64,000 bases of DNA from a bacterium (lineage in GTDB: Bacteria > Zhuqueibacterota > Zhuqueibacteria > Residuimicrobiales > Krinioviventaceae), in contig CAXXMD010000002.1 in NCBI GenBank assembly GCA_963675755.2, positions 800,001 to 864,000 of the forward strand, in the 5' to 3' direction. The notes below the pieces were generated by a model, which saw nothing but the letters and a program-made list of their open reading frames with translations, was not told where the DNA came from and did no database searches. Positions within the stretch are counted from its first letter, which is position 1; every line of letters begins with the position of its first letter. A program made the translations under genes and the position numbers. Of this stretch, positions 1 through 64,000 are shown piece after piece.

Positions 1-835
1 CAGAAGGATGAGCGCTTCCGGCATGATAGAGCTTTTTATTATGATAATCTACCTTTATGGATTGTATAGTCAAAAATAATCCGGTTTGTGAAAAAGAATC
101 AAAGAAAAAAGCATTAAGTTGATGTAATAATTCTTTGGGATCCAATCCCTCGCGAACCAATTTATTTATTTCACTGCAAACACGATTCACAAGAAGCGCT
201 GCGGCAATACCATGCCCGGTTACATCAATAATGGTCATATAGAAATGACCATTATTATCATCATATACATCCGCAAAATCACCGCCAATGCCTATCATTG
301 GCAAATATTCAACACCAAATGCTATATTTTCATTTTCAAACTCCAGGGGCACCAAACTGTTTTGGACACGCTTTGCAAGATTTAAATCTTTTTCAATCAT
401 GGTATGAAATTCTTCAATCTCGCGTTTTTGATGCTCTACAAGCATTTCCATACGACGTTGCTCCAGAGCCTTTTCAATACGAACCAGAAAAGTTTCATTA
501 TTAAAGGGTTTTGTTAAATAATCATATGCACCCTCTTGCATCGCCTGGACTGCAGTTGAAATACTTCCATATCCGGTTAAAATGATAACCTGTACATATT
601 TATCAGCTTTTTTGGCTGCCTCTAAAACATCAAGGCCACTTACCTGATACATTTGCAAATCAGTGACAATAACGTCGTATTGTGTTTCAGATATTTTCTC
701 AAGCGCTTTTTCACCTGATTCTGCTTCTTCAACATTAAAAGCTTTGAGTTTTAAAATTTGAATGAACAACCTTCTATTGTAACTGTCATCATCCACTACC
801 AAAATTTGGGGTAAATCTACATTATTTAAACTCAT
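1..835 (-). CDS. Response-regulator receiver + PP2C/SpoIIE phosphatase (3' end runs off the window start; absent from the ORF track)
   Basis: Manual translation from ATG at 835: MSLNNVDLPQILVVDDDSYNRR...YDVIVTDLQMYQVSGLDVL...ILTGYGSISTAVQAMQEGAYDYLTKP (REC). It continues LNLAKRVQNSLVP...IGGDFADV...IIDVTGHGIAAALL...HAGSAHP (SpoIIE motifs). The frame stays open to the window edge. Confidence 0.9.
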   Translation of the reverse strand, partial: MSLNNVDLPQILVVDDDSYNRRLFIQILKLKAFNVEEAESGEKALEKISETQYDVIVTDLQMYQVSGLDVLEAAKKADKYVQVIILTGYGSISTAVQAMQEGAYDYLTKPFNNETFLVRIEKALEQRRMEMLVEHQKREIEEFHTMIEKDLNLAKRVQNSLVPLEFENENIAFGVEYLPMIGIGGDFADVYDDNNGHFYMTIIDVTGHGIAAALLVNRVCSEINKLVREGLDPKELLHQLNAFFFDSFSQTGLFLTIQSIKVDYHNKKLYHAGSAHPS

Positions 836-841
836 AAAAAA

Positions 842-2605
842 CTAACCGATCACTTTAAATCCCAACAAGGTTATATCATCGCTTTGTGCTTCGCCTTTGG
901 TAAACTCGCCCACTTTATTCATTATCAAATTAAGGGTATCCTGAATTTCGAGGTTTTCTTTTTGTGCCTGATGTAACAGCTCTAACAAACGCCATTCCTC
1001 AAATTCCTGCTCCATGCGATTCATAGCCTCTGTCACTCCATCAGTAAACATTAACACCAAATCACCTGAATTTAGTTCAACTGATTGAGTTGCATATTTT
1101 ACATTTGGCATCATACCTAACAACAATCCACCTTCATCAAGTTCAATACAGTCACCATTTTCACGTATTAAATAAGGAGGATTATGGCCTGCATTGCAAT
1201 AAACCATTGTATTATTTTCCAGATCAATTTCTGCATAAAAAAAGGTGATAAATTTATCTAAATTGGTATTTGCATAAATTAAATTATTTAATTTAGAAAC
1301 CAAAGCGTTAATATCAGTATTGGTCATTAAAAGGCTGTGCAAACCAGCATGTAAATTAGACATTAGCAATGATGCCGGAGCACCTTTTCCAGAAACATCA
1401 CCAATTGCAAGGGCAATTTTATTTTCATCGAGTTTGATGCAATCAAAATAATCACCACCCACTTCACGAGAAGGGATATTTAATCCATTTATATGCAAAT
1501 GAGCAGATTCGGGAAAAGATTCAGGAAATAATCGCTGTTGAATTTCTCGTGCAATATTTAACTCTTCTTCCATCCGTTGTTTTTCCAGTGTAACATCGAA
1601 TAGATTTGCATTTTCAATAGAGATCATTGCCTGGTTACAGAGCGTTGAAAGAAATCCTATATCGTCATCATCATATATTGCTTTATTAATCTTTTCACCT
1701 AAAAGCAGCATTCCTTTGGTTTGATCTTGAATACGCATGGGAATAACAACTTTGATATTAAAATCACGTAGAGCATGCATTTCTCTGGTTAAAACGGTTT
1801 CATCAATTTTCATTACTGAATTAATGTTCCCAAGATTCTTTAAAAATTCAGCATCCGTAAAACTTTTAACATCTTGAAGGGTTTTTTCAGCCCCCTTGTA
1901 TTCAAAAAGTTCAAGTGCATCTGTATTTTCTAAAAAAACATAACAACGGGTGGCAAACATTTCACCCATTATTGCATATATTAATAAATTAACAATTTTT
2001 TTCTTATCCAGAGTAGAGTTGAGCTCTTTGCCAATATCAAACAAGGTGTTCAACTCTTGAATTTTTTTATCTAATTTTTTATTTACTGTTAATAATTTTT
2101 GCACAATTAATGCATTCTCTATAGCAGTTGATGCTATATTGGTAAGTAAATTTAAAAAATCGAGCTCATTTTTTGCATAGGGATTACCGGTTATCTTTTT
2201 ACCAAGAGCAAGAATTCCTATTAACCGGTCTTTGGTTTTTATTGGTAACAAAATTTCAATTTCAAGGGACTGAAACAATTCTTTTAATTTACATTGAGCA
2301 ATATTGAGTTCATTCAATAAAATGGGTTGTTCAAAATGATATTCTATAGTATATGTTTTCCCAACCAGATCTTTATCCAATCCTTTAACAACCTGAATAC
2401 TGAATGTTTTTTTGTCATCTACAATTAATACCAATCCACGTGAAATCATCATTCTGCCCATTGGAGTGAGCAACAGATTATTTAATATGGTAGGCAAATC
2501 AAGCGAAGAATTGAGAATTTTACCTGTTTCAAACAAGGATCTCAATTCAACGTGTTGCTGATCAATTTCTAAATGTAAAGCTTTACTGGAATCAGAATCT
2601 GCCAT
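842..2605 (-). CDS. GAF-GAF-PP2C/SpoIIE serine phosphatase (RsbU-like)
   Basis: Two GAF-like repeats (LLPIKTKDRLIGILALG..., VIPMRIQDQTKGMLLLG...). PP2C motifs VGGDYFD, IGDVSGKG, NAGHNPP, FTDGVTEA, QSDDITL. Confidence 0.92.
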   Translation of the reverse strand: MADSDSSKALHLEIDQQHVELRSLFETGKILNSSLDLPTILNNLLLTPMGRMMISRGLVLIVDDKKTFSIQVVKGLDKDLVGKTYTIEYHFEQPILLNELNIAQCKLKELFQSLEIEILLPIKTKDRLIGILALGKKITGNPYAKNELDFLNLLTNIASTAIENALIVQKLLTVNKKLDKKIQELNTLFDIGKELNSTLDKKKIVNLLIYAIMGEMFATRCYVFLENTDALELFEYKGAEKTLQDVKSFTDAEFLKNLGNINSVMKIDETVLTREMHALRDFNIKVVIPMRIQDQTKGMLLLGEKINKAIYDDDDIGFLSTLCNQAMISIENANLFDVTLEKQRMEEELNIAREIQQRLFPESFPESAHLHINGLNIPSREVGGDYFDCIKLDENKIALAIGDVSGKGAPASLLMSNLHAGLHSLLMTNTDINALVSKLNNLIYANTNLDKFITFFYAEIDLENNTMVYCNAGHNPPYLIRENGDCIELDEGGLLLGMMPNVKYATQSVELNSGDLVLMFTDGVTEAMNRMEQEFEEWRLLELLHQAQKENLEIQDTLNLIMNKVGEFTKGEAQSDDITLLGFKVIG

Positions 2606-3117
2606 TACTTTTCCTTACCCTTGTCATGCAATTCCGAATCCTGAGCATTTATAAAATATTTGACCATGGTCACCTGGTTATTTTTTCCAGGATTGATATC
2701 ATAAACCACATCATCCATTAGTGTTTTCATTAAATAAATACCCAATCCACCAACCTTGAGCTCTGCAAGATATTGTTTTAAATCAGGAATTTTGATTGAT
2801 TTGGGATCGAATCCTTTACCATGATCAGTGACTACAAGCGTAAACTTTTGATAATCTACCTTGATAACAATATCCAGTGTGCTTTCTTTATTGTCTTTGG
2901 AATACGCATGTTTGATTACATTGGTGCAGGCTTCGTCACATGCAAGTTCAATCTTGTTCACTTCTTCAGCATCAAAACCAACCTTGTCGGCAACTTTGCC
3001 TACGAATCCTCTTATCAACTCCAAATTATCTGTCTGACTGGGAATTCGAAGAGTGTACTCTCCTTCCAGTTTTGGAGCAATTGGCTGTTGTTTTTTCTTT
3101 TCAGCAGTATTTGTCAT
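2605..3117 (-). CDS. rsbW: Anti-sigma factor serine kinase, RsbW-like (HATPase_c_2)
   Basis: N box LACDEACTNVIKHAY, G1 VTDHGKGFD, G2 GGLGIYLMKTLMD; adjacent to a STAS gene. Confidence 0.88.
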   Translation of the reverse strand: MTNTAEKKKQQPIAPKLEGEYTLRIPSQTDNLELIRGFVGKVADKVGFDAEEVNKIELACDEACTNVIKHAYSKDNKESTLDIVIKVDYQKFTLVVTDHGKGFDPKSIKIPDLKQYLAELKVGGLGIYLMKTLMDDVVYDINPGKNNQVTMVKYFINAQDSELHDKGKEK

Positions 3118-3135
3118 AACATTTCAACCTGTTAT

Positions 3136-3483
3136 TTAACTGTTAAATTTTTCAATAGCTTCTTCTTCAGTATCAACAATATCATATAATGTAGGAAAAC
3201 CGAGAAGATCGAATACTCTGAATATTTTGGGTGTCATATCGGACATTTTAATATCACCATCATGATTTCGGATATTCTCAATAAAGCCCATAAACACGCC
3301 CAATCCCGCGCTACTGATATATGACAATTCTTTAAAATTGACTAGAATTTTAAATTGCTCTGTATCAATGATTTTTTGGATTGCACTTTCCAATTCAGGG
3401 GCAGTATGCGCGTCCAAAAAGCCACCGATATATAAAACAGCAATTCCTCCTTTTTCTTCTCGGTTAATTGTAAAATTTTCCAT
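3136..3483 (-). CDS. rsbV: Anti-sigma factor antagonist (STAS domain), RsbV-like
   Basis: GFLDAHTAPELE and LSYISSAGLG (phospho-Ser motif). Start moved from 3501 to ATG 3483, which has GGAGGA upstream. Confidence 0.9.
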   Translation of the reverse strand: MENFTINREEKGGIAVLYIGGFLDAHTAPELESAIQKIIDTEQFKILVNFKELSYISSAGLGVFMGFIENIRNHDGDIKMSDMTPKIFRVFDLLGFPTLYDIVDTEEEAIEKFNS

Positions 3484-3523
3484 TAATTCCTCCTGAATCA
3501 ATTAATATTTTAGAGTATAGGTC

Positions 3524-5614
3524 TTATAAGACCTTAATCACAACAAATGTTAAATCATCTGTTGTGTTTTCTCCATCAAAGAACGTATAAATCTCGTGTA
3601 TGATCTGTTTTTTTATTTCTGCGGCTGATAAATGATGCAATTGCGCAAAGGCTTTTCCTAAACGTTCTTCACCAAATTCTTCACCGCTTCTGTTTCTGGC
3701 TTCAGTAACTCCATCAGTATAAAGTAAAAAAGTATGGCCGGTTTTTAGGGGCATTTTTAGCTGCTTTAATGTTTTCTCAAAGAGATTTCCGGAATCCAAT
3801 CCTACACCTAATCCTGAAGGCTCTAGTAATTCATAATCAAATTTACCTGTAGATGCAAACAAAATAGGACAATGACCTGCTCTGCAAAATGTAAATGTCT
3901 TTTTCTTAACATCAATTATACCATAAACCAGACTAATAAAGGTATTTCTATCAAAATTTTTATACAAGATGTTATTGGTGGGTATGAGCAGGTTTTTAGG
4001 AGTTTCATTTGCCCTGGCAAGAGCTTCCATGATCCCCTTCACTTCTGCCATATAAAAGGCAGCAGATGGACCTTTACCGGAAACATCACCAATTACCACA
4101 CCCAGGCGATCATCATCGATTTTGAAAAAATCATAATAATCACCACCAACTTCATTGGCAGTAATACAAACAGCATCTAACTCTATGCCTTCCAATTGGG
4201 GCATATCTTTGGGCAATAATTTCATTTGAGCTTCATGAGCAATACGAAGTTCCTGCTCGAGCCGTTCTTTAACGATTGATTCTTCAACCAACCTGGCATT
4301 TTCAATAGCCACAACAGCTTGTTCACAAAACGCACGCAGCATATCAACGTCATCTACTTCAAAGCCAAATTCTATTCGCTTCCCGGCATATAAAAATCCT
4401 ATTACCTTTTCATTATGAATCAAAGGTAAAACCAAAAGTGAGTGACAATCATGTTTCCATTTGCACAATTTCTTGGCAATAGGACTCTTTAAAGATTGAT
4501 TATTTAAAAAAGGCTCTTTATTGGTCTTTAACCATTCAGAAAGTGGATCATGAAATGACGGCTGCCTTCGTTTCAATTCTGAAGGCGAAAGATGCTTGGA
4601 CGATACAAGTTGTAATTCATTGGTCTTTGTATCCAGCAATTCGAGCCAGGAAAAATCCGCTTCGGTTACTTCTGTAGCAAGATTCACAATGGTAACAACA
4701 AGTTTGTTTATATCAAACTCGGAGCTCACTGCCCTGCTTAAATGATGAAAAGAAGAAATTTGTCTTATTTTTCTATCATACAATTGCGCTGTTGGCAAAT
4801 GACCAAGTAATGCAAAAAAAGCAATAATAATATATATAGTTAAAAAGATAATACTGGAATCAACAAACTTGCCCAATACAGGACTAAAAGAATAAACCGG
4901 ATTCAGTTTGTGAAATAAATAACCAAAATAAAACTGGATTGGAATCAGTATAAATCCACCCCAAAAACAGGCCAATTTCTGTTTGCGATTCAAATAGTTG
5001 ATCCAGGAGACACGGAAAGAATTGAAAACCATCAAATTGATGAGAATAAATAATATTACATATTCCAGATTATTAAAAAATCCTTTGTCAAGCCATGAAA
5101 ACTGTCTCAAGGTTTCCGGCAAACTGAATAACGGGTACAATAATAAAAAAATCATCAACCAGGTAAAATTACGGGCGGTAGATTTTTTACGTTTGATATA
5201 TATTAAATTACGTAACGTACCCAGGCTGATAAGCACAAATATAGTAACAAAAAATGTCCAGGATAATACAAAAATATAATTTCCGGCACTTGAATAGATT
5301 GCTTTATTGCCCTCATCAAAGTCAAACAAGAAATCCAAACGATCATTGGAAATAATCAATAACAAACAGGTAAATAATATCAAAAAGAAAAGCGAGCGTA
5401 ACCCACGTAACACATTTCGGTCAGAAGCCCATTTTTGTTTATAAACAAGAGGTAATGAAAGGATTAAAGCAAAAATAATAAAATATTCACGGATATAGAT
5501 AGCCGTTACCGGTGGTCCATCGCTCATGGCCATCATGTTCATATCCTGCACTACTGCTGCAATGAGCAATGCAAGGGGTAATAATAATGATAATTTACTG
5601 ATTTCTTTCATCAT
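3524..5614 (-). CDS. Multi-pass membrane GAF + PP2C/SpoIIE phosphatase
   Basis: About 8 hydrophobic segments in the N-terminal 270 aa, one GAF, then VGGDYYD, IGDVSGKG, RAGH, YTDGVTEA, DDLT. Confidence 0.9.
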   Translation of the reverse strand: MMKEISKLSLLLPLALLIAAVVQDMNMMAMSDGPPVTAIYIREYFIIFALILSLPLVYKQKWASDRNVLRGLRSLFFLILFTCLLLIISNDRLDFLFDFDEGNKAIYSSAGNYIFVLSWTFFVTIFVLISLGTLRNLIYIKRKKSTARNFTWLMIFLLLYPLFSLPETLRQFSWLDKGFFNNLEYVILFILINLMVFNSFRVSWINYLNRKQKLACFWGGFILIPIQFYFGYLFHKLNPVYSFSPVLGKFVDSSIIFLTIYIIIAFFALLGHLPTAQLYDRKIRQISSFHHLSRAVSSEFDINKLVVTIVNLATEVTEADFSWLELLDTKTNELQLVSSKHLSPSELKRRQPSFHDPLSEWLKTNKEPFLNNQSLKSPIAKKLCKWKHDCHSLLVLPLIHNEKVIGFLYAGKRIEFGFEVDDVDMLRAFCEQAVVAIENARLVEESIVKERLEQELRIAHEAQMKLLPKDMPQLEGIELDAVCITANEVGGDYYDFFKIDDDRLGVVIGDVSGKGPSAAFYMAEVKGIMEALARANETPKNLLIPTNNILYKNFDRNTFISLVYGIIDVKKKTFTFCRAGHCPILFASTGKFDYELLEPSGLGVGLDSGNLFEKTLKQLKMPLKTGHTFLLYTDGVTEARNRSGEEFGEERLGKAFAQLHHLSAAEIKKQIIHEIYTFFDGENTTDDLTFVVIKVL

Positions 5615-5676
5615 ATCCGCTTTTTTGTTCTATACGTTGATACGAATAAGCATATAAATAGTTACAATTATGTATG

Positions 5677-8061
5677 TCAAGTGAGTTTGAATATCAGCAT
5701 AGTCATATCGTCATGCTGTGGCGATGATTTTGTAAAAGCTTTAACTTTAACATTTATAAAATCAAGTAATTCTTTTGCTGTAGCATCATGATTATTGTGA
5801 ACAATTTCCTCAAGCATGGCTTCACTGAATTCGTGGTGATCTTTGTCCATAGCTTCTGAAAATCCATCTGTATAAAGAACCAATACATCACCTTTTGAAA
5901 GTGATACTGATTCTTCGGTTATAATTTTTTCAAATACAGGGCCTTTATCTAAACCAAGAGCCAGTCCGGGCGGACAAATAGTGCGTGTTTCATGATTACT
6001 TTTAAATATTAAAGGATTGTGCCCTGCTCTGGCGAATGTAAAAGTATATTTTTCAAGATCAAATACACCATAGATCATACTTATAAAATGACTTCTTTCA
6101 ACATTTTCATAAAACAGACTGTTGATTTCTGTCAAAACTTTTTGGGGCGAAAAAAGAGTTCGGGTTAATGACCGAATAAAACCTTTGGTCAAAGTCATAT
6201 AAAACGCTGCCGAAATACCTTTACCGGAAACATCGCCTATTACAATGCCCAGCTTTTTGTCACTATATTGAATAAAATCATAATAGTCGCCTCCTACTTC
6301 TTCAGCAGGATAGCAGATGCTGGCAATCTCCAGATTATTGATATGTGGATGAGAACGTGGTAAAAAATTGAGTTGTACGCGTTTCGCAATCTCAAGTTCT
6401 CTTTTTAAACGTTCCCTGTCGAGAATTCGCTTTACATGTTTGGGTGTAAATTGCACCAAATCATCTTTGCTTAAATCATTGCGAATTCCAATTAAAGAAC
6501 TGAATGCCATAATGAGTATTATCAACAGGAAAACACTCCCAGCCAGAACAAATGCCAAATGTTCAAAATGAAACATGCGGAGAGCTTCAAAAGTCAGTAA
6601 ATATACAAAATATGTTGTCAAAGAAGTCAAAAAATCATATTTCATAAATATGATTACAAAATATATTCCGGATATAAAATAAAACAAAGCGATAAACCAG
6701 GCAGGAGATGCTACAATATCATTAGGATTCGAACGTAATGCCCAAAATATTGCAACAATGAGAACAATCCATCTTTTCTTTGCGAAAAATCGTGCAAAAA
6801 AAGATGACAAAAATAAAACAAAAACAAATTGGATCCATATAGTCTCAGTAATAATCTTGCCAATTCTAAACAAAAACGGTGAATGACTATTAAGATCACG
6901 TATATCACTGCTGTATGGTACAAAATCAATAAATGTGAAAGATTGTGCTAGTTTGAACAATAAAATTGAAAAACCGGCAAAAATAATTCCCAAAGCGATT
7001 CCATGCAAGACAGATGATCCGGTAAAAGGATTGTAGAGTTTTCGATTTGTTGCGAGATCAAAGCTGAACAACTTTTCGTTCCAGGCATCACGTGTAATGG
7101 CATCAGCACAAGAGACAACAATTACACAAATAAAACCAGAAAACAAGGGTCCCAATATTAAACCACCCACCATTCTGCCTGTATCAACAGTTTGTGGCTG
7201 GAGCAAGAATTCTAATAAAACGGAAATAAACATCAAAATACCAAGAGGCAAAGCAGATTTAAGAGAAAGCTCATCATCCCTTAGCTTTTTAATAAAAATA
7301 TAGATAAAAGCACCGCTTATAACCAGGAATAATAACAGAACTGAAAACATTCGGTTCATAAAAGAACCTTCATCTGCTATATTTTCATAAACAAATTCGT
7401 AACGTCCAACCTTATCACCAATAAGATCAATTTCAATATTAACTGGAAGTTCAGCAATTTCACCAATACTGTAAATGACGGAATAATCTGTACGGGTATC
7501 CCGGGTTTGCTGCTTAATTCGTAAAAACTCAGTTTTACTACCAAATTTAGCAGCAATTAAAGAATCTGCAATTAATTTGGCAGTTTCCTGACTTATGCTT
7601 GACAGCATACTATCTTCGTAAGCTTCAATCCAGAATGATATTTCTTCTCCTGATTGATTTAGATTCAAACCAATCCTTTTAATCCAACCCGGGAAATCAT
7701 TATTTATTAGAGAATTCGAATCTAAAGAAGCATTAGCATTGGTCGTCCACATAATTGACCAATAATATGCAGGTAGATTGTGTGACATGTAATATTCAAC
7801 ACTGTCATAATCAGTAAAATATTTACTGATATACCGAAGTAAACCTTTTCTGACTCTTAATTCAGTGACAATTTCATTGTCACCTGAAGAATATCCCCAT
7901 TCAGCAAGGCTTTGTTCCGCAAGCTGTTCAATTTGATCACGATTTAATTTAAAAGACAGATGCGCAGATGGAAACAGTAATGAATACCATGAAACAAGTA
8001 TGGAGACTGCTATAACGGTAAATAGTAGGTATACTAGAGTTTTAGAGTTGATATTTTTCAT
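5677..8061 (-). CDS. Membrane sensor PP2C/SpoIIE phosphatase with an extracytoplasmic domain and a multi-TM region
   Basis: N-terminal TM, about 200 aa soluble region, about 9 TM segments, then VGGDYYD, IGDVSGKG, RAGHNP, YTDGFSEA, QHDDMT. Confidence 0.9.
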   Translation of the reverse strand: MKNINSKTLVYLLFTVIAVSILVSWYSLLFPSAHLSFKLNRDQIEQLAEQSLAEWGYSSGDNEIVTELRVRKGLLRYISKYFTDYDSVEYYMSHNLPAYYWSIMWTTNANASLDSNSLINNDFPGWIKRIGLNLNQSGEEISFWIEAYEDSMLSSISQETAKLIADSLIAAKFGSKTEFLRIKQQTRDTRTDYSVIYSIGEIAELPVNIEIDLIGDKVGRYEFVYENIADEGSFMNRMFSVLLLFLVISGAFIYIFIKKLRDDELSLKSALPLGILMFISVLLEFLLQPQTVDTGRMVGGLILGPLFSGFICVIVVSCADAITRDAWNEKLFSFDLATNRKLYNPFTGSSVLHGIALGIIFAGFSILLFKLAQSFTFIDFVPYSSDIRDLNSHSPFLFRIGKIITETIWIQFVFVLFLSSFFARFFAKKRWIVLIVAIFWALRSNPNDIVASPAWFIALFYFISGIYFVIIFMKYDFLTSLTTYFVYLLTFEALRMFHFEHLAFVLAGSVFLLIILIMAFSSLIGIRNDLSKDDLVQFTPKHVKRILDRERLKRELEIAKRVQLNFLPRSHPHINNLEIASICYPAEEVGGDYYDFIQYSDKKLGIVIGDVSGKGISAAFYMTLTKGFIRSLTRTLFSPQKVLTEINSLFYENVERSHFISMIYGVFDLEKYTFTFARAGHNPLIFKSNHETRTICPPGLALGLDKGPVFEKIITEESVSLSKGDVLVLYTDGFSEAMDKDHHEFSEAMLEEIVHNNHDATAKELLDFINVKVKAFTKSSPQHDDMTMLIFKLT

Positions 8062-8078
8062 CTGCTTTAGAATTAGAA

Positions 8079-8360
8079 TTAACCGGCGTTATAGACATCT
8101 GTAACAATCCTGAAAATCTTCAGAACGTCTCCTTTAATTTCTGTTGCCCCAAATAATTTTGTTGCCTCGAGAGCAATTTTCCAATCCATTTCTGAAACAG
8201 ATAACAGATTTATTTTATCAAATCTGCCTAAAACTTTTTTGTACAAGGTTAATTTGTCAGCGGGAATTTTGGCTTCATTTTTAACCAAGTATTCTTTCAT
8301 ACGATTTGTACATGAAGCTAATAATTTTTGACTTTCAATTATCTCTTTCTGGCTGAGCAT
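8079..8360 (-). CDS. Hypothetical protein (93 aa)
   Basis: Co-oriented ORF filling the gap, with AGGAAG upstream of the ATG; no recognisable motif. Confidence 0.6.
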   Translation of the reverse strand: MLSQKEIIESQKLLASCTNRMKEYLVKNEAKIPADKLTLYKKVLGRFDKINLLSVSEMDWKIALEATKLFGATEIKGDVLKIFRIVTDVYNAG

Positions 8361-8451
8361 ATACTGCTTCCTTGTTTTTCAAACAATTTTTTAATTGAAT
8401 TCAACATAAGTTACACAAATACATTAATTTAATCAAGCAAAATCAAACATT

Positions 8452-9024
8452 TTATTTACCGGGTTCGGTAAATATTTGAGCAGAAAAAATAAAAATATCC
8501 GCATTTTGATCTTTCCAGGCACTTTCCTTCAACCCTGCTTTTATACAGGTATGCTGTAAAAAAGTTTCAACATCCCACTCATTTTCTGTTGCAACCTGTG
8601 GTAATAAAAGACCTCTACGATAACCTTTTTCAATATAAAGCCCATGTTCACCAATGTGAATCTCTTCAATAGATGATAAGCGGTGCATAGGTGTTAAAAC
8701 TGATATCTCTATTTCCAAATCATCAACTTCATGCTTTTCAACGGGATCAAAGCGAGGATCACGCAATGCAGCAGCTTCTGCCATCTCCATTATCGTTTCA
8801 AGCAATGGTTTAACTGCCTGCACATACCCTATACATCCACGCAGTTGTTTATTTTTATGTAAAGTTACAAATGCACCAAATTTTTCATTAAATACAGTGT
8901 GTTGATAATCTTTATTCATTACAGGACGCTGTTGGTGAGTAACTGCTCCAATAGTTTCTCTGGCAATTTGTAATAATGTTGTTTGTTCTTCAAGACTTAG
9001 AATATCTATTACCTGACTATTCAT
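8452..9024 (-). CDS. amrA: AmmeMemoRadiSam system protein A (AMMECR1 domain), stand-alone, no signal peptide
   Basis: GAFVTLHKNKQLRGCIG, AALRDPRF, EISVLTP, GLLLPQVA, CIKAGL. Confidence 0.92.
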   Translation of the reverse strand: MNSQVIDILSLEEQTTLLQIARETIGAVTHQQRPVMNKDYQHTVFNEKFGAFVTLHKNKQLRGCIGYVQAVKPLLETIMEMAEAAALRDPRFDPVEKHEVDDLEIEISVLTPMHRLSSIEEIHIGEHGLYIEKGYRRGLLLPQVATENEWDVETFLQHTCIKAGLKESAWKDQNADIFIFSAQIFTEPGK

Positions 9025-9050
9025 GATATTCTCCTCTTTTTATATAAATA

Positions 9051-10511
9051 TTATTCTTCAAATACCTGGGTTTTATATACCCAGAATTCTGCTCCATCTT
9101 TCCATGCATTTCGATCCAAGCCGGCTTTTCTGCAAAGACTTGACATTTCTTCATCAACAGTTTTCCAGCCAGCCTCAATAGGCACTTCGGGTAAATATGT
9201 TGCTCGTTTTCCATCCTTTATTAATATAATACCTTGTTTACCCATTTTAAATTCCGTGATTGAATTAATTTTATAGACATTACTCAAATAAACAGATATT
9301 TTGATGTGGATTTTATCAAATTCATCAGGCGTTAGCGGTGCAAACCGCGGATCTCCAAAGGCAGCAGATACAGCCATATGAGGTACAAGTTCATTCAAAG
9401 GACGATCTGATTCATGCTGCCCAATGCAGCCGCGTAACATTCCATCAATGGTTAATGTAACAAAAACACCACGCTTCTCTGTCATCTCATCAGTTTTGGG
9501 TTCAAAAGAAGTCAGTTTTCCCGTTCGCATATAACCCAAAATGCTCTCACGGGCTATTTTTAACAACTCTTTTTGGGTTTCCTGATTAATTGTATGGTAT
9601 TCGATTTTTCCCAAAGTGGATTTTGAAAAAACTATAGCACCATATCCTACAACATATCCTTCTTTAACTCCCATTACATCATTAGAATTGGTTCTAGCCT
9701 GCAAGGTTGCTTTATATTCTCCCATCTGCTGCAAAGCAACCTGCATGATAACTACGGGTGCACCTCCGCAGGCTTGAAATTTATCATTTAACAAACCTTC
9801 ACACAATCGTTTTGGCTTTAAATCCATAATCGCATCAAGTGTATTTTTGTCTGTTTTATTACATTCTTTATAAGATTGTCCATGATATAAATCTGTACTG
9901 GCAACGATTAACACATTTTTATTTTTAACAGTATTAAATATTGCATCCCCAATGGATTTGCATTGTTCCCAATTAAATCCACCTACCACAATGGGTACAA
10001 TAGGAGTTTTAGGAAAAAGTTTCTGAATAAAAGGTAATTGCACTTCTATTGCATGCTCTTCCCTGTGACCCAGGATAGAAAATTGAATGAACTCACTTTT
10101 TTCTACGATTTCATTGGCAACGGATTTGTCTATATTAACATTGCCTAATGGTGTTTCGTACATATCACCATTATATACAGTTGCTCCATAAAAGGGATCG
10201 CGATGACTGGGAGCCATTACGATTATAAAATCATAGGTGTTCCCTTTCAGGCACTTGTATGCCTGTGCAGCGGTTTGGGCAGAAAATCGATACCCTGCAT
10301 GTGGAACCATAATGGCATCAATTTCCCCATCCGGCTTTTGAGCAGGATCTCCCGATAACAATTCATCCAAAAATTCACTTAATTGTAATGGATCTTCAGG
10401 ATAAAAGCTACCGGCAACAGCAGATTTCCGTGTTATATCTGCAAATAAAAAATTTGAATAGAAAAAAAACAAGATTAGAATGAAAGAATAGACCTTTAGT
10501 AAGGTTTTCAT
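9051..10511 (-). CDS. amrB: AmmeMemoRadiSam protein B (Memo) fused to a C-terminal AMMECR1 domain, with a predicted Sec signal peptide
   Basis: Memo motifs RKSAVAGSFYP, VPHAGY, APSH, EEHAIEVQLPF, STDLYH, ACG. C-terminal GVFVTL...LRGCIG...DPRF...TYLPEV...CRKAGL. N-terminus MKTLLKVYSFILILFFFYSNFLFA. Confidence 0.9.
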   Translation of the reverse strand: MKTLLKVYSFILILFFFYSNFLFADITRKSAVAGSFYPEDPLQLSEFLDELLSGDPAQKPDGEIDAIMVPHAGYRFSAQTAAQAYKCLKGNTYDFIIVMAPSHRDPFYGATVYNGDMYETPLGNVNIDKSVANEIVEKSEFIQFSILGHREEHAIEVQLPFIQKLFPKTPIVPIVVGGFNWEQCKSIGDAIFNTVKNKNVLIVASTDLYHGQSYKECNKTDKNTLDAIMDLKPKRLCEGLLNDKFQACGGAPVVIMQVALQQMGEYKATLQARTNSNDVMGVKEGYVVGYGAIVFSKSTLGKIEYHTINQETQKELLKIARESILGYMRTGKLTSFEPKTDEMTEKRGVFVTLTIDGMLRGCIGQHESDRPLNELVPHMAVSAAFGDPRFAPLTPDEFDKIHIKISVYLSNVYKINSITEFKMGKQGIILIKDGKRATYLPEVPIEAGWKTVDEEMSSLCRKAGLDRNAWKDGAEFWVYKTQVFEE

Positions 10512-10575
10512 TTCAGACTCCCAACATATAACATATTATAATATATAGAATATAGGCGATATAGCAAGAAAATTA

Positions 10576-11709
10576 TTATTGCCAAACACCAGCAATAGCT
10601 TGCCCGCAATAAGCGCAATTACCATCATGCATATGATTTTCAGTAACTTTGAAGCCTTTACGTCCAATCAACAATTTTCCGCAATCCGGGCAATAGGTAT
10701 TTTCTCCTTTATCACCAGGTATATTTCCGGTATACACAAATTGTAAACCGCTATCAATACCAATCTGACGAGCGGTTTGTAAGGTTTTTATAGGTGTAGA
10801 TGGCACATTTTTCAAGCGGTATTGTGGATGAAATCTGGAAAAATGTACCGGTGTTTCGGGCCCCAATTCAGAGGCAATCCATTTACACATTTCCGATAAT
10901 TCGTTGGGATCATCATTTTGGCCGGGGATTACAAGATACACAATTTCGGTCCACATATTGTTGTGTTTGAGCAAAACCAACGTATCCAATACCGGACGGA
11001 GCTCTCCTGATACCAACTCTTTATAAAAACGTTCGGTAAATGCTTTTAAATCAATTTTGACCGCATCCAACACCTCAACAAGATCTCGCATTGGCTCTGG
11101 TTTGATATAACCATTAGAGATCATAACACTTTTAATCCCCTTTTCACGCCCCTTAACGGCCGAATCGTACATATATTCTGTAAAGATAACCGGCTCCGTA
11201 TATGTATATGCAATAGATTTACATTGGTAAACATCTGCCAGGTCAGCAACTTTTGTCGGGGACATATCATAATTTCGAATTTGTTCAGGACGAGATTGAG
11301 ATATTTCCCAGTTTTGGCAGAATTTGCAAAACACATTACAACCTGCGGTTGCAATTGAAAATGCCAATGTGCCAGGCAAAAAATGAGACAAGGGCTTTTT
11401 CTCGATAGGATCAACATTAGCTGAACAAGGTTTACCATAGACCAGGGTATAATATGTTCCATTTTGGTTTTCACGAACACCACAATACCCTCTCTCCAAA
11501 TCATCAATTACACATTCACGGGGACACAATTGGCATTGTATTTTACGGTTATCCAGTTTTTTATAATATCTTGCTTCAACAAGCTTAAAGTCTTGCTTCA
11601 AGCTAGCACCATAACCATTTACAGACAAGTTTAAAGCAGTTGAGCATACCCCAAAAGCACAAGCCGAGCAAGTTGTTTTAAGATAATCTCGTCTTGATAT
11701 TTTTTTCAT
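10576..11709 (-). CDS. amrS: AmmeMemoRadiSam system radical SAM enzyme with a twin-arginine signal
   Basis: CQLCPREC...GYCGVR, DPIEKKPLSHF, radical SAM motif GCNVFCKFCQNWEISQ, AYTYTEP, C-terminal CPDCG/CAYCG. N-terminus MKKISRRDYLK. Confidence 0.92.
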   Translation of the reverse strand: MKKISRRDYLKTTCSACAFGVCSTALNLSVNGYGASLKQDFKLVEARYYKKLDNRKIQCQLCPRECVIDDLERGYCGVRENQNGTYYTLVYGKPCSANVDPIEKKPLSHFLPGTLAFSIATAGCNVFCKFCQNWEISQSRPEQIRNYDMSPTKVADLADVYQCKSIAYTYTEPVIFTEYMYDSAVKGREKGIKSVMISNGYIKPEPMRDLVEVLDAVKIDLKAFTERFYKELVSGELRPVLDTLVLLKHNNMWTEIVYLVIPGQNDDPNELSEMCKWIASELGPETPVHFSRFHPQYRLKNVPSTPIKTLQTARQIGIDSGLQFVYTGNIPGDKGENTYCPDCGKLLIGRKGFKVTENHMHDGNCAYCGQAIAGVWQ

Positions 11710-12704
11710 AATTGAATCAGCTCAATATTGTTCATGTTATTTGTGCCCAATTTGTGATTTTCGTCAGCAGCAGTTTGAATATAGATCGGCTCACGACCAA
11801 CCTCTTTTAAAGTTGGGAAACCTTTTTCTCGTCGTTTTTGCTCAATAACATCCCAGGCAAATGTATCCATAGCAACAGGATCCGTACCCAATACAAGACT
11901 GTTCATATTCCATGTCCATTGAGGCATATATGGAGGACCACCCTCATATTGTGGGGTAATTGCATCACAAATAATGAGCCGGGTTTTATTACGAATAATG
12001 GGTAACATATTCACATCCGCAACATATGGATCACCTACATTATCATGATATTTATTGGGATTATTGATGACACCAAAATTATTTTTCATTGCTGCACTGA
12101 CACCTACAATACCATGATCCTTAAGTATAGGTATATTGATTATTGCAGTGCATTGTTGTTCAAGAATCAGGGAAATCAAACTTGCTACGGATCCATATTC
12201 ATACAATTCACGAGAAAATCCCGTTTTATTTGATCCATAACACTGAACTTTGCGCCTTCCCTGGTATAATTTGTAACCTGCTCGCTCCAAGTCACGATCA
12301 TGTCGGTCCCATACAATAATATGATTTGCTGGAATACCAATTTTTTGCAATTTCAATGAAATAGCTTCAACCAATTCTATATTTGTGGAAAGACCGCGCC
12401 CTGCAAGACAATTAACTTTTAATCCAACGATGTCATCTTTTGCGAAAAGCTGGTTCCATACATCATCAGCAGGTAAATCATAAAGTTTGCTTATACCTGA
12501 ATCCAATAATTGAACAAGATTTTGAACAGAAATCCCCTGTTTTGACAATAATTCATTTTGATTTGCACAAACAATACGTGATTTCATGGAACCATTTGCA
12601 ACACTAGGATTTGCTATTGTATTTGCAAAAAGTCCAGTACTATGTAATGCGCCTGCCGCCCCGGCAGTGAGTGTTGTGTTGAGAAATTCTCTACGATCGA
12701 GCAT
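11706..12704 (-). CDS. DUF362 domain protein with a twin-arginine signal
   Basis: VGLKVNCL, INIPILKDHGIVGVSAAMKNNFG, GTDPVAMD are DUF362-type motifs. N-terminus MLDRREFL. Stop overlaps the amrS start (ATGA). Confidence 0.8.
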   Translation of the reverse strand: MLDRREFLNTTLTAGAAGALHSTGLFANTIANPSVANGSMKSRIVCANQNELLSKQGISVQNLVQLLDSGISKLYDLPADDVWNQLFAKDDIVGLKVNCLAGRGLSTNIELVEAISLKLQKIGIPANHIIVWDRHDRDLERAGYKLYQGRRKVQCYGSNKTGFSRELYEYGSVASLISLILEQQCTAIINIPILKDHGIVGVSAAMKNNFGVINNPNKYHDNVGDPYVADVNMLPIIRNKTRLIICDAITPQYEGGPPYMPQWTWNMNSLVLGTDPVAMDTFAWDVIEQKRREKGFPTLKEVGREPIYIQTAADENHKLGTNNMNNIELIQL

Positions 12705-12723
12705 ATTTTAATATCTCCAAACA

Positions 12724-12755
12724 AAAAAACCGTGATCGATTTGAACACGGTTTTT
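12724..12755 (-). terminator. Intrinsic terminator downstream of the REC-PAS-GAF gene
   Basis: aaaaaaccgtg-atcgatttgaa-cacggttttt inverted repeat flanked by A/T tracts. Confidence 0.65.
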
Positions 12756-12779
12756 ATTTTAGATATTTATAATTTACAA

Positions 12780-15146
12780 TTATCTCAGAAAACGTTCAAC
12801 CAATTTTTTAAATCCGGTTTTGGTAAAATCCGCATCGGCAAAATAATCTGAAGCAAGCTGACTGTTATCCTGAGATGGATTTGCTTGTGGTTCAGGCTCA
12901 ATTTCAGGCGGTTCCGGAGGTTCTGGAATACTAGTGTCAAAAGCTGTTGTATTTTCAGGTGTAGTATTGTATTCAACATTAGCAAGATCATTAAATGTTG
13001 AACCATTTCCGCCTTCGTCTTCTATTTCTTCCTGATTATAATCCTGAATATTGTCATTAACTTCTGTTGGATCATTAAACACAGATTGTTGAACTGTCTG
13101 CACAACAGGTTGGTGTACTACAGGCTCAGTATTGTATGAATGTGAAGAACTGGATAATTTCTGAGGTTCTGCTTTTTGTACCAGTTGAGGAGCCTGAATC
13201 TGCTCTTTAGCTTGAACATACATGACACGGTTATCAATAGCTATTGCAATTTGATTTGCAAGTATTTCCAGGGTATGCAGGGTATCTTTATTTGGCATTC
13301 TGCAATCATTCGGATCATCAGCCATTAAAAATCCAATGATTTTCTCTTCTTTGGACTTTATGGGTACAATGACTACAGCCCAGTTTGGCCAGCCACCTTC
13401 ATAATACTCACCTTCTTCTGAACCATAATAAATGCGTTTTAAATGATCAAATACCGGTTCCTGATTCTGAACCAGATATGATTTGCCTTGTAGATAATCT
13501 TTGCGTAATAATTGACTGTATTCTTTGAGATTATAATTTAATTCCTTGATCTGAGCCAGTTTTATCTTGTCATCACATGCTACGGCTTTGGTTTCAAGCA
13601 TACCACTCTTTTTACTGATCAAGACAAGAGAAACAAGGTTGAAATCCAATGAAAATTTGACTGACCAGACAACTTCTTTGAGTAATTCACTCAAACTGTA
13701 ATACAATTTAAATACATTACTGTTAACCAGAATCTGTTTCATGCGACGGTTGCGACGTTCAAGTGTAGAAATACGATAGTAATTTTCAACCGTAACGGAA
13801 ACCAGCCTGCTGAATAATTCCAGATTGTAAAAAGTGGATTTTGTAGGTGTATTACCTTCACCCGGCTCGTCCAAAGATATATAACCAAAGGTATTGTTGT
13901 TTTTATCAGCAAGATTCAGGATAATCAGGTCACGTTTATGCCATTGTGCAATGGGCGATGTTTCCTGAGAATCATTTTTAACCAGTTCATTATTCAAGTG
14001 ACTTGCTAACTGGCGACGTTCTTTGTTGTGATAAATCACCTTAATGCGAGATTTATCTGCAAATACTTTATCAATAACACGCTGGGGAACTTCAATATTG
14101 TCTTTTGAGGAATTTTCTCGCGCAGAATAACCTACCATTGCCTGTTTTACATATGCATGCTTGCGCGGATCCAAAAGCGCAACGGTTGATCGTTTAAATC
14201 CAAAAACCTGGCATACCAATTCCGAAAGATTTTTTAACAAGACTTCAATAGATTCAGAATAACTACGATGAATGATATCAATTACTTCTGATATCATTTG
14301 TTTTTGATCAACAGTTTTTTGTACTACAAAGGTACCGGAAGATTTTACATGGACTTTGACAAGGTTTCCACGAAATCCAATGACATGATTTTTATCATTA
14401 TCGTCATAAATGAGAGAAATTTGTAATTTTGCAGGTATCTTTTCACCGGTTTTTGCAATAACATACACTTCAAATGACATTGCCGGTTTTTTAATTGCAA
14501 CATTGAGGATCTTGTTGAAAAAATCAGTATCATCAACAGATGCAAGTACATCATCGATAGTTAATTCCAGTAATTCAGCATTAGTATATCCTGCTACATC
14601 TTCAATATATTCATTAGCGGAAAGAAAACGGCGCTTACGGTCACAAACAAAATAACCAATTTCACCACTTTGTACATGCGGGATATCTGTTTCAAGTAAA
14701 TTTTTGGGTTCTTCAACTTCTATAATAGGCAGTTCATCATGAACCGGCATGGGTTCTGGCAAGGGTTCATCGGGATGGACTTTGAACTCGGCTGCTCGTT
14801 TGAGGCTTTCTGATAATGCAGAAAGATAGCCTTTCTTTTTGACAACAAATTCAAAAACACCCAAATTTTGCACATCCTGAAAAATCTGTTCATCATCTTC
14901 ATTTACAGTCAAGATGGTTGGATGAATACGACTGATCTTTTTAAGCGTTTCCGTAAAAGAATCATGATGTCCATTAGCCAGTTCACTGTCAATTAACAAA
15001 ATATCAAATTCTACATTCGTAAACTGTTCCTGCACTTCCTTTAAAGAAGTTGCTCCAATTGGATTATATTCATCATTTTGTACGCTTATGACCTGTCGGG
15101 TTGCTTCTACATATGAGGCATTCGGATGCGCTATTGATATTTTCAT
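12780..15146 (-). CDS. Atypical REC-PAS-GAF-GAF sensory protein with an acidic low-complexity tail and no recognisable output domain
   Basis: REC-like FDILLIDSEL...FEFVVKK; PAS GYFVCDRKRRFLSANEYIEDVAGYTNAELL; two GAFs (..TFGYISLDEP.., ..IIGFLMADDP..LEILANQIAIAIDN). Likely start is ATG 15146 (track start 15200). Confidence 0.75.
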   Translation of the reverse strand: MKISIAHPNASYVEATRQVISVQNDEYNPIGATSLKEVQEQFTNVEFDILLIDSELANGHHDSFTETLKKISRIHPTILTVNEDDEQIFQDVQNLGVFEFVVKKKGYLSALSESLKRAAEFKVHPDEPLPEPMPVHDELPIIEVEEPKNLLETDIPHVQSGEIGYFVCDRKRRFLSANEYIEDVAGYTNAELLELTIDDVLASVDDTDFFNKILNVAIKKPAMSFEVYVIAKTGEKIPAKLQISLIYDDNDKNHVIGFRGNLVKVHVKSSGTFVVQKTVDQKQMISEVIDIIHRSYSESIEVLLKNLSELVCQVFGFKRSTVALLDPRKHAYVKQAMVGYSARENSSKDNIEVPQRVIDKVFADKSRIKVIYHNKERRQLASHLNNELVKNDSQETSPIAQWHKRDLIILNLADKNNNTFGYISLDEPGEGNTPTKSTFYNLELFSRLVSVTVENYYRISTLERRNRRMKQILVNSNVFKLYYSLSELLKEVVWSVKFSLDFNLVSLVLISKKSGMLETKAVACDDKIKLAQIKELNYNLKEYSQLLRKDYLQGKSYLVQNQEPVFDHLKRIYYGSEEGEYYEGGWPNWAVVIVPIKSKEEKIIGFLMADDPNDCRMPNKDTLHTLEILANQIAIAIDNRVMYVQAKEQIQAPQLVQKAEPQKLSSSSHSYNTEPVVHQPVVQTVQQSVFNDPTEVNDNIQDYNQEEIEDEGGNGSTFNDLANVEYNTTPENTTAFDTSIPEPPEPPEIEPEPQANPSQDNSQLASDYFADADFTKTGFKKLVERFLR

Positions 15147-15466
15147 ATTACCTGCTACTCCAATATAATTCAGCAAAAAGCTCTGAAATTCACGAAACAA
15201 TTAACAAAAATTTGTACACATAATCAAGAAAATAGATAATAAATACTGTCGAAAAATGATGTGATTACTTTTTGCCACATTTAAAAGAAAAAATATACAA
15301 TTTTGGGTAATCGCAAATTACATTTTTGAAAAGCATTATTATCATCCATTTACTCATGTTGATTTTTATATACTTAGACATACAATTGTCTGGTTATATT
15401 TAAAACAAAATTAAATCCAACAAACATCCAATTTAAAGCAAAATCCAAGCCAAAAAGAGTATTGAC

Positions 15467-15501
15467 AAAAAAAAAGCCAGAGATTTTATAAACTCTGGCT
15501 T
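15467..15501 (-). terminator. Intrinsic terminator of the TrmB-led operon
   Basis: aagccagag-attttataaa-ctctggctt stem; the A9 run gives a U-tract on the minus strand; 15 bp past the last stop codon. Confidence 0.75.
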
Positions 15502-15515
15502 GTAATTTTCATTCA

Positions 15516-16001
15516 TTACTTTCGTAACCGGGATCGTGTATATTCAATTAATCCCCCTGCATCCATTACCATCTGACGTGTGCCGGACAGAGGCTGTATA
15601 TTAAATTCTTTACCAGTAGTCATGTTTAATACTTTATCACCAGAAATATCAAGTTCATGTCCATTTTCAGCATCAATATCTGGTACGGTTATGGTTTGTA
15701 ATCCTAAATTTACTGCATTTTGCAGAAAAATTCTGGCATAGCTTTTGGCAATTACAATCAAATCATGGCCTTTTAAACAGGATGCTGCCTGTTCTCGTGA
15801 TGAACCGCAACCAAAATTTTCTCCACCAACAATAATACTTTTAGCAGTTAACGTTCCACTGTTTAATAAAGTATTAAACGTTTTATCATCTGCAAAGGCA
15901 TATTCAGGAGTCTCTGTAGGTAATACTGTGGCCATAAATCTTCCGGGATATATAGTATCTGTTGATATATCATTGCCAAGTTTATAAACAACTTTGGACA
16001 T
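15516..16001 (-). CDS. Homoaconitase/3-isopropylmalate dehydratase small subunit (LeuD/HacB type)
   Basis: DISTDTIYPGR, GENFGCGSSREQA, AKSYARIFLQNAVNLGL, AGGLIEY. Confidence 0.9.
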   Translation of the reverse strand: MSKVVYKLGNDISTDTIYPGRFMATVLPTETPEYAFADDKTFNTLLNSGTLTAKSIIVGGENFGCGSSREQAASCLKGHDLIVIAKSYARIFLQNAVNLGLQTITVPDIDAENGHELDISGDKVLNMTTGKEFNIQPLSGTRQMVMDAGGLIEYTRSRLRK

Positions 16002-16002
16002 A

Positions 16003-17295
16003 TTAACTCCTTTCCTGACGTGGATCAGTTATTTTACCGGTTATTGCTGATGCGGCAGCCGTTGCAGGTGAACACAAGTACACTTCTGCATTGGGATTTC
16101 CCATTCTGCCTTTAAAGTTGCGATTTGTAGTTGCTAGAGCTACCTCTCCATCAGCAAGTGCTCCCTGATGCACTCCCAGGCAGCATCCACATCCCGGATT
16201 CATGATTACAGCGCCACTTTGTGCAAGCATTTCAAGATAACCTTCCTCCAATGCTTTTCGATATATCTTGCTGGATGCTGGAAAAACCAGCATTCTAACA
16301 TCATTGGCTACTTTTTTGCCCTTTAATATCTTTGCTGCTATTTCTAAATCCTCTAATCTGCCATTTGTACAAGAACCGATTACAATCTGGTCCAGCTTCA
16401 CATTATTAACATTACTAATAGGTTCAACATTATCAACAGTATGGGGACAGGCAATCTGAGGCTCAAGATTGGTTACATCTATATCCACAATCTGCTCGTA
16501 AACAGCATCCTGGTCCGGTGTAACAAAATTCAACTCCCCGGTCACACCCGCTTCCTCACGTAGATACCGTTCTGTTTCCTGATCGGCAGGTACAATACCT
16601 GCGCTGGCACCGGCTTCGACTGACATGTTTGAAATTGTTAATCTGCCTGATACATTCATATTTGAAATAACACTACCATGGTATTCTAAAACTTTGAATG
16701 TTGCACCTTTGGCAGTAATCTTGCCAATTAGATATAATATAATATCTTTGGCAGCTAATGTTTCAGGCATAACCCCATTAATATTGACTTTAATAGTGCC
16801 CGGGACTTCAAGATTCAATAATGTACCCAAACACCACACACTTGCCATTTCCGTTGCTCCAATTCCCATTGAAAAAGCACCTAATGCACCATGGCTGGTC
16901 GTATGCGAATCTGTACCCAAAACTACGTAACCGGGACGAACATAGCCATATTCGGGTAATATTTGATGGCAAATGCCACCTACATCACCCCGGATTTCAT
17001 GAAATTTAGAAACTCCCTGTTCTTTAAGAAAATTTCTAATTTTCTTTTGGTTATTTGCAGTCTTGGAACTTTCTGCGGGCACACGGTGGTCAAATATAAT
17101 TGCAATTTTATCAGGGTCCCAAACTTTTGGAGACAAATCTGTTCCTTTATAAACTTCAAAGAATTGGTTAATAACCAAAGCAGCATTTTCATGAGACATG
17201 GCAAGATCAACAGAAGGCTCAATGATATCACCGGGTTTTACACTTGAAACATTTGCTGCTCTGGCAAGTATTTTTTCTGCAACAGTCATTGCCAT
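16003..17295 (-). CDS. Homoaconitase/3-isopropylmalate dehydratase large subunit (LeuC/HacA type, [4Fe-4S])
   Basis: MTVAEKILARA, FDHRVP, GICHQ, GTDSHT, IGSCTNGR, PGCGCCLG, TNRNFKGRMG. Confidence 0.92.
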   Translation of the reverse strand: MAMTVAEKILARAANVSSVKPGDIIEPSVDLAMSHENAALVINQFFEVYKGTDLSPKVWDPDKIAIIFDHRVPAESSKTANNQKKIRNFLKEQGVSKFHEIRGDVGGICHQILPEYGYVRPGYVVLGTDSHTTSHGALGAFSMGIGATEMASVWCLGTLLNLEVPGTIKVNINGVMPETLAAKDIILYLIGKITAKGATFKVLEYHGSVISNMNVSGRLTISNMSVEAGASAGIVPADQETERYLREEAGVTGELNFVTPDQDAVYEQIVDIDVTNLEPQIACPHTVDNVEPISNVNNVKLDQIVIGSCTNGRLEDLEIAAKILKGKKVANDVRMLVFPASSKIYRKALEEGYLEMLAQSGAVIMNPGCGCCLGVHQGALADGEVALATTNRNFKGRMGNPNAEVYLCSPATAAASAITGKITDPRQERS

Positions 17296-17308
17296 TGTTT
17301 TTCTCCAA

Positions 17309-18502
17309 TTAAATTATACCTTCTTTATGGAAATTATCAATTTCCTCTCTTGAATACCCCACTTGGCTGAGAAGTTCATGAGTATGTTGGGATAATCTTG
17401 GAGGCGGATTGTCGATATTTGCCGGCGTTTTACTAAATTTAGCTGTGAGATTGAACAGCTTTAACTCACCCAATTCATCATCTGGTACTGATGCTAATGT
17501 TTGACGATGCTGGACTTGATCTGCTGACAATGCATCTTTCAAGGCTAATATATCCCCCGATGGTACTCCTTGAGCATTTAAAAGATCAACCCATTCAACA
17601 GTATCTTTATCAATCAATTTAGCTTCAAGCAATGGAGTAAGAATTCTTCGATTCTTTTTTCTTGTATCTCGCTCCTTAAATCGTGGATCCTCCTGTAATT
17701 CGGGGATTCCCAGAACCTCTGTTACACTGCACCATTGTTCCTGTTTATTTGCGGCAATATTAATATATCCGTCTCTGGTTTTAAATGTTCCTGAAGGTGC
17801 AGCTGTAAAATTATCATTCCCCAACAAGGTAGGAGCTTGACCTCCAATCAACAGATTTGCCGCAACCCATCCCATTAATGGCATTATTGAATCCAGCAAA
17901 GCAATGTCAATAAATTGTCCTTCGCCTGTTCTTTCCCGGTAATACAGGGCAGCCATAATAGCAAAAGCAGCATTCAAACCACCAACGGTATCACATACCG
18001 GGAAACCACATCGCAAAGGATTCAGAGTTTCATCACCATTTACAGACATAACTCCGCTTAGACCCTGAATGATTTGGTCATATGCCGGTTTTAATGCATC
18101 AGGACCGGTTTGTCCGAAACCTGAAATAGCGCAATACACAATTTTAGGATTAATAGATTGAAGTGTATCATAATCAAGACCCAACCGCTTCATAACACCG
18201 GGTCTGAAATTTTCAACAACAACATCTGCTGTTTTTACGAGTTTTTTGAATATCTGTTTGGCATTATCATCCTTAAGATTCAGCGTTAAAGATTTTTTAT
18301 TAGCATTTTGAGCCAAAAAACTGGTGCCCATAAGCTTCTTGTTCAATTCAGGCATACATCCCAATTTCCTGGCCAAATCACCATCTTGAGGGTTTTCAAT
18401 CTTGATAACTTCTGCTCCCAATAATGCCAGGTGTAATGTACCAAACGGGCCAGACAAAACGTTTGTCAAGTCCAATACCCTTGTACCTTTTAATAGACTC
18501 AT
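17309..18502 (-). CDS. Class III (CaiB/BaiF) CoA-transferase
   Basis: RVLDLTNVLSGPF, LGAEVIKIE, NANKKSLTLNLK, DVVVENFRPGVM, ISGFGQTGP, catalytic Asp in PVCDTVGG. Confidence 0.92.
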   Translation of the reverse strand: MSLLKGTRVLDLTNVLSGPFGTLHLALLGAEVIKIENPQDGDLARKLGCMPELNKKLMGTSFLAQNANKKSLTLNLKDDNAKQIFKKLVKTADVVVENFRPGVMKRLGLDYDTLQSINPKIVYCAISGFGQTGPDALKPAYDQIIQGLSGVMSVNGDETLNPLRCGFPVCDTVGGLNAAFAIMAALYYRERTGEGQFIDIALLDSIMPLMGWVAANLLIGGQAPTLLGNDNFTAAPSGTFKTRDGYINIAANKQEQWCSVTEVLGIPELQEDPRFKERDTRKKNRRILTPLLEAKLIDKDTVEWVDLLNAQGVPSGDILALKDALSADQVQHRQTLASVPDDELGELKLFNLTAKFSKTPANIDNPPPRLSQHTHELLSQVGYSREEIDNFHKEGII

Positions 18503-18505
18503 GCT

Positions 18506-19426
18506 TTAATGTTCTCCTTTAAGCACTTCAGGAAACCCTGTTTTATACAATCTACCAGACAAATCTCGTTCAAGTGTTTCAGCAATACCATTTACAAACG
18601 TTACCAACTTTTCAATATCCGGAAGATCACTTTTTCCCATTCGTTTGAACAGATACACCAGATCCTCGGTACAGACATTTCCCGAACTTGTCTTTGTAAA
18701 AGGACAACCACCAAGTCCGCCAAACGCGGTTTCAAAATGCCTTACACCAGATTGAAAAGCAGCATAACAATTTGCTATTCCAGCTCCAAATGTATCGTGA
18801 AAATGGCAGGCACCTTCAATAGCGGAATCTAGTTCATATATTGACGTATAATAATCCTGTACCTGGTCAGGATGTGCATAGCCAGCTGTATCAGCAAGAC
18901 TGATGAAACGAAAACCGGAATCGAGATATGTTTTTACAATATTCATAACCGATTCTTTGGCAATTTTACCCTCAAATCCGCATCCAAAAGCTGATTGAAC
19001 AGATAACTGGACTTTTATACCGTGCTGTTGTGCTTGTTTTGCCATTGCAATAATACGCTTTAAAGCTTCATTGGTATCCATCCCTGTATTTTTCTGACTG
19101 TGTGTTTGACTCGCGGATACACCCATACAAAACAGTTCAACGCCACAAGCTAAACCTCTGTCAAGTCCCCGTTCATTCAAAACCAGACCACTAAAAACGA
19201 TATCCTGAGAATTTAAATCAGAATTATGGACCAATTTGAACAATTCATCAGTATTAGCCATTTGAGGTACTTTGACAGGGTGCACAAACGAACCTAGTTG
19301 TATGGTTTTGATACCGGCTTTAACTAATTTTTTGACCCACATCAATTTTGTCTCAGTTGGCATTGTTTTTTGTTCAATTTGAAGTCCATCACGAAGACCT
19401 ACTTCATGTATAATCACACTTTGCAT
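18506..19426 (-). CDS. HMG-CoA lyase-family (DRE-TIM) 3-hydroxyacyl-CoA lyase
   Basis: EVGLRDGLQ, SFVHPVKVPQMA, SLADTAG, HFHDTFG, GGLGGCPF, GNVCTEDL; 306 aa, no LeuA regulatory domain. Confidence 0.88.
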   Translation of the reverse strand: MQSVIIHEVGLRDGLQIEQKTMPTETKLMWVKKLVKAGIKTIQLGSFVHPVKVPQMANTDELFKLVHNSDLNSQDIVFSGLVLNERGLDRGLACGVELFCMGVSASQTHSQKNTGMDTNEALKRIIAMAKQAQQHGIKVQLSVQSAFGCGFEGKIAKESVMNIVKTYLDSGFRFISLADTAGYAHPDQVQDYYTSIYELDSAIEGACHFHDTFGAGIANCYAAFQSGVRHFETAFGGLGGCPFTKTSSGNVCTEDLVYLFKRMGKSDLPDIEKLVTFVNGIAETLERDLSGRLYKTGFPEVLKGEH

Positions 19427-20532
19427 GCAATTGCCTCTGCCATTTCAGTTGTTGAACTGTTTCCACCCATATCATATGTTCTCACTTTACCTTCTCGAAT
19501 GACATCTGCTACAGCTTTTTCAAGTTTATCTGCCTTTTCCGTTTCACCAAGGTAATCCAGCATTAATTTAGCTGCTAATAACATTGCAATAGGATTCACC
19601 TTGTCCATGCCTGCATATTTGGGTGCGCTACCATGAGTTGGCTCAAAAACAGCATAATTATCACCGATATTGCCACTTGAAGCGAATCCCAATCCACCAA
19701 CCAGTTGCGCTGCAAGATCCGATATAATATCGCCAAACATATTTTCAGCGACCAGCACACCATAGTTTTCAGGATTTTTCACAAGCCACATACACATAGC
19801 ATCGATATTGGTTTCCCACAATTCAATATCCGGATAGTTTTTGGCAACCTCACGAGCACAACGCGTCATTAAACCACCCGTTTCACGCAATACATTGGGT
19901 TTTTCAACCAATGTAACTGTTTTATAACCAAATTTTTGGGCATATTTAAAAGCCTCATTCACAATATTAGTACATCCTTCTTTGGTTACAATACGTGTGG
20001 AAACTGCAATCTCATCGAGTGGAACATTTTCAAACTTTTTCATCTTGGCATTGTTTTGCAAAAGTGTATTGAAAACCTGTTCTGGAAGTGGATGAAACTC
20101 TACACCGGCATAAAGACCTTGTGTGTTTTCACGGAAAACAACCAGGTCAATCCCCTCTTTGTGATTCAATGGATTACCATTATATGCTTTACAGGGACGT
20201 AAATTGGTTCTTAAATTGAACATTTGACGTAATTTCACGATTGGTGAAAAATAATCAAGACCTTTGGATTGTAAATGTAGTGCAAGTTCTTTTGCAGCTT
20301 CGTCTTTAGGTTTTGAAGTTATTGCTCCAAATAGAGCTGCATCTGTTTGTTTTAATATATCTATTGTGCGGTCAGGCAATGGATTTCCTTCGGTTTTCCA
20401 AAATTCCCAACCTATATCACCATGGATGTATTCCGCATCAAGCTCAAGCTTGTTCAGGACGAGTTTGGTCGCATTCATCACATCAATACCAACTCCATCT
20501 CCTGGCAGCCATGCAATTTTATATTTAGCCAT
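19414..20532 (-). CDS. Isocitrate/isopropylmalate dehydrogenase family protein, homoisocitrate dehydrogenase-like
   Basis: PGDGVG, ALFGAITS, YFSPIVKLR, NLRP, FRENTQGLY, NMFGDIISD, FEPTHGSAPKYAG, NPIAMLL. Confidence 0.85.
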   Translation of the reverse strand: MAKYKIAWLPGDGVGIDVMNATKLVLNKLELDAEYIHGDIGWEFWKTEGNPLPDRTIDILKQTDAALFGAITSKPKDEAAKELALHLQSKGLDYFSPIVKLRQMFNLRTNLRPCKAYNGNPLNHKEGIDLVVFRENTQGLYAGVEFHPLPEQVFNTLLQNNAKMKKFENVPLDEIAVSTRIVTKEGCTNIVNEAFKYAQKFGYKTVTLVEKPNVLRETGGLMTRCAREVAKNYPDIELWETNIDAMCMWLVKNPENYGVLVAENMFGDIISDLAAQLVGGLGFASSGNIGDNYAVFEPTHGSAPKYAGMDKVNPIAMLLAAKLMLDYLGETEKADKLEKAVADVIREGKVRTYDMGGNSSTTEMAEAIACKV

Positions 20533-20552
20533 TTGATTTTCCTTAATTTCTG

Positions 20553-21884
20553 TTACATTTCGTCAAAGACCTGTTTTAATATGTCCAAACAGCAGTCAAT
20601 GTGATCTTTTTCAACAACCAATGCTGGTGCAAATCGAATGGAATTGGGTCCACAACCCAAAATGATAAGTCCTTTATAAAAAGCTTTATCTAGTATTTCA
20701 TTTCGTTTTTGGGCATCTGGTTCAAATGATTCGGTATCCTTAATGATCTCAATACCAACCATTAATCCTTTTCCTCTGACATCACCTATAAATGGATATT
20801 CAGCAGCCATTTCATCGAGTCGGGATATGAGATATTCACCCATTTGGGCTGCATTTTCAATTAATTCAGCTTCAAGTAATTCTATAGTCTTTAATGCAGC
20901 CGCACAGGATACGGGATTACCACCAAAAGTTGAAGCATGTGATCCATATGGCCAATTCATAACATCACTTTTTGCAATAATAGCTCCCAGGGGCATGCCG
21001 GAAGCAATTCCTTTGGCAACACAGATAATATCTGGTTCTAAACCATAATGTTCGCTGGCAAAAAACTTGCCTGTTCGTCCCATACCGGCCTGAATTTCAT
21101 CGGCTACAATGAGAAAACCATGTTTTTCAGACAGTTTTTTCAAGCTATCCACATATTCTTTAGGCGGGACAATATATCCACCTTCACCCTGAATAGGTTC
21201 AAAAAATACAGCAGCAACTTCTTCTGGTGGGACCGTTTTTTCAAAAATTGTATTTTCAAGATATTTAACACATTCAAAATGACAGGAACCGTACTTTTGT
21301 CCAAATATACAACGGTAACAATAGGGATAAGGAATATGAGTTACATCTGGCAGCAAGGGAGAAAATCCGGCTTTTTGTACAACTTTACTTCCGGTAAGTG
21401 ACAATGCACCATAAGTACGACCATGAAATGCACCCGTATAAGCCAACAAACGTGTGCGTTTTGTATTATAACGTGCAAGCTTAATAGCAGCTTCAACCGC
21501 TTCTGCACCGGAATTTGTAAAAAACACGCGTTTCCCTGAATTTCCGGGGGCGTTTTCAACCAGCTTTTTAGCCAATTCGGATTGAACTGTATAATAAAAA
21601 TCAGTTCCTGACATATGTAACAGGTTATCTGCCTGATCTTTGATAGCTTGAACGACTTGAGGATGACAATGCCCTGTTGAACAAACAGCAATACCACTGC
21701 AAAAATCGAGAAACTCGTTACCATCTATATCTTCTAAAATTACACCCCTACCCTTTTCAGCAACACAGGGAAAATCACGAGTATAAGAAGGAGAAACATA
21801 TTGATTATCAGTTTCAATAACTTTTTGAGCTTTGGGGCCCGGTAAATCTGTCTTGATATTTGGATATGGATATGGATTGGTCAT
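20553..21884 (-). CDS. Class III PLP omega-aminotransferase (ornithine/lysine/4-aminobutyrate type)
   Basis: LPGPKAQ, FLDFCSGIAV, NSGAEAVEAAIK, AFHGRT, EPIQGEGG, DEIQAGMGRTG, AKGIASG (PLP Lys), STFGGNP. Start moved to ATG 21884 because the track's 22055 start overlaps the upstream gene. Confidence 0.9.
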   Translation of the reverse strand: MTNPYPYPNIKTDLPGPKAQKVIETDNQYVSPSYTRDFPCVAEKGRGVILEDIDGNEFLDFCSGIAVCSTGHCHPQVVQAIKDQADNLLHMSGTDFYYTVQSELAKKLVENAPGNSGKRVFFTNSGAEAVEAAIKLARYNTKRTRLLAYTGAFHGRTYGALSLTGSKVVQKAGFSPLLPDVTHIPYPYCYRCIFGQKYGSCHFECVKYLENTIFEKTVPPEEVAAVFFEPIQGEGGYIVPPKEYVDSLKKLSEKHGFLIVADEIQAGMGRTGKFFASEHYGLEPDIICVAKGIASGMPLGAIIAKSDVMNWPYGSHASTFGGNPVSCAAALKTIELLEAELIENAAQMGEYLISRLDEMAAEYPFIGDVRGKGLMVGIEIIKDTESFEPDAQKRNEILDKAFYKGLIILGCGPNSIRFAPALVVEKDHIDCCLDILKQVFDEM

Positions 21885-21897
21885 AGCAATGCCTTTC

Positions 21898-23442
21898 TCA
21901 ATCAAATTGAATACCCTGCGCAAGAACCGTCTCTTGGCTCCAGTTAATTGTGTTTGTTTGTCTCCGCATATAGCCTTTCCAGGCATCTGATCCGCTCTCA
22001 CGACCACCACCCGTCTCTTTTTCTCCACCAAAAGCGAGTCCAATTTCAGCACCACTTGTTCCCAGGTTTACATTGGCTATTCCACAATCAGAACCGGCAT
22101 AACTAAGGAATGTCTCTGACTCTATCAGATCGTTGGTAAAGATCGATGAACTAAGCCCCTGTGGAACATCATTTTGAATTTCTATTGCATTTTCTATAGT
22201 TCCATCATATTTCAATAGATATAAAATGGGTGCAAATGTTTCTTCCTGAACAATATCCATTGAATTTTCAACCTCAGCAATAGCTGGTTTTACATAACAC
22301 CCACCCGGATATTCACTCTCATTCAAGAGCTCTCCACCATAAATAAGCGTACCGCCCTGTTCACGAATCTGTTGAATTGCTTTTTGCATTGTTTCAACAG
22401 CGGTGGTATCTACCAATGGTCCCATGAGAATATTTTCATCCATAGGATTTCCAATGGTTATACGACTATAATAATCCAACAATAGTGTTTTAAATTTTTC
22501 ATATATGGATTCAGCAACAATAACCCTTCTGGTAGATGTACACCGTTGGCCGGCAGTTCCAACAGCTCCAAATAATACATTTTTAGCTGCAAGTTCCAGA
22601 TCTGCCTTGGGAGTTACTATTATTGCGTTATTACCACCCAATTCAAGTATTGTCTTACCCAGGCGCTCACCAACTGTTTTGGATATATGCTTTCCGAGAC
22701 GAGTAGATCCGGTATAGCTTACTAGATTTACACGTTTATCATAATTTAACAGATCACCAATCTCTGACCCTTTACCTGTTATCAGTGTTGCAATACCTTT
22801 GGGGGCATCATTAGCCTCAAGTACTGCTTCAAGTATTTTTTGACATGCTATGGCAGTCAAGGGGACAGGAGATGCGGGTTTCCATACACATACATCGCCA
22901 CAAACAAGTGCTATGGAAAGATTCCAGCTCCATACAGCAACAGGGAAATTAAAAGCGGAAATGATACCTACAACACCAAGTGGATGCCATTGCTCATACA
23001 TACGATGTTTGGGTCGTTCACTGTGAGTTTGTACTCCATACAGCATTCGTGACTGACCACAGGCATAATCACAAATATCAATCATTTCCTGGACTTCTCC
23101 CCAGCCCTCTTGAATGGATTTACCCATTTCCAGAGTTACCAGTTTGCCTAGTGCGTCTTTTTTCTCACGAAGCGCAACACCCAATTGTCTGACAATTTCT
23201 CCTCTTTTAGGAGCTGGTACTTGTTTCCATTGAGCAAAAGATTGTTGTGCGGAGCGGATAACAATATCATAATCTTCTTTACTTGCTTGTTTTACTTGAG
23301 CAATTCGTTCACCAGTTATGGGTGACAAAACATCAACAACAGTACCGCTTCCAAACCATTTTTCTCCATCAAAAACACCGTCATTAACATCTTTTAAATC
23401 CAGAGCTTTTAATACTTCGGTAATTTCATCCCGGATTTTCAT
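21898..23442 (-). CDS. Aldehyde dehydrogenase family 7 (alpha-aminoadipate semialdehyde / piperideine-6-carboxylate dehydrogenase-like)
   Basis: PAPKRGEIVRQ, GEVQEMIDICD, SERPKHRMYEQWHPLGVVGIISAFNFPVAVWSWN, LELGGNNA, GTAGQRCT, EETFAPILY, SDCGIANVN, SGAEIG.AFGGEKETGGGRESGSDAWK are ALDH7/antiquitin signatures. Confidence 0.92.
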   Translation of the reverse strand: MKIRDEITEVLKALDLKDVNDGVFDGEKWFGSGTVVDVLSPITGERIAQVKQASKEDYDIVIRSAQQSFAQWKQVPAPKRGEIVRQLGVALREKKDALGKLVTLEMGKSIQEGWGEVQEMIDICDYACGQSRMLYGVQTHSERPKHRMYEQWHPLGVVGIISAFNFPVAVWSWNLSIALVCGDVCVWKPASPVPLTAIACQKILEAVLEANDAPKGIATLITGKGSEIGDLLNYDKRVNLVSYTGSTRLGKHISKTVGERLGKTILELGGNNAIIVTPKADLELAAKNVLFGAVGTAGQRCTSTRRVIVAESIYEKFKTLLLDYYSRITIGNPMDENILMGPLVDTTAVETMQKAIQQIREQGGTLIYGGELLNESEYPGGCYVKPAIAEVENSMDIVQEETFAPILYLLKYDGTIENAIEIQNDVPQGLSSSIFTNDLIESETFLSYAGSDCGIANVNLGTSGAEIGLAFGGEKETGGGRESGSDAWKGYMRRQTNTINWSQETVLAQGIQFD

Positions 23443-23452
23443 ACCAACTCCT

Positions 23453-24241
23453 TTATTTTTGATAAATATTTCTCAGAATATGGAAATCATTACCAAAAAT
23501 TGATTTTGCCTGCTCTTCCAGGCGATTTATCAATTTCCAGCTATAAATATCATGTTTGATAAAATCTTTTGCCACACCTACCAGACTTTCATTTGCTGTT
23601 AGTACGCCAATATTGCTTTTTTGATCAGAAATAATGCCCTGTAACAAATAAGAATTATCTACAACCAGTGTAAATTCACGTCCCCCTTTTTCTTTTATCT
23701 TTTCTTCTTCCAAAAGATGATGATAAACCGTTCCAAAATCTAACTCAAGGTTTCCATACTGTACAATCGCAATATTTTTATCCTGCTTTTCTTTTAGCTT
23801 TTCCTGTAAAAGAATCAATTCTTCTTCCCAGCAGAATAAAAGAATCTCATTTTGACAATTTAGTATCAATTCATTGGCTTTATTAATTAAATCTTCCCGA
23901 GAATTAATATCCCAAATATAGTGTGAAGAAATTCCCTTAGCTTCAGGTAGATGCTTTTTCAAAAGATTGATTGATGCAGTAGTATCGTCCTGAAATCGTT
24001 TTAATAATATTTCAATATCTATAGGAATATATTTAACAGGATCTGTTTGTATTGGAGAAATGACAGATTTTTCCAACAGCTTGTTGATTACTTCATAAAC
24101 TTTTGATGGTGGGATCCCGGAACGCTTGGCTAATTCATATCCCGTAATAGGATTTTTTTTAACCAGTGCAACATATGCTTTTGATTCATACTGTGAAAAT
24201 CCAAATCTTGCTAGATTTTCCATAATAATTGATATTGGCAA
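23453..24241 (-). CDS. TrmB-family transcriptional regulator
   Basis: LARFGFSQYESKAYVAL...TGYELAKRSGIPPSKVYEVINKL (TrmB wHTH) plus a C-terminal effector domain; TTG start with GGAG RBS. Confidence 0.88.
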   Translation of the reverse strand: MPISIIMENLARFGFSQYESKAYVALVKKNPITGYELAKRSGIPPSKVYEVINKLLEKSVISPIQTDPVKYIPIDIEILLKRFQDDTTASINLLKKHLPEAKGISSHYIWDINSREDLINKANELILNCQNEILLFCWEEELILLQEKLKEKQDKNIAIVQYGNLELDFGTVYHHLLEEEKIKEKGGREFTLVVDNSYLLQGIISDQKSNIGVLTANESLVGVAKDFIKHDIYSWKLINRLEEQAKSIFGNDFHILRNIYQK

Positions 24242-24255
24242 TTCGAACTCCTTAT

Positions 24256-24273
24256 TAACTACCGTTGTAGTTA
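24256..24273. promoter_or_regulatory. Palindromic operator TAACTAC-N4-GTAGTTA (candidate TrmB site)
   Basis: Perfect 7-4-7 inverted repeat between the -10 box and the RBS of the trmB-like gene. Confidence 0.7.
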
Positions 24274-24301
24274 TTATATTAAAAGTTCATAGAATTGTCA
24301 A
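24273..24301 (-). promoter_or_regulatory. Sigma70 promoter of the TrmB operon
   Basis: Minus strand TTGACA (24301-24296), 17 nt spacer, TATAAT (24278-24273): exact consensus. Confidence 0.85.
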
Positions 24302-24330
24302 GAAAAATTTATTGTATTTTTAAAATAGAT

Positions 24331-24362
24331 AAAAAAAGGCCGCTATTTAATAATAACGGCCT
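24331..24362 (-). terminator. Intrinsic terminator after the Gfo/Idh/MocA gene
   Basis: Minus strand aggccgttatt-atta-aatagcggcct followed by a T tract. Confidence 0.7.
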
Positions 24363-24378
24363 GAAAATGTAGTGTGGA

Positions 24379-25692
24379 TCAGATATTCTTTGGAACTACA
24401 AAAGGTTCGCGATAATCGCGGGTGAGCATTTCATCGGCTTCGGGATCATTAACAAATCTTTCACTGGAGGGATCAAAATCCAACTGACGTCCCAGGCGAT
24501 AAGAGATATTTCCCAAATGTGCAAGGCCTGATGAAAGATGAGCAGTTTCAACCGGTGCATTCAAAATAGATTTATCGTGAGCACGAACAGCTTTAATAAA
24601 GTTAGCAAAATGATCGCCACCCTCTTTTTTACTTGGGCCAGGTTTTACATCTCTACCTTCACCAATATAGGTTTCATATGTATCATAACCTTTAATTAGC
24701 ATATAGCCTTTAGAACCATAGAAAAGGTTACCTGTACCTACACCATCTTCTTTATTAGTAAACCAGTGTCTAACTTCAACTTCCATAAATTTGTTTTCGT
24801 CAGGCCAATAGTATTGTGAGCTAAGAATTTCAGGTGTTTCTTTGCAATCATCCCACAAAAATTTTCCACCCATGGATGATATCTTGCTTGGCAACCCTAC
24901 ATCTAAACCCCACATACTCATATCAGTTTCGTGAACACCCTGGTTACCAATATCACCATTACCAAAATCCCAATGCCAGTGCCAATTGTAATGAACAATA
25001 TTACGTGAGAATGGGCGTTCCTGAGCAGGTCCTAACCAAAGATCATAATCTAAACCATCAGGTACCGGTTCAAAGCCTTTATCACCAATATCAGGGCGCC
25101 AACGATATATAGTTGCTCTGGACATATAAACATCACCTATCAAACCATCACGCAAATGTTGAACGGCTTCCTGCAAAGCTACAGAACTACGTAATTGAAC
25201 ACCATGTTGAACAATACGATCATATTTTGCTGCAGCTTCAACCATTTTTCGGCCTTCATAAATATTATGAGAACCAGGTTTTTCTACATAAACATCTTTG
25301 CCAGCCTGGCAAGCCCATATAGTAGCAAGTGAATGCCAATGGTTACAGGTTGCTATGCTCACAACATCAATATCTTTATCTTCGTAAACTTTGCGTAAAT
25401 CCTGTTCCAGGGTAACCTTTTTATCATATTCTTCTTTGAAATCTTTGGCTCTTTGATCAAGTACTTTTTGGTCAGGATCGCATAGCGTAACAACTTCTAC
25501 ACCATCCAGGTTCATATACCCTTTAATATGGCTTTTACCTCTTCCATTTACTCCTAAAACAGCTACATTGATTTTATCATTTGCTCCTTTTGCAGCTTTA
25601 GGTAAAATCATAGGGGCAGAAATTGCTGCAGCTGCTGTAATACCTGCAGAACTTTTCATAAAATCACGACGGCTAACCTTTTCTTTTTCCAT
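24379..25692 (-). CDS. Tat-exported Gfo/Idh/MocA oxidoreductase
   Basis: SRRDFMK twin-arginine signal; VAVLGVNGRG, ATCNHWH, GKDVYVEKP, GDIGNQGVH. Confidence 0.9.
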   Translation of the reverse strand: MEKEKVSRRDFMKSSAGITAAAAISAPMILPKAAKGANDKINVAVLGVNGRGKSHIKGYMNLDGVEVVTLCDPDQKVLDQRAKDFKEEYDKKVTLEQDLRKVYEDKDIDVVSIATCNHWHSLATIWACQAGKDVYVEKPGSHNIYEGRKMVEAAAKYDRIVQHGVQLRSSVALQEAVQHLRDGLIGDVYMSRATIYRWRPDIGDKGFEPVPDGLDYDLWLGPAQERPFSRNIVHYNWHWHWDFGNGDIGNQGVHETDMSMWGLDVGLPSKISSMGGKFLWDDCKETPEILSSQYYWPDENKFMEVEVRHWFTNKEDGVGTGNLFYGSKGYMLIKGYDTYETYIGEGRDVKPGPSKKEGGDHFANFIKAVRAHDKSILNAPVETAHLSSGLAHLGNISYRLGRQLDFDPSSERFVNDPEADEMLTRDYREPFVVPKNI

Positions 25693-25763
25693 GGTCAAAA
25701 CCTCAATTTAATAATTATTTATGATTTAATTTATTAATTGAACCGGTTTAATTTTTATAAATT

Positions 25764-25792
25764 ATTATAATGTTTTAATTAGAGATTGTCAA
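25764..25792 (-). promoter_or_regulatory. Sigma70 promoter of the Gfo/Idh/MocA gene
   Basis: Minus strand TTGACA (25792-25787)-N17-TATAAT (25769-25764). Confidence 0.75.
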
Positions 25793-25870
25793 TAGTTTTA
25801 TACAGATTTACACTTTATTACAAAATGTAACATTTTTTAATAAAAGATGAACAGTTCTTCATTAAATAAT

Positions 25871-25899
25871 TTGCATTTTAGTACTTAAATCTTTATCAT
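25871..25899 (+). promoter_or_regulatory. Sigma70 promoter of the KamA-family gene
   Basis: TTGCAT-N17-TATCAT upstream of an AAGGAG RBS. Confidence 0.55.
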
Positions 25900-25966
25900 A
25901 TAAAGCTGTACTTGTAATGTTCTCTGGTTGAACTGGAATGTCGAACTTGCTAACAAGGAGATACTA

Positions 25967-27760
25967 TTGTACAACAAAGACAATATTGATCGTTTACTAT
26001 CCATAAATCCCACTATCAACAGTCTCCTCAAAGATGCCCAAAATCCAAGAATGGCAAGAAATTTTACCCGAATATATCTAGATGAAATGATCAGTATGTT
26101 GGACAGGAATACACAAAAGATTCAACCTCTTGAATGGACTGTTCAGATGTCTTGTTTGCAAACATTTAAAAAAATTATTTCAGTTAGAAGTGAAAGACTG
26201 GCAAAGTTTAGTATCATTCAGTTATTATTTTACCTTGCAAAAGGTAAACTTGATAAACTTCCTTCTGATTTAAATGACGGTTTTTTTGAAGAAATGATCC
26301 ACTTGTTTCAAGGTATGCTGGGTAAAAGCGGTGTTTATACTCAAGAAAAAGTTCCTGAATTTACAAATTTAAGCGGTCGAGATGCTGCCATTTCAAGATC
26401 TCATAAATTAGATATAATGGCAAATGAAAGTAACAAATTCGTAAAAAAATATCCATCCGGTCTTGATGAAACTGTAAAACAAAGGCGAATAACAAACAAA
26501 AAACGTATAATGGATCATTTTCAAGCTACAGATCAAGATTGGAATAACCATCTATGGCAAATGAAACATGTTATACGAAATGTCGAACAACTTGAATCTT
26601 TGATAGATCTATCGGAAGAAGAGATCCAATCTATCAATATGGCTAAAGGTGGAAATCTACCCTTTGGAATTACCCCTTATTATGTTTCATTGATGGATAA
26701 AGAACCTGATCGTAAATTCGATCACGCAATCCGAGCTCAGGTTATCCCCCCATTAGATTATGTCGAAAATATGCTAAAAAATCGAGATGATCGTTCCAAT
26801 TGCTTTGATTTTATGATGGAATCAGACACATCCCCTATTGATCTTATCACACGACGATATCCCATGATCTGTATTCTTAAACCATACAATACTTGTAGTC
26901 AAATTTGTGTTTATTGTCAGCGGAACTGGGAAATTGACGATGTTTTGGCTTCAGACGCATTAGCAAGTAAAGAAAATATAACAAATGCAGTTCAATGGAT
27001 AAAAGATCATCCTGCAATAAATGAAGTACTTGTAACGGGTGGTGATCCTCTGGTAATGAACAATAAAAGGCTTGATTGGGTATTATCTCAAATTGCTGAA
27101 ATAGATCACGTAGAAAGAATACGTATAGGATCTCGCACCCCAGTTGTATTACCCCAACGCATCACTGATGATCTTTTACAAATTATTAAGAAATATCATG
27201 TTCCCGGAATAAGAGAAGTTGTTCTTGTTACACATTTTGAACATCCTTATGAAATCACCCCGGAATCCATGCAAGCAGTACAGAAATTCAAAAAAGCAGG
27301 AATTTCAGTATATAACCAGGCTGTTTACACTCTTGAAAACAGTCGAAGATTTGAGTTGGTAGCATTGCGCAGATTATTAAGATTGATTGGAGTGGATCCA
27401 TACTATACATTTAACACAAAAGGAAAAGAAGAAACAAAAAGCTATCGCGTACCGATGGCAAGACTACAACAAGAAATTAAAGAAGAAGCCAGATTAATCC
27501 CAGGAACAGTTAGAACGGATGAACCTGTTTATAATGTACCTAAATTAGGTAAAAACTATATAAGAGCACAACAACATCACAGTATACTAACTATTTTGCC
27601 TAATGGCTCCCGCGTTTATGAATTCCATCCTTGGGAAAAAAACCTAGCGTTGGCTGAAACGTATATAGATACTGATGTTTCAATATATGATTATTTAAAC
27701 ATACTTGAAAAACGTGGTGAAAATATTGATGATTATAAATCTATCTGGTATTATTTTTAA
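25967..27760 (+). CDS. KamA-family radical SAM aminomutase-like protein with a long N-terminal extension
   Basis: WNNHLWQMKH, FGITPYY, ITRRYP, TCSQICVYCQR (CxxxCxxC), EVLVTGGDPL, RIRIGSRTPVVLPQRIT, THFEHPYE, NQAV, VPKLGK. Likely start is TTG 25967 after AAGGAG (track start 25928). Confidence 0.85.
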   Translation: MYNKDNIDRLLSINPTINSLLKDAQNPRMARNFTRIYLDEMISMLDRNTQKIQPLEWTVQMSCLQTFKKIISVRSERLAKFSIIQLLFYLAKGKLDKLPSDLNDGFFEEMIHLFQGMLGKSGVYTQEKVPEFTNLSGRDAAISRSHKLDIMANESNKFVKKYPSGLDETVKQRRITNKKRIMDHFQATDQDWNNHLWQMKHVIRNVEQLESLIDLSEEEIQSINMAKGGNLPFGITPYYVSLMDKEPDRKFDHAIRAQVIPPLDYVENMLKNRDDRSNCFDFMMESDTSPIDLITRRYPMICILKPYNTCSQICVYCQRNWEIDDVLASDALASKENITNAVQWIKDHPAINEVLVTGGDPLVMNNKRLDWVLSQIAEIDHVERIRIGSRTPVVLPQRITDDLLQIIKKYHVPGIREVVLVTHFEHPYEITPESMQAVQKFKKAGISVYNQAVYTLENSRRFELVALRRLLRLIGVDPYYTFNTKGKEETKSYRVPMARLQQEIKEEARLIPGTVRTDEPVYNVPKLGKNYIRAQQHHSILTILPNGSRVYEFHPWEKNLALAETYIDTDVSIYDYLNILEKRGENIDDYKSIWYYF

Positions 27761-27773
27761 ATGAGGAATTCAA

Positions 27774-27959
27774 ATGAATGAAGAACAGAATGTACAAAAT
27801 GATGTTCCCGGTCCAATTGAAAGCGAATACAAGGGCAATCCTATTCTCACTCTTAATCCGGAAAGCAGATACCCCTTTAGCTTTGGATTATCAAAAGCTA
27901 AATTAGTAATACAATATTTTGAAGAAATAAAAGCTTTTGTTCAAAAACATGATAAATAA
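27774..27959 (+). CDS. Small conserved-looking hypothetical protein (61 aa)
   Basis: GAGGA RBS; co-transcribed after the KamA-like gene; ends at the bidirectional terminator; SEYKGNPILTL...FSFGLSKAKL. Confidence 0.7.
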   Translation: MNEEQNVQNDVPGPIESEYKGNPILTLNPESRYPFSFGLSKAKLVIQYFEEIKAFVQKHDK

Positions 27960-27993
27960 AAAAAAAGGCCGCTTAAATAAGCGGCCTTTTTTT
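27958..27993. terminator. Bidirectional intrinsic terminator
   Basis: A-run, ggccgctta-aa-taagcggcc, T-run, between convergent genes. Confidence 0.85.
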
Positions 27994-28013
27994 ATTATCT
28001 ATAATATTTATGC

Positions 28014-29306
28014 TTATCCGATTCGATTTAACCATTCACGGGCTTTACCAACATATTCACTATCAGGATAATTATTGATTAATTCCTGCAAATAATTTTT
28101 TGCATTCTGCATATCATTTAACTGAATATAACAACGACCCAACATCAAAGTTGCATCATCTTTTTTGTAAGAAAAGCTATGTGCAAAAACACTTTGGAAT
28201 GCCTGAATTGCTTGCTCATAATTTGCAAGACCAAAATAAGATTCACCAATCCAATAGTCACAATTACTGGTCAATTTATGATTTGGATATTGAGCCTTTA
28301 ATTGTTCAAACTGGGATATCGCACTTGCAAAATCGCGTGAATAATAAACTTGCAAAGCACTTTGATATGCATTTGAGAATGATCCATCACCGCTGTAAGC
28401 AGTTGCAGAGCGTCCAGAAGTACCTGCTAAATCAGATTCAAGATCAGAAATTCGTTGTTCTTTGAATTGCAATTCCTGTTGAAGATTATTAATTTCATTT
28501 TGTTTCACACTAATATTTTGAGTTAACTCGTCATATCTTTGCTGTAATGCTTGATCATCAGTTTCAGTAAACATGGACAGATCATCACTATCTTCCAATT
28601 GAGAAAGAATGTCACCTTCTACCTCATTAAATTCTACACGTTCAAGTGCTAAAAGATCATCATCACTGGGACCTTGTTGTGTACGGCTTCCAAGATGATA
28701 AGTTAAACCCAGTTTTGCATTCAAATAGCCATCTTTTGATCCGTTATTATCCTGGTTATTTACACCATCAAGATCATCAGACATTGTAAATCTGTAATCT
28801 GCAAAAGTAGTCAAAGCCAACTTGTCAGTTAAAAATAAATCAAGTCCACCACCAAAAATCAAACCACCATCATAATATACTTCGCCTTGTGGAAAATTAG
28901 CAGTTTGCTTATATACATATCCAGGATCTTTACTTTCTCTGTAAAATTCAAAGCTAAATGCACCTACACCCAAAGAAACATAGGGTAAAAATCTGCCTGA
29001 ATTCAAGAGATTGAAATTAGCCGTCAAGTCAACATTATTTAAATAACTGGTAAATTCATTATCAACATCGGTCAAGCGAGAAAAACCAACACCTAATGCC
29101 AAGTTAAAACGGTTATTTAAATAATATCTTCCCGCAACACCACCGGAAATACCAATGCCTGGATCAGCATAATCGCCATAAGGCTGAGTAAAACCACCGT
29201 ATGCTCCAATTCCAAACTTGGACTGACCAGCGGGGCCTTGAGCATAAAGTGAAGGTACCAGTAAAAGTACCATTGCAATTATTAATAAACTCTTCAGGAT
29301 CTTCAT
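28014..29306 (-). CDS. Outer-membrane beta-barrel fused to a coiled coil and a CpoB/YbgF-like TPR domain
   Basis: Signal peptide; OmpA-type barrel strands (LPYVSLGVG, GGGLDLFL, LNAKLGLTYHLG); coiled coil; YQSALQVY..AISQFEQL...YPNHKLTSNCDYWIGESYF...KKDDATLMLG...YPDS. Confidence 0.75.
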   Translation of the reverse strand: MKILKSLLIIAMVLLLVPSLYAQGPAGQSKFGIGAYGGFTQPYGDYADPGIGISGGVAGRYYLNNRFNLALGVGFSRLTDVDNEFTSYLNNVDLTANFNLLNSGRFLPYVSLGVGAFSFEFYRESKDPGYVYKQTANFPQGEVYYDGGLIFGGGLDLFLTDKLALTTFADYRFTMSDDLDGVNNQDNNGSKDGYLNAKLGLTYHLGSRTQQGPSDDDLLALERVEFNEVEGDILSQLEDSDDLSMFTETDDQALQQRYDELTQNISVKQNEINNLQQELQFKEQRISDLESDLAGTSGRSATAYSGDGSFSNAYQSALQVYYSRDFASAISQFEQLKAQYPNHKLTSNCDYWIGESYFGLANYEQAIQAFQSVFAHSFSYKKDDATLMLGRCYIQLNDMQNAKNYLQELINNYPDSEYVGKAREWLNRIG

Positions 29307-29350
29307 GTTTATCTCCCTTCATGGAAAATTAAACTTGGCAACATCTTGCG

Positions 29351-29887
29351 TTAAGAATAATTTTTTTTCTGTTCCTTAAAATATTTCAAGAGTACGTCAG
29401 GAACAATGGTTTCAAGATTAATATCAGTTTCTGCATTTTGATTATAAGCATTCAACAGAGATTCAAGATTTAATGTTTCGTAATAAAATTTTTCACCATT
29501 TTTTTGATCGAACAAATTTTTGATTTTAATAATTTGCTCACCTACTTTTTCAAAATAATAGTTAGTTAATGAATGTCCTATTAAATCCTTAACTTTTAAA
29601 TCAATATCCAATTTACTTTTTAACACATCACGAATAATACCGTGAAACAAATAACGATTCAAATTTAACTCTAGTCCACTATCAACACCTTTATAACTAA
29701 AAACCGATGGACCTTTAAAATAATCAGTTTTAGGAGCGATGTGATTCAAAATATAAAAATCAATCGCTTCTCGTTCATTGGTCTCAAGGAGCTTGTGTGA
29801 ATAATAAAATAACTGGTTGTTACTATCATCAAATTCTATTTCAACGAGCACGTTAAAAGTTGAAAAATATATTGTATCATTCATCAC
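29351..29887 (-). CDS. Hypothetical protein (178 aa)
   Basis: Long ORF in an AT-rich gap, co-oriented with neighbours; no motif recognised. Confidence 0.6.
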   Translation of the reverse strand: MMNDTIYFSTFNVLVEIEFDDSNNQLFYYSHKLLETNEREAIDFYILNHIAPKTDYFKGPSVFSYKGVDSGLELNLNRYLFHGIIRDVLKSKLDIDLKVKDLIGHSLTNYYFEKVGEQIIKIKNLFDQKNGEKFYYETLNLESLLNAYNQNAETDINLETIVPDVLLKYFKEQKKNYS

Positions 29888-30195
29888 ATCAAAATCTTAC
29901 AATTATTATTAAAGCAAAAATCAAGCCATTAATATCTTACTTTACATAACTTGAATAACCTACTCTAGAACAAGGAATTGCACAAGTATTATTTCAAAAT
30001 TATGTGACATGAAACACATTTATGTAATTTAAATAAAACAATAACTTGTGATCTTTTTTATTATACATACAACAAATTAATTTTGCGTTTATATTTTTAA
30101 ATTTCACTTACTAAAACAAAGTTTTTGTTGAATTTATTTGTTAATTTTATGTTCATCTATAAAACACTATATCAAATTGATACAGTAATAGTTAC

Positions 30196-31134
30196 CTATT
30201 TGAAATTCAAAATTACTTTTAAAGAACTTTGCAAAGACGTATCAAAAGCTTTATCAAAATCCTCAACATTAAATTCCTTGTCAATCAAAGCGTCTGTATT
30301 GAAACTGCTATTTTCAATCAAGCGAAGGGCTGGTTCAAACCGACCACATCTTGAACCTACAATATTAATTTCATCAACAACAAATTGAGACATATTTATT
30401 GTTATATCGCTTGCATAAGTACTCTTTAGAACAATAGTCCCTCTAGGTTTAATTTTTTTTTTAGCAAACATTAAACCTTCAGGTTTTCCTGAGGCTTCCA
30501 CAACAATATCAAATTTTAAATTTTCATCATTACTTGTCTTTGCACCAAACTTTTCAGCAATTGCAAGCTTGCTTTCATGTTTCCCAAAAACAGTACAATC
30601 AGCGCCGGTTAATTGGATAGCCTGAACAATCAACAATGCCAGTTTACCATCACCTACAATTGCAACTTTATCACAAGGCTGTATATGTACTTGCTCCAAA
30701 ATTTCCAACGCAGCAGCAATGGGCTCCGTAAAGACAGCTTGCGAATCAGACATTGAATCCGGTACAATAAATAAATTTTTGTCCGGTAATACAAGGTATT
30801 CCGCAAAAGCACCTTGATGATTGAAAATACCTAAAACAGATCTATTATAACAATGTCTTTCAAGGCCAGAGCGACAGAATTCACAATCACCACAACCAAC
30901 ATTTATTTCACCAACAACACGTTTACCAACTAGAGATGAATTAAAAGATTCTTTGACAATTCCTACAAACTCATGTCCCATGACACCAGAGTATTCCATA
31001 TAACCTCTGGTAATCTCTATATCTGTATTACAGATACCAGCTTTTGCAATCTCAATCAGAGATTCACCTTCTTTAGCAACAGGTTTTTCAATATCCATCA
31101 GCTTTACTTTGTTGTCAAATACAATTGCTTTCAT
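30196..31134 (-). CDS. Zinc-dependent alcohol dehydrogenase-like (MDR) protein
   Basis: GICNTD, GHEFVG, CGDCEFC...HC, GAFAEY, GDGKL, VGSRCG. Confidence 0.9.
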   Translation of the reverse strand: MKAIVFDNKVKLMDIEKPVAKEGESLIEIAKAGICNTDIEITRGYMEYSGVMGHEFVGIVKESFNSSLVGKRVVGEINVGCGDCEFCRSGLERHCYNRSVLGIFNHQGAFAEYLVLPDKNLFIVPDSMSDSQAVFTEPIAAALEILEQVHIQPCDKVAIVGDGKLALLIVQAIQLTGADCTVFGKHESKLAIAEKFGAKTSNDENLKFDIVVEASGKPEGLMFAKKKIKPRGTIVLKSTYASDITINMSQFVVDEINIVGSRCGRFEPALRLIENSSFNTDALIDKEFNVEDFDKAFDTSLQSSLKVILNFK

Positions 31135-31269
31135 ATCAACACATAAAAACCTTTTGCTTAAACTAATGCTTCAAGTAAACGTCACTATATATTACTACAC
31201 AATAAATTACGGAATTTGAAATGTATTGTCAAGTGAAATAATTAAAATCAAGTAAAAAATGAAGAAAAT

Positions 31270-33009
31270 TTAACGAATAAGTGCAATTTTGGCAGGACCA
31301 ATTACCGTAGAACATTCAATGATAACCAAATAAACCCCTGAAACTACCCCTTCCCCACTGTCGTTGATGCCTCTCCATTGATAAATATTTGTACCATCTG
31401 GGCATTTTTCCAATTTCGATCTTTTAATTTTTTGTCCTGCTTCATTATAAATTGAAACATAAACATCATCACTTTGCTCTTCAAGGTTGAAAATTATGTC
31501 TACATACTCATGCTTATCCGGCATAAACGGATTAGGTTTAATTTCTACAATTTCATTCTGGCTTTCTGAAACGCTCCCACGCTCTATTTTCATGGAAAAA
31601 GTTTTCGCTTTATTATTCACAAATGAAACATCTGGGAAGCGACTGAATATGGGGCAAACAATTATTTCTGAAAGTGAACTTATTGTATTTAGATTCTTGG
31701 GTGAATCACCACCAACAATAATGGGTTCGTATTTACCATCATAATTGTTTACAATAATTGAATAGATCCAATTTTCAGGTTCATCAAAATCAGGAACAAC
31801 TGAATATTCACCTGTAGACTTTACTGATACTTTGTAATAATTTGTAGATTGTTGTTCAACTTTGTCTTCCAAGGTTAGTTCTGAAACAATCTGTTTTTGA
31901 TCGGTAAAATCTATTTGTGGGTAATATTCACCTTCTGGGTAATACAGAGTAGTGTCAGCGCGGTTCCCGGTAAAATAATTCCATACGGAGAAATCTGCTA
32001 TCTCCATTTTAAAGCTGCTGCCATAATCCAACAACGCAAGATTTATTGCTTCAAATACTTCATGGTCAATAAAATATTCCCAAATAGACTTGATAATATT
32101 ACGGTCATATTTTTTTTCAAGCATATGAAAAAAAATACCTAAACCATATTCATGAGAATATCCTGTTGAATAAAAAGACTGATCAAGATTTTGAAACAAA
32201 GAAGGGACATAGTAATAGTAATCATTCACATCATCATAAACCACATCTTCCATCCATGTAGCAGTTGCTTCGAATAAAAAGATGGCATCAATTTCAGTAT
32301 TAAAATAACCCCGATACCCCAGATGAATCATATGGAAAAATTCATGAGCAGCAGTTACATTAATTGCTCCAACACCCTGGGTTGGTGTATGCAGAAAATC
32401 ATTGTCCATTTCTATATAACTTGTATAATCATCTCGTTTTGTACCTGATACTGCGTATTCTGGTGTGGTTGCACCATAATCACCAAAATTATAAATATAC
32501 ACATCATATTGAGGATCATCGGGATCGTCAATGGGTGGTGGCATATAGCCCAATTCATTAACCTCTATATCATAAGAATGATCAAAGGCCAATGCCGCAT
32601 TTTCAACAAACTCCAGAGTTGCGGCATCTTCACCAATTGTTGTATAATGCAATTTAAATAAACCACTGGGACTAATATAAGATTCTGTCAAATTTCCAAA
32701 AGAAGCACGAGACAAATAAGGTTTTAAGATTTCTTGTTCATCTAAAGAAGCTGTTTGGTAAGCCTGAAAAGCCTGAAACTTGAAACGTGTAGCATTTCTG
32801 GTAATTTCATTTGAATAGGTTTTATATTCTTCTGGTAAATTTTCAGGATTAAATATAGCATCAAGCTGCTTAACCAACAATTCAGTTTCAGAAATATTCC
32901 CCTGCTGATACGCTTGTAAAAGTGCCTGCTCTGTTGTCTTTGGACTTGAGCTTGCAATTGCTAAAGTAAACATCAAAAGTACAAAAAAAATTGAAACCGT
33001 GTATTTCAT
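31270..33009 (-). CDS. Secreted zinc metalloprotease-like protein (MXAN_6640-like) with a FlgD-Ig/T9SS-like C-terminal domain
   Basis: Signal peptide; TAAHEFFH (HExxH) followed by EATATWME; C-terminus PNPF...SIYNEAGQKI...WRGINDSGEGVVSGVY...KIALIR. Confidence 0.75.
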   Translation of the reverse strand: MKYTVSIFFVLLMFTLAIASSSPKTTEQALLQAYQQGNISETELLVKQLDAIFNPENLPEEYKTYSNEITRNATRFKFQAFQAYQTASLDEQEILKPYLSRASFGNLTESYISPSGLFKLHYTTIGEDAATLEFVENAALAFDHSYDIEVNELGYMPPPIDDPDDPQYDVYIYNFGDYGATTPEYAVSGTKRDDYTSYIEMDNDFLHTPTQGVGAINVTAAHEFFHMIHLGYRGYFNTEIDAIFLFEATATWMEDVVYDDVNDYYYYVPSLFQNLDQSFYSTGYSHEYGLGIFFHMLEKKYDRNIIKSIWEYFIDHEVFEAINLALLDYGSSFKMEIADFSVWNYFTGNRADTTLYYPEGEYYPQIDFTDQKQIVSELTLEDKVEQQSTNYYKVSVKSTGEYSVVPDFDEPENWIYSIIVNNYDGKYEPIIVGGDSPKNLNTISSLSEIIVCPIFSRFPDVSFVNNKAKTFSMKIERGSVSESQNEIVEIKPNPFMPDKHEYVDIIFNLEEQSDDVYVSIYNEAGQKIKRSKLEKCPDGTNIYQWRGINDSGEGVVSGVYLVIIECSTVIGPAKIALIR

Positions 33010-33012
33010 ATT

Positions 33013-34329
33013 CTAATTCTTTTTTCTAAATATCATACGTACAGGAACTCCCATAAAGCCATAATTGTTCCTGAGTTGATTTTCCAGATAATTGCGATAG
33101 TTTTGTTTAATTCCTCTGGGTTCATTTGTAAAAAATACAAATGTAGGTGGCGAATGCTTTACCTGGGTCAAATAATTAATCTTGACATATTTATCACCAA
33201 ATGCTGGTGGATGATGTTGAGCAATAGCCCCTTCAAGAAATTTGTTTAATTCTGCAGTTTGAATCGTACGTTTTCTCTCTTCATATACGGACAAGGCAAT
33301 ATCCAGTAATTTAAATATTCTCTGTTTGGTTAAACATGAAACAAACAGTATGGGAATGTATGCCAAATCTCTGAATGTATCCTGCATTTCAACTTCAAAA
33401 TTACGAGAAGTCATGGTATCTTTTTCAACCAGATCCCATTTGTTTACACCAACAACAATACCCTTGCCTTCATCTATAGCCTGTCGAATAATTTTTTTAT
33501 CCTGGTCTGCAATTCCCTGTGTAGCATCAATTAAAACCATTGCAATATCACATCGGTGTATAGCGTTATTGGTCCTCACATTACTAAAATACTCTACACT
33601 CTCTTTTACTTTTGTACGTCGTCTCAAACCAGCAGTATCAATCAACACCAATGATTTTTTCTGATATTGAAGTTCCGTATCAATTGCATCTCGAGTTGTA
33701 CCTGCAATATCGGTAACAATATGCTTATCATGACCCAAAATAGCATTTACAAAAGAAGACTTGCCTACATTAGGTCTTCCAATAATTGCCAATTTTATTC
33801 GATCGTCAATATATTCACCAGCTTTGATTTTGTGTTCAAATGATTCGAGAACCATATCTAACAGGTCACCAACATATCGGCCACCCATTGCAGAAAGCGC
33901 ATAAGGTTCACCCATCCCCAGACTGTAAAATTCGTGAATATCAATCAGACGATCATCATTGTCTATTTTATTTACAACCAGTAATACCGGTATACCACTT
34001 TTTTTAAGTATATTGGCAATATCCAAATCAAGTGCTGTAACCCCGGTAGTTATATCGGTAACAAAGATAATCACATTTGCTTCACTGATAGCAAGATTAA
34101 CTTGTTCCCGAATTGCTGTTTCAAAAATATCATCAGATTCGGGAACATACCCCCCGGTATCTAATAATTCAAATTCATAACCTGCCCAATCTGTCAGGGC
34201 GTAATTACGGTCACGTGTCACACCTGGCATATCATCTACAATTGCTTCACGCTTGCGTATAATTCTATTGAACAATGTAGACTTGCCTACATTGGGTCTT
34301 CCTAATATTGCAACAACAGCTCTTTTCAT
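33013..34329 (-). CDS. der: Ribosome biogenesis GTPase Der (EngA)
   Basis: Two GRPNVGKS P-loops, GVTRDR and GTTRD, DTGG and DTAG, NKID and NKWD, C-terminal KH-like domain. Confidence 0.97.
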   Translation of the reverse strand: MKRAVVAILGRPNVGKSTLFNRIIRKREAIVDDMPGVTRDRNYALTDWAGYEFELLDTGGYVPESDDIFETAIREQVNLAISEANVIIFVTDITTGVTALDLDIANILKKSGIPVLLVVNKIDNDDRLIDIHEFYSLGMGEPYALSAMGGRYVGDLLDMVLESFEHKIKAGEYIDDRIKLAIIGRPNVGKSSFVNAILGHDKHIVTDIAGTTRDAIDTELQYQKKSLVLIDTAGLRRRTKVKESVEYFSNVRTNNAIHRCDIAMVLIDATQGIADQDKKIIRQAIDEGKGIVVGVNKWDLVEKDTMTSRNFEVEMQDTFRDLAYIPILFVSCLTKQRIFKLLDIALSVYEERKRTIQTAELNKFLEGAIAQHHPPAFGDKYVKINYLTQVKHSPPTFVFFTNEPRGIKQNYRNYLENQLRNNYGFMGVPVRMIFRKKN

Positions 34330-34332
34330 ATC

Positions 34333-35088
34333 TTATTTAATTGATTCGTCTCGCTCCTGGTTCCACTTAACCCAGTCAAGCGCCTCATCAACTTCCTCGT
34401 CAATTTTAGATTTTGCGAATTTTCCATCAGCACGAACTGTTACTTGAAAACCTTGAACAATTCGAACCCATTCTTCCAGAGTAACCTCAAACGGAGGCGG
34501 TATTTCATAAGGACCAGGCACCTCTACGGGTTTTAAGCTATGTGTTTGAGGTACGTTAGCTACAGGATTCCAATAAGAGTTTGGTCCAACATCTACAGCT
34601 CCCTGATATACACTACAAGTAGTAGATTGATCAGAATCAATTCTGAAAATTGTTCCTCTAACCGCACAAACTGCTGTAGGAGTTTTAACTTGAAATCCAG
34701 ACTTTTTGTTTGTAATGGGATTTATATTAAGCCAGATTTTACCTTTCAGTAACTCTGATTTTGATTTACTGGAATTTTCCTGTATTGCTACAGATGTAAA
34801 AACAAATTCAGATTCTTCACCAATCCTTACAAGACTGTTGTCAGTCAAAGTCACTTCACAACGAGATTCTTTAGCTGTTCTTATCTTGTCTGATTCATAA
34901 ACCTTTTGGCCCATTTCAGCATCATTCCACTCATCTGAATGATGTTGAATTTGTACATCTTTGCCTTGTCCAATTATAAATGTAATCTCACCAATATTTT
35001 CAGGTTCAGCCAGAATCAAATTACTGAAGACGATTATAAATACAAAAAGGACAAAAATTATCCCAATTTTTGATATATATTGTTTCAT
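34333..35088 (-). CDS. Exported FecR-domain protein
   Basis: Signal/TM; DKIRTAKESRCEVTLTDNSLVRIGEES, VKTPTAVCAVRGTIF, VYQGAVDV. Confidence 0.8.
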   Translation of the reverse strand: MKQYISKIGIIFVLFVFIIVFSNLILAEPENIGEITFIIGQGKDVQIQHHSDEWNDAEMGQKVYESDKIRTAKESRCEVTLTDNSLVRIGEESEFVFTSVAIQENSSKSKSELLKGKIWLNINPITNKKSGFQVKTPTAVCAVRGTIFRIDSDQSTTCSVYQGAVDVGPNSYWNPVANVPQTHSLKPVEVPGPYEIPPPFEVTLEEWVRIVQGFQVTVRADGKFAKSKIDEEVDEALDWVKWNQERDESIK

Positions 35089-35160
35089 AAAGACCTCATT
35101 TTAGGGCAATATGAATTAATTTTTAATTTACTCATTTCTTTGCACAAAAAAAAGTGAAAT

Positions 35161-35205
35161 TAAAATAAAAAAGGAGAAGGTAATAGAATAAAAAACCTTC
35201 TCCTT
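35161..35205 (-). terminator. Intrinsic terminator closing the LPP20-SLH-FlgT-CsgG operon
   Basis: aaggagaaggt...accttctcctt 11-bp stem with a U-rich tail on the minus strand. Confidence 0.65.
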
Positions 35206-35228
35206 GGATTATATATTTGAATATTAAT

Positions 35229-36149
35229 CTATTCCATTCTAACAATATCATTTCTATCAAAGCCGCTGCCACTGACAACACTACAAACAGATGCTTTGCC
35301 ATTTCCAATATTGTTATTTGTAACTTTGATTGAACCAATTTTAGTTTCTGTTGAACCCAAAGAAATACCCAAATCAGGATCAATTAATTCTTCGCCTGCA
35401 CGGTAAACCTGCAAAACATCTCCAACCTGCAAACCAGCATCTGCGCCAGCATTAATATAAACTTGCGCCCCACCTTTAATAACTTTGGCTTGCCATTGTA
35501 AATTTTCAGCTGCAGCGTTACACAATTCTACGATTGAATCAATTGCTTCGCGAGTTGCTTTACCAACAATAGATTCATCAAACTTGTGACGATTGTCAAA
35601 ACGAAAATCATCAGTATTTACTTTTAATCCTTTTTTGGATTGTTCTTTACGAACAGATTCAGCAGAAACAATTTCACCTGTTTCTGTATTAACAAAACGG
35701 ATGTCAACTGCCACGGTAGCGCTAGTGCTTTTAACACCTAATCCAAAACCTTTCAAGCTACCACCGGTACTTTGTTCAGTATAACCAAATTCAGTTACAG
35801 AACCAAAAATTGCAAGTTCAACACCAAGCACCTTACCTGCCTGAGCTGCACTTTCAGGGGTTACAACTCCACTCATACCCATAGATTGTTCTTTTAACAA
35901 TTGTTCCATTTCCTGACGTTCCATCACTGAAAATTTACCAGTTTTAACCAATTCGGTTACCAGCATGTCTGACATACCTTCACCAACAGGCTGACCTGTC
36001 CACCAATGATAACTATGTCCGGATTTATCTTCAAAACTGAAAACAGCTACTCTTTTTTTTAGTTGAGCAGAATATACTCCGCTTACAGATGACAGTAAAA
36101 AAACAAATAATAAAAATAGAATGATAGTAAAACGATTTCTCATTACCAT
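35229..36149 (-). CDS. CsgG/HfaB-family protein with a FlgT-C-like C-terminal domain
   Basis: KKRVAVFSFE, GMSDMLVTELVKTGKFSVMER...LLKEQ, AAQAGKVLGVE...GSVTEFG, VDIRFVNTETGEI; C-terminal VYINAGADAGLQVGD...LIDPDLGISLG. Start is 36149 or 36143. Confidence 0.8.
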   Translation of the reverse strand: MVMRNRFTIILFLLFVFLLSSVSGVYSAQLKKRVAVFSFEDKSGHSYHWWTGQPVGEGMSDMLVTELVKTGKFSVMERQEMEQLLKEQSMGMSGVVTPESAAQAGKVLGVELAIFGSVTEFGYTEQSTGGSLKGFGLGVKSTSATVAVDIRFVNTETGEIVSAESVRKEQSKKGLKVNTDDFRFDNRHKFDESIVGKATREAIDSIVELCNAAAENLQWQAKVIKGGAQVYINAGADAGLQVGDVLQVYRAGEELIDPDLGISLGSTETKIGSIKVTNNNIGNGKASVCSVVSGSGFDRNDIVRME

Positions 36150-36162
36150 ACCCTTTAATTTT

Positions 36163-37383
36163 TTATTCAATAGTTGCAGGTGTTTGTGTTTGTTCAACCG
36201 CGTGTTTTACCACACGTATTGTTACTTTATTAGCTGTAGCATTTGAAACAGCTAATTTATATTCACCCATATCGCGCTGATCAAGCTCACGTGCTAATTG
36301 TTCAGCATTTCCAGAGATTTGAATATCATATTCGGCCATTCCATCGGCTACATTTCTCTGAAAAATATTTTTAACACCTCTGGTTGTAAATTGTAATGCA
36401 TTTTTGAAATTAGATGCTTCCGTAAAATTATCAACACCAGTAACAATCAATTTCAAAGAATTAAGATCATAAAAACGGCTGCGCCATTTTTCCAATATTT
36501 TTGTTATTAATTCATCAGACAAGGCAGTGGCAGCTTTTTGAATTGCCATGGTTCCGCCGGTAACTTCGTCAATATGCGGATAAGCAGCATGCTTGCTACC
36601 GGTCGCTATAATTGTACCCACGTCTGCATCAATTACACGTGCGGTTAAATTTGCCTGGCAGGATTTCATTCCACCCAGATTAATGCCTGTTGCTACCTTG
36701 GCAATAGCTTTACCTGTAACAACAACTTCAGCATCCAACTTGTTTGCAAGGGATTTGGCAGCTTTGGCGTCACCATTTATAGCAGCTAAAATAGAATCAC
36801 GTTCCCTATTCTGGCGCACAGTCATGGGATCAACAACATCAAAACCCTTTTCAATGAACTTGTTGATCATGGCAGTTTCAGATGCAGTCATATCAACCTG
36901 AAAGTAATGATATCTGTCAGTAGATTGTCCAATATTTTGCTCATCTATCAACATCATGACTCTGGGATTTCCCATGCTGGAAATCAAATTCTGAACTGCT
37001 GTGGCATCATTAGATAGATTTGCCATATCAACAGTTGCTTGTATTACAACTTCATAAGTATCAGGAGTTTTTTTGCTTTCAGATAATACCTGATAATTTT
37101 TCACATATCCACGACTCCAACTGAGAATACGATCTTCAACGACCATATAATTCTCAACTTTGGTTTGCGCGTCAATACAAGTACCCAGAGTCTGTTCAAC
37201 TGCTTTACGCAAAGCATCATCAATAGCTCTGTCTCTTGAGGCACCAACATCGTTATACATAATGCCACCCACGCCAATACTCTGTACAGTTTGCATAGGT
37301 GATCCGTTATATCCTTGTGCGAAAAGTATAGATACAGCTAAAAAAATTGAAATAACTGTAATTTTGAAAATATCTTTTTTCAC
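36163..37383 (-). CDS. Exported protein with a FlgT-N-like domain and a CsgG/TolB_N-like middle domain
   Basis: ASRDRAIDDALRKAVEQTLG...SRGYVKNYQVL...YEVVIQATV (FlgT_N-like); NPRVMMLI...LDAEVVVTG...ARVIDADVGTIIA. Likely GTG start at 37383 after GGAG. Confidence 0.65.
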   Translation of the reverse strand: MKKDIFKITVISIFLAVSILFAQGYNGSPMQTVQSIGVGGIMYNDVGASRDRAIDDALRKAVEQTLGTCIDAQTKVENYMVVEDRILSWSRGYVKNYQVLSESKKTPDTYEVVIQATVDMANLSNDATAVQNLISSMGNPRVMMLIDEQNIGQSTDRYHYFQVDMTASETAMINKFIEKGFDVVDPMTVRQNRERDSILAAINGDAKAAKSLANKLDAEVVVTGKAIAKVATGINLGGMKSCQANLTARVIDADVGTIIATGSKHAAYPHIDEVTGGTMAIQKAATALSDELITKILEKWRSRFYDLNSLKLIVTGVDNFTEASNFKNALQFTTRGVKNIFQRNVADGMAEYDIQISGNAEQLARELDQRDMGEYKLAVSNATANKVTIRVVKHAVEQTQTPATIE

Positions 37384-37431
37384 AGTTAATTCTCCAATAG
37401 AAAGTGAAGGGCGGAAAAATCCGCCCATTTA

Positions 37432-38586
37432 TTAAAAAGTCATACGGAGTGCATTTTGGAAATCGCGGATAATCAATAAAGCATCAGCACCTGAAACTTT
37501 ATCGTTCATATTAAACGCACCAGTCATCTTGTCTGCGCTCATAATACCACGATCAACAGTTAAACAAATTGCATTATAGGCAAAGTGTGAAGGGTTAACA
37601 TCCGGAAATCTGGATTGCGTTCCTATATATTTTGTAGCTAGTGACTCATCCCCTGTTGCCATGATCAAAATATCCTGGATCATTCTTGCATAATTGGAAC
37701 GCGTAACTTTTTCATCTGGACGAAAAGTATGGTCAGGATAAACATCCATACCTTTAACATCAATGATATCCTGGATCCAGTTTTTGGCCCAATGATTATC
37801 AATATCAGTAACTTCTGCCATTTGTGTTGTTTGAGAAGTCTGCATCTGAGTTGGGTCATCCGGAGCTTTAAAACCGGTATCATATTGTTTAGGACGTTTT
37901 TTGTCGATAATTTCTAACAGTTTCAACTCTTCCATAAACAATACAGCTAAATCAGCTCTGTCAATTTCTTTAATCAAAGCAATTTTGGCTCCAACTTTGG
38001 TACCAGGTGCTGCACGAACAATCTTTTGAACGAGTTCCCATTGCTCATTTGCTTGTTTTGCATACTCGCCTTTTTTAGCCACAACATCCTGAAATGCATC
38101 TTCAGCATCTCTGAATTGGTAGGCATTTTTAAGGGCAATACCTTTATAATAAGTGGGTTTGTCGCTATCGGGATTGATTTCCAATGCTTTATCAAATTCC
38201 TTAATTGCATCTTTTAACCAGTCATCACCTTTATGTTCAGCTACATAAACACGACCTTTAATAACCCGAGCATCCAACGATTTTTTGTTTTTGTCAATGC
38301 CTTTATCTGCAAAATCATGTGCTTTTTTAAAGTCAGCACGATACGCCCAAACCAGAGCTAAACCTGAATAACCTTCGGCATATTCAGGATCAAGTCCAAT
38401 AGCCTTATTAAATTCTGCTTCAGCATCATTTAAATTACCGCGTTCAATTTCACGCATTCCCTGATTATAGTGATTATCAGGAGTATCAAGTACAGATTGA
38501 GGTGGAACCGGTTTTGGTCCACAACCTACAGATAAAAGAGTAAATCCAATCAAGATACTGAAAAGTATCAAACCTTTTTTTAACAT
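37432..38586 (-). CDS. Lipoprotein with TPR repeats and C-terminal S-layer homology (SLH) domains
   Basis: Lipobox LSVGC; TPRs (AEAEFNKAIGLDPEYAEGY, AIKEFDKALEINPD); SLH-like TDIDNHWAKNWI...YPDHTFRPDEKVTR and FPDVNPSHFAYNAI...RGIM. Confidence 0.8.
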   Translation of the reverse strand: MLKKGLILFSILIGFTLLSVGCGPKPVPPQSVLDTPDNHYNQGMREIERGNLNDAEAEFNKAIGLDPEYAEGYSGLALVWAYRADFKKAHDFADKGIDKNKKSLDARVIKGRVYVAEHKGDDWLKDAIKEFDKALEINPDSDKPTYYKGIALKNAYQFRDAEDAFQDVVAKKGEYAKQANEQWELVQKIVRAAPGTKVGAKIALIKEIDRADLAVLFMEELKLLEIIDKKRPKQYDTGFKAPDDPTQMQTSQTTQMAEVTDIDNHWAKNWIQDIIDVKGMDVYPDHTFRPDEKVTRSNYARMIQDILIMATGDESLATKYIGTQSRFPDVNPSHFAYNAICLTVDRGIMSADKMTGAFNMNDKVSGADALLIIRDFQNALRMTF

Positions 38587-38630
38587 TACCAGTTCTCCAA
38601 ATTTTATCTCAATAACTGAATAATAGCTAC

Positions 38631-39560
38631 TTAATCAACGATAAACATAACTTTACATTTATCTAAAAAGTTTTGGTTCGCAGCTGCATTTCTTATATTC
38701 GCCGCATCATTGTTTGACACTACAATATCAGCTTTATTGGCGCCCGAGGCACGCAAACCTTTTACAACCATGGGATTATTGGTTACACGGTCATTAGTTT
38801 TAGCCTGGTTGACATTTTTATCATAACCAACCATGCCAATTTGAACAGCCCAATCACGACTGACATACTTGGAACCATACACTTCTTCACCGGTTTCGTC
38901 AACAATTTTGGGGGCCATTGCAGGACGAACACCTAAGCCTTTGGCGTCAATTACCAGACCGGTAAATACTCCACCAGCTGATTGTCCGCTTGTAGAAGCA
39001 GGACCTTGACCGGGATTAACAGGAGTAATTAATTTGTAGCCAGCAGGTACAGGTTTGTCAATTGGCCACAATTGTCCGTAACCACCTTGACCGGCTGCAC
39101 CAGCGGAAACAGGTGTGCCGCCCATTTGCTGAGGCAAAACAGCATCCAATAAAGCGCCAGTAATAGGCATTTCTACGGTCACTTCAATGTCACCTGTGGA
39201 CATGTACTTTGTGTCGACTATGGTAAAATTAGTAACAACACCCTGCACACGTGTATTAATGACATCATTTTCAACCATTGCATTACGAATTGTTGTTTCC
39301 GAGGTTAGTGTCATACCGCGGACAGTTTCGAGGAGATTTCTTAAAGCAACACGTTTTGCAGCTTCAATAGCTCCTGCACGTTGAGCAGCCTGTGGCATAT
39401 TGGGGTTTGGCGCTCCAATACCTGTAGACCGTACTACCTGTGATGACCAGTCAACATTACCCGCATCCCCAATGGGTTGATTTACATATTGAGAAAATGC
39501 AGGTGCGGAAATTAAGAATAACACTGACACAATCAGTATTATTGAATATTTAACTTTCAT
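38631..39560 (-). CDS. Exported LPP20/FlgP-like domain protein
   Basis: Signal peptide; VRSTGIG...AIEAAKRVALRNLLETVRG...VQGVV...IEVTVEM; C-terminal TGLVIDAKG...PAMAPKI. Confidence 0.6.
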   Translation of the reverse strand: MKVKYSIILIVSVLFLISAPAFSQYVNQPIGDAGNVDWSSQVVRSTGIGAPNPNMPQAAQRAGAIEAAKRVALRNLLETVRGMTLTSETTIRNAMVENDVINTRVQGVVTNFTIVDTKYMSTGDIEVTVEMPITGALLDAVLPQQMGGTPVSAGAAGQGGYGQLWPIDKPVPAGYKLITPVNPGQGPASTSGQSAGGVFTGLVIDAKGLGVRPAMAPKIVDETGEEVYGSKYVSRDWAVQIGMVGYDKNVNQAKTNDRVTNNPMVVKGLRASGANKADIVVSNNDAANIRNAAANQNFLDKCKVMFIVD

Positions 39561-39725
39561 TAGTACCCTCCTTGATCAAACATAACTTAATTGCTGAGGT
39601 CAGTAAATATTACGCATTTAATTAATTGGTGCAGGTGATAATCGTCACAAAAACTTTTTATTTTGAAAATAGTTTGTAGCTGCATAATTAACAATATAAT
39701 AATCCCAAGTATTTCATTTCCGAGC

Positions 39726-39754
39726 AAATTAGTCAAGATAGCCTTAATTGTCAA
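39726..39754 (-). promoter_or_regulatory. Sigma70 promoter of the LPP20-led operon
   Basis: Minus strand TTGACA (39754-39749)-N17-TAATTT. Confidence 0.55.
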
Positions 39755-39846
39755 GTTATATTTGCATTTATCTTATTTTTTTGTAATTTAGGTTCAGTAA
39801 TTGGGTTATTAATCGATCAATATTCAATATAATTATGGAGGATTTT

Positions 39847-41109
39847 ATGGCAGATCGTTTGGGTGTTGGTTTTGTAGGTGCAGGATTCAATACCAACTTT
39901 CACATCAGATCATGGATTGGCGTTCGTGAAGCTGATATATTAGGTATAGCTGATCCCAATCTTGATCGTGCAAAATTTTCTGCAGATGAATGCAGACGTT
40001 TACGGGTTGGTGATCCCAAAGTATATTCAGATGTTTCTGAAATGGTACTTGATCCCAAAATTGATGCAATTTTTATTTGTTCTCCTAATTTTACCCGTTT
40101 GGACGTAATGGAAAAAATTACAGAGGCAGTAAAAAGTGGTAAAGCAACTTTAAAAGGAATTGCTTGTGAAAAGCCGTTGGCCCGCACAGTTGCTGATGCA
40201 CAAAAAATGTTAGATATGGTTAATGAAATTGGTGTATTACATGGATATCTGGAAAACCAGGTCTTTTCCCCTTCTGTTGTTAGAGGCCGTGATATCATCT
40301 GGGCACGTGGAGCCAAAGTTGCAGGTCGTCCCTATCTTGCAAGATGTGCGGAAGAACATGCCGGTCCTCATGAACCCTGGTTTTGGAATGGTGAACGACA
40401 GGGTGGCGGTGTGTTGAATGATATGATGTGTCATAGCATTGAAGCAGCCAGATTCCTTTTAACAGATCCTACAAAACCTAAAGATTTTATCAGACCCGTT
40501 TCAGTAAATGCAGAAATAGCAACGCTGAAATGGTCAAGACCGGAATATGTTAAACTCTTGAAAGAAATGTCTAATGGCTCTGTAGATTACTCAAAAACAC
40601 CAGCTGAAGACTTTGCCCGTGCAAATGTGAATTTTGAAGATCAGGATGGTAATATATCTGTTGCAGAAGTTACTACATCCTGGAGTTTTATGGGACCAGG
40701 ACTCCGTCTTTCATTTGAATTAATTGGACCTGAATATTATATGCAGGCCAATTCTTTGGAACCCGATTTGCATGTTTTCTTTAGTAGAAATGTAAAAGGT
40801 GATGAAGGCGAAGACTTGGTTGAAAAACAATCAGCAGAACAAGGACTTATGCCAGTTGTTTCAACAGAAGGTATTGTTTACGGCTATACAGATGAAGATC
40901 GTTATATGGCTCAATGCTTTATTGATGGAAAAATGCCTGAAGAAAACTGGAACGATGGATTGTTGGTTACACAACTGCTCATGACGGCATATAAATCCAG
41001 CGAACTGAGTAAAAAGATTGCATTTGAACCTGAAAAAGTTATAGATTTTGTTCCCAAAGTTGCAAAAGGAACATATAAGGCTAGTGATGTTTTAAATACA
41101 GCCAGTTAA
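39847..41109 (+). CDS. Gfo/Idh/MocA oxidoreductase (cytoplasmic)
   Basis: VGFVGAGF, ACEKPLA, GGGVLNDMMCHS; ATG 39847 follows GGAGG. Confidence 0.88.
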   Translation: MADRLGVGFVGAGFNTNFHIRSWIGVREADILGIADPNLDRAKFSADECRRLRVGDPKVYSDVSEMVLDPKIDAIFICSPNFTRLDVMEKITEAVKSGKATLKGIACEKPLARTVADAQKMLDMVNEIGVLHGYLENQVFSPSVVRGRDIIWARGAKVAGRPYLARCAEEHAGPHEPWFWNGERQGGGVLNDMMCHSIEAARFLLTDPTKPKDFIRPVSVNAEIATLKWSRPEYVKLLKEMSNGSVDYSKTPAEDFARANVNFEDQDGNISVAEVTTSWSFMGPGLRLSFELIGPEYYMQANSLEPDLHVFFSRNVKGDEGEDLVEKQSAEQGLMPVVSTEGIVYGYTDEDRYMAQCFIDGKMPEENWNDGLLVTQLLMTAYKSSELSKKIAFEPEKVIDFVPKVAKGTYKASDVLNTAS

Positions 41110-41117
41110 TTTATTAG

Positions 41118-41145
41118 CAGGAACGGGAATCTTTTCCCGTTCCTG
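41118..41145. terminator. Perfect 12-bp stem-loop after the oxidoreductase gene
   Basis: caggaacgggaa-tctt-ttcccgttcctg; followed by an A run rather than a T run, so a terminator role is uncertain. Confidence 0.4.
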
Positions 41146-41164
41146 AAAAAAATGCAAAGTTATA

Positions 41165-41190
41165 GAACTTTTCCGTAACTTGTTCGTTAT
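41165..41190 (+). promoter_or_regulatory. Putative ECF-sigma autoregulatory promoter
   Basis: GAACTT...CGTT with AAC-N16-CGT spacing, directly upstream of the ECF gene. Confidence 0.5.
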
Positions 41191-41214
41191 TTTAATTGAA
41201 AAGCAGATACGCGA

Positions 41215-41787
41215 ATGAATCAGGAACAACTTGAATCAGTAATACAATTAGCTCAACAGGGTGATCAGAAAGCTCTGGGTGAATTAATTGATACATTCGC
41301 GGAATCCGTACATGGTTTTATCTACCATATTATCGGTAGACGAAATGATGTTGAGGATCTGGCTCAGGATACATTTATTAAAATGATATCCGGTTTGAAA
41401 TATTATCAACCCAAAGCCCCTTTCAGGGCCTGGCTCTTTCGCATTACTCTGAATGTATGCAGAGATTATATGCGTAAGAAAAAAGTTAGGAATATTGTTT
41501 CATTTATCACACAGGATTATTATGAAGAAGAAGATATTATTATTACAGATTCTTCTCCAAATCCTGAAAAAGAAATGATTATTAAAGATTCGATGGAACA
41601 ATTAGAAAAAGCGGTACAACAATTGCCATACCCATTGAAAACAGTTTTTTTGTTGCGTGACGTTCAGGAATTATCTTATGAAGAAATTGCAGAAACGTTA
41701 AACTGGCAATTAGGTACAGTTAAATCAAGGTTATTCAGAGCAAGAAATGAAATTGCTCAACTATTAAATACATTAAAGGAAAAATAG
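41215..41787 (+). CDS. ECF RNA polymerase sigma factor
   Basis: DVEDLAQDTFIK, FRAWLFRITLN, LSYEEIAETL...GTVKSRLFRAR. Confidence 0.93.
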   Translation: MNQEQLESVIQLAQQGDQKALGELIDTFAESVHGFIYHIIGRRNDVEDLAQDTFIKMISGLKYYQPKAPFRAWLFRITLNVCRDYMRKKKVRNIVSFITQDYYEEEDIIITDSSPNPEKEMIIKDSMEQLEKAVQQLPYPLKTVFLLRDVQELSYEEIAETLNWQLGTVKSRLFRARNEIAQLLNTLKEK

Positions 41788-41788
41788 T

Positions 41789-42187
41789 ATGAAACGTTTT
41801 GTAAAAAAAATGTTTGCAAACTATGACCGAATGAACAAAGAAAATATAACGACTCCCAATAAGCAAACTGCCGAAATTATTGAACAAGCAAAAGCTTTGC
41901 GTGACTATCCCGTCTCACCATTTTTCACTCAAAGAGTTTTAGCAAACGCAAAAGCTATGAATCGAGAGGTTTGGGATTACATGAACTTTATTCCCCAATC
42001 CAAAATGCGTTTAGCCATGATCACACTGGTTCTGCTTATTGTTACTGTGATCAATATTCCCGTCAACGACCAAGACACAGCACAAGCGCAATCCAGCTCA
42101 GATTTTCAGTATATCGTTAGTGGTGAAACCAGTAATATGAATCTCGATACGAATGATAAAGTATTGCAATTTGCTTTATCAAACTAG
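41789..42187 (+). CDS. Putative single-TM anti-sigma factor
   Basis: Starts 1 nt after the ECF stop; VSPFFTQRVLA motif followed by one TM helix. Confidence 0.6.
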   Translation: MKRFVKKMFANYDRMNKENITTPNKQTAEIIEQAKALRDYPVSPFFTQRVLANAKAMNREVWDYMNFIPQSKMRLAMITLVLLIVTVINIPVNDQDTAQAQSSSDFQYIVSGETSNMNLDTNDKVLQFALSN

Positions 42188-42200
42188 TTGTTAGGAGTGG

Positions 42201-42608
42201 ATGATGCTTAGATCTCAAAAAATGGCGATTACCAGTTTGGTTCTGATCTTTTTGTTCGGAATCTTTTGCGGCATCGCATCTGAACGTTTCATCTTTGACA
42301 AGTTCAAACGTCATGGCGGCAAGCACAAAGGTCAATTTGAACAAAAACTGACCAAAAGACTTGAATTAAATAATGATCAGATTGCAAACCTAAAGGTGTT
42401 GCTCAAAGATGTAAAAAGACAGCATGATGAAATTCGTCAGGCAGACAAACCCGAGTTTGACAGTGTTCGAGTGGATTTTGACAGGAAATTTAACCTGATA
42501 TTGACCAAAGAACAACAAGATGAATTTGCAAGAATGCAGACTGAATGGAACCAGAAAAGAAAGGATATTGAAGCACATGGTGTAAAGGAGAAAAAAGAAA
42601 AAGAATAA
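42201..42608 (+). CDS. Spy/CpxP-like periplasmic helical protein
   Basis: N-terminal TM; LTKRLELNNDQ and ILTKEQQDEF (LTxEQ motifs). Confidence 0.65.
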   Translation: MMLRSQKMAITSLVLIFLFGIFCGIASERFIFDKFKRHGGKHKGQFEQKLTKRLELNNDQIANLKVLLKDVKRQHDEIRQADKPEFDSVRVDFDRKFNLILTKEQQDEFARMQTEWNQKRKDIEAHGVKEKKEKE

Positions 42609-42707
42609 TAATTCTCAATCTTTATTTATAATTCCAGGCCATTTTTGCTACAATAACTATTGACCCTAAAACCTGAAAATTATCAAGATAACTATTCAAA
42701 ATTCGAA

Positions 42708-43796
42708 TTATTTTTTCTTGTAATTCTTACCTTCCTGTTTATAGAGTTTGGTCCATTTTTCCTTATCCGCCCTATTCACTCCCATCTTTTGTTTGTCGTT
42801 AAAATACTGGGCTTCCCTGATCATTTTTTGATAGCTTTCATAACGGTCTTCATCCAGTTCCCCATCAATTACAGCTTGTTTAACGGCACAATTGGGTTCT
42901 TTTAAATGTTTGCAATCGTTGAATTTACAATACTGAGCAAATTCTTCAATTTCCTGAAAAGTGTCTTCAACATCATCTTCACCTGCCATGAGTACAATTT
43001 CACGCATCCCAGGATTATCCATTATTAATCCACCATCAGGCAACAGGATCAATTCCCTGTTTGTTGTTGTATGCTGACCCTTGTTAACACTTTCACTAAT
43101 TTCACCGATTTTTTGTCGGTCGTTTCCCAACAATTTATTAATAATTGTTGATTTCCCAACACCGGATGATCCCAGTAAAGCAACAGTAGTTCCTGTTTTA
43201 AAATATGATTTAAATAAATCAAGATTATCATCAGTTATAGCGCTTATTGCATGAATAGGGACACCAAATGCAACATTCTCAATATCAGATATAATTGAGT
43301 CAATATCATCACATAAATCCACTTTATTTAAAACAACTACAGGGTTGGCTCCGCTGTTATACACAAGGGTAAGATAGCGTTCAATACGACGCAAATTATA
43401 ATCCCGGTCAAGACCGGCTACAATAAATATTGTATCAACATTTGCCCCAATGAGTTGTTTTTCTGAGGTGCTAAGATTTTGCTTTTTTCTATTTCCCGCA
43501 GCAATTCTTGAAATTTGAGTTGTGCGTGTTAAAATGGCTTCTATAACACCGGAACCATCTTCAAGTAATCGAATTACAACCCAGTCACCAACTGTTGGTA
43601 AATCCAGTTTAGATTCGGCTTTGTGTCTTATTTTGCCGGCAAGTTTTGCTGTTACTTCTTTATCTTTAGTGAGCACAAGATATTCAGATTTTTGTTCAAG
43701 AAATATTCTACCAGGCATAATATCCAGAGCATTAAAATTGGCAAACTCTGATTCAAAACTCGAATTCCACCCTAGCTGCAATAATCTTTCGTTCAT
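42708..43796 (-). CDS. rsgA: Ribosome small subunit-dependent GTPase A
   Basis: PTVGDWV, ANVD, RRIERYL, NKVD, GSSGVGKST, GQHTTT, DNPGMRE, CKFNDCKHLKEPNC (Zn finger). Confidence 0.95.
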   Translation of the reverse strand: MNERLLQLGWNSSFESEFANFNALDIMPGRIFLEQKSEYLVLTKDKEVTAKLAGKIRHKAESKLDLPTVGDWVVIRLLEDGSGVIEAILTRTTQISRIAAGNRKKQNLSTSEKQLIGANVDTIFIVAGLDRDYNLRRIERYLTLVYNSGANPVVVLNKVDLCDDIDSIISDIENVAFGVPIHAISAITDDNLDLFKSYFKTGTTVALLGSSGVGKSTIINKLLGNDRQKIGEISESVNKGQHTTTNRELILLPDGGLIMDNPGMREIVLMAGEDDVEDTFQEIEEFAQYCKFNDCKHLKEPNCAVKQAVIDGELDEDRYESYQKMIREAQYFNDKQKMGVNRADKEKWTKLYKQEGKNYKKK

Positions 43797-43798
43797 TA

Positions 43799-45010
43799 TT
43801 ATAATATATCCTTTTTGCGATTGCCATAGGCATGCGCTAATCCACCAAATGATGTTTCACGATACAATGAAGGTAAATCATGACCTGTTTTCCTCATTAC
43901 ATCTACGACTTCATCAAAATCTATATGATGTGTGCCATCAGAAAAAATCGCATAATCCGCGCACCCAAGTGCACGCGTTGCAGCATGCGCATTTCGTTCA
44001 ATACATGGAATTTGGACCAATCCCTGTACAGGATCACATGTTAAACCCAAATGATGTTCCAATCCCATTTCAGCAGCATATTCAATTTGACGAATAGTTC
44101 CACCTAGTAACTGCGTGGCAGCAGCAGATGCCATAGCACAGGCTGTTCCGACTTCGCCCTGGCATCCCACCTCAGCTCCGGAAATGGATGCATTATATTT
44201 TACAAGATTCCCCACTAAACCTGCTGTGGCCAAAGCACGCAGTATATGTTTTTCATTACATTTAATGGTTTCAAAAAGGTATCTCATAACAGCTGGCAAA
44301 ACTCCACACGAACCACAGGTTGGTGCGGTAACTATAATTTGTCCATTTGCATTTTCTTCATTAACTGCAAGAGCATATGATGTTAACAGTGCATTTTGTT
44401 TGAAATGCGGACCGGATAATTGAGCTTTACGATAATACGAGCATGCTTTACGTGGTAAACCCAAGCCACCAGGAAGAACACCTTCTTCAACTATTCCACG
44501 TTCAATTGATTCGTTCATAACAGACCAAACCTGTGTAAGGAAATCCCATATTTCCGGGCCTTCCACAAATTCTACATATTCCCAAAAAGACTGGCCGGTT
44601 TTTAGCAAATGTTCAAGTATTGATTTCATCGTACGTAAAGGGTAAATTGATTTATCCTCTTGCTTAATACCTTCACTAATTGCACCACCGCCAATACTAA
44701 ATACTTCCCAGGTATCTGTCACTTGAGCTTTAGAATCAAGTGCCTCAAAACGCATACCATTGGGATGAAATGGTAATGACTCATCCGGTTTCCAAACAAG
44801 CTCTAATTTATCGTCACCAAGAACTTGATGTAAAACGATATCTGTGAGATGGCCTTTACCTGTTGCAGCAAGGCTTGCATACAAGGTTACACGAAAAGAT
44901 TCAGCTTGAGGATTCCTCTCAAGAAAAATCTCCGCGGAATGTCTAGGTGCCATTGTATGACTGCTTGATGGGCCGGCACCAATTCTGAACAATTCTTTAA
45001 TAGATTCCAT
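43799..45010 (-). CDS. sdaA: L-serine dehydratase, Fe-S dependent, single chain
   Basis: GAGPSSSHT, TGKGHLTD, SIGGG, VTAPTCGSCG, SISGAEVGCQGEVG, LGLTCDPV.GLVQIPCIERN. Confidence 0.93.
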   Translation of the reverse strand: MESIKELFRIGAGPSSSHTMAPRHSAEIFLERNPQAESFRVTLYASLAATGKGHLTDIVLHQVLGDDKLELVWKPDESLPFHPNGMRFEALDSKAQVTDTWEVFSIGGGAISEGIKQEDKSIYPLRTMKSILEHLLKTGQSFWEYVEFVEGPEIWDFLTQVWSVMNESIERGIVEEGVLPGGLGLPRKACSYYRKAQLSGPHFKQNALLTSYALAVNEENANGQIIVTAPTCGSCGVLPAVMRYLFETIKCNEKHILRALATAGLVGNLVKYNASISGAEVGCQGEVGTACAMASAAATQLLGGTIRQIEYAAEMGLEHHLGLTCDPVQGLVQIPCIERNAHAATRALGCADYAIFSDGTHHIDFDEVVDVMRKTGHDLPSLYRETSFGGLAHAYGNRKKDIL

Positions 45011-45075
45011 TATATATCCGGATTCAAAATAAAACTTTTAATTTTAATATAATTAATCATTAAATCAAAGGCAAG

Positions 45076-46002
45076 CTATCGTGAAAAAAGAGGTCCTTCA
45101 GGTTTTTCAGGCCAGGGCAGGTTGTTTTTGTCGAGATAATTTTTAAGCTTAAAACCTAGCATTTTGTAAATCAATTTTGCAACTGCAAAAACAGAATTTA
45201 CATCATCATTTTGCAGGCTCAGTTCTACAATATCAAATCCTACTACTTTTTTATATTTGAAAATACTATAGAGAATTTCCATAATCTCATGCCACAAGAA
45301 ACCACCGGGTTCAGGTGTACCGGTACTTCGTATTACACTCCAGTCAAAAACATCAACATCCAGCGTTATGAAAACAGGATCAGGTAACTCTGCCAACGCT
45401 TTTTCAAGATCAAAACCCTCATAACGGATTTTATGCATGCTTATACATTGAATGTTGTTTTCTTTGACTATTTTAGCTTCAACAGCTTCCATACTACGTA
45501 TACCGAGTTGCAATGTATGAGTTGACATTTCTCGAATTCTTGACATAACAGAAGCATGGCTAAATTTACTGCCCATATATTGATCACGTAAATCTGAATG
45601 TGCATCGAGTTGTATACAGGTTAATTGTCCATAATGCTCTGTCAATGCTTTAAAATATCCTGAACTGATTGAATGATCACCACCAATAACGACAGTGAAT
45701 TTACCTTTTTCAATTAACGCTTTGGTTTCATTGTAAAGCACATCAAGCATTGCTGATGGTTCTGCAGGTATTACAGGTGTATCTATAGTAGTAATTCCCA
45801 TACGGTAAGGTTCAGCATCAATAACTTCATCATATAATTCAAGTTGAGAAGATGCTTCTAAAACGGCGTCGGGTGCTTTTGCTGTACCAACCCCATACGA
45901 AACACCTCCTTCGTATGGGAAAGGTAAAAGGGCAACAGCAGAATTTTCAAAATCTGTAAATTCAGATTCAATATCGAGATATTGAATGGGGTTTAACTTC
46001 AT
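45076..46002 (-). CDS. speB: Agmatinase / ureohydrolase
   Basis: GGDHSI, LDAHSDLRD, LDVDVFD, TGTPEPGG, DIVEL. Confidence 0.9.
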   Translation of the reverse strand: MKLNPIQYLDIESEFTDFENSAVALLPFPYEGGVSYGVGTAKAPDAVLEASSQLELYDEVIDAEPYRMGITTIDTPVIPAEPSAMLDVLYNETKALIEKGKFTVVIGGDHSISSGYFKALTEHYGQLTCIQLDAHSDLRDQYMGSKFSHASVMSRIREMSTHTLQLGIRSMEAVEAKIVKENNIQCISMHKIRYEGFDLEKALAELPDPVFITLDVDVFDWSVIRSTGTPEPGGFLWHEIMEILYSIFKYKKVVGFDIVELSLQNDDVNSVFAVAKLIYKMLGFKLKNYLDKNNLPWPEKPEGPLFSR

Positions 46003-47090
46003 CTTGAGGTATCCAGCTTTTCTATAAATTGGGGTAATTGATTAATAATATTTTTAGGCTCTTTATTATCACATAAATCATAAACATAAAAAGCCAGTAA
46101 TGGAAAAATGATACTGTAATCCCCCCAAATCTGTACAAGCTTGTCCTGATCAGCAGAATGATACTTGCCCCATGTTACAGCCTCACCAAAAGTACAACCA
46201 GAAAGACTGCCTTCTCTTTCCAATGCAGTTCCAATCTGTAATCCTCTATCAGCACCTTCAAAGTCAATAGAAAGAATCTGACTTATTGTTGGGCCGGTTT
46301 GCTGTATAAAGTTTTTAGGGCCTCCACCTCCCAGCTCTACAAAACCAGTTGCCGGAGATGAATAAGCTATTGCCGCGGAATCAAAAACATCTTTTTGACC
46401 AGACAACCTTACAGGGTAACCTTCTCTGTCAGTTCTGGCAAGATTCATTGCTATAGAATGATTTGATAAAGAATCCCAAAATATCGGGACTCCTAAACGT
46501 GCCGCAGTAGCAGTAAAACTCAATTCAGGATGAGGAGCATTCTCAAGCACCCACATACCAAGATGATAATTAAACTCCCAGCTTGACATTACTTTATTTT
46601 CAAGCTCATCATATTTTTCAATAATAAATTTTCTTATTATTTCATCCTGAGCTTCAAGTGTTTCTTTTTCACGGATACCAATATCATAAATACGGGTATC
46701 GCCATATTGACGAAGTATATCATCGTCCCAATCTGGATTAATAGATTTAACAGGCAAACTGAATGCAAAATGTAAATCATGGTAAACCTGTGCTCCGGTA
46801 GAACAAATAACATCTATATATCCGGATTCGAGTAAAGATATGACCATACCACCCATACCGCCGGCAATTCCTGCTCCAGCTATACCCAGCCAAATCACAT
46901 CATTATCATTGATCATTCGTTTATAAAGATCAGCACCTCTAAAAACATTTCGGGCTTCAAAACTGGTTTCCCCCATAAATTTGACCAACTGGGGTATACT
47001 TGAATTTTGTTTAATTTTATTTGGAACAAGATTTGGGAAATCGTGAAACATGGATTTATAATGAGTCATATCTTCTCTTTTCTCAGTCAA
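45999..47090 (-). CDS. Deoxyhypusine synthase-like protein (bacterial, probably polyamine synthesis)
   Basis: STGAQVYHD, TRIYD, GGGGPKNF, GSLSGCTFGEAVTWGK (catalytic Lys motif), GDYSIIFPL. Confidence 0.88.
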   Translation of the reverse strand: MTEKREDMTHYKSMFHDFPNLVPNKIKQNSSIPQLVKFMGETSFEARNVFRGADLYKRMINDNDVIWLGIAGAGIAGGMGGMVISLLESGYIDVICSTGAQVYHDLHFAFSLPVKSINPDWDDDILRQYGDTRIYDIGIREKETLEAQDEIIRKFIIEKYDELENKVMSSWEFNYHLGMWVLENAPHPELSFTATAARLGVPIFWDSLSNHSIAMNLARTDREGYPVRLSGQKDVFDSAAIAYSSPATGFVELGGGGPKNFIQQTGPTISQILSIDFEGADRGLQIGTALEREGSLSGCTFGEAVTWGKYHSADQDKLVQIWGDYSIIFPLLAFYVYDLCDNKEPKNIINQLPQFIEKLDTSR

Positions 47091-47637
47091 GTAACATTAC
47101 AGCACATGATACAACGGTTGTATACAGACCATCTTTATGGCCCTTTGCAGATTTGGCAATACTACGACTAACAAATTGTTTCTGTCCTACAATGTACAAT
47201 TCTCTTCTCTCATCCCAGGCAGCGTCAGGATCAAGTTCTACACCCAAAGTAGATGCAAGCATAGTGGCGGCAAGGTCTTCAGCAAAATCACCAGATGTCT
47301 TGGCAGATTCCCCAAAAGCATGGTGTTCACTGATATACCCATACTGTTTTTTATCTTTGGGTTGAGCAAGACCAATAGCAGCAGAAAGTAGACGGTTTGG
47401 CTCGTTTGTGCATTCTCTTGCCAGCACGACAAATGTTATTTGTCCAGCCCTCAAACTATCCATTCCTTCTTTCTTGGTAATTATTTTACAGGCAGGGGGA
47501 AAAATACTGGATACCTGCACAAGGTTACATTTTTCAATTCCTGCATCACGCAATGCAAGTTCAAAGCTTTGCAGTTTGTTTTTATGATAACCTACACCTT
47601 TGGTGAAAAACATACGCTTGGGAATAAAATTGTTCAA
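47083..47637 (-). CDS. pdaD: Pyruvoyl-dependent arginine decarboxylase
   Basis: FFTKGVG, LQSFELALRDAGI, NLVQVSSIFP (Ser-Ser cleavage site), YGYISEHH, AEDLAATMLASTLG; TTG start after AAGGAG. Confidence 0.92.
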   Translation of the reverse strand: MNNFIPKRMFFTKGVGYHKNKLQSFELALRDAGIEKCNLVQVSSIFPPACKIITKKEGMDSLRAGQITFVVLARECTNEPNRLLSAAIGLAQPKDKKQYGYISEHHAFGESAKTSGDFAEDLAATMLASTLGVELDPDAAWDERRELYIVGQKQFVSRSIAKSAKGHKDGLYTTVVSCAVMLLD

Positions 47638-47747
47638 CTCGTTTCTCCTTAATAAAGATTTAATAAATAAAAAGGAAAAAAATTAATGATATAATTTTTC
47701 TTTTGCAACAATTATTTTTCAATCAGTTTTCATGACAAAATGCATTA

Positions 47748-49163
47748 TCAATTTTGTATTCGTATAAATTCAATACGTCGATTTAGCGCTCTGCCTTCCT
47801 CGGTTGAATTGGTTGCAATAGGTTTATCGGGACCAAAGCCTACGGTTTCAATTCGTTCAGTACCAATACCTTTGAAAACGAGATAACTTTTAACAGATTC
47901 AGCTCGCATACCGGATAAACGTATATTTAAATCTCTTGAACCGGTATTATCAGTATGGCCACGTACCTGAACAGACATTTCAGGATAATCTACCAGTGTT
48001 CGATATACAGCGTCAAGTACCACTTTAGCATTATCTGATAATTCAGCGCTACCGGATTTAAAGGTAACACCTTTTAGTATGATTGGTGCTTTTGTTTCAA
48101 TCATGACTTCGGGTTTTTTATCGGGACAACCATCATTGTCTTCAAAACCATTAACTGTTTCTGCTTCATTCGGACACTTATCTAAATTATCCGGGATTCC
48201 ATCTTTATCATTATCAGGATCAGGGCATCCATCTTCATCCTGAAATCCATCTTTATCTTCAGCTTTTAACGGACATTTATCATTTTTATCTAGAATACCA
48301 TCATTGTCATTATCCGGATCGGGTATACCATCATTATCCTGAAAACCATCCAAGTCTTCAGGATCATTGGGAGCTTTATCTAAAGCATCTGCAATTCCAT
48401 CTCCATCATTATCATAATCCGGACATCCATCTTCATCCTGAAATCCATCAAAATCTTCTGGAACTCCCGGGCATTCATCCAGCTTGTCTTCTATACCATC
48501 ATTATCCGTATCTTTCCAGCCACCAAAGTAAAAATTAAGGCCAAATCGTGCTTCAATATTTCCTGTTTGCACATCACCAAAACCAGACATATCTTTATTC
48601 TGAGCAAAGAGCTGCTGATATCTTAGAGAAAAATCAAAAGCAAAATTCTCACCAACAAAAAACTCTGATCCTGCCCCTATATTTAACAGGGCATTTTTTT
48701 GCATTCCTGATATTTTTTCACCTTTGGGTGTTATAGGAATAACTGAATCATTGTTGCTGATATTGCGTAAATCCCAAAAAAGAATACCAAAACCACCAAT
48801 GAAATAAGGATTAATGGCTTTATCTGGTAATAAATTATATTTCATGTTAACCGTAACCGGGTATAAATATGTTCGAAACGGGCTACCTGGTTTTACAAGA
48901 ACATATTTCCCCAATCCGGATTTTGAATCATCAAAGGATCTGTCCCAACCAAACGCCAAGTCTACATTGATTCCATATTTGGGATTGATTGTATAACCGG
49001 CATTTAATCCAAACCATGGACTTGCCATACTATCATCCTGTTCACCACCAACAAGTTTTGTAACACTACCAAAAACACCGAATTGCACTTTACCCGTGCT
49101 TTGTTCACTAAAAACTAAACCCGCCATACACAACAAAACAATCACAACATTGTAGCGTTTCAT
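47748..49163 (-). CDS. OmpA-family protein: beta-barrel + thrombospondin type 3 repeats + OmpA_C peptidoglycan-binding domain
   Basis: Signal peptide (ATG 49163); barrel ending ARFGLNFYFG; DxDxDG repeats; VTFKSGSA, RGHTDNTG, NIRLSGMRAESV, GRALNRRIEF. Confidence 0.9.
   Translation of the reverse strand: MKRYNVVIVLLCMAGLVFSEQSTGKVQFGVFGSVTKLVGGEQDDSMASPWFGLNAGYTINPKYGINVDLAFGWDRSFDDSKSGLGKYVLVKPGSPFRTYLYPVTVNMKYNLLPDKAINPYFIGGFGILFWDLRNISNNDSVIPITPKGEKISGMQKNALLNIGAGSEFFVGENFAFDFSLRYQQLFAQNKDMSGFGDVQTGNIEARFGLNFYFGGWKDTDNDGIEDKLDECPGVPEDFDGFQDEDGCPDYDNDGDGIADALDKAPNDPEDLDGFQDNDGIPDPDNDNDGILDKNDKCPLKAEDKDGFQDEDGCPDPDNDKDGIPDNLDKCPNEAETVNGFEDNDGCPDKKPEVMIETKAPIILKGVTFKSGSAELSDNAKVVLDAVYRTLVDYPEMSVQVRGHTDNTGSRDLNIRLSGMRAESVKSYLVFKGIGTERIETVGFGPDKPIATNSTEEGRALNRRIEFIRIQN
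48120..48515 (-). repeat. Four tandem ~33-codon TSP3-like (Ca-binding) repeats
   Basis: DTDNDGIEDKLDECP..DFDGFQDEDGCP / DNDGDGIADALDKAP..DLDGFQDNDGIP / DNDNDGILDKNDKCP..DKDGFQDEDGCP / DNDKDGIPDNLDKCP..NGFEDNDGCP. The DNA ccatcttcatcctgaaatccatc occurs twice. Confidence 0.85.
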
Positions 49164-49304
49164 CTCACCCTCCCCGGTTTTCCGCCGGCACAAGCTTGTA
49201 GTTTTATTTAGACATCATAATTTGAAATAATTAACCCTTGAATAATTATATCAAGTTTATATACCAATATCAAGGGAAAAATTACAAAAATGAAATTGGA
49301 AAAA

Positions 49305-50138
49305 TTATGTTCCTTCATCTGGCATACCTTCTGGGGTAATAGCTTTATTGCGTAAACATGTAATAATTTCAGAGGCTATCTCTTCAATGGGCTTGTTTGT
49401 CACATTAATAATTTGCCAATTGGGGTGATGGCTGTATAAACGGTTGGCATATCTTAGTTCATTTTGTACATGTTGAAGTTGTGCATAACTGCCTGTTTTG
49501 CCGCCAAGATAGTCATCACGTGCTTTTCTTAATACGGATAAACGGGTAGCATCGGTTGTTAAACCAAATACCCGATCATTGGGTATATCAAATATTTCCT
49601 GAGGTAATGGTATATCAAGAACGATGGGTATATTGGAAACCATCCACCCCTTGAATGCCAAATAAATACTTAATGGCGTCTTAAAAGTTCTCGAAACACC
49701 CAATAAAACTATCTCAGCACGTTCTACTTGATTAATTCGCAATCCATCATCATGCCGAAATGCAAATTCCATTGCCTCAATACGTTTAAAATAAGATTTA
49801 TTCAATTCTCTGAACAGACCGGGTTTTCCAACGGGATTAATGTCCAATAATACTGTTAACTGGGCCAAAAGCGGTCCCATTAAATCAATGGTTTCAATAT
49901 TGAACAACTTTTTATTCTCTTCAATTATACTTCGTAACTCATCTGATACAACTGTATGAGCTATAAAGGCATTAGTTTGAGAGGCTTCTTTAAAAACAGC
50001 CAAAACTTCATCCTTGCATGTAACACCTGGTCTGGTATGTATCGTCACCCTGTCTTCTGTAAACTGGGTCAAGGCAGCGTTTAACATTTGTTCTGCGGTT
50101 TTACCTGTTCCATCAGATATAATGTAAATTGAATTCAT
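49305..50138 (-). CDS. PEP synthase / pyruvate,phosphate dikinase regulatory kinase-pyrophosphorylase (DUF299)
   Basis: IYIISDGTGKTAE, YFKRIEAMEFAFRHDDG, LLGVSRTFKTPLSIYLA, NIPIV, KPIEEIA. Confidence 0.9.
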   Translation of the reverse strand: MNSIYIISDGTGKTAEQMLNAALTQFTEDRVTIHTRPGVTCKDEVLAVFKEASQTNAFIAHTVVSDELRSIIEENKKLFNIETIDLMGPLLAQLTVLLDINPVGKPGLFRELNKSYFKRIEAMEFAFRHDDGLRINQVERAEIVLLGVSRTFKTPLSIYLAFKGWMVSNIPIVLDIPLPQEIFDIPNDRVFGLTTDATRLSVLRKARDDYLGGKTGSYAQLQHVQNELRYANRLYSHHPNWQIINVTNKPIEEIASEIITCLRNKAITPEGMPDEGT

Positions 50139-50263
50139 AATTCTTTTTCCTTTTTTGCCCTGTTTTGTTTATAGAACAACGTATTTGTCATTGCATATTT
50201 CTATATTTTTTGTTAATTTTTAAATAAATAACGCTAAACATAACGACAAGACAAGCAGAGATC

Positions 50264-51220
50264 ATGAGAATAGTAGTACTGGATGGATTTACAACAAACC
50301 CCGGCGATTTAAGCTGGGATGCATTGTACAAAATTGGCGAATGTCAGATTTATGAACGAACACCACGAGAACTGATCCTGGACAGAGTTAAAAGTGCCGA
50401 CATTGTTCTAACGAATAAAACCATATTGGATCGAGATACTTTGTACGCTATGGATAAATGCAAATATATTGGCGTTATGGCAACAGGTTACAATGTAGTC
50501 AATCTGGAAGCTGCTTCAGAAAAAGAAATTGTTGTCACAAATGTTCCAGCTTATTCTACCAAATCTGTTGCTCAAATGGTCTTTGCACATATATTGAATC
50601 ATACGCAACATGTTGCTGCTCATTCAGAATCCGTTTCATTTGGGAAATGGTCATCTAATAAAGACTTTTGTTACTGGGATTATCCATTAATCGAGCTTGC
50701 GGATAGAACAATTGGTATTGTTGGCTTGGGTAGAATTGGTAAACAGGTAGCTAAAATTGCCCATGCCATGGATATGCATGTATTGGCTTTTACAAAACCG
50801 AGTGAAAAAGAGATACCTGACTATATAACTATTACAAACAAATTGGATGACATTTTTATAAAAAGCGATTTTGTGACTCTGCACTGTCCCCTGACTAAAG
50901 AGACAGAAAATATAGTAAATGCAGATAGGTTAAGAATGATGCGACAAACATCATTTTTAATAAATACCAGTCGAGGTCCATTGATTGACGAAATAGCACT
51001 TACGGTAGCATTAAACAAAGGCTGGCTTGCAGGCGCAGGCTTGGATGTTCTTTCTGAAGAACCGCCAAGGCCTGAAAATCCATTGTTCAGCGCGCCCAAT
51101 TGTTATATAACACCTCATATTTCATGGGCTACACACTCTGCAAGGAAACGACTGTTAGACACGGTAATTAATAATATACAATTATATATTAAAGGTAACG
51201 TACAAAACCAGGTTAATTAA
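50264..51220 (+). CDS. D-2-hydroxyacid dehydrogenase (glycerate dehydrogenase/hydroxypyruvate reductase-like)
   Basis: IVVLDGFTTNPGDLSW, ATGYNVV, GIVGLGRIG, TLHCPLT, INTSRG, LDVLSEEP, TPHISW. Confidence 0.9.
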   Translation: MRIVVLDGFTTNPGDLSWDALYKIGECQIYERTPRELILDRVKSADIVLTNKTILDRDTLYAMDKCKYIGVMATGYNVVNLEAASEKEIVVTNVPAYSTKSVAQMVFAHILNHTQHVAAHSESVSFGKWSSNKDFCYWDYPLIELADRTIGIVGLGRIGKQVAKIAHAMDMHVLAFTKPSEKEIPDYITITNKLDDIFIKSDFVTLHCPLTKETENIVNADRLRMMRQTSFLINTSRGPLIDEIALTVALNKGWLAGAGLDVLSEEPPRPENPLFSAPNCYITPHISWATHSARKRLLDTVINNIQLYIKGNVQNQVN

Positions 51221-51748
51221 ATGCCCAAAACGAATACGATACTGGTGCATACATGCTGTGCACCTTGCGCTGCCCCTTCGGGAGAAAAATTGATGCTGGA
51301 AGGATATAAAGTCACTTTATTTTACAGCAATTCCAATATCTATCCACTGGAAGAATACGAAAAACGACTTGCAGAAGTCCGCAAACTTGCTTCAATCTGG
51401 GATATCCTGGTTGAAGAAGACATCTATGACCACAAAAAATGGCTCCACCATGTTAAAGGTTTGGAAAATGAGCCTGAAAAAGGCAGCCGATGCGCAAAGT
51501 GCTTTGAATTTAGCTTGCAAAGAACTGCTGAATTGGCTGACAGGCTTGACTTTACAGCTTTTACAACAACCCTCACCCTCAGTCCGCACAAAGTCTCAAA
51601 GATGATTTTTGAAATTGGCAAACAATATCCCAAGTATATACCGTTTGATTTTAAAAAAGAAAACGGATTCTTGAAAAGTTTGCAATTGTCAGAAAAATAT
51701 GATCTTTACAGACAAAATTATTGCGGATGTGAATTCAGCCTTCGTTAA
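51221..51748 (+). CDS. queH: Epoxyqueuosine reductase QueH (DUF208)
   Basis: LVHTCCAPC, NIYPLEEY.KR, EPEKGSRCAKC, TTTLTLSPHK, YRQNYCGCEFS. Confidence 0.92.
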   Translation: MPKTNTILVHTCCAPCAAPSGEKLMLEGYKVTLFYSNSNIYPLEEYEKRLAEVRKLASIWDILVEEDIYDHKKWLHHVKGLENEPEKGSRCAKCFEFSLQRTAELADRLDFTAFTTTLTLSPHKVSKMIFEIGKQYPKYIPFDFKKENGFLKSLQLSEKYDLYRQNYCGCEFSLR

Positions 51749-51884
51749 TTTAATCTCATCATTACTGTCGTAAAATTCAATTATTGTAATATTATACCTG
51801 AGTTTAAATAGTACAATATACCAGAAATATTTATATTTATATTGATGTTGTATGGATTGAGAAGCAATTAATATATATAATAAT

Positions 51885-52379
51885 ATGAAAAAAATAATAT
51901 CTACAATTTTATTACTTTTCTACTTTACCAGCAGCTTTGGTTTTGCTCAAATTAACCATATCTGCAGTATGGCATTATCTAATGGATCTGACCATTCTGA
52001 TACAAAATGCAATTGCCATGTGGTAAAATCTAATGAATCTGAATCCAACTCTGATCAAAGTTGCTGTTCAACAGAATCAAACCAAAATGCGCAGGAAGAA
52101 TCAAGCTGCTGTACTGTTGATAATACAGAAAATACCGACAATACACTAAATCAAACTCAAGATGGTGTAATACAAATTACATCAAACTGCTGTAGTTTTG
52201 AAATAAATGTAAAAAACAATGATAGTTTTACATTTCCCACAATTGAAAAGACTACTTGTGCACACCATTCAATTGATATTGCAATATCTGAAATTCAATT
52301 ATTTAATCAACAATTACCCGTATTAAATATTAACGCCTCTCCACTTATTTTTTCTATCAATCTTCCACTCTTGATTTAA
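51885..52379 (+). CDS. Exported Cys/His-rich small protein upstream of the metal efflux operon (HYC_CC_PP-like)
   Basis: Signal-like N-terminus, HIC, CNCH, three CC pairs; first gene of the cus-like cluster. Confidence 0.6.
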   Translation: MKKIISTILLLFYFTSSFGFAQINHICSMALSNGSDHSDTKCNCHVVKSNESESNSDQSCCSTESNQNAQEESSCCTVDNTENTDNTLNQTQDGVIQITSNCCSFEINVKNNDSFTFPTIEKTTCAHHSIDIAISEIQLFNQQLPVLNINASPLIFSINLPLLI

Positions 52380-52456
52380 AATCAAGGCATCAGTCCGTCC
52401 GGACTGTTATTTCACTTAAAAAAAAGAACAATCCCATAACTGTAATGGAGAGTCTC

Positions 52457-53701
52457 ATGAAGACACTTTTAGTTATTTGGGTAGTTTGTTTCTATTCGTA
52501 TGCATATGCGGAAACAAATACGTTACAACAGTGGATTCAAACTGCTCTTGAAAACAATAGAGATGTATCAGTACAGGATTTAAAAGAACAAATGTCTGAA
52601 TTTGATGCTGATATAACCAGCGCACTTCCGGATCCTGTATTTATGACAGAGTTCAGAGGTATGCCCATAGATCCCATTGATCCCGGTCAAACCAGTGAAT
52701 GGATGTTTATGTTGCAGCAAACGTTTCCATTTCCCGGGAAATTGGGTAAAAATAAAGAAATTGCAAACATGAACGTAAAGATACAAAATCAGCAATATTT
52801 GGCAACAGAGAACCAAGTTGTTGCCATAGTTAAATCACTATATTATCAAAAAATTTACTTGCAGCAAAATATTAACATCTATAATGAAATAGATGAAATA
52901 TTAACATCATTGTTACAAGTAGCTGAGATAAAATATAAAAGTGGTATAATATCTCTTGTAGATATTAACAGATTCTACATTCAACAGGAAAAAAATCGTA
53001 ATAAAATAGTAGCATTGAATCAATTAAACAGCTCATTGGATTTAAAAATTAACAAAGTTTTGGGTAATCCTTTAAACACACAATTATCTCCATTAGCTGA
53101 GCCTGAAGAGTTGATGTATCCCCTTCCATCAAACACACAAATTGATTCAATTCTAACGAATAATAATCCTGATCTTGAATCAGCAGCTTTAAAAATACAA
53201 ACGGCTGAATTGGATTACAAATTATCAAAACTTGATAATTACCCGGATATTACAATTATGGGTGGCTATATGGCAATGTATAATATGCCGGACAGGCTTA
53301 TGGGAAGAATATCCATATCACTTCCTTTTATGCCGTGGTCATCAAAAAATACTAGAGCAAAAACTCAAAAAATACAATTATTGGTTGATCACAATATTAT
53401 TCAAAAAACAGATTTACTGGAAAAATTAAAAAGTGAATCTGGTGCCATTTTATTGAATTTAAAATCAATTAATAGTCAATACACAACATTTATGGACAAA
53501 ATATTACCAACAAGTAAACAAAATATAGATTTATTGATTACAGATTTTCAAACCAGTTCTGTTGATTATGCAGATTTATTGAAAAGCATCAATGAATATT
53601 TATCATTAAAAATTGAAAAAGAAAAACTTTTATTTGACTACAGAGTAAAGTTGGCAGAACTGGAAGTTATTACAGGTTCTCAATTAAATGAAAGGTTATA
53701 A
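52457..53701 (+). CDS. TolC-family outer-membrane efflux protein (CusC-like)
   Basis: ALENN, ALPDP, QTFPFPGKL, NNPDL, YPDITI, ISLPF; Met-rich; ATG 52457 after GGAG. Confidence 0.85.
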   Translation: MKTLLVIWVVCFYSYAYAETNTLQQWIQTALENNRDVSVQDLKEQMSEFDADITSALPDPVFMTEFRGMPIDPIDPGQTSEWMFMLQQTFPFPGKLGKNKEIANMNVKIQNQQYLATENQVVAIVKSLYYQKIYLQQNINIYNEIDEILTSLLQVAEIKYKSGIISLVDINRFYIQQEKNRNKIVALNQLNSSLDLKINKVLGNPLNTQLSPLAEPEELMYPLPSNTQIDSILTNNNPDLESAALKIQTAELDYKLSKLDNYPDITIMGGYMAMYNMPDRLMGRISISLPFMPWSSKNTRAKTQKIQLLVDHNIIQKTDLLEKLKSESGAILLNLKSINSQYTTFMDKILPTSKQNIDLLITDFQTSSVDYADLLKSINEYLSLKIEKEKLLFDYRVKLAELEVITGSQLNERL

Positions 53702-53703
53702 TC

Positions 53704-55881
53704 ATGAAAAATACAAAAATTTCAAGCAAAATATTTATTATCACTGTTATATTTGCAGTGGGTATGTTTATAGGTTCATTATTAAACAATTCAAATGCAC
53801 CAAAACAATCAGAACAAACCGTATCAGCAACAGTTTGGACTTGTTCTATGCATCCACAAATCAGACAACCCGAGCCAGGACAATGTCCGATTTGTGCCAT
53901 GGATCTAATTCCGGCAACTAGTGATAACACAAATTCAGACAATACTATACCGGAATTAAAGCTTGGTAAAGCAGCAATAGCTCTTGCAGATATAGAAACA
54001 TATGAGGTTACTCGAGGTTTACCGAAAAAAAACATGCGTCTTTACGGATCAATAGTTATTGACGAGACACAAAAAGGCAATATTACTGCATGGTTTCCGG
54101 GTAGAATTGAAAAACAATATATAAATTATCAGGGAGCAACGATCCAAAAAGGTGACCCCCTTGTCAAGATTTATAGTCCTGAATTATTTACTGCACAAAA
54201 AGAATACCTGGCAACGTTGAACAGCCCCAATTCCATGGTTTCCGCAGAATCTGCTGCCAAAAAACTCGAGTTATTGGGATTAACCCATGAGCAGATAAAT
54301 GAGATCAAAGAAAATAACCATGCTATGGAACATATTACAATCAAATCTCCGGTAAACGGCATTGTACTCTATATTAACAGTCGTGAAGGTAATTATGTTA
54401 AAACAGGGAGTACAATTTATGAAATTGCAGGTCTGGATCAGCTTTGGATCGAGTTGGAAGCATTTGAATCAGAAATATCCTGGATAAATAAAGGCTCACA
54501 GTTAACATATAGTTTGGATTCAAAGCCAGGTCAAGAATATCATGCATCTATTGATTTTATTGAACCTGTTATGAAAAACGGAACACGTACATCCGTTATC
54601 AGATCTACAATCAATAATAAAAAGGGTGAATTAAAACCGGGTATGTATGTGACAGGTGAAATCAATACAGCATCATCAAAAGCGAACGCCAATGAACTTT
54701 TAATTCCGGCCTCTGCCCCACTTTTAACCGGAAAAAGAGCAATTGTATACATTCAAGACAAGCAAGATAAAGGTACATTTTATGGCAGAGAAGTTAAACT
54801 GGGCAGCCTGGCAAATGATATGTATGTTGTAAAATCCGGTTTAAATGCAGGTGATAATGTTGTAACAAAAGGAAATTTCAAAATTGACAGTGCACTTCAA
54901 TTAATGGGCAAAACAAGTATGATGTCTGCTTCAATGATTGGCAATATGACTATGGAACATCAACACAAGGAAACCGATCATCAGACAGAGCATTCAATGA
55001 ATTCAAAAACCATGAATGTAAAATTGCCATCAATGGATTCTAAACAGATAAAAGATTTGTACAGTAACTATTTTGAATTGCAAAAAAATCTGAGCCTTGA
55101 TAATTTGGCAAAAAGTAAAACCAGTGCAAAACATATTTTAAATGGTTTAAAAACAATTAATAGTAAAAACAATGCATTAGAAAAAATTGAGAATGCTTCA
55201 CAGGAAATAGACAAATCAGAGTCAATACAACAAGCAAGAAAATCTTTTCACACAATTTCCAATGTTATGATTGAATTGGCAAACCAAAAAGTGATGCCGG
55301 AAAACAGCAATGTTTACAAAGTTCATTGCCCCATGGCTTTTGATAATACTGGAGCAGACTGGTTACAAACCCATAAAGAAGTTGAGAATCCATATTTTGG
55401 GTCACAGATGTATCATTGTGGCAGTGTGGAAGCAACCCTTCAAGAATCTGCAAAAAATAATATTGATGTAGAAAACATTTATTCATCATATTTTGATTTA
55501 CAAAAAGCGTTAAGCAAAGATGATCTCAAAAATGCCCAAAGTGTATCAGCAAAATTGGTTAAAATGTTGCCGAAAATAACGAGCGGTTCTTTTGAATCCA
55601 TCAAAGCATCAGCAGTTTCAATCAGCATTTCTGAATCAATTGATGAAGCAAGAACCAAGTTTCAGCCGCTTTCAAATGCAATGATAGATTTGGCAAAAGA
55701 AAACAAAACACCAGCGAATTCAAGCCTGTATATTGTTCACTGCCCCATGGCATTCAATAATACCGGCGCGGATTGGTTACAGACTCACAAAGATGTTGAA
55801 AATCCATATTTTGGTTCACAAATGTATCGTTGTGGAAGTGTTACTGGAACATTAAAAGAAAATGACAAAGGAGAGCAATAA
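53704..55881 (+). CDS. cusB: CusB-like RND periplasmic adaptor with an N-terminal heavy-metal-binding domain and two DUF3347-like C-terminal repeats
   Basis: WTCSMHPQIRQPEPGQCPICAMDL; GRIEK...KGDPL.KIYSPEL; LKPGMY; duplicated HCPMAF.NTGADWLQTHK.VENPYFGSQMY.CGSV. Confidence 0.85.
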   Translation: MKNTKISSKIFIITVIFAVGMFIGSLLNNSNAPKQSEQTVSATVWTCSMHPQIRQPEPGQCPICAMDLIPATSDNTNSDNTIPELKLGKAAIALADIETYEVTRGLPKKNMRLYGSIVIDETQKGNITAWFPGRIEKQYINYQGATIQKGDPLVKIYSPELFTAQKEYLATLNSPNSMVSAESAAKKLELLGLTHEQINEIKENNHAMEHITIKSPVNGIVLYINSREGNYVKTGSTIYEIAGLDQLWIELEAFESEISWINKGSQLTYSLDSKPGQEYHASIDFIEPVMKNGTRTSVIRSTINNKKGELKPGMYVTGEINTASSKANANELLIPASAPLLTGKRAIVYIQDKQDKGTFYGREVKLGSLANDMYVVKSGLNAGDNVVTKGNFKIDSALQLMGKTSMMSASMIGNMTMEHQHKETDHQTEHSMNSKTMNVKLPSMDSKQIKDLYSNYFELQKNLSLDNLAKSKTSAKHILNGLKTINSKNNALEKIENASQEIDKSESIQQARKSFHTISNVMIELANQKVMPENSNVYKVHCPMAFDNTGADWLQTHKEVENPYFGSQMYHCGSVEATLQESAKNNIDVENIYSSYFDLQKALSKDDLKNAQSVSAKLVKMLPKITSGSFESIKASAVSISISESIDEARTKFQPLSNAMIDLAKENKTPANSSLYIVHCPMAFNNTGADWLQTHKDVENPYFGSQMYRCGSVTGTLKENDKGEQ

Positions 55882-58800
55882 TGGAGGAAACCAGAGATAA
55901 AAAGAATCTAACAGATTCCATTATTTATTTTCTTTTAAACAACAAGATTGTTGTTGTAATGGTATTGATACTGGTTCTTGTTTGGGGAATTCTGGTAGCT
56001 CCTTTTGACTGGCCATTTTTTCGTGAATTACGATCTCCTGTTCCGGTAGACGCAATACCGGATATTGGAGAAAATCAACAAATCGTATTTACAAAATGGC
56101 CGGGGCGTTCTCCGCAGGATGTTGAAGACCAGGTTTCTTATCCATTAACAGTATCATTGTTAGGAATTCCAAGTGTAAAAAGTGTTCGCAGCTTTTCAAT
56201 GATGGGCTTTTCTTCAATCTATATTATCTTTAATGAGGATGTAGATTTTTACTGGTCTCGTTCAAGGATATTGGAGAAATTAAACAGTCTTTCACCAGGT
56301 ACACTTCCTGATGATGCGAATCCTGTTCTGGGTCCCGATGCTACAGCATTGGGACAGGTTTTCTGGTATACACTTGAAGGACGTGATGAAAATGGCAATC
56401 CTGCAGGAGGCTGGGACCTGCAGGAACTTCGTTCTATTCAGGATTTTCAGGTCAAATATGCATTGATGGGTGTCAGTGGTGTCAGCGAAGTCGCTTCAAT
56501 TGGTGGTTTTGTTCAGGAATACCAGGTGGATGTTGATCCTAATGCTTTACGGGCATACAATATAACGCTTGAACAGGTCATTAATGCTGTGAGAAATACA
56601 AACCGGGATGTCAGTGCAAAAACCATTGAAGTTAATAGTGTTGAATATGTCATTCGTGGTATTGGATTTGTAAAAAACACAAATGACATTAAAAAAACAG
56701 TTATCAAATCAAATGGTGACACACCAGTATTTGTTGAAAATGTTGCACATGTTACTCTGGGTCCCGCATTGCGGCGAGGAGCATTGGATAAACAAGGAGC
56801 TGAAGCGGTTGGCGGTGTAATAGTCGTACGATATGGCGATAAACCAATGCAAGTAATTCAGCATGTCAAAGAAAAGATTTCGGAAATTGCTCCCGGTTTA
56901 CCTCAAAAGACATTATCCGATGGGACACAGAGTAAGGTTACAATTGTTCCATTTTATGATCGGACCGGATTAATTAAAGAAACATTGGGTACGTTGGAAT
57001 CAGCACTTTTACAACAAATTTTAATTACCATTATTGTTGTAATATTGATGATCATGCATTTCAAGAGCTCGGTATTAATTTCTGGTCTGCTCCCTATTGC
57101 CGTTATCATGACCTTTATTATTATGAAGTTATTTCATGTTGATGCAAACATTGTTGCACTATCGGGTATTGCAATAGCAATAGGTACAATGGTTGATATG
57201 GGAATTGTAGTTACCGAGAATATTGTGAAACATCTGGATGAAAGAAACAATCTTTCATCCCTGATGAAAATTTATAATGCAACAAAAGAAGTTAGTGGTG
57301 CGGTCTTTACTGCAGTAATGACAACTATAATTAGTTTTTTGCCAATCTTTACTTTAGAAGCAGCAGAAGGTAAATTGTTTAAACCTTTGGCTTTTACAAA
57401 AACATTTGCACTTGCTGCATCTTTGGTTGTTGCATTATTTGTAATTCCTCCTTTTGCACATTTATTTTTCAAGAACAAGAGCAAAAAGAGTGTAATTCAT
57501 ACGTTTATTTATGGTCTTTTCGTACTGGTTGGAATTGTTGTTACCGTTAAAACAAGTATAATCGGTGGTCTTGCAATCCTTATTCTTGCCATGGCAGGTG
57601 GCATAAAACCTTACCTGAAAATCGACAATAACATAGTAGATAAATATACAAACTATGGTGTAATATTTTTTGTTTTAATATTTTTAACATCAAGCTGGCT
57701 TCCACTTGGGAACGATAAAGGTATTATACTAAACCTGGTTTTTGTAGGTTTAATAGTTGCACTTTTTATTTTCTTTTTCACATATTTTATAAAACTTTAT
57801 CCAGCGATATTAAGATGGGCTTTGGATAACAAAATTAAATTTTTAACAATACCTGTCATTGTATTATTCTGGGGATTACTGGTCTGGCAGGGCTTTTTTA
57901 AAATTTTCGGCTGGCTGCCTCAACCGGTTCTTACATTCAAGCCAGTTTCCGTATTTGCGCATGCTTTTCCGGGACTAGGAAAAGAATTTATGCCGCCACT
58001 TGATGAAGGTGCATATCTGTTCATGCCAACCACTATGCCGCATGCTTCAATTGGTGAAGTAATGGATATCATGCGCAAACAGGATATGTCAATAAACAGT
58101 TTACCAGAAATCAAATCCGCTGTGGGTAAACTCGGTCGTGTTGAATCTCCTCTTGATCCTGCACCGGTTTCCATGATAGAGACGATTATAGATTATCATA
58201 ATGAATTTATTACAGATGATAATGGCAAGATCCTGAAATTCAAATATGACGCGGATTCAGTGGGTTATGCAGTTGACAAAAACAACCATCAGGTTAATGC
58301 TAATGATGGAATGCCTTACAAGGTAAAAGGTATACATTTACGAGATGATAACGGTCAACTCGTCCCTGACAGATTTGGTAAACCGTTTCGTATATGGCGT
58401 CGTCCCCTTGAAACAGAGTTAAATCCGGATCGAAACGCCTGGGCAGGTATTCAAAATCCGGACGACATTTGGGATGCTATTGTTAAAACAGCGGAAATTC
58501 CTGGCGTTACGTCTGCACCCAAATTACAACCTATCAGCGCCAGAATTGTCATGCTGCAAAGCGGAATGCGTGCGCCAATGGGTATAAAAGTCAAAGGACC
58601 GGATCTTGAAACTATTGAACAGTTTTCCCTCGAGTTGGAAAAATTACTCAAAACAATACCTGTTATTCGCAAAGAAACAGTTCAGGCAGACAGGATTGTA
58701 GGCAAACCCTATCTTGAAATAGAGATAGACCGGGAAAAAATTGCACGTTACGGGATACATATAGAAACCGTGCAAAATATAATTGAAACGGCAATTGGTG

Positions 58801-59738
58801 GTAAAACTATCAGCATGACTGTGGAAGGCAGAGAACGTTATCCGATAAGAGTGAGATACATGCGTGAACTGCGGGACAACATTGAAGCTATTGAGAACGT
58901 GCTGGTATCATCACCATCGGGTGAACAAATCCCATTGAAACAACTGTCAGAAATTCAATACAGACGCGGTCCACAGATGATCAAAAGTGAAGATACATTT
59001 CTGACCGGGTACGTTATTTTTGACAAGATCAAAGATGTAGCCGAAGTAGATGTTGTGGAACAGGCCAAATTATTCATAGAAACCAAAATAAAAAATGGTG
59101 AACTTGTAGTTCCTCACGGTGTCAGTTATACGTTTGCGGGCCAATACCAAAACCAGATCAGGGCCCAAAAACGACTCGCACTCATTTTACCCTTGTCACT
59201 ATTTGTTATATTTATGATTCTGTATTTTAAATTCAGATCCATACCTATATCGCTTTTAATATTCAGCAGCATTGCAGTTGCATGGGCAGGTGGATTTATA
59301 CTCATATGGTTGTACGGACAAAGCTGGTTTCTGAATATTCCATTGATTGGAAATGGCTTACGTGATATATTTAACATCCATCCGGTAAATATGAGTGTGG
59401 CCATTTGGGTTGGTTTCCTTGCATTGTTTGGCATTGCATCTGATGATGGAGTTATCATTGCCAGTTATTTGCAACAGCAGAATGAAAAGAATAAACCGGG
59501 AACAGTTAAAGAAATCAGAGAATCAGCAATGCAAGCAGGATTAAAAAGAGTACGTCCCTGTATGATGACTACAGCAACAACAGTATTGGCATTGTTGCCT
59601 GTATTGTCTTCCAGCGGAAGAGGTTCAGATATTATGGTGCCAATGGCAATACCGGTATTTGGAGGTATGCTGGTTGTTATGATATCTATGTTTATTGTAC
59701 CTGTACTTTTTGCATGGCTGGAAGAAAGAAATCTTTGA
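55881..59738 (+). CDS. cusA: CusA/CzcA-family heavy-metal efflux RND permease
   Basis: VDAIPDIGENQQIV, LGPDATALG, GIAIAIGTMVD, EGKLFKPLAFTKT, EFMPPLDEG, DPAPVSMIET, RVRPCMMT, MAIPVFGG. Confidence 0.93.
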   Translation: MEETRDKKNLTDSIIYFLLNNKIVVVMVLILVLVWGILVAPFDWPFFRELRSPVPVDAIPDIGENQQIVFTKWPGRSPQDVEDQVSYPLTVSLLGIPSVKSVRSFSMMGFSSIYIIFNEDVDFYWSRSRILEKLNSLSPGTLPDDANPVLGPDATALGQVFWYTLEGRDENGNPAGGWDLQELRSIQDFQVKYALMGVSGVSEVASIGGFVQEYQVDVDPNALRAYNITLEQVINAVRNTNRDVSAKTIEVNSVEYVIRGIGFVKNTNDIKKTVIKSNGDTPVFVENVAHVTLGPALRRGALDKQGAEAVGGVIVVRYGDKPMQVIQHVKEKISEIAPGLPQKTLSDGTQSKVTIVPFYDRTGLIKETLGTLESALLQQILITIIVVILMIMHFKSSVLISGLLPIAVIMTFIIMKLFHVDANIVALSGIAIAIGTMVDMGIVVTENIVKHLDERNNLSSLMKIYNATKEVSGAVFTAVMTTIISFLPIFTLEAAEGKLFKPLAFTKTFALAASLVVALFVIPPFAHLFFKNKSKKSVIHTFIYGLFVLVGIVVTVKTSIIGGLAILILAMAGGIKPYLKIDNNIVDKYTNYGVIFFVLIFLTSSWLPLGNDKGIILNLVFVGLIVALFIFFFTYFIKLYPAILRWALDNKIKFLTIPVIVLFWGLLVWQGFFKIFGWLPQPVLTFKPVSVFAHAFPGLGKEFMPPLDEGAYLFMPTTMPHASIGEVMDIMRKQDMSINSLPEIKSAVGKLGRVESPLDPAPVSMIETIIDYHNEFITDDNGKILKFKYDADSVGYAVDKNNHQVNANDGMPYKVKGIHLRDDNGQLVPDRFGKPFRIWRRPLETELNPDRNAWAGIQNPDDIWDAIVKTAEIPGVTSAPKLQPISARIVMLQSGMRAPMGIKVKGPDLETIEQFSLELEKLLKTIPVIRKETVQADRIVGKPYLEIEIDREKIARYGIHIETVQNIIETAIGGKTISMTVEGRERYPIRVRYMRELRDNIEAIENVLVSSPSGEQIPLKQLSEIQYRRGPQMIKSEDTFLTGYVIFDKIKDVAEVDVVEQAKLFIETKIKNGELVVPHGVSYTFAGQYQNQIRAQKRLALILPLSLFVIFMILYFKFRSIPISLLIFSSIAVAWAGGFILIWLYGQSWFLNIPLIGNGLRDIFNIHPVNMSVAIWVGFLALFGIASDDGVIIASYLQQQNEKNKPGTVKEIRESAMQAGLKRVRPCMMTTATTVLALLPVLSSSGRGSDIMVPMAIPVFGGMLVVMISMFIVPVLFAWLEERNL

Positions 59739-59776
59739 AAAAAAAAGCGCCAATATTAAATATTGGCGCTTTTTTT
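59738..59776. terminator. Bidirectional intrinsic terminator
   Basis: A-run, gcgccaatatt-a-aatattggcgc, T-run, between convergent genes. Confidence 0.85.
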
Positions 59777-60335
59777 AATTGGAATAATTATAATAATACT
59801 CGCCCATGTATACAGTAGCAGTTTCCCCTTCTTTTGCAATAACATCGCTTTCATATATTGTTTGAATTTCACCGTGTCCAATAATTCCTAAAAATATATA
59901 ATTCAAACCAATCACTCCCGCAACAACTCCCTTTGCCTGAGTTTCTTCAAGTGTTAAATTGCTGTTTGCAACAACACGAAAATGATCTTTGAACAATTTT
60001 TCATATTCTCCCCATTGGTCAAATTCCGATGGCCAGTTTCGTTGCGCTTCCTTGTAATCCTGATAATCCTGAGAGTTGAAATATTGCATAGAAGAATCAT
60101 ATATTGAAAAATCAAGGATCATGACTTTGACTTCTTCAACAGATTCAGTTTTTAAGAGGTTTTCAATATTTTCATTGATGCCTGATTCCGGGGATAAAAT
60201 TAACCGGGGTAATTTACTGTTATCCGAACTGGTAAATTCAAATACGAATTGAGTAGTATCGTCAGGAGAATTGGGCTGTTCATTACATGATAATAATATT
60301 GCCAGTGCAAAAATTATAAATAAACAATTTTTCAT
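59775..60335 (-). CDS. Hypothetical lipoprotein
   Basis: MKNCLFIIFALAILLSC lipobox; ATG 60335 after GGAGG (the track start at 60380 overlaps the upstream gene). Confidence 0.7.
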   Translation of the reverse strand: MKNCLFIIFALAILLSCNEQPNSPDDTTQFVFEFTSSDNSKLPRLILSPESGINENIENLLKTESVEEVKVMILDFSIYDSSMQYFNSQDYQDYKEAQRNWPSEFDQWGEYEKLFKDHFRVVANSNLTLEETQAKGVVAGVIGLNYIFLGIIGHGEIQTIYESDVIAKEGETATVYMGEYYYNYSN

Positions 60336-60351
60336 ATATCCTCCAATATTA

Positions 60352-61464
60352 TTATTGGAAATAATAGCGTATACCGCCATTAAGTTTTATACCGGTTAAA
60401 CCTGTGCTTTCATCAGTGTTTTTTATATTACCAAAATAAAACCTGGCGCCACCATCAAAAACAAGATTCGTTCCTAATGGACGTTGATAACCGCCTCCAA
60501 ATCCAAACAAAGTTGCTCCTCCAGTGTCCCATTCGTTATTGCCATACAATTTCACATCAAACAAGGCAGAATATCGAACATTGTTTTTAGGTGGAAATAA
60601 CAATTGTCCCATTATTTCAAATTCATTTCCGTTGCTGTTTTTACGTTCTTCTTTAAATACATCTCCAACACCGGTTTTATTTTTGCCTTTAATTTTTTCT
60701 CGTATAAAGAGTATCATATCAAAAGAATTCATTGGAGCCCTTAATGTTCCCTGCAACATGAATCGATTGCCACTTTTAAATATATCTTCATCATTACCCT
60801 GATCACTGCCATACAGGGTATAAACAAGATCAGCAGTAACTCGCATATCTCGGTTCATTAATGTAACATTTCGTTCAAGCCCACCTGTTAAGGTAAACTC
60901 GTTTCCTGGCTGATAATCGTATTCATAGTCAGCAAAGGGTTCAAAATTATCTTTCATCAAATAACTGACACCCGCACCTAAAACATATTCTCCAAATTCG
61001 TAAGCGGTTGCAATGCCGAGGTTAATGTCTCTTCCCTGACCAAGATATGGAACACGAAAATTCATTGCCTTGACAGACAAAGCGTTTGCAACATTATACT
61101 CTTCAACAGTTAACGCATTTTTACCGGATGGCAGAACCAATCCGAAGGTAAACAAGTAACGTTCATCTTGAGTTAGATAATGTCCGCGCAACCGGATATC
61201 AGACATACCATTCAAAGAATGACTGTCCCCGGAATTTAAAGAGGAAAACGCAGGAGAAGTAATAACATCAATCCTTGATCTGGGATTAATGGGATACACA
61301 AACGTTATGGGTAAAGCAAATTGAGTAATACGATCTGATTTGGCACTCCAGGTTTCAAAAGACAAACCCGCAATTGTATTCATTTGTCCCTGCAAGCGTG
61401 GTGTATATGATTGCCCAATAGCTATATTGAGAGCAACAAATAAAAGAATTAAAACCTTTTTCAT
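60352..61464 (-). CDS. Outer-membrane beta-barrel protein
   Basis: Signal peptide; alternating aromatic/hydrophobic strands; GMSDIRL...LPSGK...GQG motif; C-terminal GGIRYYFQ beta-signal. Confidence 0.7.
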   Translation of the reverse strand: MKKVLILLFVALNIAIGQSYTPRLQGQMNTIAGLSFETWSAKSDRITQFALPITFVYPINPRSRIDVITSPAFSSLNSGDSHSLNGMSDIRLRGHYLTQDERYLFTFGLVLPSGKNALTVEEYNVANALSVKAMNFRVPYLGQGRDINLGIATAYEFGEYVLGAGVSYLMKDNFEPFADYEYDYQPGNEFTLTGGLERNVTLMNRDMRVTADLVYTLYGSDQGNDEDIFKSGNRFMLQGTLRAPMNSFDMILFIREKIKGKNKTGVGDVFKEERKNSNGNEFEIMGQLLFPPKNNVRYSALFDVKLYGNNEWDTGGATLFGFGGGYQRPLGTNLVFDGGARFYFGNIKNTDESTGLTGIKLNGGIRYYFQ

Positions 61465-61486
61465 TTATCTAGTCTCCACATACAGG

Positions 61487-62974
61487 TTAATGGATAGGTA
61501 CAATAATTTCAATATTTGCAGTGTTGCCAAAAGTGGGTTGGTTTTGTTCCTGTACAGGTTCACGTGATTCCATTCCGGGGATAAAACCAATATCAATAAT
61601 AAGCTGAGTATTCTGCATACGATCAAGCAAAGTAGGTTCTTCCAGGCCTCCTGAATATTCAGCAGTACTTTCACCAACAACTGTTGCATCCATAGATATC
61701 TCACTTGCTGTGGATGGTGAACTGTCGGCAACAGAAACGGTCTCATCAGTTTCAGATGCTTCCTGGGTTGTTTCTACTGATTCAGTTGTGGCAACAGCAC
61801 TGGTTTCAGTAGTTTCTGTGGAAACATCCTGAAACTGGGCTTCTGCAACCTGTATGAGGTTTTCAATGGGGCTCAGAGGTACATTCATCTCCTGCATCAT
61901 GGATAATTGTTCCTGTGCCATATCAAATTCAGGATCTTGTTGCAGCGCTGTTTCTAATTCCTGCTCCGCCTGCTCATACATTCCCTGGTCACTGTAGTCT
62001 ATTGCTTTACAATAGGCCATAAATGCCAGCATACTCTCGGTAGGGACTTTACGTATATTATCAATCTCTTCCTGCGTTAGTTGTATACCCATTTTATCAA
62101 TAACACTGAAAACCAGGTTTTTCTCCAGTTTAAAGAAACCTTCCAGGTTTCCAATCACATCACGGGTATCAAAATCTCCGGTTCGGGTTTGCGTTATGCC
62201 GGCATCAATACGAAATTGTTCATCAGCAAGATCAATAAAAGCGCCGTTAACTATTTCAGAAGCACCCAGCAATTTCCCAACACGTGGAGCGGATTGCGCG
62301 TCAACCAGACCTGTTGTTCCGAACCCTATTTCCTCAAGTAGTTGCTGCATTTTTAAACGCTCAACAACCGTTAAAGCATTTGCCTTTGAAAGGTCTGTAA
62401 TCATCATTTCAGCAATCCCCTTTTGCAAGGGAGTTAAAGCAGAATCTGAGCCCATGTATTTAAAATAAACGACAGCAATGGTTTTATCTTTAATGTGTGT
62501 AGTATCAAGGTTTGCTTCGTTTTGAATGGTATTAGCAACATCTTGGCTAATCTGTTTTCGTGTAAGCTTTTCAAGACGCTTTTTCAAGTCGTCTCTGAGA
62601 GAAGAGTTGGAATCAACAATATTAAACTTGCGATACGCGTTAATTGCATTATCCAGATCATTGTTGATCTCATAAGCAGCACCAAGATAAAACAAAGATT
62701 TTCCATCGTCAGGTACCTGTATTAAAACCTGATTAAATGCATCTATTGATTTATCAAATTCAAGATTTTGAAAATAAGCAAGCCCCAGATCCCTTAAAAT
62801 AGCCGGATTGTCAGGATCTTCATCAAGAGCCGATTTTAAATAAGAAATAGCGTCAGTAAAATTATCTCTGCTTAATTCTTTTTGACCGAGTTGGTGATTA
62901 GATGAGGTTGTAGCACAACTTGATAAAAAAAGAGAAATTAAAATAAACCCAATGCCCCAAAAACGGAACTTCAT
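61487..62974 (-). CDS. TPR lipoprotein with a CsgG/TolB_N-like domain and a Thr/Glu/Ser-rich tail
   Basis: Lipobox FLSSC (ATG 62974); TPRs; TIAVVYF...LQKGIAEMMITDLS...VVERLKMQQLLEEI...APRVGKLLGASEIVNG. Confidence 0.78.
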   Translation of the reverse strand: MKFRFWGIGFILISLFLSSCATTSSNHQLGQKELSRDNFTDAISYLKSALDEDPDNPAILRDLGLAYFQNLEFDKSIDAFNQVLIQVPDDGKSLFYLGAAYEINNDLDNAINAYRKFNIVDSNSSLRDDLKKRLEKLTRKQISQDVANTIQNEANLDTTHIKDKTIAVVYFKYMGSDSALTPLQKGIAEMMITDLSKANALTVVERLKMQQLLEEIGFGTTGLVDAQSAPRVGKLLGASEIVNGAFIDLADEQFRIDAGITQTRTGDFDTRDVIGNLEGFFKLEKNLVFSVIDKMGIQLTQEEIDNIRKVPTESMLAFMAYCKAIDYSDQGMYEQAEQELETALQQDPEFDMAQEQLSMMQEMNVPLSPIENLIQVAEAQFQDVSTETTETSAVATTESVETTQEASETDETVSVADSSPSTASEISMDATVVGESTAEYSGGLEEPTLLDRMQNTQLIIDIGFIPGMESREPVQEQNQPTFGNTANIEIIVPIH

Positions 62975-63109
62975 ATACCCTCCATACAATATATGAATAA
63001 CATTCAAATTCGTAACAGAAATTTCTACTACTTTGTTCCGTTTTAGACTGGAAAAATTATAAAAATGAAAAAAAATATAAAGGGTTGGTAAAAAAAACAG
63101 GTGCCTGGA

Positions 63110-63289
63110 TTATTTTTTTACAACAATGACTTGTTTTCTGGCTCCGTTATTAATAATCAAAGCTGCAATGGTGCCGGGTACCCACCCACAAATCGTAAGT
63201 ATAGTTGTAATTAAAATACTGCCGCATCCCCTGTCAAGAACAGCCAGTGGAGGAAAAACAATACATAATAATACTCTGAAAAATCCCAT
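63110..63289 (-). CDS. YqaE/Pmp3-family small membrane protein (59 aa; below the ORF-track cutoff)
   Basis: Manual translation MGFFRVLLCIVFPPLAVLDRGCGSILITTILTICGWVPGTIAALIINNGARKQVIVVKK*; PPLAV and LT..GW.PG..A signatures; CAGGAG RBS. Confidence 0.85.
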   Translation of the reverse strand: MGFFRVLLCIVFPPLAVLDRGCGSILITTILTICGWVPGTIAALIINNGARKQVIVVKK

Positions 63290-63338
63290 TGAAAATTCTC
63301 CTGTTTAATTACAACAATAATACACATTTTTTTTAAAT

Positions 63339-64000
63339 TTATTCAATATTTTTTTGAAATACCTGAAATTTTATGGTTTCTTTATAACCATCTTCATCCT
63401 GAACTGTTAACTGATGATTACCGGGATCTAAAGAAACCGGAAAATTGTGAATATCCTGTGTTTCACGCAAATACACTCCATCAAGATACCAAAAGATACG
63501 TGAAGACGGATTATGATGTTTCGCGGAAAAAACAATTTTTTCAAGCTTTCCATCAATATCTCTGGGTACAAAAATCTTGATTCCGTTAAGCGGATAAATC
63601 AACTCCAATATCGTCAGGTTCTGTTGAACAGGACAATCCGGTGCATGCTTGGGTATTTCATCACAATGCACACCCTGTTTTTCCAATACTTCTTTAACAA
63701 GTGGCGGTACAATATATAAACTAATAGATTGAGTTGGTTTGTTCAGCCAGCACAAAGAGCAAACAACATCTCTTGTATGCTCATCTATAATATAATGTTG
63801 ATGAAAAGGACAAAATCCGGGAATATAACTGTTTATAGGACGTTCAATCAATACGGTTTCAGGACAATCAGGGCCTGCAGGATAACCACTCTGCTTACAG
63901 CACTCCACCAAAACCAGATCATCATTGGGTTTATCAAACCACAATTCTTTTTGAGGATCAGTTAAAGCATTGAACAAATCAAACATCATGGGTGCGGCAC
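63339..64000 (-). CDS. pbpC: Penicillin-binding protein 1C, C-terminal part (5' end outside the window)
   Basis: AAPMMFDLF, CKQSGYPAGPDCP, ELIYPLNG.KIFVP, IFWYLDG..L, PGNHQLTVQDEDG (PBP1C C-terminal Ig-like domain). Confidence 0.8.
   Translation of the reverse strand, partial: AAPMMFDLFNALTDPQKELWFDKPNDDLVLVECCKQSGYPAGPDCPETVLIERPINSYIPGFCPFHQHYIIDEHTRDVVCSLCWLNKPTQSISLYIVPPLVKEVLEKQGVHCDEIPKHAPDCPVQQNLTILELIYPLNGIKIFVPRDIDGKLEKIVFSAKHHNPSSRIFWYLDGVYLRETQDIHNFPVSLDPGNHQLTVQDEDGYKETIKFQVFQKNIE

Follow-up and report, generated by a model that had tools for sequence, protein, structure and literature searches.

An AmmeMemoRadiSam operon with export-type leaders and a DUF362 partner

Layout and gene content of the operon

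We analyzed a window of 64,000 nucleotides of bacterial DNA (GCA_963675755.2, CAXXMD010000002.1:800001-864000), in which positions 8452–12704 hold four open reading frames on the minus strand, at exactly the coordinates given in an earlier note on this sequence. The gene at 11706–12704 encodes a DUF362 protein of 332 aa that starts MLDRREFLNTT and scored 66.2 bits against PF04015 in a profile search. It is followed by the radical SAM enzyme AmrS (10576–11709, 377 aa), which starts MKKISRRDYLKTT (MKKISRRDYLK) and matched TIGR04337 with 414.6 bits (cut-off 220), and by a fusion of Memo and AMMECR1 (9051–10511, 486 aa), starting MKTLLKVYSFILILFFFYSNFLFA and continuing DITRK, in which residues 28–295 matched TIGR04336 (252.9 bits, cut-off 26) and residues 315–484 matched TIGR04335 (157.1 bits, cut-off 99). 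The last gene (8452–9024, 190 aa) encodes a stand-alone AMMECR1 that matched TIGR04335 from residue 16 (198.6 bits, cut-off 99); it is leaderless, as the mere 26 nt to the upstream stop leave no room for a leader. The family scores agree with the gene identities that the note had proposed.

The genes are closely packed on one strand, with one 4-nt overlap and gaps of 64 and 26 nt. The ATG of AmrS shares 4 nt with the TGA stop of DUF362 as ATGA (11706–11709, minus strand, read directly from the sequence), which confirms the translational coupling claimed earlier, and a Shine-Dalgarno-like GGAGA lies 9 nt 5′ of the DUF362 ATG. Between DUF362 and the upstream regulator gene, direct reading revealed a minus-strand hairpin followed by a T-run (12723–12752; inverted repeat aaccgtg / cacggtt, then seven T) that is absent from the listing of our hairpin scan. 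Transcription of the regulator gene likely terminates at this hairpin, which would make DUF362 the first gene of the operon.

As in the canonical AmmeMemoRadiSam system, protein A or AMMECR1 (TIGR04335), protein B or Memo (TIGR04336) and the TIGR04337 enzyme all score above cut-off and are adjacent, here clustered on one strand, and the catalytic cysteine motifs of AmrS are identical in its leaderless relatives. The operon differs from the canonical system in that AmrS bears a Tat leader, a Sec leader precedes the fused Memo and AMMECR1, an extra leaderless AMMECR1 is present, and a DUF362 gene, found beside 0/61 leaderless AmrS, has been added. No description of an export-tagged AmrS operon of this design was found in the literature that we searched.

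Export-type leaders and clade structure

Twin-arginine signals for the Tat system have a consensus of the S/T-R-R-x-F-L-K type near the N-terminus, which both S-R-R-D-Y-L-K of AmrS and D-R-R-E-F-L-N of DUF362 fit. The AmrS leader, with its motif SRRDYLK, lies within residues 1 to about 40, and the TIGR04337 match begins only at residue 46, which makes residues 1–45 an add-on; the structure model, with pLDDT below 50 at leader residues 21–38 and a high-scoring core, likewise presents the leader as an add-on to the core. Within the first 40 residues, RRx[FYLIVMW][LIVMF] was found in 113 of the 120 best AmrS homologues and a plain RR in 4 more (117/120); the remaining 3 begin inside or after the leader. 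Among the 115 leaders that could be delimited, 110 have an uncharged run of at least 13 residues after the RR, the median n-region is 5 residues, the maximum hydropathy over 12 residues has a median of 1.60, and the full n/h/c layout is evident. The leader of the AmrS in the window ends G-Y-G-A, then S. Because A-x-A at the leader end was not enriched across the 115 leaders (38/115 versus a mean of 33.1 in 500 shuffles, 84 of which reached 38), cleavage is uncertain. A conserved cysteine early in the h-region (RR+7, +8 or +10, in 76/115) is unusual, and no explanation that we considered covers it. Beyond the leader, the radical SAM motif CX3CX2C (C124/C128/C131) is invariant in AmrS and is accompanied by two extra four-cysteine motifs, one N-terminal (C59/C62/C66/C76) and one C-terminal (C340/C343/C365/C368). 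All three are at least 95% conserved in the RR and leaderless groups alike, and AmrS, judged by its intact motifs, looks like an intact enzyme.

The DUF362 leader runs from MLDRREFL into the h-region TTLTAGAAGALHSTGLFA, which ends L-F-A, then N. The strict RR motif is present in 109 of the 120 best DUF362 homologues and a plain RR in 3 more, a total of 112/120. Lipobox-like motifs occur 9–32 residues past the RR in 31 of these 112 leaders, a count reached by 0/500 shuffles (mean 4.6), and would provide an independent mark of location outside the cytoplasm. The leader of the fusion is Sec-type, 24 residues long, and ends FLFA, then D. In the DUF362-linked loci, an N-terminal hydrophobic segment precedes the Memo domain in each of the 58 Memo or Memo-AMMECR1 proteins (10-residue Kyte-Doolittle mean of at least 2.0), and 9 of the 58 leaders contain a lipobox-like motif.

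Across 80 AmrS loci, DUF362 lies directly upstream in 19/19 loci with RR-AmrS and within 6 kb in 0/61 loci with leaderless AmrS. Starting instead from 80 loci of the DUF362 subfamily, 72 could be judged, having enough downstream DNA; AmrS is the next gene in 68 of them, with the strict RR motif in 65 of these 68. RR-AmrS forms a single clade (SH-aLRT 94) in a tree of 80 AmrS cores, built after removal of the leaders, and the RR label needs only one change on that tree, a count as low as this being found in 0/500 label shuffles. By these distributions, DUF362 is a hallmark of the putatively exported AmrS clade. The earlier note had overlooked DUF362 in this role, together with its LarA-like fold and probable binding to AmrS, both treated below. 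The note is upheld in assigning export-type leaders to three of the four gene products, and these leaders are conserved clade-wide; two of the checks it had set, conservation of the RR in homologues and co-occurrence of RR-AmrS with DUF362 and signal-bearing Memo, also come out in its favor.

The export targeting of AmrS, DUF362 and the Memo-AMMECR1 fusion is well supported by sequence comparison. TatC is encoded in the genome (244 bits, G000:C1:205710-206330), and a loose twin-arginine scan of the genome returned 190 reading frames that include both AmrS and DUF362 of the operon and many proteins that resemble sulfatases or oxidoreductases and begin with a canonical RRxFxK motif. In the literature searched, we found no radical SAM enzyme among described Tat substrates. 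Five loci (L029–L032 and L042) place RR-AmrS beside a DUF362 gene without room for a leader, which suggests piggy-back export of a complex. Certain Tat substrates are described as travelling in heterodimers with a signal on one partner (PMC10924467). AmrS and DUF362 resemble such complexes in having a cofactor, twin-arginine leaders, a predicted tight heterodimer and one-leader variants, and differ from them in that both partners bear a leader in most loci.

Predicted structures of AmrS, DUF362 and their complex

The best PDB fold for the AmrS core is PFL-AE (8fo0, 3c8f, 3cb8; E 1.8e-14, target TM 0.81), which is also the only PDB relative of AmrS found by sequence (E 3e-8); AmrS differs from it in its extra N- and C-terminal four-cysteine motifs. 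We rejected AmrS as a glycyl-radical enzyme activase, since its scores are far below the cut-offs of TIGR02493 (63.1 versus 231.75 bits) and TIGR02494 (41.9 versus 174.35 bits), and no glycyl-radical enzyme gene was recognized in the operon or in the sequence next to it on either side.

The AF2 model of DUF362 (mean pLDDT 91.5) had LarA-family racemases as its top Foldseek hits, from E 3e-5 upward. The top 12 were LarA-family entries or 4nar (E 3e-5 to 7e-4, probability 1.0, query TM 0.38–0.48), the latter being Thermotoga maritima Q9WYS3, a structural-genomics entry whose family is unstated. The LarA family comprises nickel-pincer nucleotide racemases/epimerases (DUF2088/Lar_N, clan CL0471), and its structures are the first matched by the DUF362 model (9q3j, 9eia, 7s91, 6d6z, 5huq; E 3e-5 to 3e-3, probability 0.98–1.0), although with TM values of only 0.34–0.48. 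DUF362 and DUF2088 belong to one Pfam clan, as stated in PMC11770544. Resting on this fold match and clan membership, the predicted fold of DUF362 is LarA-like. We rejected membership in Lar_N (PF09861) itself, as PF04015 was the only family matched. A profile comparison with the genome's own LarA homologue by hhalign was not significant (probability 0.13%), and, of the genes that make the LarA cofactor, LarC (PF01969) had no match in the genome, which is 98% complete. For putative cofactor-holding Lys and His residues, DUF362 has the pattern H197-x9-K207-x12-H220, and the genome's LarA homologue has H-x9-K-x15-H. We found no function for any DUF362 protein in the literature searched.

AmrS and DUF362 were predicted to form a complex with an ipSAE, the model's confidence and not a measurement, of 0.84 (three runs 0.81, 0.85, 0.84; best control 0.00), with partner pLDDT of at least 93 and contact agreement between runs of at least 96%. 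In the calibration of the prediction tool, the mark used was reached by 116/157 solved complexes and 2/215 mismatched pairs, counts that are only a rough guide here because we used our own alignments. In the predicted complex the active-site faces of the two proteins lie together, and the invariant DUF362 loop 214–221 and H197–I199 contact the AmrS cluster loop (127, 129) and residues 66–77. As a sign independent of the model, 4 of the 11 AmrS positions whose conservation is confined to the RR clade fall within the 24 interface positions (332 positions total; hypergeometric p = 0.005, limited by the phylogenetic non-independence of clade-specific positions). These predictions indicate that DUF362 probably binds AmrS.

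Where the radical chemistry would act

The explanation that we consider best, and to which we give fairly good odds, is that the four genes form one operon for an envelope-targeted version of AmmeMemoRadiSam. The PFL-activase-like AmrS and the LarA-fold DUF362 would fold and take up their cofactors in the cytoplasm, bind with their active-site faces together, and be carried over the inner membrane by Tat via their twin-arginine leaders, while the Memo-AMMECR1 fusion would cross unfolded through Sec. The three would meet at the periplasmic surface of the inner membrane, where an envelope lipid, isoprenoid or exported molecule could be reached as substrate and RNA could not. DUF362 would be the part gained by the exported clade, either holding a substrate or cofactor for AmrS or having its invariant NPNKYH loop modified by that enzyme. 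In this account the gene identities, the conserved leaders, the clade and the co-occurrence are observed, the folds and the complex come from structure models, and we infer the actual export, the site of catalysis and the substrate. The earlier note's argument against an RNA substrate is reasonable, in that the canonical partner of AmrS, Memo-AMMECR1, has a Sec or lipoprotein leader, so that it could encounter AmrS nowhere but outside the cytoplasm. Its claim of extracytoplasmic radical chemistry goes further than the export-type leaders do: the operon has no gene supplying SAM or a low-potential electron, so catalysis outside is only something that we infer, and A-x-A is unenriched in the AmrS leaders.

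The leaderless AMMECR1, by its N-terminus, should remain cytoplasmic. The fusion is followed by a stand-alone AMMECR1 in 4/19 RR-AmrS loci and 7/80 DUF362-subfamily loci. Elsewhere the genome encodes another AmrS and Memo paralogues, all without leaders, which the stand-alone AMMECR1 probably serves, completing a dispersed cytoplasmic set. This probable role was also overlooked in the earlier note.

The cytoplasm is where SAM and low-potential one-electron donors reside, as do, to our knowledge, all characterized radical SAM enzymes. AmrS might use SAM there, within its complex with DUF362, to modify DUF362 or a cofactor in the LarA-like pocket; the complex would then leave the cell interior with AmrS as a passenger or structural subunit and no radical chemistry outside, a course that we think rather unlikely. 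The tight predicted complex leaves open such a SAM-dependent step before export, which would need no SAM or reductant beyond the cytoplasm; PFL-AE, the best fold match of AmrS, acts on a protein loop (3cb8 contains a peptide substrate), and the predicted contacts bring the invariant DUF362 loop and H197–I199 to the AmrS cluster loop. The HXS anti-phage system, in families unrelated to AmrS, Memo and AMMECR1, offers a precedent in which a protein matured by radical SAM enzymes works in the periplasm: the matured effector HxsA was shown in the periplasm, and the radical SAM enzymes HxsB and HxsC escaped detection at native levels and were assigned no localization (PMC13128918). Yet a maturase whose work is confined to the cytoplasm has no need of a leader, and an RR is found in 117/120 AmrS homologues; in five loci AmrS alone of the pair bears the leader, and the Sec-targeted Memo-AMMECR1 can meet AmrS outside only. 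Moreover, DUF362 loop 214–221 has no glycine, so a PFL-type glycyl-radical mechanism is inapplicable.

We think it improbable that the RR leaders have no part in export and are instead remnants, binding sites for a chaperone, or anchors on the cytoplasmic side of the membrane, with AmrS working inside. Certain molybdoenzymes of the cytoplasm do retain a vestigial twin-arginine peptide to which a chaperone binds, and this reading draws further on the cytoplasmic location of characterized radical SAM enzymes, the unenriched A-x-A and the odd conserved cysteine. It has to contend with the full n/h/c layout (median n-region 5, uncharged run of at least 13 in 110/115), with marks on the partners that are sensible only outside, namely the lipobox-like motifs of DUF362 (31/112) and the Sec or lipoprotein leaders of Memo (58/58), and with a system that would be divided between two compartments. 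We give almost no credence to a gene-call artefact, in which the true starts lie downstream and the apparent leaders are translated upstream DNA. Some homologues offer TTG or GTG as alternative start codons in frame, a general risk only, whereas over 90% of the 120 homologues of AmrS, and likewise of DUF362, conserve the leader region at the protein level, the AmrS ATG overlaps the DUF362 stop, and the Shine-Dalgarno-like GGAGA stands 9 nt 5′ of the DUF362 ATG.

On the favored reading of an envelope-targeted operon, radical SAM chemistry, which has been thought confined to the cell interior, may here act at or beyond the inner membrane.

Operon layout and export leaders

The operon lies at window positions 8452–12704 on the minus strand and opens with the DUF362 gene (11706–12704; 332 aa), whose sole family match is Pfam PF04015 at 66.2 bits. 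The AmrS gene (10576–11709; 377 aa), encoding the radical SAM enzyme of the AmmeMemoRadiSam system, reached 414.6 bits on TIGR04337 (cut-off 220), with the profile alignment beginning at residue 46. A Memo-AMMECR1 fusion (9051–10511; 486 aa) matching TIGR04336 over residues 28–295 (252.9 bits) and TIGR04335 over residues 315–484 (157.1 bits) comes next, and a stand-alone AMMECR1 protein (8452–9024; 190 aa, 198.6 bits) is the fourth gene. All four are on the minus strand; the DUF362 stop and AmrS start codons overlap in ATGA, elsewhere the intergenic spacing is 64 and 26 nt, with a Shine-Dalgarno-like motif for each downstream gene. The operon probably begins at DUF362, given a hairpin followed by seven Ts (about 12752–12723) between the upstream regulator gene and DUF362, which was read directly from the sequence and was not listed by the automated promoter/terminator scan. 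Consensus scans of the window were uninformative for both promoters (66 promoter-like sites versus 55.8 expected) and terminators (9 versus 7.3). The upstream flank (12780–15200, minus strand) encodes an 806-aa response-regulator/PAS/GAF protein, and the downstream flank (3524–8061, minus strand) encodes a 93-aa ORF without a family match and SpoIIE-type phosphatases of 794 and 696 aa, the shorter of which carries a GAF domain. The order regulator, DUF362, AmrS, Memo-AMMECR1, phosphatase is seen again in about 10 of 19 loci encoding an AmrS with a twin-arginine leader (RR-AmrS), and may reflect a regulatory link or merely shared ancestry.

An earlier note had read export-type leaders on DUF362, AmrS and the Memo-AMMECR1 fusion, and comparison with homologues bears this out. 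DUF362 begins MLDRREFL followed by 22 uncharged residues ending in LFA, AmrS begins MKKISRRDYLK followed by 26 uncharged residues, and the fusion begins with MK and a hydrophobic stretch ending in FLFA, then D; the stand-alone AMMECR1 has no space for a leader. RR is conserved in 117 of the 120 best AmrS homologues, with the motif RRx[FYLIVMW][LIVMF] in the first 40 residues of 113 and RR only in 4 more, and three of the 120 begin inside or past the leader. The corresponding count for the best DUF362 homologues is 112 of 120 (strict motif in 109, RR in 3 more), and a hydrophobic N-terminal segment is present in all 58 Memo or Memo-AMMECR1 proteins of DUF362-linked loci. Memo proteins next to a leaderless AmrS begin directly at the domain, without a leader. 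A lipobox-like motif lies 9–32 residues past the RR in 31 of the 112 RR-bearing DUF362 homologues (shuffle mean 4.6; none of 500 shuffles reached 31), and this is an independent mark of location because a lipobox is sensible only on a protein leaving the cytoplasm; such a motif also occurs in 9 of the 58 Memo proteins. TatC is encoded in the genome. This comparative evidence from protein sequences gives good support to export targeting for AmrS, DUF362 and Memo-AMMECR1.

Across the 115 AmrS leaders that could be delimited, the median distance from the start to the RR is 5 residues and that from the RR to the mature domain is 35, and 110 contain an uncharged run of at least 13 residues. AlphaFold confidence is low in the AmrS leader (below 50 at residues 21–38) and high in the core, which matches expectation for a detachable signal. 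A-x-A was not enriched in these leaders (38 of 115, versus 33.1 in shuffles), so the AmrS leader may be retained as an anchor. In 76 of the 115 the first Cys is at RR+7, +8 or +10 (the leader in the window is at 11590–11709), and only 5 lack a Cys; this conserved residue early in the Tat h-region is, judged by its spacing, too near the RR for a lipobox. The predicted Tat secretome of the genome is very large, with 190 ORFs from a loose motif scan, many of them sulfatase-like, oxidoreductase-like, Gfo/Idh/MocA-like or sugar-phosphate-isomerase-like; many have canonical RR starts, and a lipobox past the RR leader is also found in many.

A single clade of leader-bearing AmrS and its paralogues

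A scan for AmrS over one-genome-per-species contigs yielded 80 loci, 19 of which encode an RR-AmrS. The earlier note had proposed co-occurrence of the leader-bearing components as a check, and the association proved complete in these loci: DUF362 lies directly upstream in 19 of the 19 (one DUF362 being cut by a contig end) and within 6 kb in none of the 61 loci without RR-AmrS. Memo or Memo-AMMECR1 lies downstream in 13 of the 19. In a tree of 80 AmrS cores with leaders removed (the window and 79 loci, with the incomplete L094 left out), the RR label maps as a single change (SH-aLRT 94), and none of 500 label shuffles needed so few. Sister to the clade is an Elusimicrobiota AmrS (locus L033, 3930–5268) that has no RR motif, a strongly hydrophobic N-terminal segment and a linker of ~60 residues; DUF362, Memo and AMMECR1 were not detected within the L033 locus.

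The reverse scan, using the DUF362 alignment against the one-genome-per-species data, matched at least 599 stretches, at least 590 of them confirmed relatives. Among the best 80 of these stretches, 72 had at least 600 nt of downstream DNA, and AmrS was the next gene in 68 of the 72, bearing a strict RR in 65 cases, a looser RR in two and none in one. Acidobacteriota accounted for 42 of the 80 record labels, the others including Calditrichota, KSB1, Latescibacterota, Vulcanimicrobiota, Zixibacteria, Ignavibacteriota and Zhuqueibacterota, although certain labels ('Cytophagia', for example) may not be reliable; relatives labelled Bryobacterales/Terriglobia occur as well. One locus of the subfamily (L161, 3982–6500) encodes a DUF362 without RR and no AmrS, with a leader-bearing Memo-AMMECR1 directly after it and the NPNKYH loop of DUF362 kept.

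The catalytic features of AmrS are shared by RR and leaderless groups, both of which retain at ≥95% the CX3CX2C motif (C124, C128, C131), the N-terminal C59/C62/C66/C76 motif, the C-terminal C340/C343/C365/C368 motif and other core residues. With these Cys motifs intact, the RR-AmrS clade does not resemble a degenerate relative that works without SAM. Pyruvate formate-lyase activating enzyme is both the best PDB fold for AmrS (E = 1.8e-14) and its sole PDB relative by sequence.

The same genome encodes a second, leaderless AmrS (contig C3:334323–335300; locus L005, 8312–9325) of 337 aa that scores 340.9 bits on TIGR04337; its neighbours are an aldo-keto-reductase-like gene and small membrane proteins, and neither Memo nor AMMECR1 was found near it. 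Two leaderless Memo paralogues occur at C3:2891589 and C2:957953, the latter with ~125 extra N-terminal residues. Since AMMECR1 domains in the genome are confined to the operon, its leaderless stand-alone AMMECR1 may complete a dispersed cytoplasmic AmmeMemoRadiSam set.

Predicted AmrS–DUF362 complex and the fold of DUF362

AmrS residues 40–377 and DUF362 residues 38–332, each submitted as an alignment, gave a predicted complex with a score of 0.84 (runs 0.81, 0.85 and 0.84), the best of three controls reaching 0.00; this score is a model confidence, not a measurement. In calibration, 116 of 157 solved complexes reached the mark used, as did 2 of 215 mismatched pairs, rates that are rough here since our own alignments were submitted. 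Both partners had a pLDDT of at least 93, and the runs shared no fewer than 96% of contacts. We know of no solved complex of the AmrS and DUF362 families, so a pass from model memory seems unlikely.

On the DUF362 side the predicted interface comprises H197–I199 and the invariant loop 214–221 (NPNKYH), which is kept throughout the subfamily, leaderless members included; on the AmrS side it comprises residues 66–77, in the N-terminal Cys motif, and residues 127 and 129 of the cluster loop. As evidence that does not depend on the model, four of the 11 AmrS positions whose conservation is confined to the RR clade (D70, E72, Y75 and Q143) fall inside the 24 interface positions of 332 (p = 0.005, in a test whose clade members are mutually related and so not independent). 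In five loci (L029–L032 and L042) the RR-AmrS adjoins a DUF362 whose open frame has no space for a leader, which is what one would expect if the complex were exported piggy-back.

The first fold matches of the DUF362 AlphaFold model (70 sequences, mean pLDDT 91.5) were nickel-pincer racemases of the LarA family (E = 3e-5 to 3e-3, query TM 0.34–0.48), and a LarA superfamily paper places DUF362 and DUF2088 together in Pfam clan CL0471 (PMC11770544). Comparison of the DUF362 alignment with the genome's own LarA homologue by hhalign detected no link by sequence (probability 0.13%), so the DUF362–LarA link is one of fold and Pfam clan only; a sequence search of the PDB with DUF362 likewise gave nothing meaningful (best E = 0.55). 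The H197-x9-K207-x12-H220 arrangement of DUF362 resembles H-x9-K-x15-H of that LarA homologue, a likeness of pattern only. The genome has three Lar_N genes (C2:769668–770279, C3:831850–832434 and C2:2297197–2297703), and the nickel-insertion protein LarC (PF01969) had no match in it (rated 98% complete).

Where the radical chemistry may take place

Among enzyme superfamilies, that of the radical SAM enzymes is one of the largest; to our knowledge every characterised member acts in the cytoplasm, where SAM and low-potential reductants occur. We consider it most likely, with fair confidence, that in the RR clade the radical chemistry itself takes place outside the cytoplasm. The main rival, which we regard as improbable, is that maturation occurs inside the cell and is followed by export. 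Within the operon we found nothing that explains passage of SAM or a low-potential electron to the outside. The nearest precedent is the HXS system, whose radical SAM enzymes mature an effector found in the periplasm; that study located the effector but assigned the enzymes themselves no place in the cell (PMC13128918). Under the favoured reading of chemistry outside the cytoplasm, we tentatively propose a fuller scheme, in which every AmrS of the clade, as a Tat-exported heterodimer with LarA-fold DUF362 and alongside Sec-exported Memo-AMMECR1, would use SAM for radical chemistry at the outer surface of the cytoplasmic membrane, the SAM being supplied via a dedicated membrane protein.

One candidate for that supply is a polytopic protein of ~750 residues with a central Spermine_synth domain (PF01564, spermidine-synthase fold), encoded beside RR-AmrS in 6 of the 19 loci (L028 8579–10813, L029 7634–9919, L042 2561–4702, and counterparts in L030–L032). 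Crude hydropathy topology gave inconsistent helix counts of 12–15; the positive-inside pattern was consistent only for the C-terminal bundle, in 6 of 7 proteins, and by this crude count the soluble domain faces outward in 6 of the 7. As a handler of SAM outside the cytoplasm this protein is a lead, not a result. Its homologue in the window's genome (C2:2166107–2168338) is unlinked, 1.3 Mb from the operon, flanked by a thioredoxin-like gene and an 816-aa ORF without a family match. A NapG/NapH-like pair, consisting of a 200-aa Tat-leader ferredoxin and a 431-aa membrane polyferredoxin (C2:634355–636253; locus L097, 4356–6253), lies ~165 kb from the operon amid genes for BamB/PQQ-like beta-propeller proteins. 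Neither the pair nor the Spermine_synth membrane protein counts as part of the system in this genome, both being far off and in unrelated contexts. Immediately upstream of some RR operons are genes of SAM by-product or methionine metabolism, namely an IF-2B/MtnA-like protein (PF01008) with a UPF0047 protein (L029 3176–4697, L030 and L031) and a homocysteine S-methyltransferase (PF02574; L021 609–1478, L024, L026 and L027).

Neither an exported radical SAM enzyme nor an operon of this type is described in the literature that we searched, and the mentions of AmmeMemoRadiSam returned by that search were incidental. The principal comparative study of Memo-AMMECR1 systems (Burroughs et al. 2019, J Biol Chem), which reportedly connects the Memo clade with modification of nucleotide bases and isoprenoids, lay outside that search; it may already describe secreted versions or a connection to DUF362, and so may bear on novelty. 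A version of the system working in the envelope cannot act on RNA, so its substrate would be one reachable from the membrane or periplasm, which narrows the long-open question of what the AMMECR1, Memo and radical SAM trio does. DUF362 gains a first testable role, as partner of a radical SAM enzyme. If export is confirmed, this conserved Tat-leader clade would overturn the cytoplasm-only rule for radical SAM enzymes, and would imply either that SAM and electrons cross the membrane by a route not yet known or that the enzyme is loaded, exported and used only once.

What the first reader, a model, noticed from the sequence alone, without database searches (positions are those of the whole stretch)
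15516..24241. Candidate new lysine catabolic pathway: the alpha-aminoadipate route run in reverse, ending in homocitryl-CoA cleavage
Seen: one tightly packed operon (gaps of about 20 nt or less, one overlap) between a consensus promoter with operator and a terminator: TrmB regulator, ALDH7, class III omega-aminotransferase, homoisocitrate-DH-like, HMG-CoA-lyase-like, class III CoA-transferase, aconitase-family large and small subunits. There is no homocitrate or isopropylmalate synthase and no lysW/X/Z/Y/J/K. Established: lysine 6-aminotransferase plus ALDH7/Pcd converts lysine to 2-aminoadipate, and the ALDH step is effectively one-way. Homoaconitase and homoisocitrate dehydrogenase link homocitrate to 2-oxoadipate in biosynthesis. 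Class III CoA-transferase/lyase pairs cleave citramalate-type 3-hydroxy acids. Inference: Lys -> aminoadipate semialdehyde -> 2-aminoadipate -> 2-oxoadipate -> (reductive carboxylation, +CO2, using the NADH from ALDH7) homoisocitrate -> homocitrate -> homocitryl-CoA -> acetyl-CoA + 2-oxoglutarate. That would be a CO2-incorporating, redox-balanced route that bypasses glutaryl-CoA; I know of no description of it. Gap: no 2-aminoadipate aminotransferase is in the operon. Alternatives: the C5 analogue (ornithine -> glutamate -> 2-OG -> citrate) or an unusual biosynthetic direction.
Basis: partly seen in the sequence, partly recalled or inferred. Interest (0 to 1): 0.9.

Follow-up and report, generated by a model that had tools for sequence, protein, structure and literature searches.

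The report
Candidate lysine breakdown via homocitrate cleavage
A tightly packed eight-gene operon in an uncultivated-phylum (KSB1) bacterium joins the two enzymes that turn lysine into 2-aminoadipate to a widespread five-gene enzyme set, which most likely shortens 2-oxoadipate to 2-oxoglutarate plus acetyl-CoA by running lysine-biosynthesis chemistry backwards, a route I could not find described.

Summary
It is an eight-gene minus-strand operon (24241..15516) with a perfect sigma-70 promoter, a conserved palindrome after the -10 box and a terminator. Gene order: TrmB-like regulator, ALDH7/piperideine-6-carboxylate dehydrogenase, class III aminotransferase, Iso_dh-family dehydrogenase ("F0"), HMG-CoA-lyase-like lyase, class III CoA-transferase, LeuC-like, LeuD-like.

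The last five genes form a module with the same gene order in many phyla. The genome separately holds leuA/B/C/D, citrate synthase, aconitase and ICDH.

In other lineages, ALDH7 with the same aminotransferase, or with the saccharopine-pathway pair LKR+SDH, sits beside F0 and LeuCD-like genes. There the lyase/transferase pair is replaced by a different cleavage system: citryl-CoA synthetase/lyase-like or a CitDEF-like citrate lyase.

- F0 carries an NADP-type motif, not the NAD type.
- The aminotransferase family includes an enzyme that uses both lysine and 2-oxoadipate, so the "missing" transaminase may not be missing.

Caveats:
- F0 is very widespread and often unlinked to lysine genes.
- In some genomes F0 may be the only ICDH-like enzyme.
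- Its partners elsewhere are annotated as citrate enzymes.
- No enzyme has been assayed.

Literature searches found no description of the route. Confidence is about 0.5.

The parts
24273..24301 (-). Sigma-70-type promoter: TTGACA (24301-24296), 17-nt spacer, TATAAT (24278-24273)
   Evidence: 12 of 12 matches, the only perfect site among 40 in 15000-24600; conserved in G001, G017 and G014.
24256..24273 (-). Operator-like palindrome TAACTAC-N4-GTAGTTA, overlapping the end of the -10 box. Presumed binding site of the TrmB-like regulator (inference).
   Evidence: Read. Both half-sites are identical in the four orthologous upstream regions aligned by eye; only the spacer varies.
23453..24241 (-). 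TrmB-family regulator, 262 aa, TTG start preceded by AAGGAG
   Evidence: PF01978, 70 bits; all TrmB equivalogs are far below cut-off (83 vs 650). TrmB-like genes (24-39% identity) also head the analogous operons in L024, L031, L147, L148, L160, L164, L282 and L284.
21898..23442 (-). ALDH7-type L-piperideine-6-carboxylate / 2-aminoadipate-semialdehyde dehydrogenase
   Evidence: NF050084 equivalog, 781 bits (cut-off 730). The next best family scores 362 bits.
20553..21884 (-). Class III (omega-type) aminotransferase, 443 aa from ATG 21884. Proposed lysine 6-aminotransferase and/or 2-aminoadipate aminotransferase.
   Evidence: PF00202, 426 bits. PRK05769, 646 bits (cut-off 552). Start.
19414..20532 (-). 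Iso_dh-family dehydrogenase 'F0', 372 aa. Proposed NADPH-dependent homoisocitrate dehydrogenase working as a 2-oxoadipate reductive carboxylase.
   Evidence: PF00180; no curated model passed; best is AksF2 homoisocitrate DH, 346 vs 540. Searches give the motifs SPIVKLR and HGSAPKYAG.
18506..19426 (-). HMG-CoA-lyase-like (DRE-TIM) lyase, 306 aa. Proposed homocitryl-CoA lyase.
   Evidence: PF00682. NF004283 subfamily, 256 bits (cut-off 246); catalytic R-D, H-x-H and GGCP motifs are present, but Gln replaces the Glu seen in the three solved HMG-CoA lyases shown.
17309..18502 (-). Class III CoA-transferase, 397 aa. Proposed homocitrate CoA-transferase.
   Evidence: PF02515, 406 bits; best is succinate-glutarate CoA-transferase, 299 vs 750. 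It is the only class III CoA-transferase found in the genome with this query.
16003..17295 (-). LeuC/HacA-like large subunit of an Fe-S dehydratase, 430 aa
   Evidence: TIGR01343 hacA_fam, 528 bits (cut-off 386). Cys309, Cys369 and Cys372 are invariant in 76 of 76 relatives.
15516..16001 (-). LeuD/HacB-like small subunit, 161 aa, with its own substrate-recognition loop PGRFMATV
   Evidence: TIGR02087, 109.0 bits (cut-off 108.95); aligned to MJ1271 (PYLRT) and MJ1277 (RYLVY). PGR[FYH]MATV in 45 of 45 module-type small subunits.
15467..15500 (-). Intrinsic-terminator-like hairpin (AGCCAGAG / CTCTGGCT, 10-nt loop) followed by a T-run
   Evidence: Read directly. Not listed, whose rule allows loops of 3-8 nt only.

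Best explanation
The operon encodes a lysine catabolic route. All steps are inferred from gene content and comparative context; none is shown.

(1) The class III aminotransferase removes the epsilon-amino group of lysine, giving 2-aminoadipate semialdehyde / piperideine-6-carboxylate.

(2) ALDH7 oxidises this to 2-aminoadipate.

(3) The same or a housekeeping aminotransferase gives 2-oxoadipate.

(4) The Iso_dh-family enzyme F0 reductively carboxylates 2-oxoadipate to homoisocitrate, probably with NADPH.

(5) The LeuCD-like Fe-S hydro-lyase isomerises homoisocitrate via cis-homoaconitate to homocitrate.

(6) The class III CoA-transferase makes homocitryl-CoA.

(7) The HMG-CoA-lyase-like enzyme cleaves it to acetyl-CoA and 2-oxoglutarate. 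The 2-oxoglutarate re-enters as amino acceptor.

Net reaction: lysine + 2-oxoglutarate + CO2 -> 2 glutamate + acetyl unit.

The TrmB-like protein probably represses the operon at the palindrome behind the -10 box. Genes 4-8 are a self-contained, widely distributed module. Lineages of KSB1 have fused it to the ALDH7-aminotransferase pair.
For: **(a) ALDH7 identity.** It passes the curated equivalog for P6C dehydrogenase.

**(b) The eight-gene block is conserved.** The same order is kept in two genera: all eight genes in G001, G017 and G014, and seven in G005, whose contig begins inside ALDH7. The flanking genes differ between the genera.

**(c) Lysine-to-aminoadipate genes recur beside F0 and LeuCD-like genes, with non-homologous cleavage systems.**
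- G003 and G010: TrmB-ALDH7 (69-70% identity)-aminotransferase (PRK05769, 619 bits > 552 for the G003 copy)-F0-HD-LeuCD x2, followed in G003 by a CitD/CitE fusion and CitF. The G010 stretch ends before that point.
- G013: TrmB-ALDH7-aminotransferase-F0 at a contig end.
- G079: ALDH7 (72%)-CCS beta-CCS alpha-CCL-HD-LeuCD-F0.
- Elusimicrobiota locus L079: F0-CCS-CCL ... LeuDC, then LKR (AlaDh_PNT, 450 aa)-SDH (Sacchrp_dh, 448 aa)-ALDH7 (59%).
- Oligoflexia locus L048: F0-LeuC-LeuD-ALDH, with SDH and LKR on the other strand.
- Only the 2-oxoadipate reading lets lysine carbon pass through every enzyme of these operons.

**(d) Citrate-lyase-type and ATP-dependent CCS/CCL-type partners point to the cleavage direction.**

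**(e) The five-gene core is a fixed unit.** Among 80 metagenome loci found with the lyase, counting only loci with enough flank: F0 lies directly upstream in 42 of 48, the CoA-transferase downstream in 46 of 47, LeuC in 35 of 37 and LeuD in 32 of 33.

**(f) The module is not redundant housekeeping.** G000 has a separate LeuB, two LeuA-like genes, LeuCD, aconitase and ICDH and a citrate synthase.

**(g) Known exits from 2-oxoadipate were not found in G000.** There is no HglS. The single acyl-CoA dehydrogenase is below the glutaryl-CoA DH cut-off (328 vs 470). No LKR homologue was found.

**(h) F0 looks tricarboxylate-specific but not ICDH-like.** A basic residue (R/K) sits in the substrate loop SPIV[RK]xR in 124 of 134 family members. 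F0 lacks the Asn of the ICDH Ser-x-Asn pattern.

**(i) Two isomerisation enzymes in analogous operons.** LeuCD plus a PrpD-like protein, or two LeuCD pairs, occur there. Homocitrate/homoisocitrate isomerisation is known to need two enzymes in fungi (PMC3556520; title and abstract start seen in the listing).

**(j) Carbonic anhydrase.** One Calditrichota locus has a putative carbonic anhydrase (Pro_CA_2) between F0 and the lyase.

**(k) Aminotransferase precedent.** TK2101 uses L-Lys/L-Orn as donors and 2-OG/2-oxoadipate as acceptors.
Against: No activity is shown for any of the enzymes.

**F0 is very widespread and mostly unlinked to lysine genes.**
- It occurs in 127 of 167 KSB1 genomes, with at least 596 hits in species-representative genomes.
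- Among the 80 best F0 loci, only 2 carry ALDH7, 2 carry LKR+SDH and 4 carry the aminotransferase.
- Whole KSB1 families have F0 but no ALDH7: f15 has 12 of 19 vs 0 of 19, and f17 has 5 of 5 vs 0 of 5.

**F0 could be an isocitrate dehydrogenase.**
- In the Thermoplasmatales genome G042 it is the only Iso_dh member, and no monomeric IDH was found.
- Several KSB1 families have F0 but not the canonical ICDH, for example f21 with 11 of 12 vs 0 of 12.
- Its cofactor motif equals that of NADP-ICDH.
- It keeps the Ser of the ICDH loop.

**Partners in analogous operons are annotated as citrate enzymes.** They pass NCBIfam models named citryl-CoA lyase (277 > 212) and CitF (510 > 501).

**F0 and the small subunit lack known homo-substrate determinants.** F0 has Val at the Arg85 position of Thermus HICDH. 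The LeuD-like loop lacks the Arg of the methanogen homoaconitase loop YLRT.

**ALDH7 is usually not next to these genes.** 14 of 20 sampled KSB1 ALDH7 loci and 20 of 20 sampled Calditrichota ALDH7 loci show no F0, LeuCD-like or cleavage-system gene within about 10 kb.

**Co-occurrence is uninformative.** The module co-occurs with ALDH7 in 9 of 9 KSB1 genomes and 7 of 7 Calditrichota genomes, against backgrounds of 78 of 167 and 68 of 86.

**Reductive carboxylation is thermodynamically uphill** under standard conditions (recalled).
Confidence: 0.5

Rival explanations
1. The five-gene module works at the citrate level (C6), not the homocitrate level. Two versions are possible. In the first it makes 2-oxoglutarate from oxaloacetate + acetyl-CoA (the lyase condenses, the transferase releases citrate, LeuCD acts as aconitase, F0 as NADP-ICDH), supplying the amino acceptor for lysine deamination. 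In the second it runs 2-oxoglutarate -> isocitrate -> citrate -> acetyl-CoA + oxaloacetate, as the end of an ornithine/glutamate route. This second version is the first reader's C5 analogue.
For: - F0 has the NADP-ICDH cofactor motif.
- F0 may be the sole ICDH-like enzyme in G042 and in KSB1 families without the canonical ICDH.
- Partners in analogous operons match models named citryl-CoA lyase, succinyl-CoA-ligase-like CCS, CitF and CitD/E.
- TK2101-type aminotransferases also use ornithine.
Against: - G000, G001, G017 and G144 have a canonical citrate synthase, and G000 has aconitase and ICDH, so an extra citrate-to-2-OG branch is redundant.
- 2-OG is regenerated from glutamate in any case.
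- The aldehyde dehydrogenase passes the P6C model (781 bits), whereas glutamate-semialdehyde DH models score 224-255 bits against cut-offs of 648-660.
- LKR+SDH in L079, L048 and L153 use saccharopine, which is lysine chemistry.
- Under this reading 2-aminoadipate has no fate in G000.
- The Asn of the ICDH substrate loop is Ile in F0.
- A second isomerisation enzyme (PrpD-like or a second LeuCD pair) is not needed for citrate.
Confidence: 0.25
2. The ALDH7-aminotransferase pair and the five-gene module are functionally unrelated neighbours. The module would handle another 2-alkylmalate, for example (R)-citramalate <-> 2-oxobutyrate. Alternatively the lyase is a true HMG-CoA lyase fed by an HMG CoA-transferase.
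For: - In most phyla the module stands alone with no lysine gene nearby: 78 of 80 metagenome loci carry neither ALDH7 nor an aminotransferase orthologue.
- It also stands alone in KSB1 genomes G144-G146.
- The lyase passes the HMG-CoA lyase subfamily model, 256 bits > 246.
- A known class III transferase + lyase pair acts on (R)-citramalate (PMC8307300, passage read).
- It is the only HMGL-type lyase in G000.
Against: - The eight genes share one promoter and one terminator, with gaps of 20 nt or less.
- The ALDH7 link recurs with different cleavage systems in independent lineages.
- The conserved basic residue in the F0 loop (124 of 134) argues for an anionic side chain rather than methyl or isopropyl.
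- The lyase subfamily differs from the three solved HMG-CoA lyases shown at the Glu72-equivalent: Gln in 117 of the 120 best homologues.
- G000 has its own LeuA-like x2, LeuB and LeuCD for citramalate/isopropylmalate chemistry.
Confidence: 0.15
3. The module runs in the biosynthetic direction as an energy-saving substitute for homocitrate synthase: 2-oxoglutarate + acetyl-CoA -> homocitryl-CoA -> homocitrate, with the thioester conserved by CoA transfer, then on to 2-oxoadipate. The product would be 2-aminoadipate for some other use.
For: - All steps of the module are chemically reversible.
- DRE-TIM lyases are homologous to homocitrate synthase: the lyase hits the LysS and nifV models weakly.
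- The aminotransferase could aminate 2-oxoadipate.
Against: - ALDH7 oxidises the semialdehyde to 2-aminoadipate and cannot serve lysine synthesis (established knowledge, recalled).
- No LysW/X/Z/Y/K or aminoadipate reductase lies in the operon.
- G000 has dapA above cut-off, with two lysA-like genes 3-9 kb from it, both below cut-off, so a DAP route is likely.
- CitDEF-type and ATP-consuming CCS-type partners in analogous operons fit cleavage.
- An NADP-type F0 favours reduction.
Confidence: 0.05

Closest known systems
Alpha-aminoadipate lysine biosynthesis, steps homocitrate -> cis-homoaconitate -> homoisocitrate -> 2-oxoadipate (HacAB/Lys4 and HICDH/Lys12; methanogen AksD/E/F)
   Same: Same enzyme superfamilies. 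The LeuC-like subunit passes TIGR01343 hacA_fam. The best NCBIfam hit of F0 is AksF2 homoisocitrate DH, and its best solved relative is Thermus HICDH.
   Different: - The proposed direction is reversed (reductive carboxylation).
- No homocitrate synthase and no LysW genes are present.
- F0 fails every curated HICDH model.
- F0 has Val at the Thermus Arg85 position and an NADP-type motif, where HICDHs have APDIAG.
- The small-subunit loop is FMAT rather than YLRT.
(R)-citramalyl-CoA lyase with succinyl-CoA:(R)-citramalate CoA-transferase (EC 4.1.3.46 / 2.8.3.20, Chloroflexus)
   Same: A class III CoA-transferase activates a 2-hydroxy-2-substituted succinate and a lyase releases acetyl-CoA plus a 2-oxo acid (PMC8307300, passage read). 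That the Chloroflexus lyase belongs to the HMG-CoA-lyase family is recalled, not tested here.
   Different: The proposed substrate carries a carboxyethyl group (homocitrate) rather than a methyl group. Here the pair is fused into an operon with an Iso_dh enzyme and a LeuCD-like hydro-lyase. Orthology to the Chloroflexus enzymes could not be tested because no sequence was available.
Reductive TCA segment: 2-oxoglutarate -> isocitrate -> citrate -> citryl-CoA -> acetyl-CoA + oxaloacetate (ICDH, aconitase, CCS/CCL or ATP-citrate lyase)
   Same: Identical reaction logic, one methylene shorter. Analogous operons in other lineages use CCS/CCL- or CitDEF-like proteins next to F0.
   Different: The role would be catabolic, not autotrophic, and is linked to ALDH7/LKR/SDH. 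The enzymes are LeuCD-type and HICDH-like rather than AcnA/B and canonical ICDH, which G000 has separately.
Known lysine catabolism through 2-aminoadipate (lysine 6-aminotransferase or saccharopine pathway + ALDH7, then 2-oxoadipate -> glutaryl-CoA, or HglS -> 2-hydroxyglutarate)
   Same: The upper part, lysine -> semialdehyde -> 2-aminoadipate, uses an ALDH7 orthologue. LKR+SDH+ALDH7 operons occur in relatives (L153).
   Different: The lower part would bypass glutaryl-CoA and HglS. Neither HglS nor a curated glutaryl-CoA dehydrogenase was found in G000. The aminotransferase is of the PRK05769 type. The classical LAT model was not among the 25 families shown of 69.
HMG-CoA lyase (human HMGCL, Bacillus YngG and relatives)
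   Same: The fold family and catalytic motifs E-V-G-x-R-D-G-L-Q, H-x-H-D-T and G-G-C-P are conserved, and the subfamily model NF004283 is passed.
   Different: - phmmer scores to the solved lyases are only 127-187 bits.
- Gln replaces the Glu of the I-E-x-x-S-F-V motif in 117 of the 120 best homologues.
- The gene is nearly always inside the five-gene module, not among leucine-degradation genes.

Membership tests
L-piperideine-6-carboxylate (2-aminoadipate semialdehyde) dehydrogenase, ALDH7 (NF050084) | Whole-protein score above the curated equivalog cut-off | tested here: met
   781.1 bits vs cut-off 730. The next family scores 361.7 bits.
Class III aminotransferase, PRK05769 group | Score above the curated cut-off | tested here: met
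   645.8 vs 552. The G003 orthologue scores 619 vs 552.
Classical lysine 6-aminotransferase (LAT) family | Match to a LAT-specific model | tested here: inconclusive
   One search shows only the best 25 of 69 matching families. No LAT model is among them, and the rest were not displayed.
Homoisocitrate dehydrogenase | Curated equivalog models (AksF2, AksF, iso_homocit_dh) | tested here: not met
   346 vs 540, 288 vs 500, and 189 vs 680.
Homoisocitrate dehydrogenase | Arg85 (Thermus numbering) recognising the distal carboxylate. Its role is recalled from the literature and was not read here. | tested here: not met
   Val aligns with Arg85. The next residue is Lys, or Arg in most of the family.
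Homoisocitrate dehydrogenase | NAD-type motif G-S-A-P-D-I-A-G, as in the solved HICDHs | tested here: not met
   F0 has APKYAG, like Thermus ICDH 2d1c. The Thermus and S. pombe HICDHs have APDIAG.
Isocitrate dehydrogenase (homodimeric Iso_dh type) | Curated ICDH models, and the Ser-x-Asn substrate loop (the roles of Ser113/Asn115 are recalled) | tested here: not met
   best ICDH model 288 vs 510; the Ser is kept, but Ile aligns with the Asn of the ICDH 6ltf.
3-isopropylmalate dehydrogenase (LeuB) | TIGR00169 cut-off, and being the genome's LeuB | tested here: not met
   212.7 vs 353.2. A separate LeuB lies between two leuA-like genes on contig C3.
HMG-CoA lyase | Subfamily model and catalytic motifs | tested here: met
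   NF004283, 255.6 vs 246; the RDG, HxH and GGCP motifs are present.
HMG-CoA lyase | Glu of the I-E-x-x-S-F-V motif (human Glu72; the numbering is recalled) | tested here: not met
   Glu in 6nds, 1ydo and 2cw6, Gln here. Gln in 117 of the 120 closest homologues.
Class III CoA-transferase | Pfam CoA_transf_3 over full length; specific equivalogs | tested here: met
   405.5 bits over positions 1-366 of 366. No equivalog is passed (best 299 vs 750), so the substrate is undefined.
Homoaconitase / archaeal-type IPM isomerase (HacA/LeuC, HacB/LeuD) | Family models, and the three Fe-S cysteines | tested here: met
   TIGR01343, 528 vs 386. TIGR02087, 109.0 vs 108.95 (borderline); three Cys are invariant in 76 of 76.
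Methanogen homoaconitase (HacA_Meth / HacB) | Equivalog cut-offs, and the small-subunit loop Y-L-R-T | tested here: not met
   504 vs 550 and 109 vs 230; the loop is F-M-A-T (Thr kept, Arg replaced by Ala).
TrmB sugar-sensing regulators | N-terminal HTH plus the C-terminal sugar-binding domain (full-length equivalogs) | tested here: not met
   Only the HTH domain matches. Equivalogs score 83 vs 650 and 57 vs 600, and the alignments stop near residue 161-164.
Alpha-aminoadipate lysine biosynthesis cluster | Homocitrate synthase and LysW/X/Z/Y/J/K (or Lys2/9/1) | tested here: not met
   None among the eight genes. The only other HMGL-family genes in G000 are two LeuA-like genes beside leuB.

The most novel reading that the evidence does not exclude
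A widespread, so far undescribed 'reverse 2-oxoacid elongation' pathway exists in many mostly uncultivated phyla. These include KSB1, Calditrichota, Elusimicrobiota and Oligoflexia, and by names also Ignavibacteria, Anaerolineae, Acidobacteriota and others. An NADPH-dependent Iso_dh enzyme would fix CO2 onto 2-oxoadipate, and the resulting homocitrate would be split into acetyl-CoA (or acetate) and 2-oxoglutarate. The split would be done by any of at least three interchangeable systems: HMGL-like lyase + class III CoA-transferase, CCS/CCL-like, or CitDEF-like. That would make it a CO2-dependent lysine catabolic route that bypasses glutaryl-CoA.
Probability: 0.45. Interest if true: 0.85.

Novelty: new variant of a known kind. 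Interest (0 to 1): 0.8.

Why it matters
If true, this adds a new lysine degradation route. It would be the first case of the 2-oxoacid chain-elongation enzymes (homoaconitase, homoisocitrate dehydrogenase) used backwards for catabolism. It would also be a new CO2-consuming reaction, the reductive carboxylation of 2-oxoadipate, and would define new enzyme activities: homocitrate CoA-transferase, homocitryl-CoA lyase and 'homocitrate lyase'.

It would give a function to a five-gene operon and an Iso_dh subfamily that are abundant in metagenomes and are now annotated only as 'HMG-CoA lyase', '3-isopropylmalate dehydrogenase' and similar. That would change metabolic reconstructions of protein-degrading sediment bacteria.

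Every step is directly testable with purchasable or easily made substrates.

Tried and rejected
- **Leucine operon reading.** I first read F0 plus LeuCD as a leucine operon because of the hydrophobic Ile-Val in the loop. I rejected this because the frequent neighbours turned out to be CCS/CCL, CitF, HD and PrpD-like proteins, not ilv/leu genes. Four of five genomes with F0 also have no LeuA-type synthase.
- **Motif-based substrate assignment.** The F0 loop and the LeuD loop match none of the known ICDH, HICDH, IPMDH, HACN or IPMI patterns, so this stayed inconclusive.
- **Co-occurrence of the module with ALDH7.** It is 9 of 9 in KSB1 and 7 of 7 in Calditrichota. The backgrounds are 78 of 167 and 68 of 86 and the genomes are related, so this is not informative.
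- **Saccharopine-DH-like proteins of the 'F23' type.** These occur beside some modules: L049, L080, L082 and L088 and L180, L185, L214 and L234. I do not count them as lysine evidence. Their only NCBIfam hit is a weak match to carboxynorspermidine synthase (40 vs 800), and agmatine deiminase and N-carbamoylputrescine-amidase-like genes lie in some of the same neighbourhoods.
- **Putative carbonic anhydrase.** It was seen in 1 locus only: 1 of 80 genome loci and 0 of 80 metagenome loci.
- **Expression.** No RNA holder was listed for the operon.
- **Rfam.** No family reached gathering score in the window, so no lysine riboswitch was found.
- **Not used.** Structure prediction, complex prediction and the protein atlas, because they could not decide substrate or direction.
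- **Annotation cap.** These include an ORF of about 120 aa between lyase and transferase in L173 and L183, and a 111-aa family between transferase and LeuC.
- **Supplements** of papers were not consulted. Those of the TK2101 work might give kinetic detail.
- **Literature negatives.** The searches were:
  - 'homocitryl-CoA': 0 papers.
  - Six phrases for homocitrate lyase, cleavage or a reverse aminoadipate pathway: 0 papers.
  - Combinations of lysine degradation / homoisocitrate / 2-oxoadipate / CoA-transferase.
  - Citryl-CoA lyase / homoaconitase / lysine.
  - Lysine / homocitrate / 2-aminoadipate / reductive carboxylation.
  - Lysine catabolism / homoaconitase / saccharopine / anaerobic.
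  - Judged from titles and abstract starts only, none returned a paper describing this route. Subscription journals are not covered.

Full report
**1. What is there**

The region 24301..15467 of the window holds one minus-strand transcription unit. A 12-of-12 sigma-70 promoter (24301-24273) is followed at once by the palindrome TAACTAC-N4-GTAGTTA (24273-24256). Then come an AAGGAG ribosome site and eight genes separated by 10, 13, 20, -13, 3, 13 and 1 nt. A hairpin with a T-run (about 15500-15467) closes the unit.

The genes are:
- A TrmB-family regulator (HTH domain only).
- An aldehyde dehydrogenase that passes NCBI's equivalog for L-piperideine-6-carboxylate dehydrogenase (781 bits, cut-off 730).
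- A class III aminotransferase of the PRK05769 type (646 bits, cut-off 552; true start ATG 21884).
- An Iso_dh-family dehydrogenase, called F0 here.
- An HMG-CoA-lyase-like protein.
- A class III CoA-transferase.
- LeuC-like and LeuD-like subunits of an Fe-S hydro-lyase.

The upstream gene (a TAT-signal GFO/IDH/MocA oxidoreductase) has its own terminator (24362-24337). The downstream gene is a PAS/GAF protein.

The organism belongs to candidate division KSB1; the orthologue of the lyase in G017 carries that name. The assembly has 6.48 Mb in 3 contigs and is 98% complete.

**2. It is not the genome's leucine or TCA machinery**

G000 has a second Iso_dh gene between two leuA-like genes on contig C3. 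It also has bacterial-type leuCD on C3, an aconitase plus a 398-aa ICDH on C1, and a full-length citrate synthase. dapA passes its cut-off, and two lysA-like genes lie 3-9 kb from it, both below cut-off.

**3. Conservation**

All eight genes occur in the same order in G001 (same genus) and in G017 and G014 (another genus). G005, also of that second genus, shows the last seven, because its contig begins inside ALDH7. The flanks differ between the two genera. The promoter and both operator half-sites are conserved in G001, G017 and G014.

Among 167 KSB1-phylum genomes, orthologues of the CoA-transferase occur in 9: eight at 74% identity or more, and a copy in G031 found as two pieces.
- In G144, G145 and G146 the last five genes stand alone among unrelated genes.
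- In G031 they are split between two contig ends.

A scan of metagenome contigs with the lyase returned 80 loci. Wherever enough flank exists, the order F0-lyase-transferase-LeuC-LeuD is kept:
- F0 upstream in 42 of 48.
- Transferase downstream in 46 of 47.
- LeuC in 35 of 37.
- LeuD in 32 of 33.

Names attached to close lyase homologues span Ignavibacteria, Anaerolineales, Armatimonadetes, Acidobacteriota, Myxococcota, Bacteroidota and Fermentibacteria. So genes 4-8 are a widespread five-gene module. ALDH7, the aminotransferase and TrmB are an addition seen in KSB1, including 2 of the 80 metagenome loci.

**4. Signatures of the module enzymes**

The lyase keeps the catalytic motifs of HMG-CoA lyases. 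It has Gln where the three solved lyases shown have Glu (I-E-x-x-S-F-V), and so do 117 of its 120 closest homologues.

The small subunit has an invariant loop PGR[FYH]MATV in 45 of 45 module-type sequences. Methanocaldococcus homoaconitase has PYLRT and its isopropylmalate isomerase has RYLVY. That this loop sets specificity is stated in PMC7308503 (passages read).

The large subunit keeps three invariant cysteines in 76 of 76 relatives.

F0 belongs to a very large, well-conserved family:
- At least 596 hits in species-representative genomes, with 66-84% identity to the query among the 80 best loci, across many bacterial and archaeal phyla.
- The family was sampled here as 134 sequences. All 134 have the loop S-P-I-V-x-[LMI]-R, and x is Arg or Lys in 124 of them.
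- The motif H-G-S-A-P-K-Y occurs in 131 of the 134.

Aligned to solved structures, the loop has Ile where ICDH 6ltf has Asn, and Val where Thermus HICDH has Arg85. APKYAG equals Thermus ICDH 2d1c, whereas the HICDHs have APDIAG. That K-Y marks NADP specificity is recalled from work on E. coli ICDH. F0 passes no curated NCBIfam model; the best is AksF2 homoisocitrate DH, 346 vs 540.

**5. What F0 sits next to elsewhere**

In the 80 best F0 loci from genomes, the neighbours were:

| Neighbour | Loci of 80 |
|---|---|
| LeuC-like | 31 |
| LeuD-like | 27 |
| HD-domain protein | 22 |
| Two unknown families (F2/F5) | 17 |
| PrpD/MmgE-like protein | 16 |
| Citryl-CoA-lyase-like protein | 15 |
| Succinyl-CoA-ligase-like CCS subunits | 10-11 |
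| CitF | 5 |
| Lyase + transferase pair | 2 |

The common arrangement is (CCS beta, CCS alpha or CitF)-CCL-HD-LeuC-LeuD-F0-(PrpD-like or a second LeuCD pair).

These operons have the same logic as the window's module: activate a tricarboxylate, split it, isomerise it, dehydrogenate it. The activation and cleavage enzymes, however, are not homologous to those of the window.

In two Calditrichia loci a TrmB-like gene (37-39% identity) heads such an operon. In a tree of 133 F0 sequences, the window's F0 and that of the Calditrichota lyase-type locus L030 are nested inside the clade of these 'type A' F0s (support 100). Most module-type F0s lie outside that clade. F0 subtypes have therefore replaced each other inside the same operon, which suggests they are functionally equivalent.

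**6. The link to lysine**

- **G003 and G010 (same family as G000).** The operon is TrmB-like-ALDH7 (69-70%)-aminotransferase (51-53%; the G003 copy passes PRK05769)-F0-HD-LeuCD-LeuCD. In G003 a CitD/CitE fusion and CitF follow; the G010 stretch ends before them.
- **G013.** It shows the first four genes at a contig end.
- **G079.** ALDH7 (72%) heads CCS beta-CCS alpha-CCL-HD-LeuCD-F0.
- **Elusimicrobiota locus L079.** F0-CCS-CCL and LeuDC are followed by an AlaDh_PNT protein (LKR type, 450 aa), a saccharopine dehydrogenase (448 aa) and ALDH7 (59%).
- **Oligoflexia locus L048.** F0-LeuC-LeuD-ALDH faces SDH and LKR.
- **G089.** LKR-SDH-ALDH7 also exists as an operon of its own.

So three different ways of making 2-aminoadipate semialdehyde and 2-aminoadipate are joined to F0/LeuCD. 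Three or four different cleavage systems take part.

Lysine carbon passes through all of these enzymes only if 2-aminoadipate becomes 2-oxoadipate, F0 carboxylates it reductively, and the product is isomerised and split into an acetyl unit and 2-oxoglutarate. Citrate-lyase-type and ATP-consuming CCS-type partners fit the cleavage direction.

Further points:
- G000 lacks HglS.
- Its single acyl-CoA dehydrogenase does not reach the glutaryl-CoA DH cut-off.
- It has no LKR homologue. The aminotransferase is therefore the likely entry enzyme.
- A characterised omega-aminotransferase, TK2101, uses L-Lys/L-Orn as donors and 2-OG/2-oxoadipate as acceptors (table in PMC9986279). One enzyme might therefore do both transaminations. 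Whether TK2101 is an orthologue was not tested.

**7. What speaks against, or limits, the reading**

Nothing is assayed. F0 is far more common than the lysine link:
- F0 occurs in 127 of 167 KSB1 genomes, against 78 of 167 with an ALDH7 orthologue.
- Whole KSB1 families have F0 without ALDH7.
- In 20 further KSB1 stretches fetched around F0 or ALDH7 genes (two held ALDH7 alone), the F0 contexts were: after the unknown F5-F2-F2 genes in 7; in a CCS/CCL operon in 2; and in an ALDH7 operon in 1.
- 14 of 20 sampled KSB1 ALDH7 loci show none of these genes nearby.
- 20 of 20 sampled Calditrichota ALDH7 loci show none either.
- Both samples were chosen by me for contig length and are not random.

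F0 might be an isocitrate dehydrogenase, or a dual isocitrate/homoisocitrate enzyme:
- It is the only Iso_dh member of the Thermoplasmatales genome G042, which also lacks monomeric IDH.
- Several KSB1 families have F0 but not the canonical ICDH.
- Its partners match models named for citrate enzymes.

For G000 itself, the presence of canonical citrate synthase, aconitase and ICDH argues against a citrate role. So do the P6C-type ALDH and the lack of another fate for 2-aminoadipate.

**8. Comparison and novelty**

The route would combine four known pieces:
- The known upper lysine pathway (aminotransferase or saccharopine, then ALDH7).
- The alpha-aminoadipate biosynthetic enzymes run backwards.
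- A citramalyl-CoA-lyase-like or citrate-lyase-like cleavage (for the citramalate pair).
- Overall, the logic of the reductive TCA segment, one carbon longer.

Six literature searches found no description; subscription journals are not covered. I rate it a new variant of known kinds of system, built from known families.

My probabilities:
- A citrate-level function: about 0.25.
- Unrelated neighbours or another alkylmalate: 0.15.
- Biosynthetic direction: 0.05.

Genomes G163 and G167, flagged as unpublished, enter only the phylum tallies.

Noticed in passing
L027, L028, L064 and others (17 of the 80 F0 loci); also G004, G089, G029, G060, G086, G116, G069 (L283, L294, L295, L293, L289, L290, L297): In Zixibacteria, Ignavibacteria and many KSB1 genomes, F0 lies directly after a conserved trio. 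It consists of a protein of about 830 aa with weak Reg_prop/FlgD_ig/sortilin-like matches (tested for L064) and two paralogous proteins of about 300 aa. The copies tested (L027, L064) have no Pfam family. The meaning of this arrangement is unknown.
   Followed up: partly
L049 5960-7681 and L080 (Atribacterota): An AtuA-family protein plus DUF4387 occupies the position that CCS/CCL or CitF holds in other F0 operons: GntR-AtuA-DUF4387-HD-LeuC-LeuD-F0-PrpD-like. This may be yet another tricarboxylate activation/cleavage system.
   Followed up: no
22 of the 80 F0 loci, e.g. L049 7693-8223: A small HD-domain protein of about 176-189 aa is a constant member of the CCS/CCL- and CitDEF-type operons. 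It is absent from the lyase/transferase-type module. Its role is unknown.
   Followed up: no
L030 11236-11610 (Calditrichota): A putative carbonic anhydrase (Pro_CA_2, 151 bits) lies between F0 and the lyase. It fits a CO2-requiring step but was seen in this one locus only.
   Followed up: partly
window 18506-19426 compared with its neighbours: The lyase diverges faster than the other operon genes. Against the same-genus genome G001 it is 85% identical, while the small subunit is 88% and the other six genes are 93-97%. Against genus g5 it is 61-66%, while the other seven genes are 67-85%.
   Followed up: no
G031:C26:17756-18691 and G010:C3:85149-86012: The module's CoA-transferase in G031 matches in two pieces (62% and 81% identity), which suggests a frameshift or an assembly error. 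The canonical ICDH of G010 matches with one in-frame TGA.
   Followed up: no
L286 (G080:C127) 2294-6130: A module-type F0 (60%) is followed after about 1.4 kb by LeuC (73%) and LeuD (65%). No lyase or transferase match lies in between, so this may be a further variant of the module.
   Followed up: no
window 24379-25698 and 12780-15200: Two genes flank the operon. One is a TAT-signal GFO/IDH/MocA oxidoreductase whose best match, far below cut-off, is the BT_2158-type glycoside 3-dehydrogenase model (170 vs 750). The other is an 806-aa PAS/GAF protein with a weak receiver domain. Both are conserved next to the operon only in the same-genus genome G001.
   Followed up: partly
G000:C1:52856-53962, C2:1686649-1687701, C2:1378947-1380245: Elsewhere G000 encodes three homologues of proteins that sit next to F0 operons in Atribacterota and Aerophobetes loci. 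They are a saccharopine-DH-like protein (48% to the L049 one), an Orr-like racemase (42%) and the unknown 'F22' protein (66%).
   Followed up: no

Follow-up and report, generated by a model that had tools for sequence, protein, structure and literature searches.

The window analysed here is a stretch of 64,000 nucleotides of bacterial DNA. The interval under study, positions 17309-19426, comprises exactly two minus-strand ORFs, 18506-19426 (306 aa) and 17309-18502 (397 aa). They belong to an eight-gene minus-strand operon encoding a TrmB regulator, an ALDH7 enzyme, an aminotransferase, a dehydrogenase, a lyase, a CoA-transferase, a HacA-like and a HacB-like protein, and the family-level identities of these products are clear. 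The intergenic gaps from the TrmB to the HacB gene range from -13 to 20 nt, i.e. the operon is tightly packed. A predicted sigma-70-type promoter-like site (24273-24301, minus strand; TTGACA-17-TATAAT, 12/12 matches in a consensus scan) precedes the first gene, and the upstream gene has a terminator-like hairpin at 24337-24362. As the first-pass annotation had stated, the lyase-transferase pair lies between the dehydrogenase gene (19414-20532) upstream and the two dehydratase subunit genes (16003-17295 and 15516-16001) downstream. These five genes are referred to as the module.

The first operon gene (23453-24241) encodes a 262 aa HTH regulator of the TrmB family (Pfam TrmB, 70.2 bits). It is separated by 10 nt from the next gene and conserved with 75-98% identity in loci L001, L002 and L004. 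The second gene (21898-23442) encodes a 514 aa ALDH7-type L-piperideine-6-carboxylate/alpha-aminoadipate-semialdehyde dehydrogenase (NCBIfam NF050084, 781.1 bits versus a cut-off of 730) that matches human ALDH7A1 (4x0t) with an E value of 2.2e-162 and Pcd with 4e-161. The third (20553-21884) encodes a class III omega-aminotransferase of 443 aa, counted from the ATG at 21884; a longer ORF with a GTG start extends up to 22055 and overlaps the preceding gene. This aminotransferase scores 645.8 bits against NCBIfam PRK05769 (cut-off 552), and its best solved relative is 7vno (E 1.6e-129). With the L-lysine 6-transaminase profile LAT_fam TIGR03251 it reaches 197 bits, below the cut-off of 520.8. 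The archaeal Orn/Lys omega-aminotransferases PH1423 and TK2101 presumably belong to the PRK05769 family. According to a published table, L-Orn and L-Lys are substrates of both of these archaeal class II enzymes, and TK2101 also accepts 2-oxoadipate (PMC9986279).

The 306 aa protein is an HMGL-family (DRE-TIM) acyl-CoA lyase (Pfam HMGL-like PF00682, 136.8 bits versus 29), whose start is overlapped by the dehydrogenase gene by 13 nt. Its match to the NCBIfam subfamily PRK05692 'HMG-CoA lyase' is marginal (255.6 versus 246 bits). Both homocitrate synthase equivalogs score below their cut-offs (TIGR02146, 84 versus 413.55; TIGR02660, 65.7 versus 462.9 bits), and judged by these profiles the lyase appears to be related to homocitrate synthase (LysS/NifV) by fold only. 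The motifs R12-D13-G14, H208-x-H210 and G239-G240-C241-P242, which had been read from the single sequence, are indeed present and invariant in 68/68 module lyases. Residues R12, D13, H208, H210, N250 and C241, each found in all 68 proteins, align with R41, D42, H233, H235, N275 and C266 of human HMGL. We take R41/D42 to be the catalytic pair, H233, H235 and N275 the metal ligands and C266 the Cys of the GGCP loop. One signature residue differs: Gln43, here and in 68/68 module lyases, replaces the Glu that is present in three aligned HMG-CoA lyase structures and corresponds by alignment to human E72, presumably the Glu of the Asp-Arg-Glu signature. The HMG-CoA lyase structures 2cw6, 1ydo and 2ftp are matched with E values of 1e-42 to 1e-54. 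In the tree, the module lyases form a clade of their own with an SH-aLRT of 100. A comparison with other HMGL-like proteins revealed 23 clade-specific positions and no gained basic residue.

The 397 aa protein is a family III CoA-transferase that matches Pfam CoA_transf_3 (PF02515) over its full length (profile positions 1-366 of 366, 405.5 bits). It is the sole family III transferase found in the source genome in a search with this protein as query. The motif V-C-D171-T-V-G, already highlighted in the first-pass annotation, is invariant in 77/77 module transferases. In the alignment, D171 is matched by an Asp of human succinate-hydroxymethylglutarate CoA-transferase (SUGCT; PDB 9br6/9br7), the closest solved relative (E 5e-79), and we assume this position to be the catalytic Asp of family III CoA-transferases. 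All equivalogs with known substrates score far under their cut-offs: succinate-glutarate 299 versus 750, succinyl-CoA:mesaconate 257 versus 700, formyl-CoA 256 versus 442 and oxalate 255 versus 522 bits. On the basis of the first value, the protein is not an orthologue of SUGCT.

Taken literally, the database names would describe a pair that loads CoA onto free 3-hydroxy-3-methylglutarate (or glutarate) and splits HMG-CoA, without any relation to its neighbours. We consider this most improbable. SUGCT and HMG-CoA lyases are the best PDB relatives and PRK05692 is just over its cut-off, but the transferase equivalogs fail, the module lyases branch separately and carry Gln for the signature Glu throughout, and in most loci the pair is flanked by dehydrogenase and dehydratase genes. 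Furthermore, aconitase-family enzymes isomerise 2-hydroxy acids of a kind to which HMG does not belong.

The beta-decarboxylating dehydrogenase (372 aa) belongs to the isocitrate/isopropylmalate/homoisocitrate family (Pfam Iso_dh, 303 bits). Its best NCBIfam match is AksF2 homoisocitrate dehydrogenase (345.9 bits, below the cut-off of 540) and its best PDB match the homoisocitrate dehydrogenase (HICDH) of Thermus (E 7e-66). The large dehydratase subunit (16003-17295, 430 aa) is an aconitase-family protein of the archaeal HacA/LeuC type. It scores 528.2 bits with TIGR01343 hacA_fam, above the subfamily-level cut-off of 385.7, and 504.2 bits with HacA_Meth, below 550. Thus, judged by their best matches, both proteins appear to lean towards the homoisocitrate and HacA families. 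The small subunit (15516-16001, 161 aa) is assigned to the HacB/LeuD type by Pfam and NCBIfam profiles; HacB equivalogs give 102-109 bits versus 230.

The residues that might disclose the substrate are ambiguous as read from alignments. At the Thermus HICDH Ser72 site, the dehydrogenase keeps Ser; at the Arg85 site it has Val, followed directly by a conserved Lys/Arg. Ser72 and Arg85 are taken to bind the distal carboxylate. Ser plus a basic residue that is conserved as K (in this protein) or R (in most others) stand where IPMDH has E..LL and IDH S.N, so that the Glu/Leu-Leu signature of the source genome's own LeuB and the Asn of isocitrate dehydrogenases are both lacking. The small-subunit specificity loop is G-R-F-M-A-T here and G-R-[F/Y]-M-A-T across the module, compared to YLRT in 2pkp, YLVY in 3vba and YNLT in 1v7l. 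Hence, the loop lacks the Arg that methanogen homoaconitase has within YLRT. This Arg and Thermus Arg85, neither of which is kept, are residues by which the methanogen and Thermus enzymes recognise homoaconitate and homoisocitrate. The motif 'APKYAG', found in all listed variants among 64 module dehydrogenase rows, is the one of two aligned isocitrate dehydrogenase structures, both of which we take to be NADP-dependent, whereas Thermus HICDH has 'APDIAG'. An NADP-type motif of this kind would fit a reductive direction. Reductive carboxylation by isocitrate dehydrogenase is thermodynamically uphill, and by analogy an uphill carboxylation of the 2-oxoacid would count against that direction.

A rival reading is a citramalate-type module. 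A succinyl-CoA:(R)-citramalate CoA-transferase and an (R)-citramalyl-CoA lyase as in Chloroflexus, acting with LeuCD- and LeuB-like enzymes, would interconvert pyruvate plus acetyl-CoA and 2-oxobutyrate. This closest characterised two-enzyme precedent consists of the same two protein families. In favour of this reading, the dehydrogenase has Ile-Val at the IPMDH Leu-Leu positions and the small-subunit loop lacks Arg, but the conserved Ser and Arg/Lys at the gamma-moiety site of the dehydrogenase speak against it. We regard this reading as unlikely, also in view of the genomic data below.

The order dehydrogenase-lyase-transferase-HacA-HacB is kept in metagenome-assembled genomes labelled as more than 10 phyla. 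It recurs in dozens of species-level genomes, which argues that the arrangement is not due to chance. In counts based on the 80 best loci for the CoA-transferase, which share 72-79% identity with it, the lyase is present in 72, HacA in 61, the dehydrogenase in 60 and HacB in 59. In 7/83 loci, lyase and transferase are fused into one ORF, and such fusions would speak for a coupling of the two enzymes. All-against-all clustering of the ORFs of the 83 loci uncovered no further conserved neighbours beyond single lineages. In nine Ignavibacteria/Bacteroidota loci, a gene for a VorB-type 2-oxoacid:ferredoxin oxidoreductase (561 versus 399 bits) adjoins the module upstream, accompanied in four of them by an upstream butyryl-CoA:acetate-transferase-like gene.

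These neighbours hint at branched-chain acids. The module could shorten or elongate 2-oxoacids more broadly, using 2-isopropylmalate (2-oxoisocaproate <-> 2-oxoisovalerate + acetyl-CoA) or several alkylmalates, and the lysine branch would be one of several uses. In line with this, the Ignavibacteria genomes G001 and G002 lack a LeuA-type synthase and a second LeuC, and with its small Ala, the specificity loop could leave a wider pocket. For a related lineage, leucine genes without isopropylmalate synthase are mentioned in one report (PMC6338057). Yet all nine VorB loci are of the Ignavibacteria/Bacteroidota type and may represent one lineage-specific synteny, the dehydrogenase does not carry the LeuB-type signature, and the canonical leu genes are all present in the source genome. 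As a general account, this reading is quite improbable.

The source genome encodes LeuA (793 versus 532 bits) and CimA (760 versus 450) elsewhere, together with LeuB, LeuCD, citrate synthase, AcnA and an IDH-like gene. That the module is the genome's only leucine or TCA set was rejected, since canonical leu and TCA genes exist elsewhere. A role in lysine biosynthesis via alpha-aminoadipate (AAA) was rejected as well because LysX was not found in a profile search of the source genome and DapF is present. LysX was not found in 5/5 genomes searched, and DapF is above its cut-off in 4/5. The usual route from 2-oxoadipate involves a 2-oxoacid dehydrogenase E1, which was not found in the source genome either.

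The same data bear on a biosynthetic use of the pair, in which the lyase would condense acetyl-CoA and 2-oxoglutarate (or oxaloacetate), the transferase would hand the CoA on and 2-oxoadipate (or 2-oxoglutarate) would be made, i.e. a CoA-conserving homocitrate (or citrate) synthase. Chemically, the reactions can run both ways, and a transferase kept at 72-79% identity across phyla looks like one with a core function. However, this use is very unlikely in the light of the LysX and DapF distribution, the NADP type of the dehydrogenase and the presence in the operon of an ALDH7 enzyme, which oxidises a lysine-derived aldehyde to 2-aminoadipate. The citrate synthase, AcnA and IDH-like genes elsewhere in the genome and the missing isocitrate dehydrogenase Asn count against it as well. 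The catabolic lyase direction is thus favoured over the synthase direction, both of which the first-pass annotation had considered.

A link to lysine is provided by the operon itself, whose full set recurs in loci L001-L004 with 61-98% identity, and by a second genome, G174. There, an aldehyde dehydrogenase, a true L-lysine 6-transaminase (646 versus 520.8 bits) and a transferase orthologue (67%) form one string (locus L168), which is adjoined by a divergently oriented lyase orthologue (54%); a dehydrogenase orthologue (60%) is located elsewhere beside a fused aconitase-type gene. G174 is a second lineage that has independently joined a lysine 6-transaminase to the transferase-lyase pair. Looser links exist in L157 and L167, where a true lysine 6-transaminase gene is found about 4 kb upstream of the module. 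A citramalate pathway leaves both the union with aminoadipate-semialdehyde dehydrogenase and lysine-type aminotransferase genes and the G174 string unexplained. A TIGR00977-type CimA is lacking in 36/50 module genomes, which speaks for such a pathway, but the source genome and 14/50 module genomes have their own. In addition, relatives among the Ignavibacteria are described in one report as not making isoleucine or valine (PMC6338057).

Most module loci and genomes have no lysine genes beside the module: The aminotransferase and ALDH7 types of the window occur in 2/80 best transferase loci, and an ALDH7-type P6C dehydrogenase is above its cut-off in 1/5 other module genomes. A true lysine 6-transaminase is encoded in 26/50 module genomes. 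Compared to 0/14 controls this looked striking, but the background of 79/151 sampled Bacteroidota removes the effect, and therefore the frequency of this enzyme is not used as support. In the Bacteroidota sample, 5/5 transferase-bearing genomes (of 151) also have the transaminase, a weakly significant association with 3/5 of them already in the module set. The proposal that Ignavibacteria lack aminoadipate-semialdehyde dehydrogenase is true for the ALDH7 equivalog; they carry a KGSADH-like ALDH, the type beside the G174 transaminase, so that absence of the activity cannot be claimed.

Taken together, the best reading is a reversed upper alpha-aminoadipate pathway with a two-enzyme, CoA-dependent homocitrate lyase, to which we give an even chance with the substrate derived from genomic context. 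Homocitrate is favoured by the ALDH7 and aminotransferase genes in the operon, the lysine 6-transaminase link in G174 and the separate LeuA, CimA and citrate synthase of the source genome. We infer the substrate, CoA donor, direction and stoichiometry as follows. The omega-aminotransferase would convert lysine to aminoadipate semialdehyde, which the ALDH7 enzyme would oxidise to 2-aminoadipate. A transaminase, possibly the operon's own omega-aminotransferase, would then yield 2-oxoadipate. The NADP-type dehydrogenase would catalyse 2-oxoadipate + CO2 + NADPH <-> homoisocitrate, and the HacAB-like dehydratase would isomerise homoisocitrate via cis-homoaconitate to homocitrate. The family III transferase would move CoA from a donor, probably succinyl-CoA and possibly acetyl-CoA, onto homocitrate, giving homocitryl-CoA and the free acid. 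Finally, the HMGL-type lyase would catalyse homocitryl-CoA <-> acetyl-CoA + 2-oxoglutarate. The net conversion, lysine + 2-oxoglutarate + CO2 -> 2 glutamate + acetyl unit, would be redox-neutral and keep the thioester.

The initial proposal is supported in part. That the pair stands in for a synthase of the homocitrate, isopropylmalate or citramalate type and conserves the thioester is consistent with all tests run; the homocitrate substrate is assigned from context, and the Arg85 and YLRT residues do not add to it. Its claim of a new activity holds within the reach of our literature search: Neither the term 'homocitryl-CoA' nor a description of the module or of a reverse homocitrate/lysine route was found in the literature searched. 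In a broader and more tentative form, held at slightly less than even confidence, many uncultured, mostly anaerobic phyla would possess an undescribed lysine/2-oxoadipate catabolism by a reversed aminoadipate pathway, with NADPH-dependent carboxylation and a two-enzyme CoA-dependent homocitrate lyase. It would turn lysine into two glutamate and one acetyl-CoA equivalent, redox-neutral and with the thioester kept, and the reversible module could also shorten 2-oxoacids generally.

If correct, this would be a new branch of lysine catabolism. Known routes from 2-oxoadipate proceed via glutaryl-CoA or 2-hydroxyglutarate. It would also assign a role to the five genes, whose operon ranks with the better conserved metabolic modules of uncultured sediment, soil and sludge bacteria that still lack an assignment. 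The use of a lyase and a CoA-transferase instead of a hydrolysing synthase would make the textbook 'irreversible' 2-oxoacid elongation reversible and energy-saving. Annotations would be corrected, since HMG-CoA lyase, CaiB/BaiF-type transferase and leucine-pathway enzymes are the names that these genes otherwise receive. Such routine names lead to statements like the one, found in one report, that leucine genes are present and isopropylmalate synthase is missing (PMC6338057). The enzymes might be usable for engineered adipate, glutarate or chain-length-editing pathways.

Several known systems resemble parts of the module. The upper alpha-aminoadipate pathway (LysT/U or HacAB, homoisocitrate dehydrogenase) employs the same dehydratase and dehydrogenase families and the same proposed intermediates. 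However, it has a homocitrate synthase, which the module lacks, and the direction proposed here is reversed; the module dehydrogenase has the NADP-type motif, the Arg85 and YLRT arginines are not kept and LysX-type later steps were not found in this genome. HMG-CoA lyases (human HMGCL, Bacillus YngG, Pseudomonas LiuE) belong to the same fold family and have the Arg-Asp, His-x-His, Asn and GGCP Cys residues in common, whereas module lyases, with Gln for the signature Glu, form their own clade and occur without a leucine-catabolic context. Human SUGCT, with its aligned Asp, is the closest solved relative of the transferase, but the substrate proposed for the module differs. SUGCT is presumably a dicarboxylate CoA-transferase tied to mammalian lysine catabolism. 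Citrate/citramalate lyases of the CitDEF type follow the same logic: an acyl exchange first converts the hydroxy acid into its thioester, from which a lyase step then releases the 2-oxoacid. They use CitF/CitE and an acyl carrier subunit, whereas the module would employ free CoA esters, a family III transferase and a DRE-TIM lyase. In Chloroflexus aurantiacus, a succinyl-CoA:(R)-citramalate CoA-transferase and an (R)-citramalyl-CoA lyase were reportedly described by Friedmann et al. in 2006/2007. They too are a family III CoA-transferase and an HMGL-family lyase, and their substrate is likewise a 2-hydroxy-2-substituted dicarboxylate, from which they produce acetyl-CoA and a 2-oxoacid. In contrast, the module pair shares its operon with dehydrogenase and dehydratase genes and, in this clade, with lysine genes, and its proposed substrate is a C7 tricarboxylate.

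Where a homocitrate synthase would be expected, this operon carries a CoA-transferase and a DRE-TIM lyase, as the first-pass annotation had noticed. The span 17309-19426 consists of exactly two ORFs on the minus strand, a 306 aa lyase (18506-19426) and a 397 aa transferase (17309-18502). An Iso_dh-family dehydrogenase gene (19414-20532) precedes them, and the large (16003-17295) and small (15516-16001) subunit genes of an aconitase-family dehydratase follow, all on the minus strand, which bears out the gene order claimed. The motifs reported for both proteins are all present. Overlooked was a replacement in the Asp-Arg-Glu signature of the lyase: Glu is substituted by Gln43, and Gln is found in 68/68 aligned module lyases. 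The lyase matches Pfam HMGL-like (136.8 bits) and aligns with HMG-CoA lyase structures (E 5e-54 to 7e-36), sharing the Arg-Asp pair, His-x-His, the Asn and the GGCP Cys. Against the models for homocitrate, isopropylmalate and citramalate synthases, it falls well short of the cut-offs. Its NCBIfam match PRK05692, the HMG-CoA lyase subfamily, lies barely above the cut-off (255.6 against 246 bits), and we consider it very improbable that the enzyme is literally an HMG-CoA lyase. The transferase is a full-length family III CoA-transferase (405.5 bits) that reaches no NCBIfam transferase equivalog; the top score is succinate-glutarate, 299 against 750. Among solved structures, human SUGCT is nearest to it (E 5e-79), and Asp171 stands opposite an Asp of SUGCT.

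The operon comprises eight tightly spaced minus-strand genes with intergenic gaps of -13 to 20 nt. In addition to the five module genes, it encodes a TrmB-family regulator (23453-24241), an ALDH7-type P6C/aminoadipate-semialdehyde dehydrogenase (21898-23442; equivalog 781 against 730; E 2e-162 with human ALDH7A1) and a class III aminotransferase (20553-21884, true start ATG 21884; PRK05769 646 against 552), all three on the minus strand. A sigma-70-like site at 24301-24273 with a 12/12 consensus match lies downstream of the terminator-like hairpin of the preceding gene. This gene (24379-25698, minus strand), which ends in a strong hairpin before the promoter-like site, encodes an oxidoreductase of the GFO/IDH/MocA type that carries a TAT signal; at 170 bits against 750, its resemblance to the Bacteroides glycoside 3-dehydrogenase family is weak. 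Directly 3' of the operon, 12780-15200 (minus strand) encodes an 806 aa PAS/GAF regulator that is weakly NifA-like and 92% identical in the related locus L001; sigma-54 activators are found a few kb from the module in six other loci. Farther along the minus strand lie genes for AMMECR1, for a Memo-AMMECR1 fusion and for a radical SAM protein in succession (8452-11709), which we take to be the uncharacterised 'AmmeMemoRadiSam' system, and a tandem pair of large SpoIIE-type phosphatase genes, one with a GAF domain (3524-8061).

The module is widespread. Among the best 80 of 152 relatives found with the lyase, ten loci show 54-85% identity and the next at most 45%. With the operon proteins, tblastn detected the complete lysine-plus-module set in four loci (L001-L004), the five-gene module without lysine genes in two Ignavibacteria, and just the lyase-transferase pair in four loci from Acidobacteriota/Thermoanaerobaculia. 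One of these pair-only genomes, from Thermoanaerobaculia, has the genes for the dehydrogenase and the two dehydratase subunits grouped elsewhere (59-66% identity). The transferase has at least 505 relatives, of which the best 80, all with 72-79% identity, were examined as loci. Their MAG labels, some of which may be wrong, include Ignavibacteriota, Bacteroidota, Chlorobi, Kapabacteria, Calditrichaeota, Acidobacteriota, Aminicenantes, Chloroflexota, Planctomycetota, Opitutales, Gemmatimonadales, Eisenbacteria, Fischerbacteria, Chrysiogenales, KSB1, UBP2 and others. When matches that cover 100 aa or more at 40% identity or more are counted, at loci often truncated by contig ends, a lyase is present in 72/80, HacA in 61/80, the dehydrogenase in 60/80 and HacB in 59/80, and their order is almost always constant. 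The aminotransferase and ALDH7 types of the window occur in only 2 of these 80 loci, and all-against-all ORF clustering of 83 loci revealed no additional widely shared neighbour. Lyase and transferase are fused into one ORF of ~701 aa in 7/83 loci (L116, 9083-11188; L126, L130, L143, L144, L150 and L154), which probably represent a single lineage; two bear the label UBP2. A lyase tree of 104 rows with LeuA/CimA as outgroup contained 30 randomly chosen of 67 module lyases, that of the window, 70 other HMGL-like proteins and one paralogue. It places 30 of 31 module rows in a single clade (SH-aLRT 100); only L167 falls outside, on an end branch of 10, probably as a mis-called ORF. Gene families, order, conservation, fusion and context of the module are direct observations.

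The genome of the window, 98% complete by computed estimate, encodes LeuA (793 against 532) and CimA (760 against 450) adjoining LeuB elsewhere, as well as LeuCD, citrate synthase, AcnA and an IDH-like protein. DapF is present (242 bits against 114.65), and two LysA-like genes lie within ~9 kb of it; LysX was not found in this genome (top score 71 against 275.6), nor was a 2-oxoacid dehydrogenase E1 or, with the transferase as query, a second family III transferase. Therefore, the module is neither the leucine, citramalate or citrate set of this genome nor an aminoadipate-type lysine biosynthesis route. All four classical chemistries of 2-oxoacid elongation except that of homocitrate have their own synthase here. 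A citramalate-type module is unlikely, second in probability to the homocitrate reading. CimA occurs in 14/50 module genomes, which argues against a plain CimA replacement there, and the other genomes are hardly informative. At locus L084 (G000:C1:141000-155000), a 455 aa ORF (PF00682, 105 bits) that matches no NCBIfam family at E 1e-60 adjoins the genes for AcnA and for an IDH-like protein (266 bits against 509), a DRE-TIM protein beside TCA-type genes.

The operon joins the module to enzymes leading from lysine to 2-aminoadipate, and this arrangement recurs in four additional species-level genomes, which counts for homocitrate/2-oxoadipate. A second, independent link to lysine with other gene families is found in genome G174. 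There, a KGSADH-like ALDH, a true lysine 6-transaminase (646 against 520.8) and a transferase orthologue (67%) form one string, with a divergent lyase orthologue (54%) adjoining; the dehydrogenase orthologue (60%) lies beside a fused 665 aa aconitase-type gene, and the canonical leu operon stands apart. This low-GC Bacteroidota locus (L168, G174:C6:524000-543000) also contains a trans-4-hydroxy-L-proline dehydratase (1326 bits against 1100), an Xaa-Pro peptidase and a P5C dehydrogenase, and gives the impression of a catabolic island for amino acids. A true lysine 6-transaminase is also located ~4 kb 5' of the module in two Acidobacteriota, with unrelated genes between. Other counts are ambiguous or speak against homocitrate: ALDH7 exceeds its cut-off in only one of five other module genomes, and lysine 6-transaminase is equally common in module genomes (26/50) and in sampled Bacteroidota (79/151). 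In this sample of 151, all five transferase-positive genomes are also transaminase-positive (hypergeometric, one-sided ~0.04, with kinship ignored and three of the five already in the module set).

The dehydrogenase has homoisocitrate dehydrogenases as top family and top PDB matches, which also counts for homocitrate. The gamma-substituent recognition helix is Y-[R/F]-S-P-I-V-[R/K]-[M/L]-R in module dehydrogenases, E-R-G-L-L-G-L-R in LeuB and S-A-N-V-A-M-R in the IDH-like protein of the same genome. This means, Ser and a conserved basic residue are kept, and the IDH Asn and the IPMDH Glu/Leu-Leu are absent. The cofactor motif is APKYAG, with APKY in all variants listed for 64 module rows, whereas Thermus homoisocitrate dehydrogenase has APDIAG. 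It is identical to that of the aligned Thermus and Archaeoglobus isocitrate dehydrogenase structures, presumably NADP-dependent enzymes. Judged by this motif, a putative NADPH-linked dehydrogenase would fit reductive carboxylation. Two positions, which we take to be substrate-recognition sites, are ambiguous or speak against homocitrate: Val replaces Thermus Arg85 in the window dehydrogenase, and the small-subunit loop reads G-R-[F/Y]-M-A-T in 61/65 aligned rows. The corresponding loop is YLRT in methanogen homoaconitase, whose Thr is shared and whose Arg is absent from the module, YLVY in methanogen isopropylmalate isomerase and YNLT in a Pyrococcus protein. A further ambiguous or contrary finding is a VorB-type 2-oxoacid:ferredoxin oxidoreductase (561 against 399) before the module in nine Ignavibacteria/Bacteroidota loci, four of which also have a butyryl-CoA:acetate-transferase-like gene upstream. 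Its three subunits lie directly upstream, e.g. at L090:2649-6834. A module for broad or branched-chain 2-oxoacids is improbable, more so than the citramalate type.

The favoured reading, a reversed upper aminoadipate pathway ending in a CoA-dependent homocitrate lyase, has in our estimate about equal chances of being right or wrong. Of the first-pass proposal, the two-enzyme homocitrate lyase thereby gains partial support; its alternative, a biosynthetic CoA-conserving synthase, is quite improbable, and other explanations share the remainder. We infer the whole route from lysine to acetyl-CoA and 2-oxoglutarate as follows. The operon aminotransferase would convert lysine to aminoadipate semialdehyde, ALDH7 would oxidize it to 2-aminoadipate, yielding NAD(P)H, and transamination would give 2-oxoadipate. 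The aminotransferase does not belong to the L-lysine 6-transaminase family (197 against 520.8); its top solved relative is 7vno (E 1.6e-129), which we take to be Pyrococcus PH1423 and to belong, like Thermococcus TK2101, to the PRK05769 family. According to a table in PMC9986279, both are ornithine omega-aminotransferases that also use L-lysine, and TK2101 accepts 2-oxoadipate as amino acceptor. Since these relatives do so, one PRK05769-family enzyme could perform both transaminations. The dehydrogenase would then carboxylate 2-oxoadipate with NADPH and CO2 to homoisocitrate, the dehydratase would form homocitrate via cis-homoaconitate, the transferase homocitryl-CoA, and the lyase would release acetyl-CoA and 2-oxoglutarate, the latter being recycled into the transaminations. 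Because of the nearest relatives of the transferase, succinyl-CoA is guessed as CoA donor. In sum, lysine, 2-oxoglutarate and CO2 would yield two glutamate and one acetyl unit, redox-neutrally and with the thioester preserved. Carboxylation by isocitrate dehydrogenase is energetically uphill; by analogy, the module step would be so, too, and downstream steps would have to pull it.

More distant lyase-transferase pairs (L018:2995-10124, 37-40% identity; L046:2019-10139, 32%) accompany aconitase-family genes, TctA/TctC or CitMHS tricarboxylate transporters, PrpD and PrpF. They may have an analogous role as CoA-dependent lyases acting on other tricarboxylates. Their location beside aconitase-family and tricarboxylate transporter genes suggests a broader theme of two-enzyme, CoA-dependent lyases that act on hydroxy-tricarboxylates. 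The Chloroflexus citramalate transferase/lyase pair reportedly belongs to the same two protein families as the module pair. Citrate and citramalate lyase complexes follow the same logic with other protein families, and the upper aminoadipate pathway has the intermediates of the proposed route in the opposite direction. A description of the five-gene module or of this route was not found in the literature searched. PMC6338057 remarks that a relative of the Ignavibacteria has genes of the leucine pathway but no isopropylmalate synthase, which fits a mis-annotation of the module. We rate the enzyme families and the two-step lyase logic as known, and the proposed substrate, direction and pathway as new.
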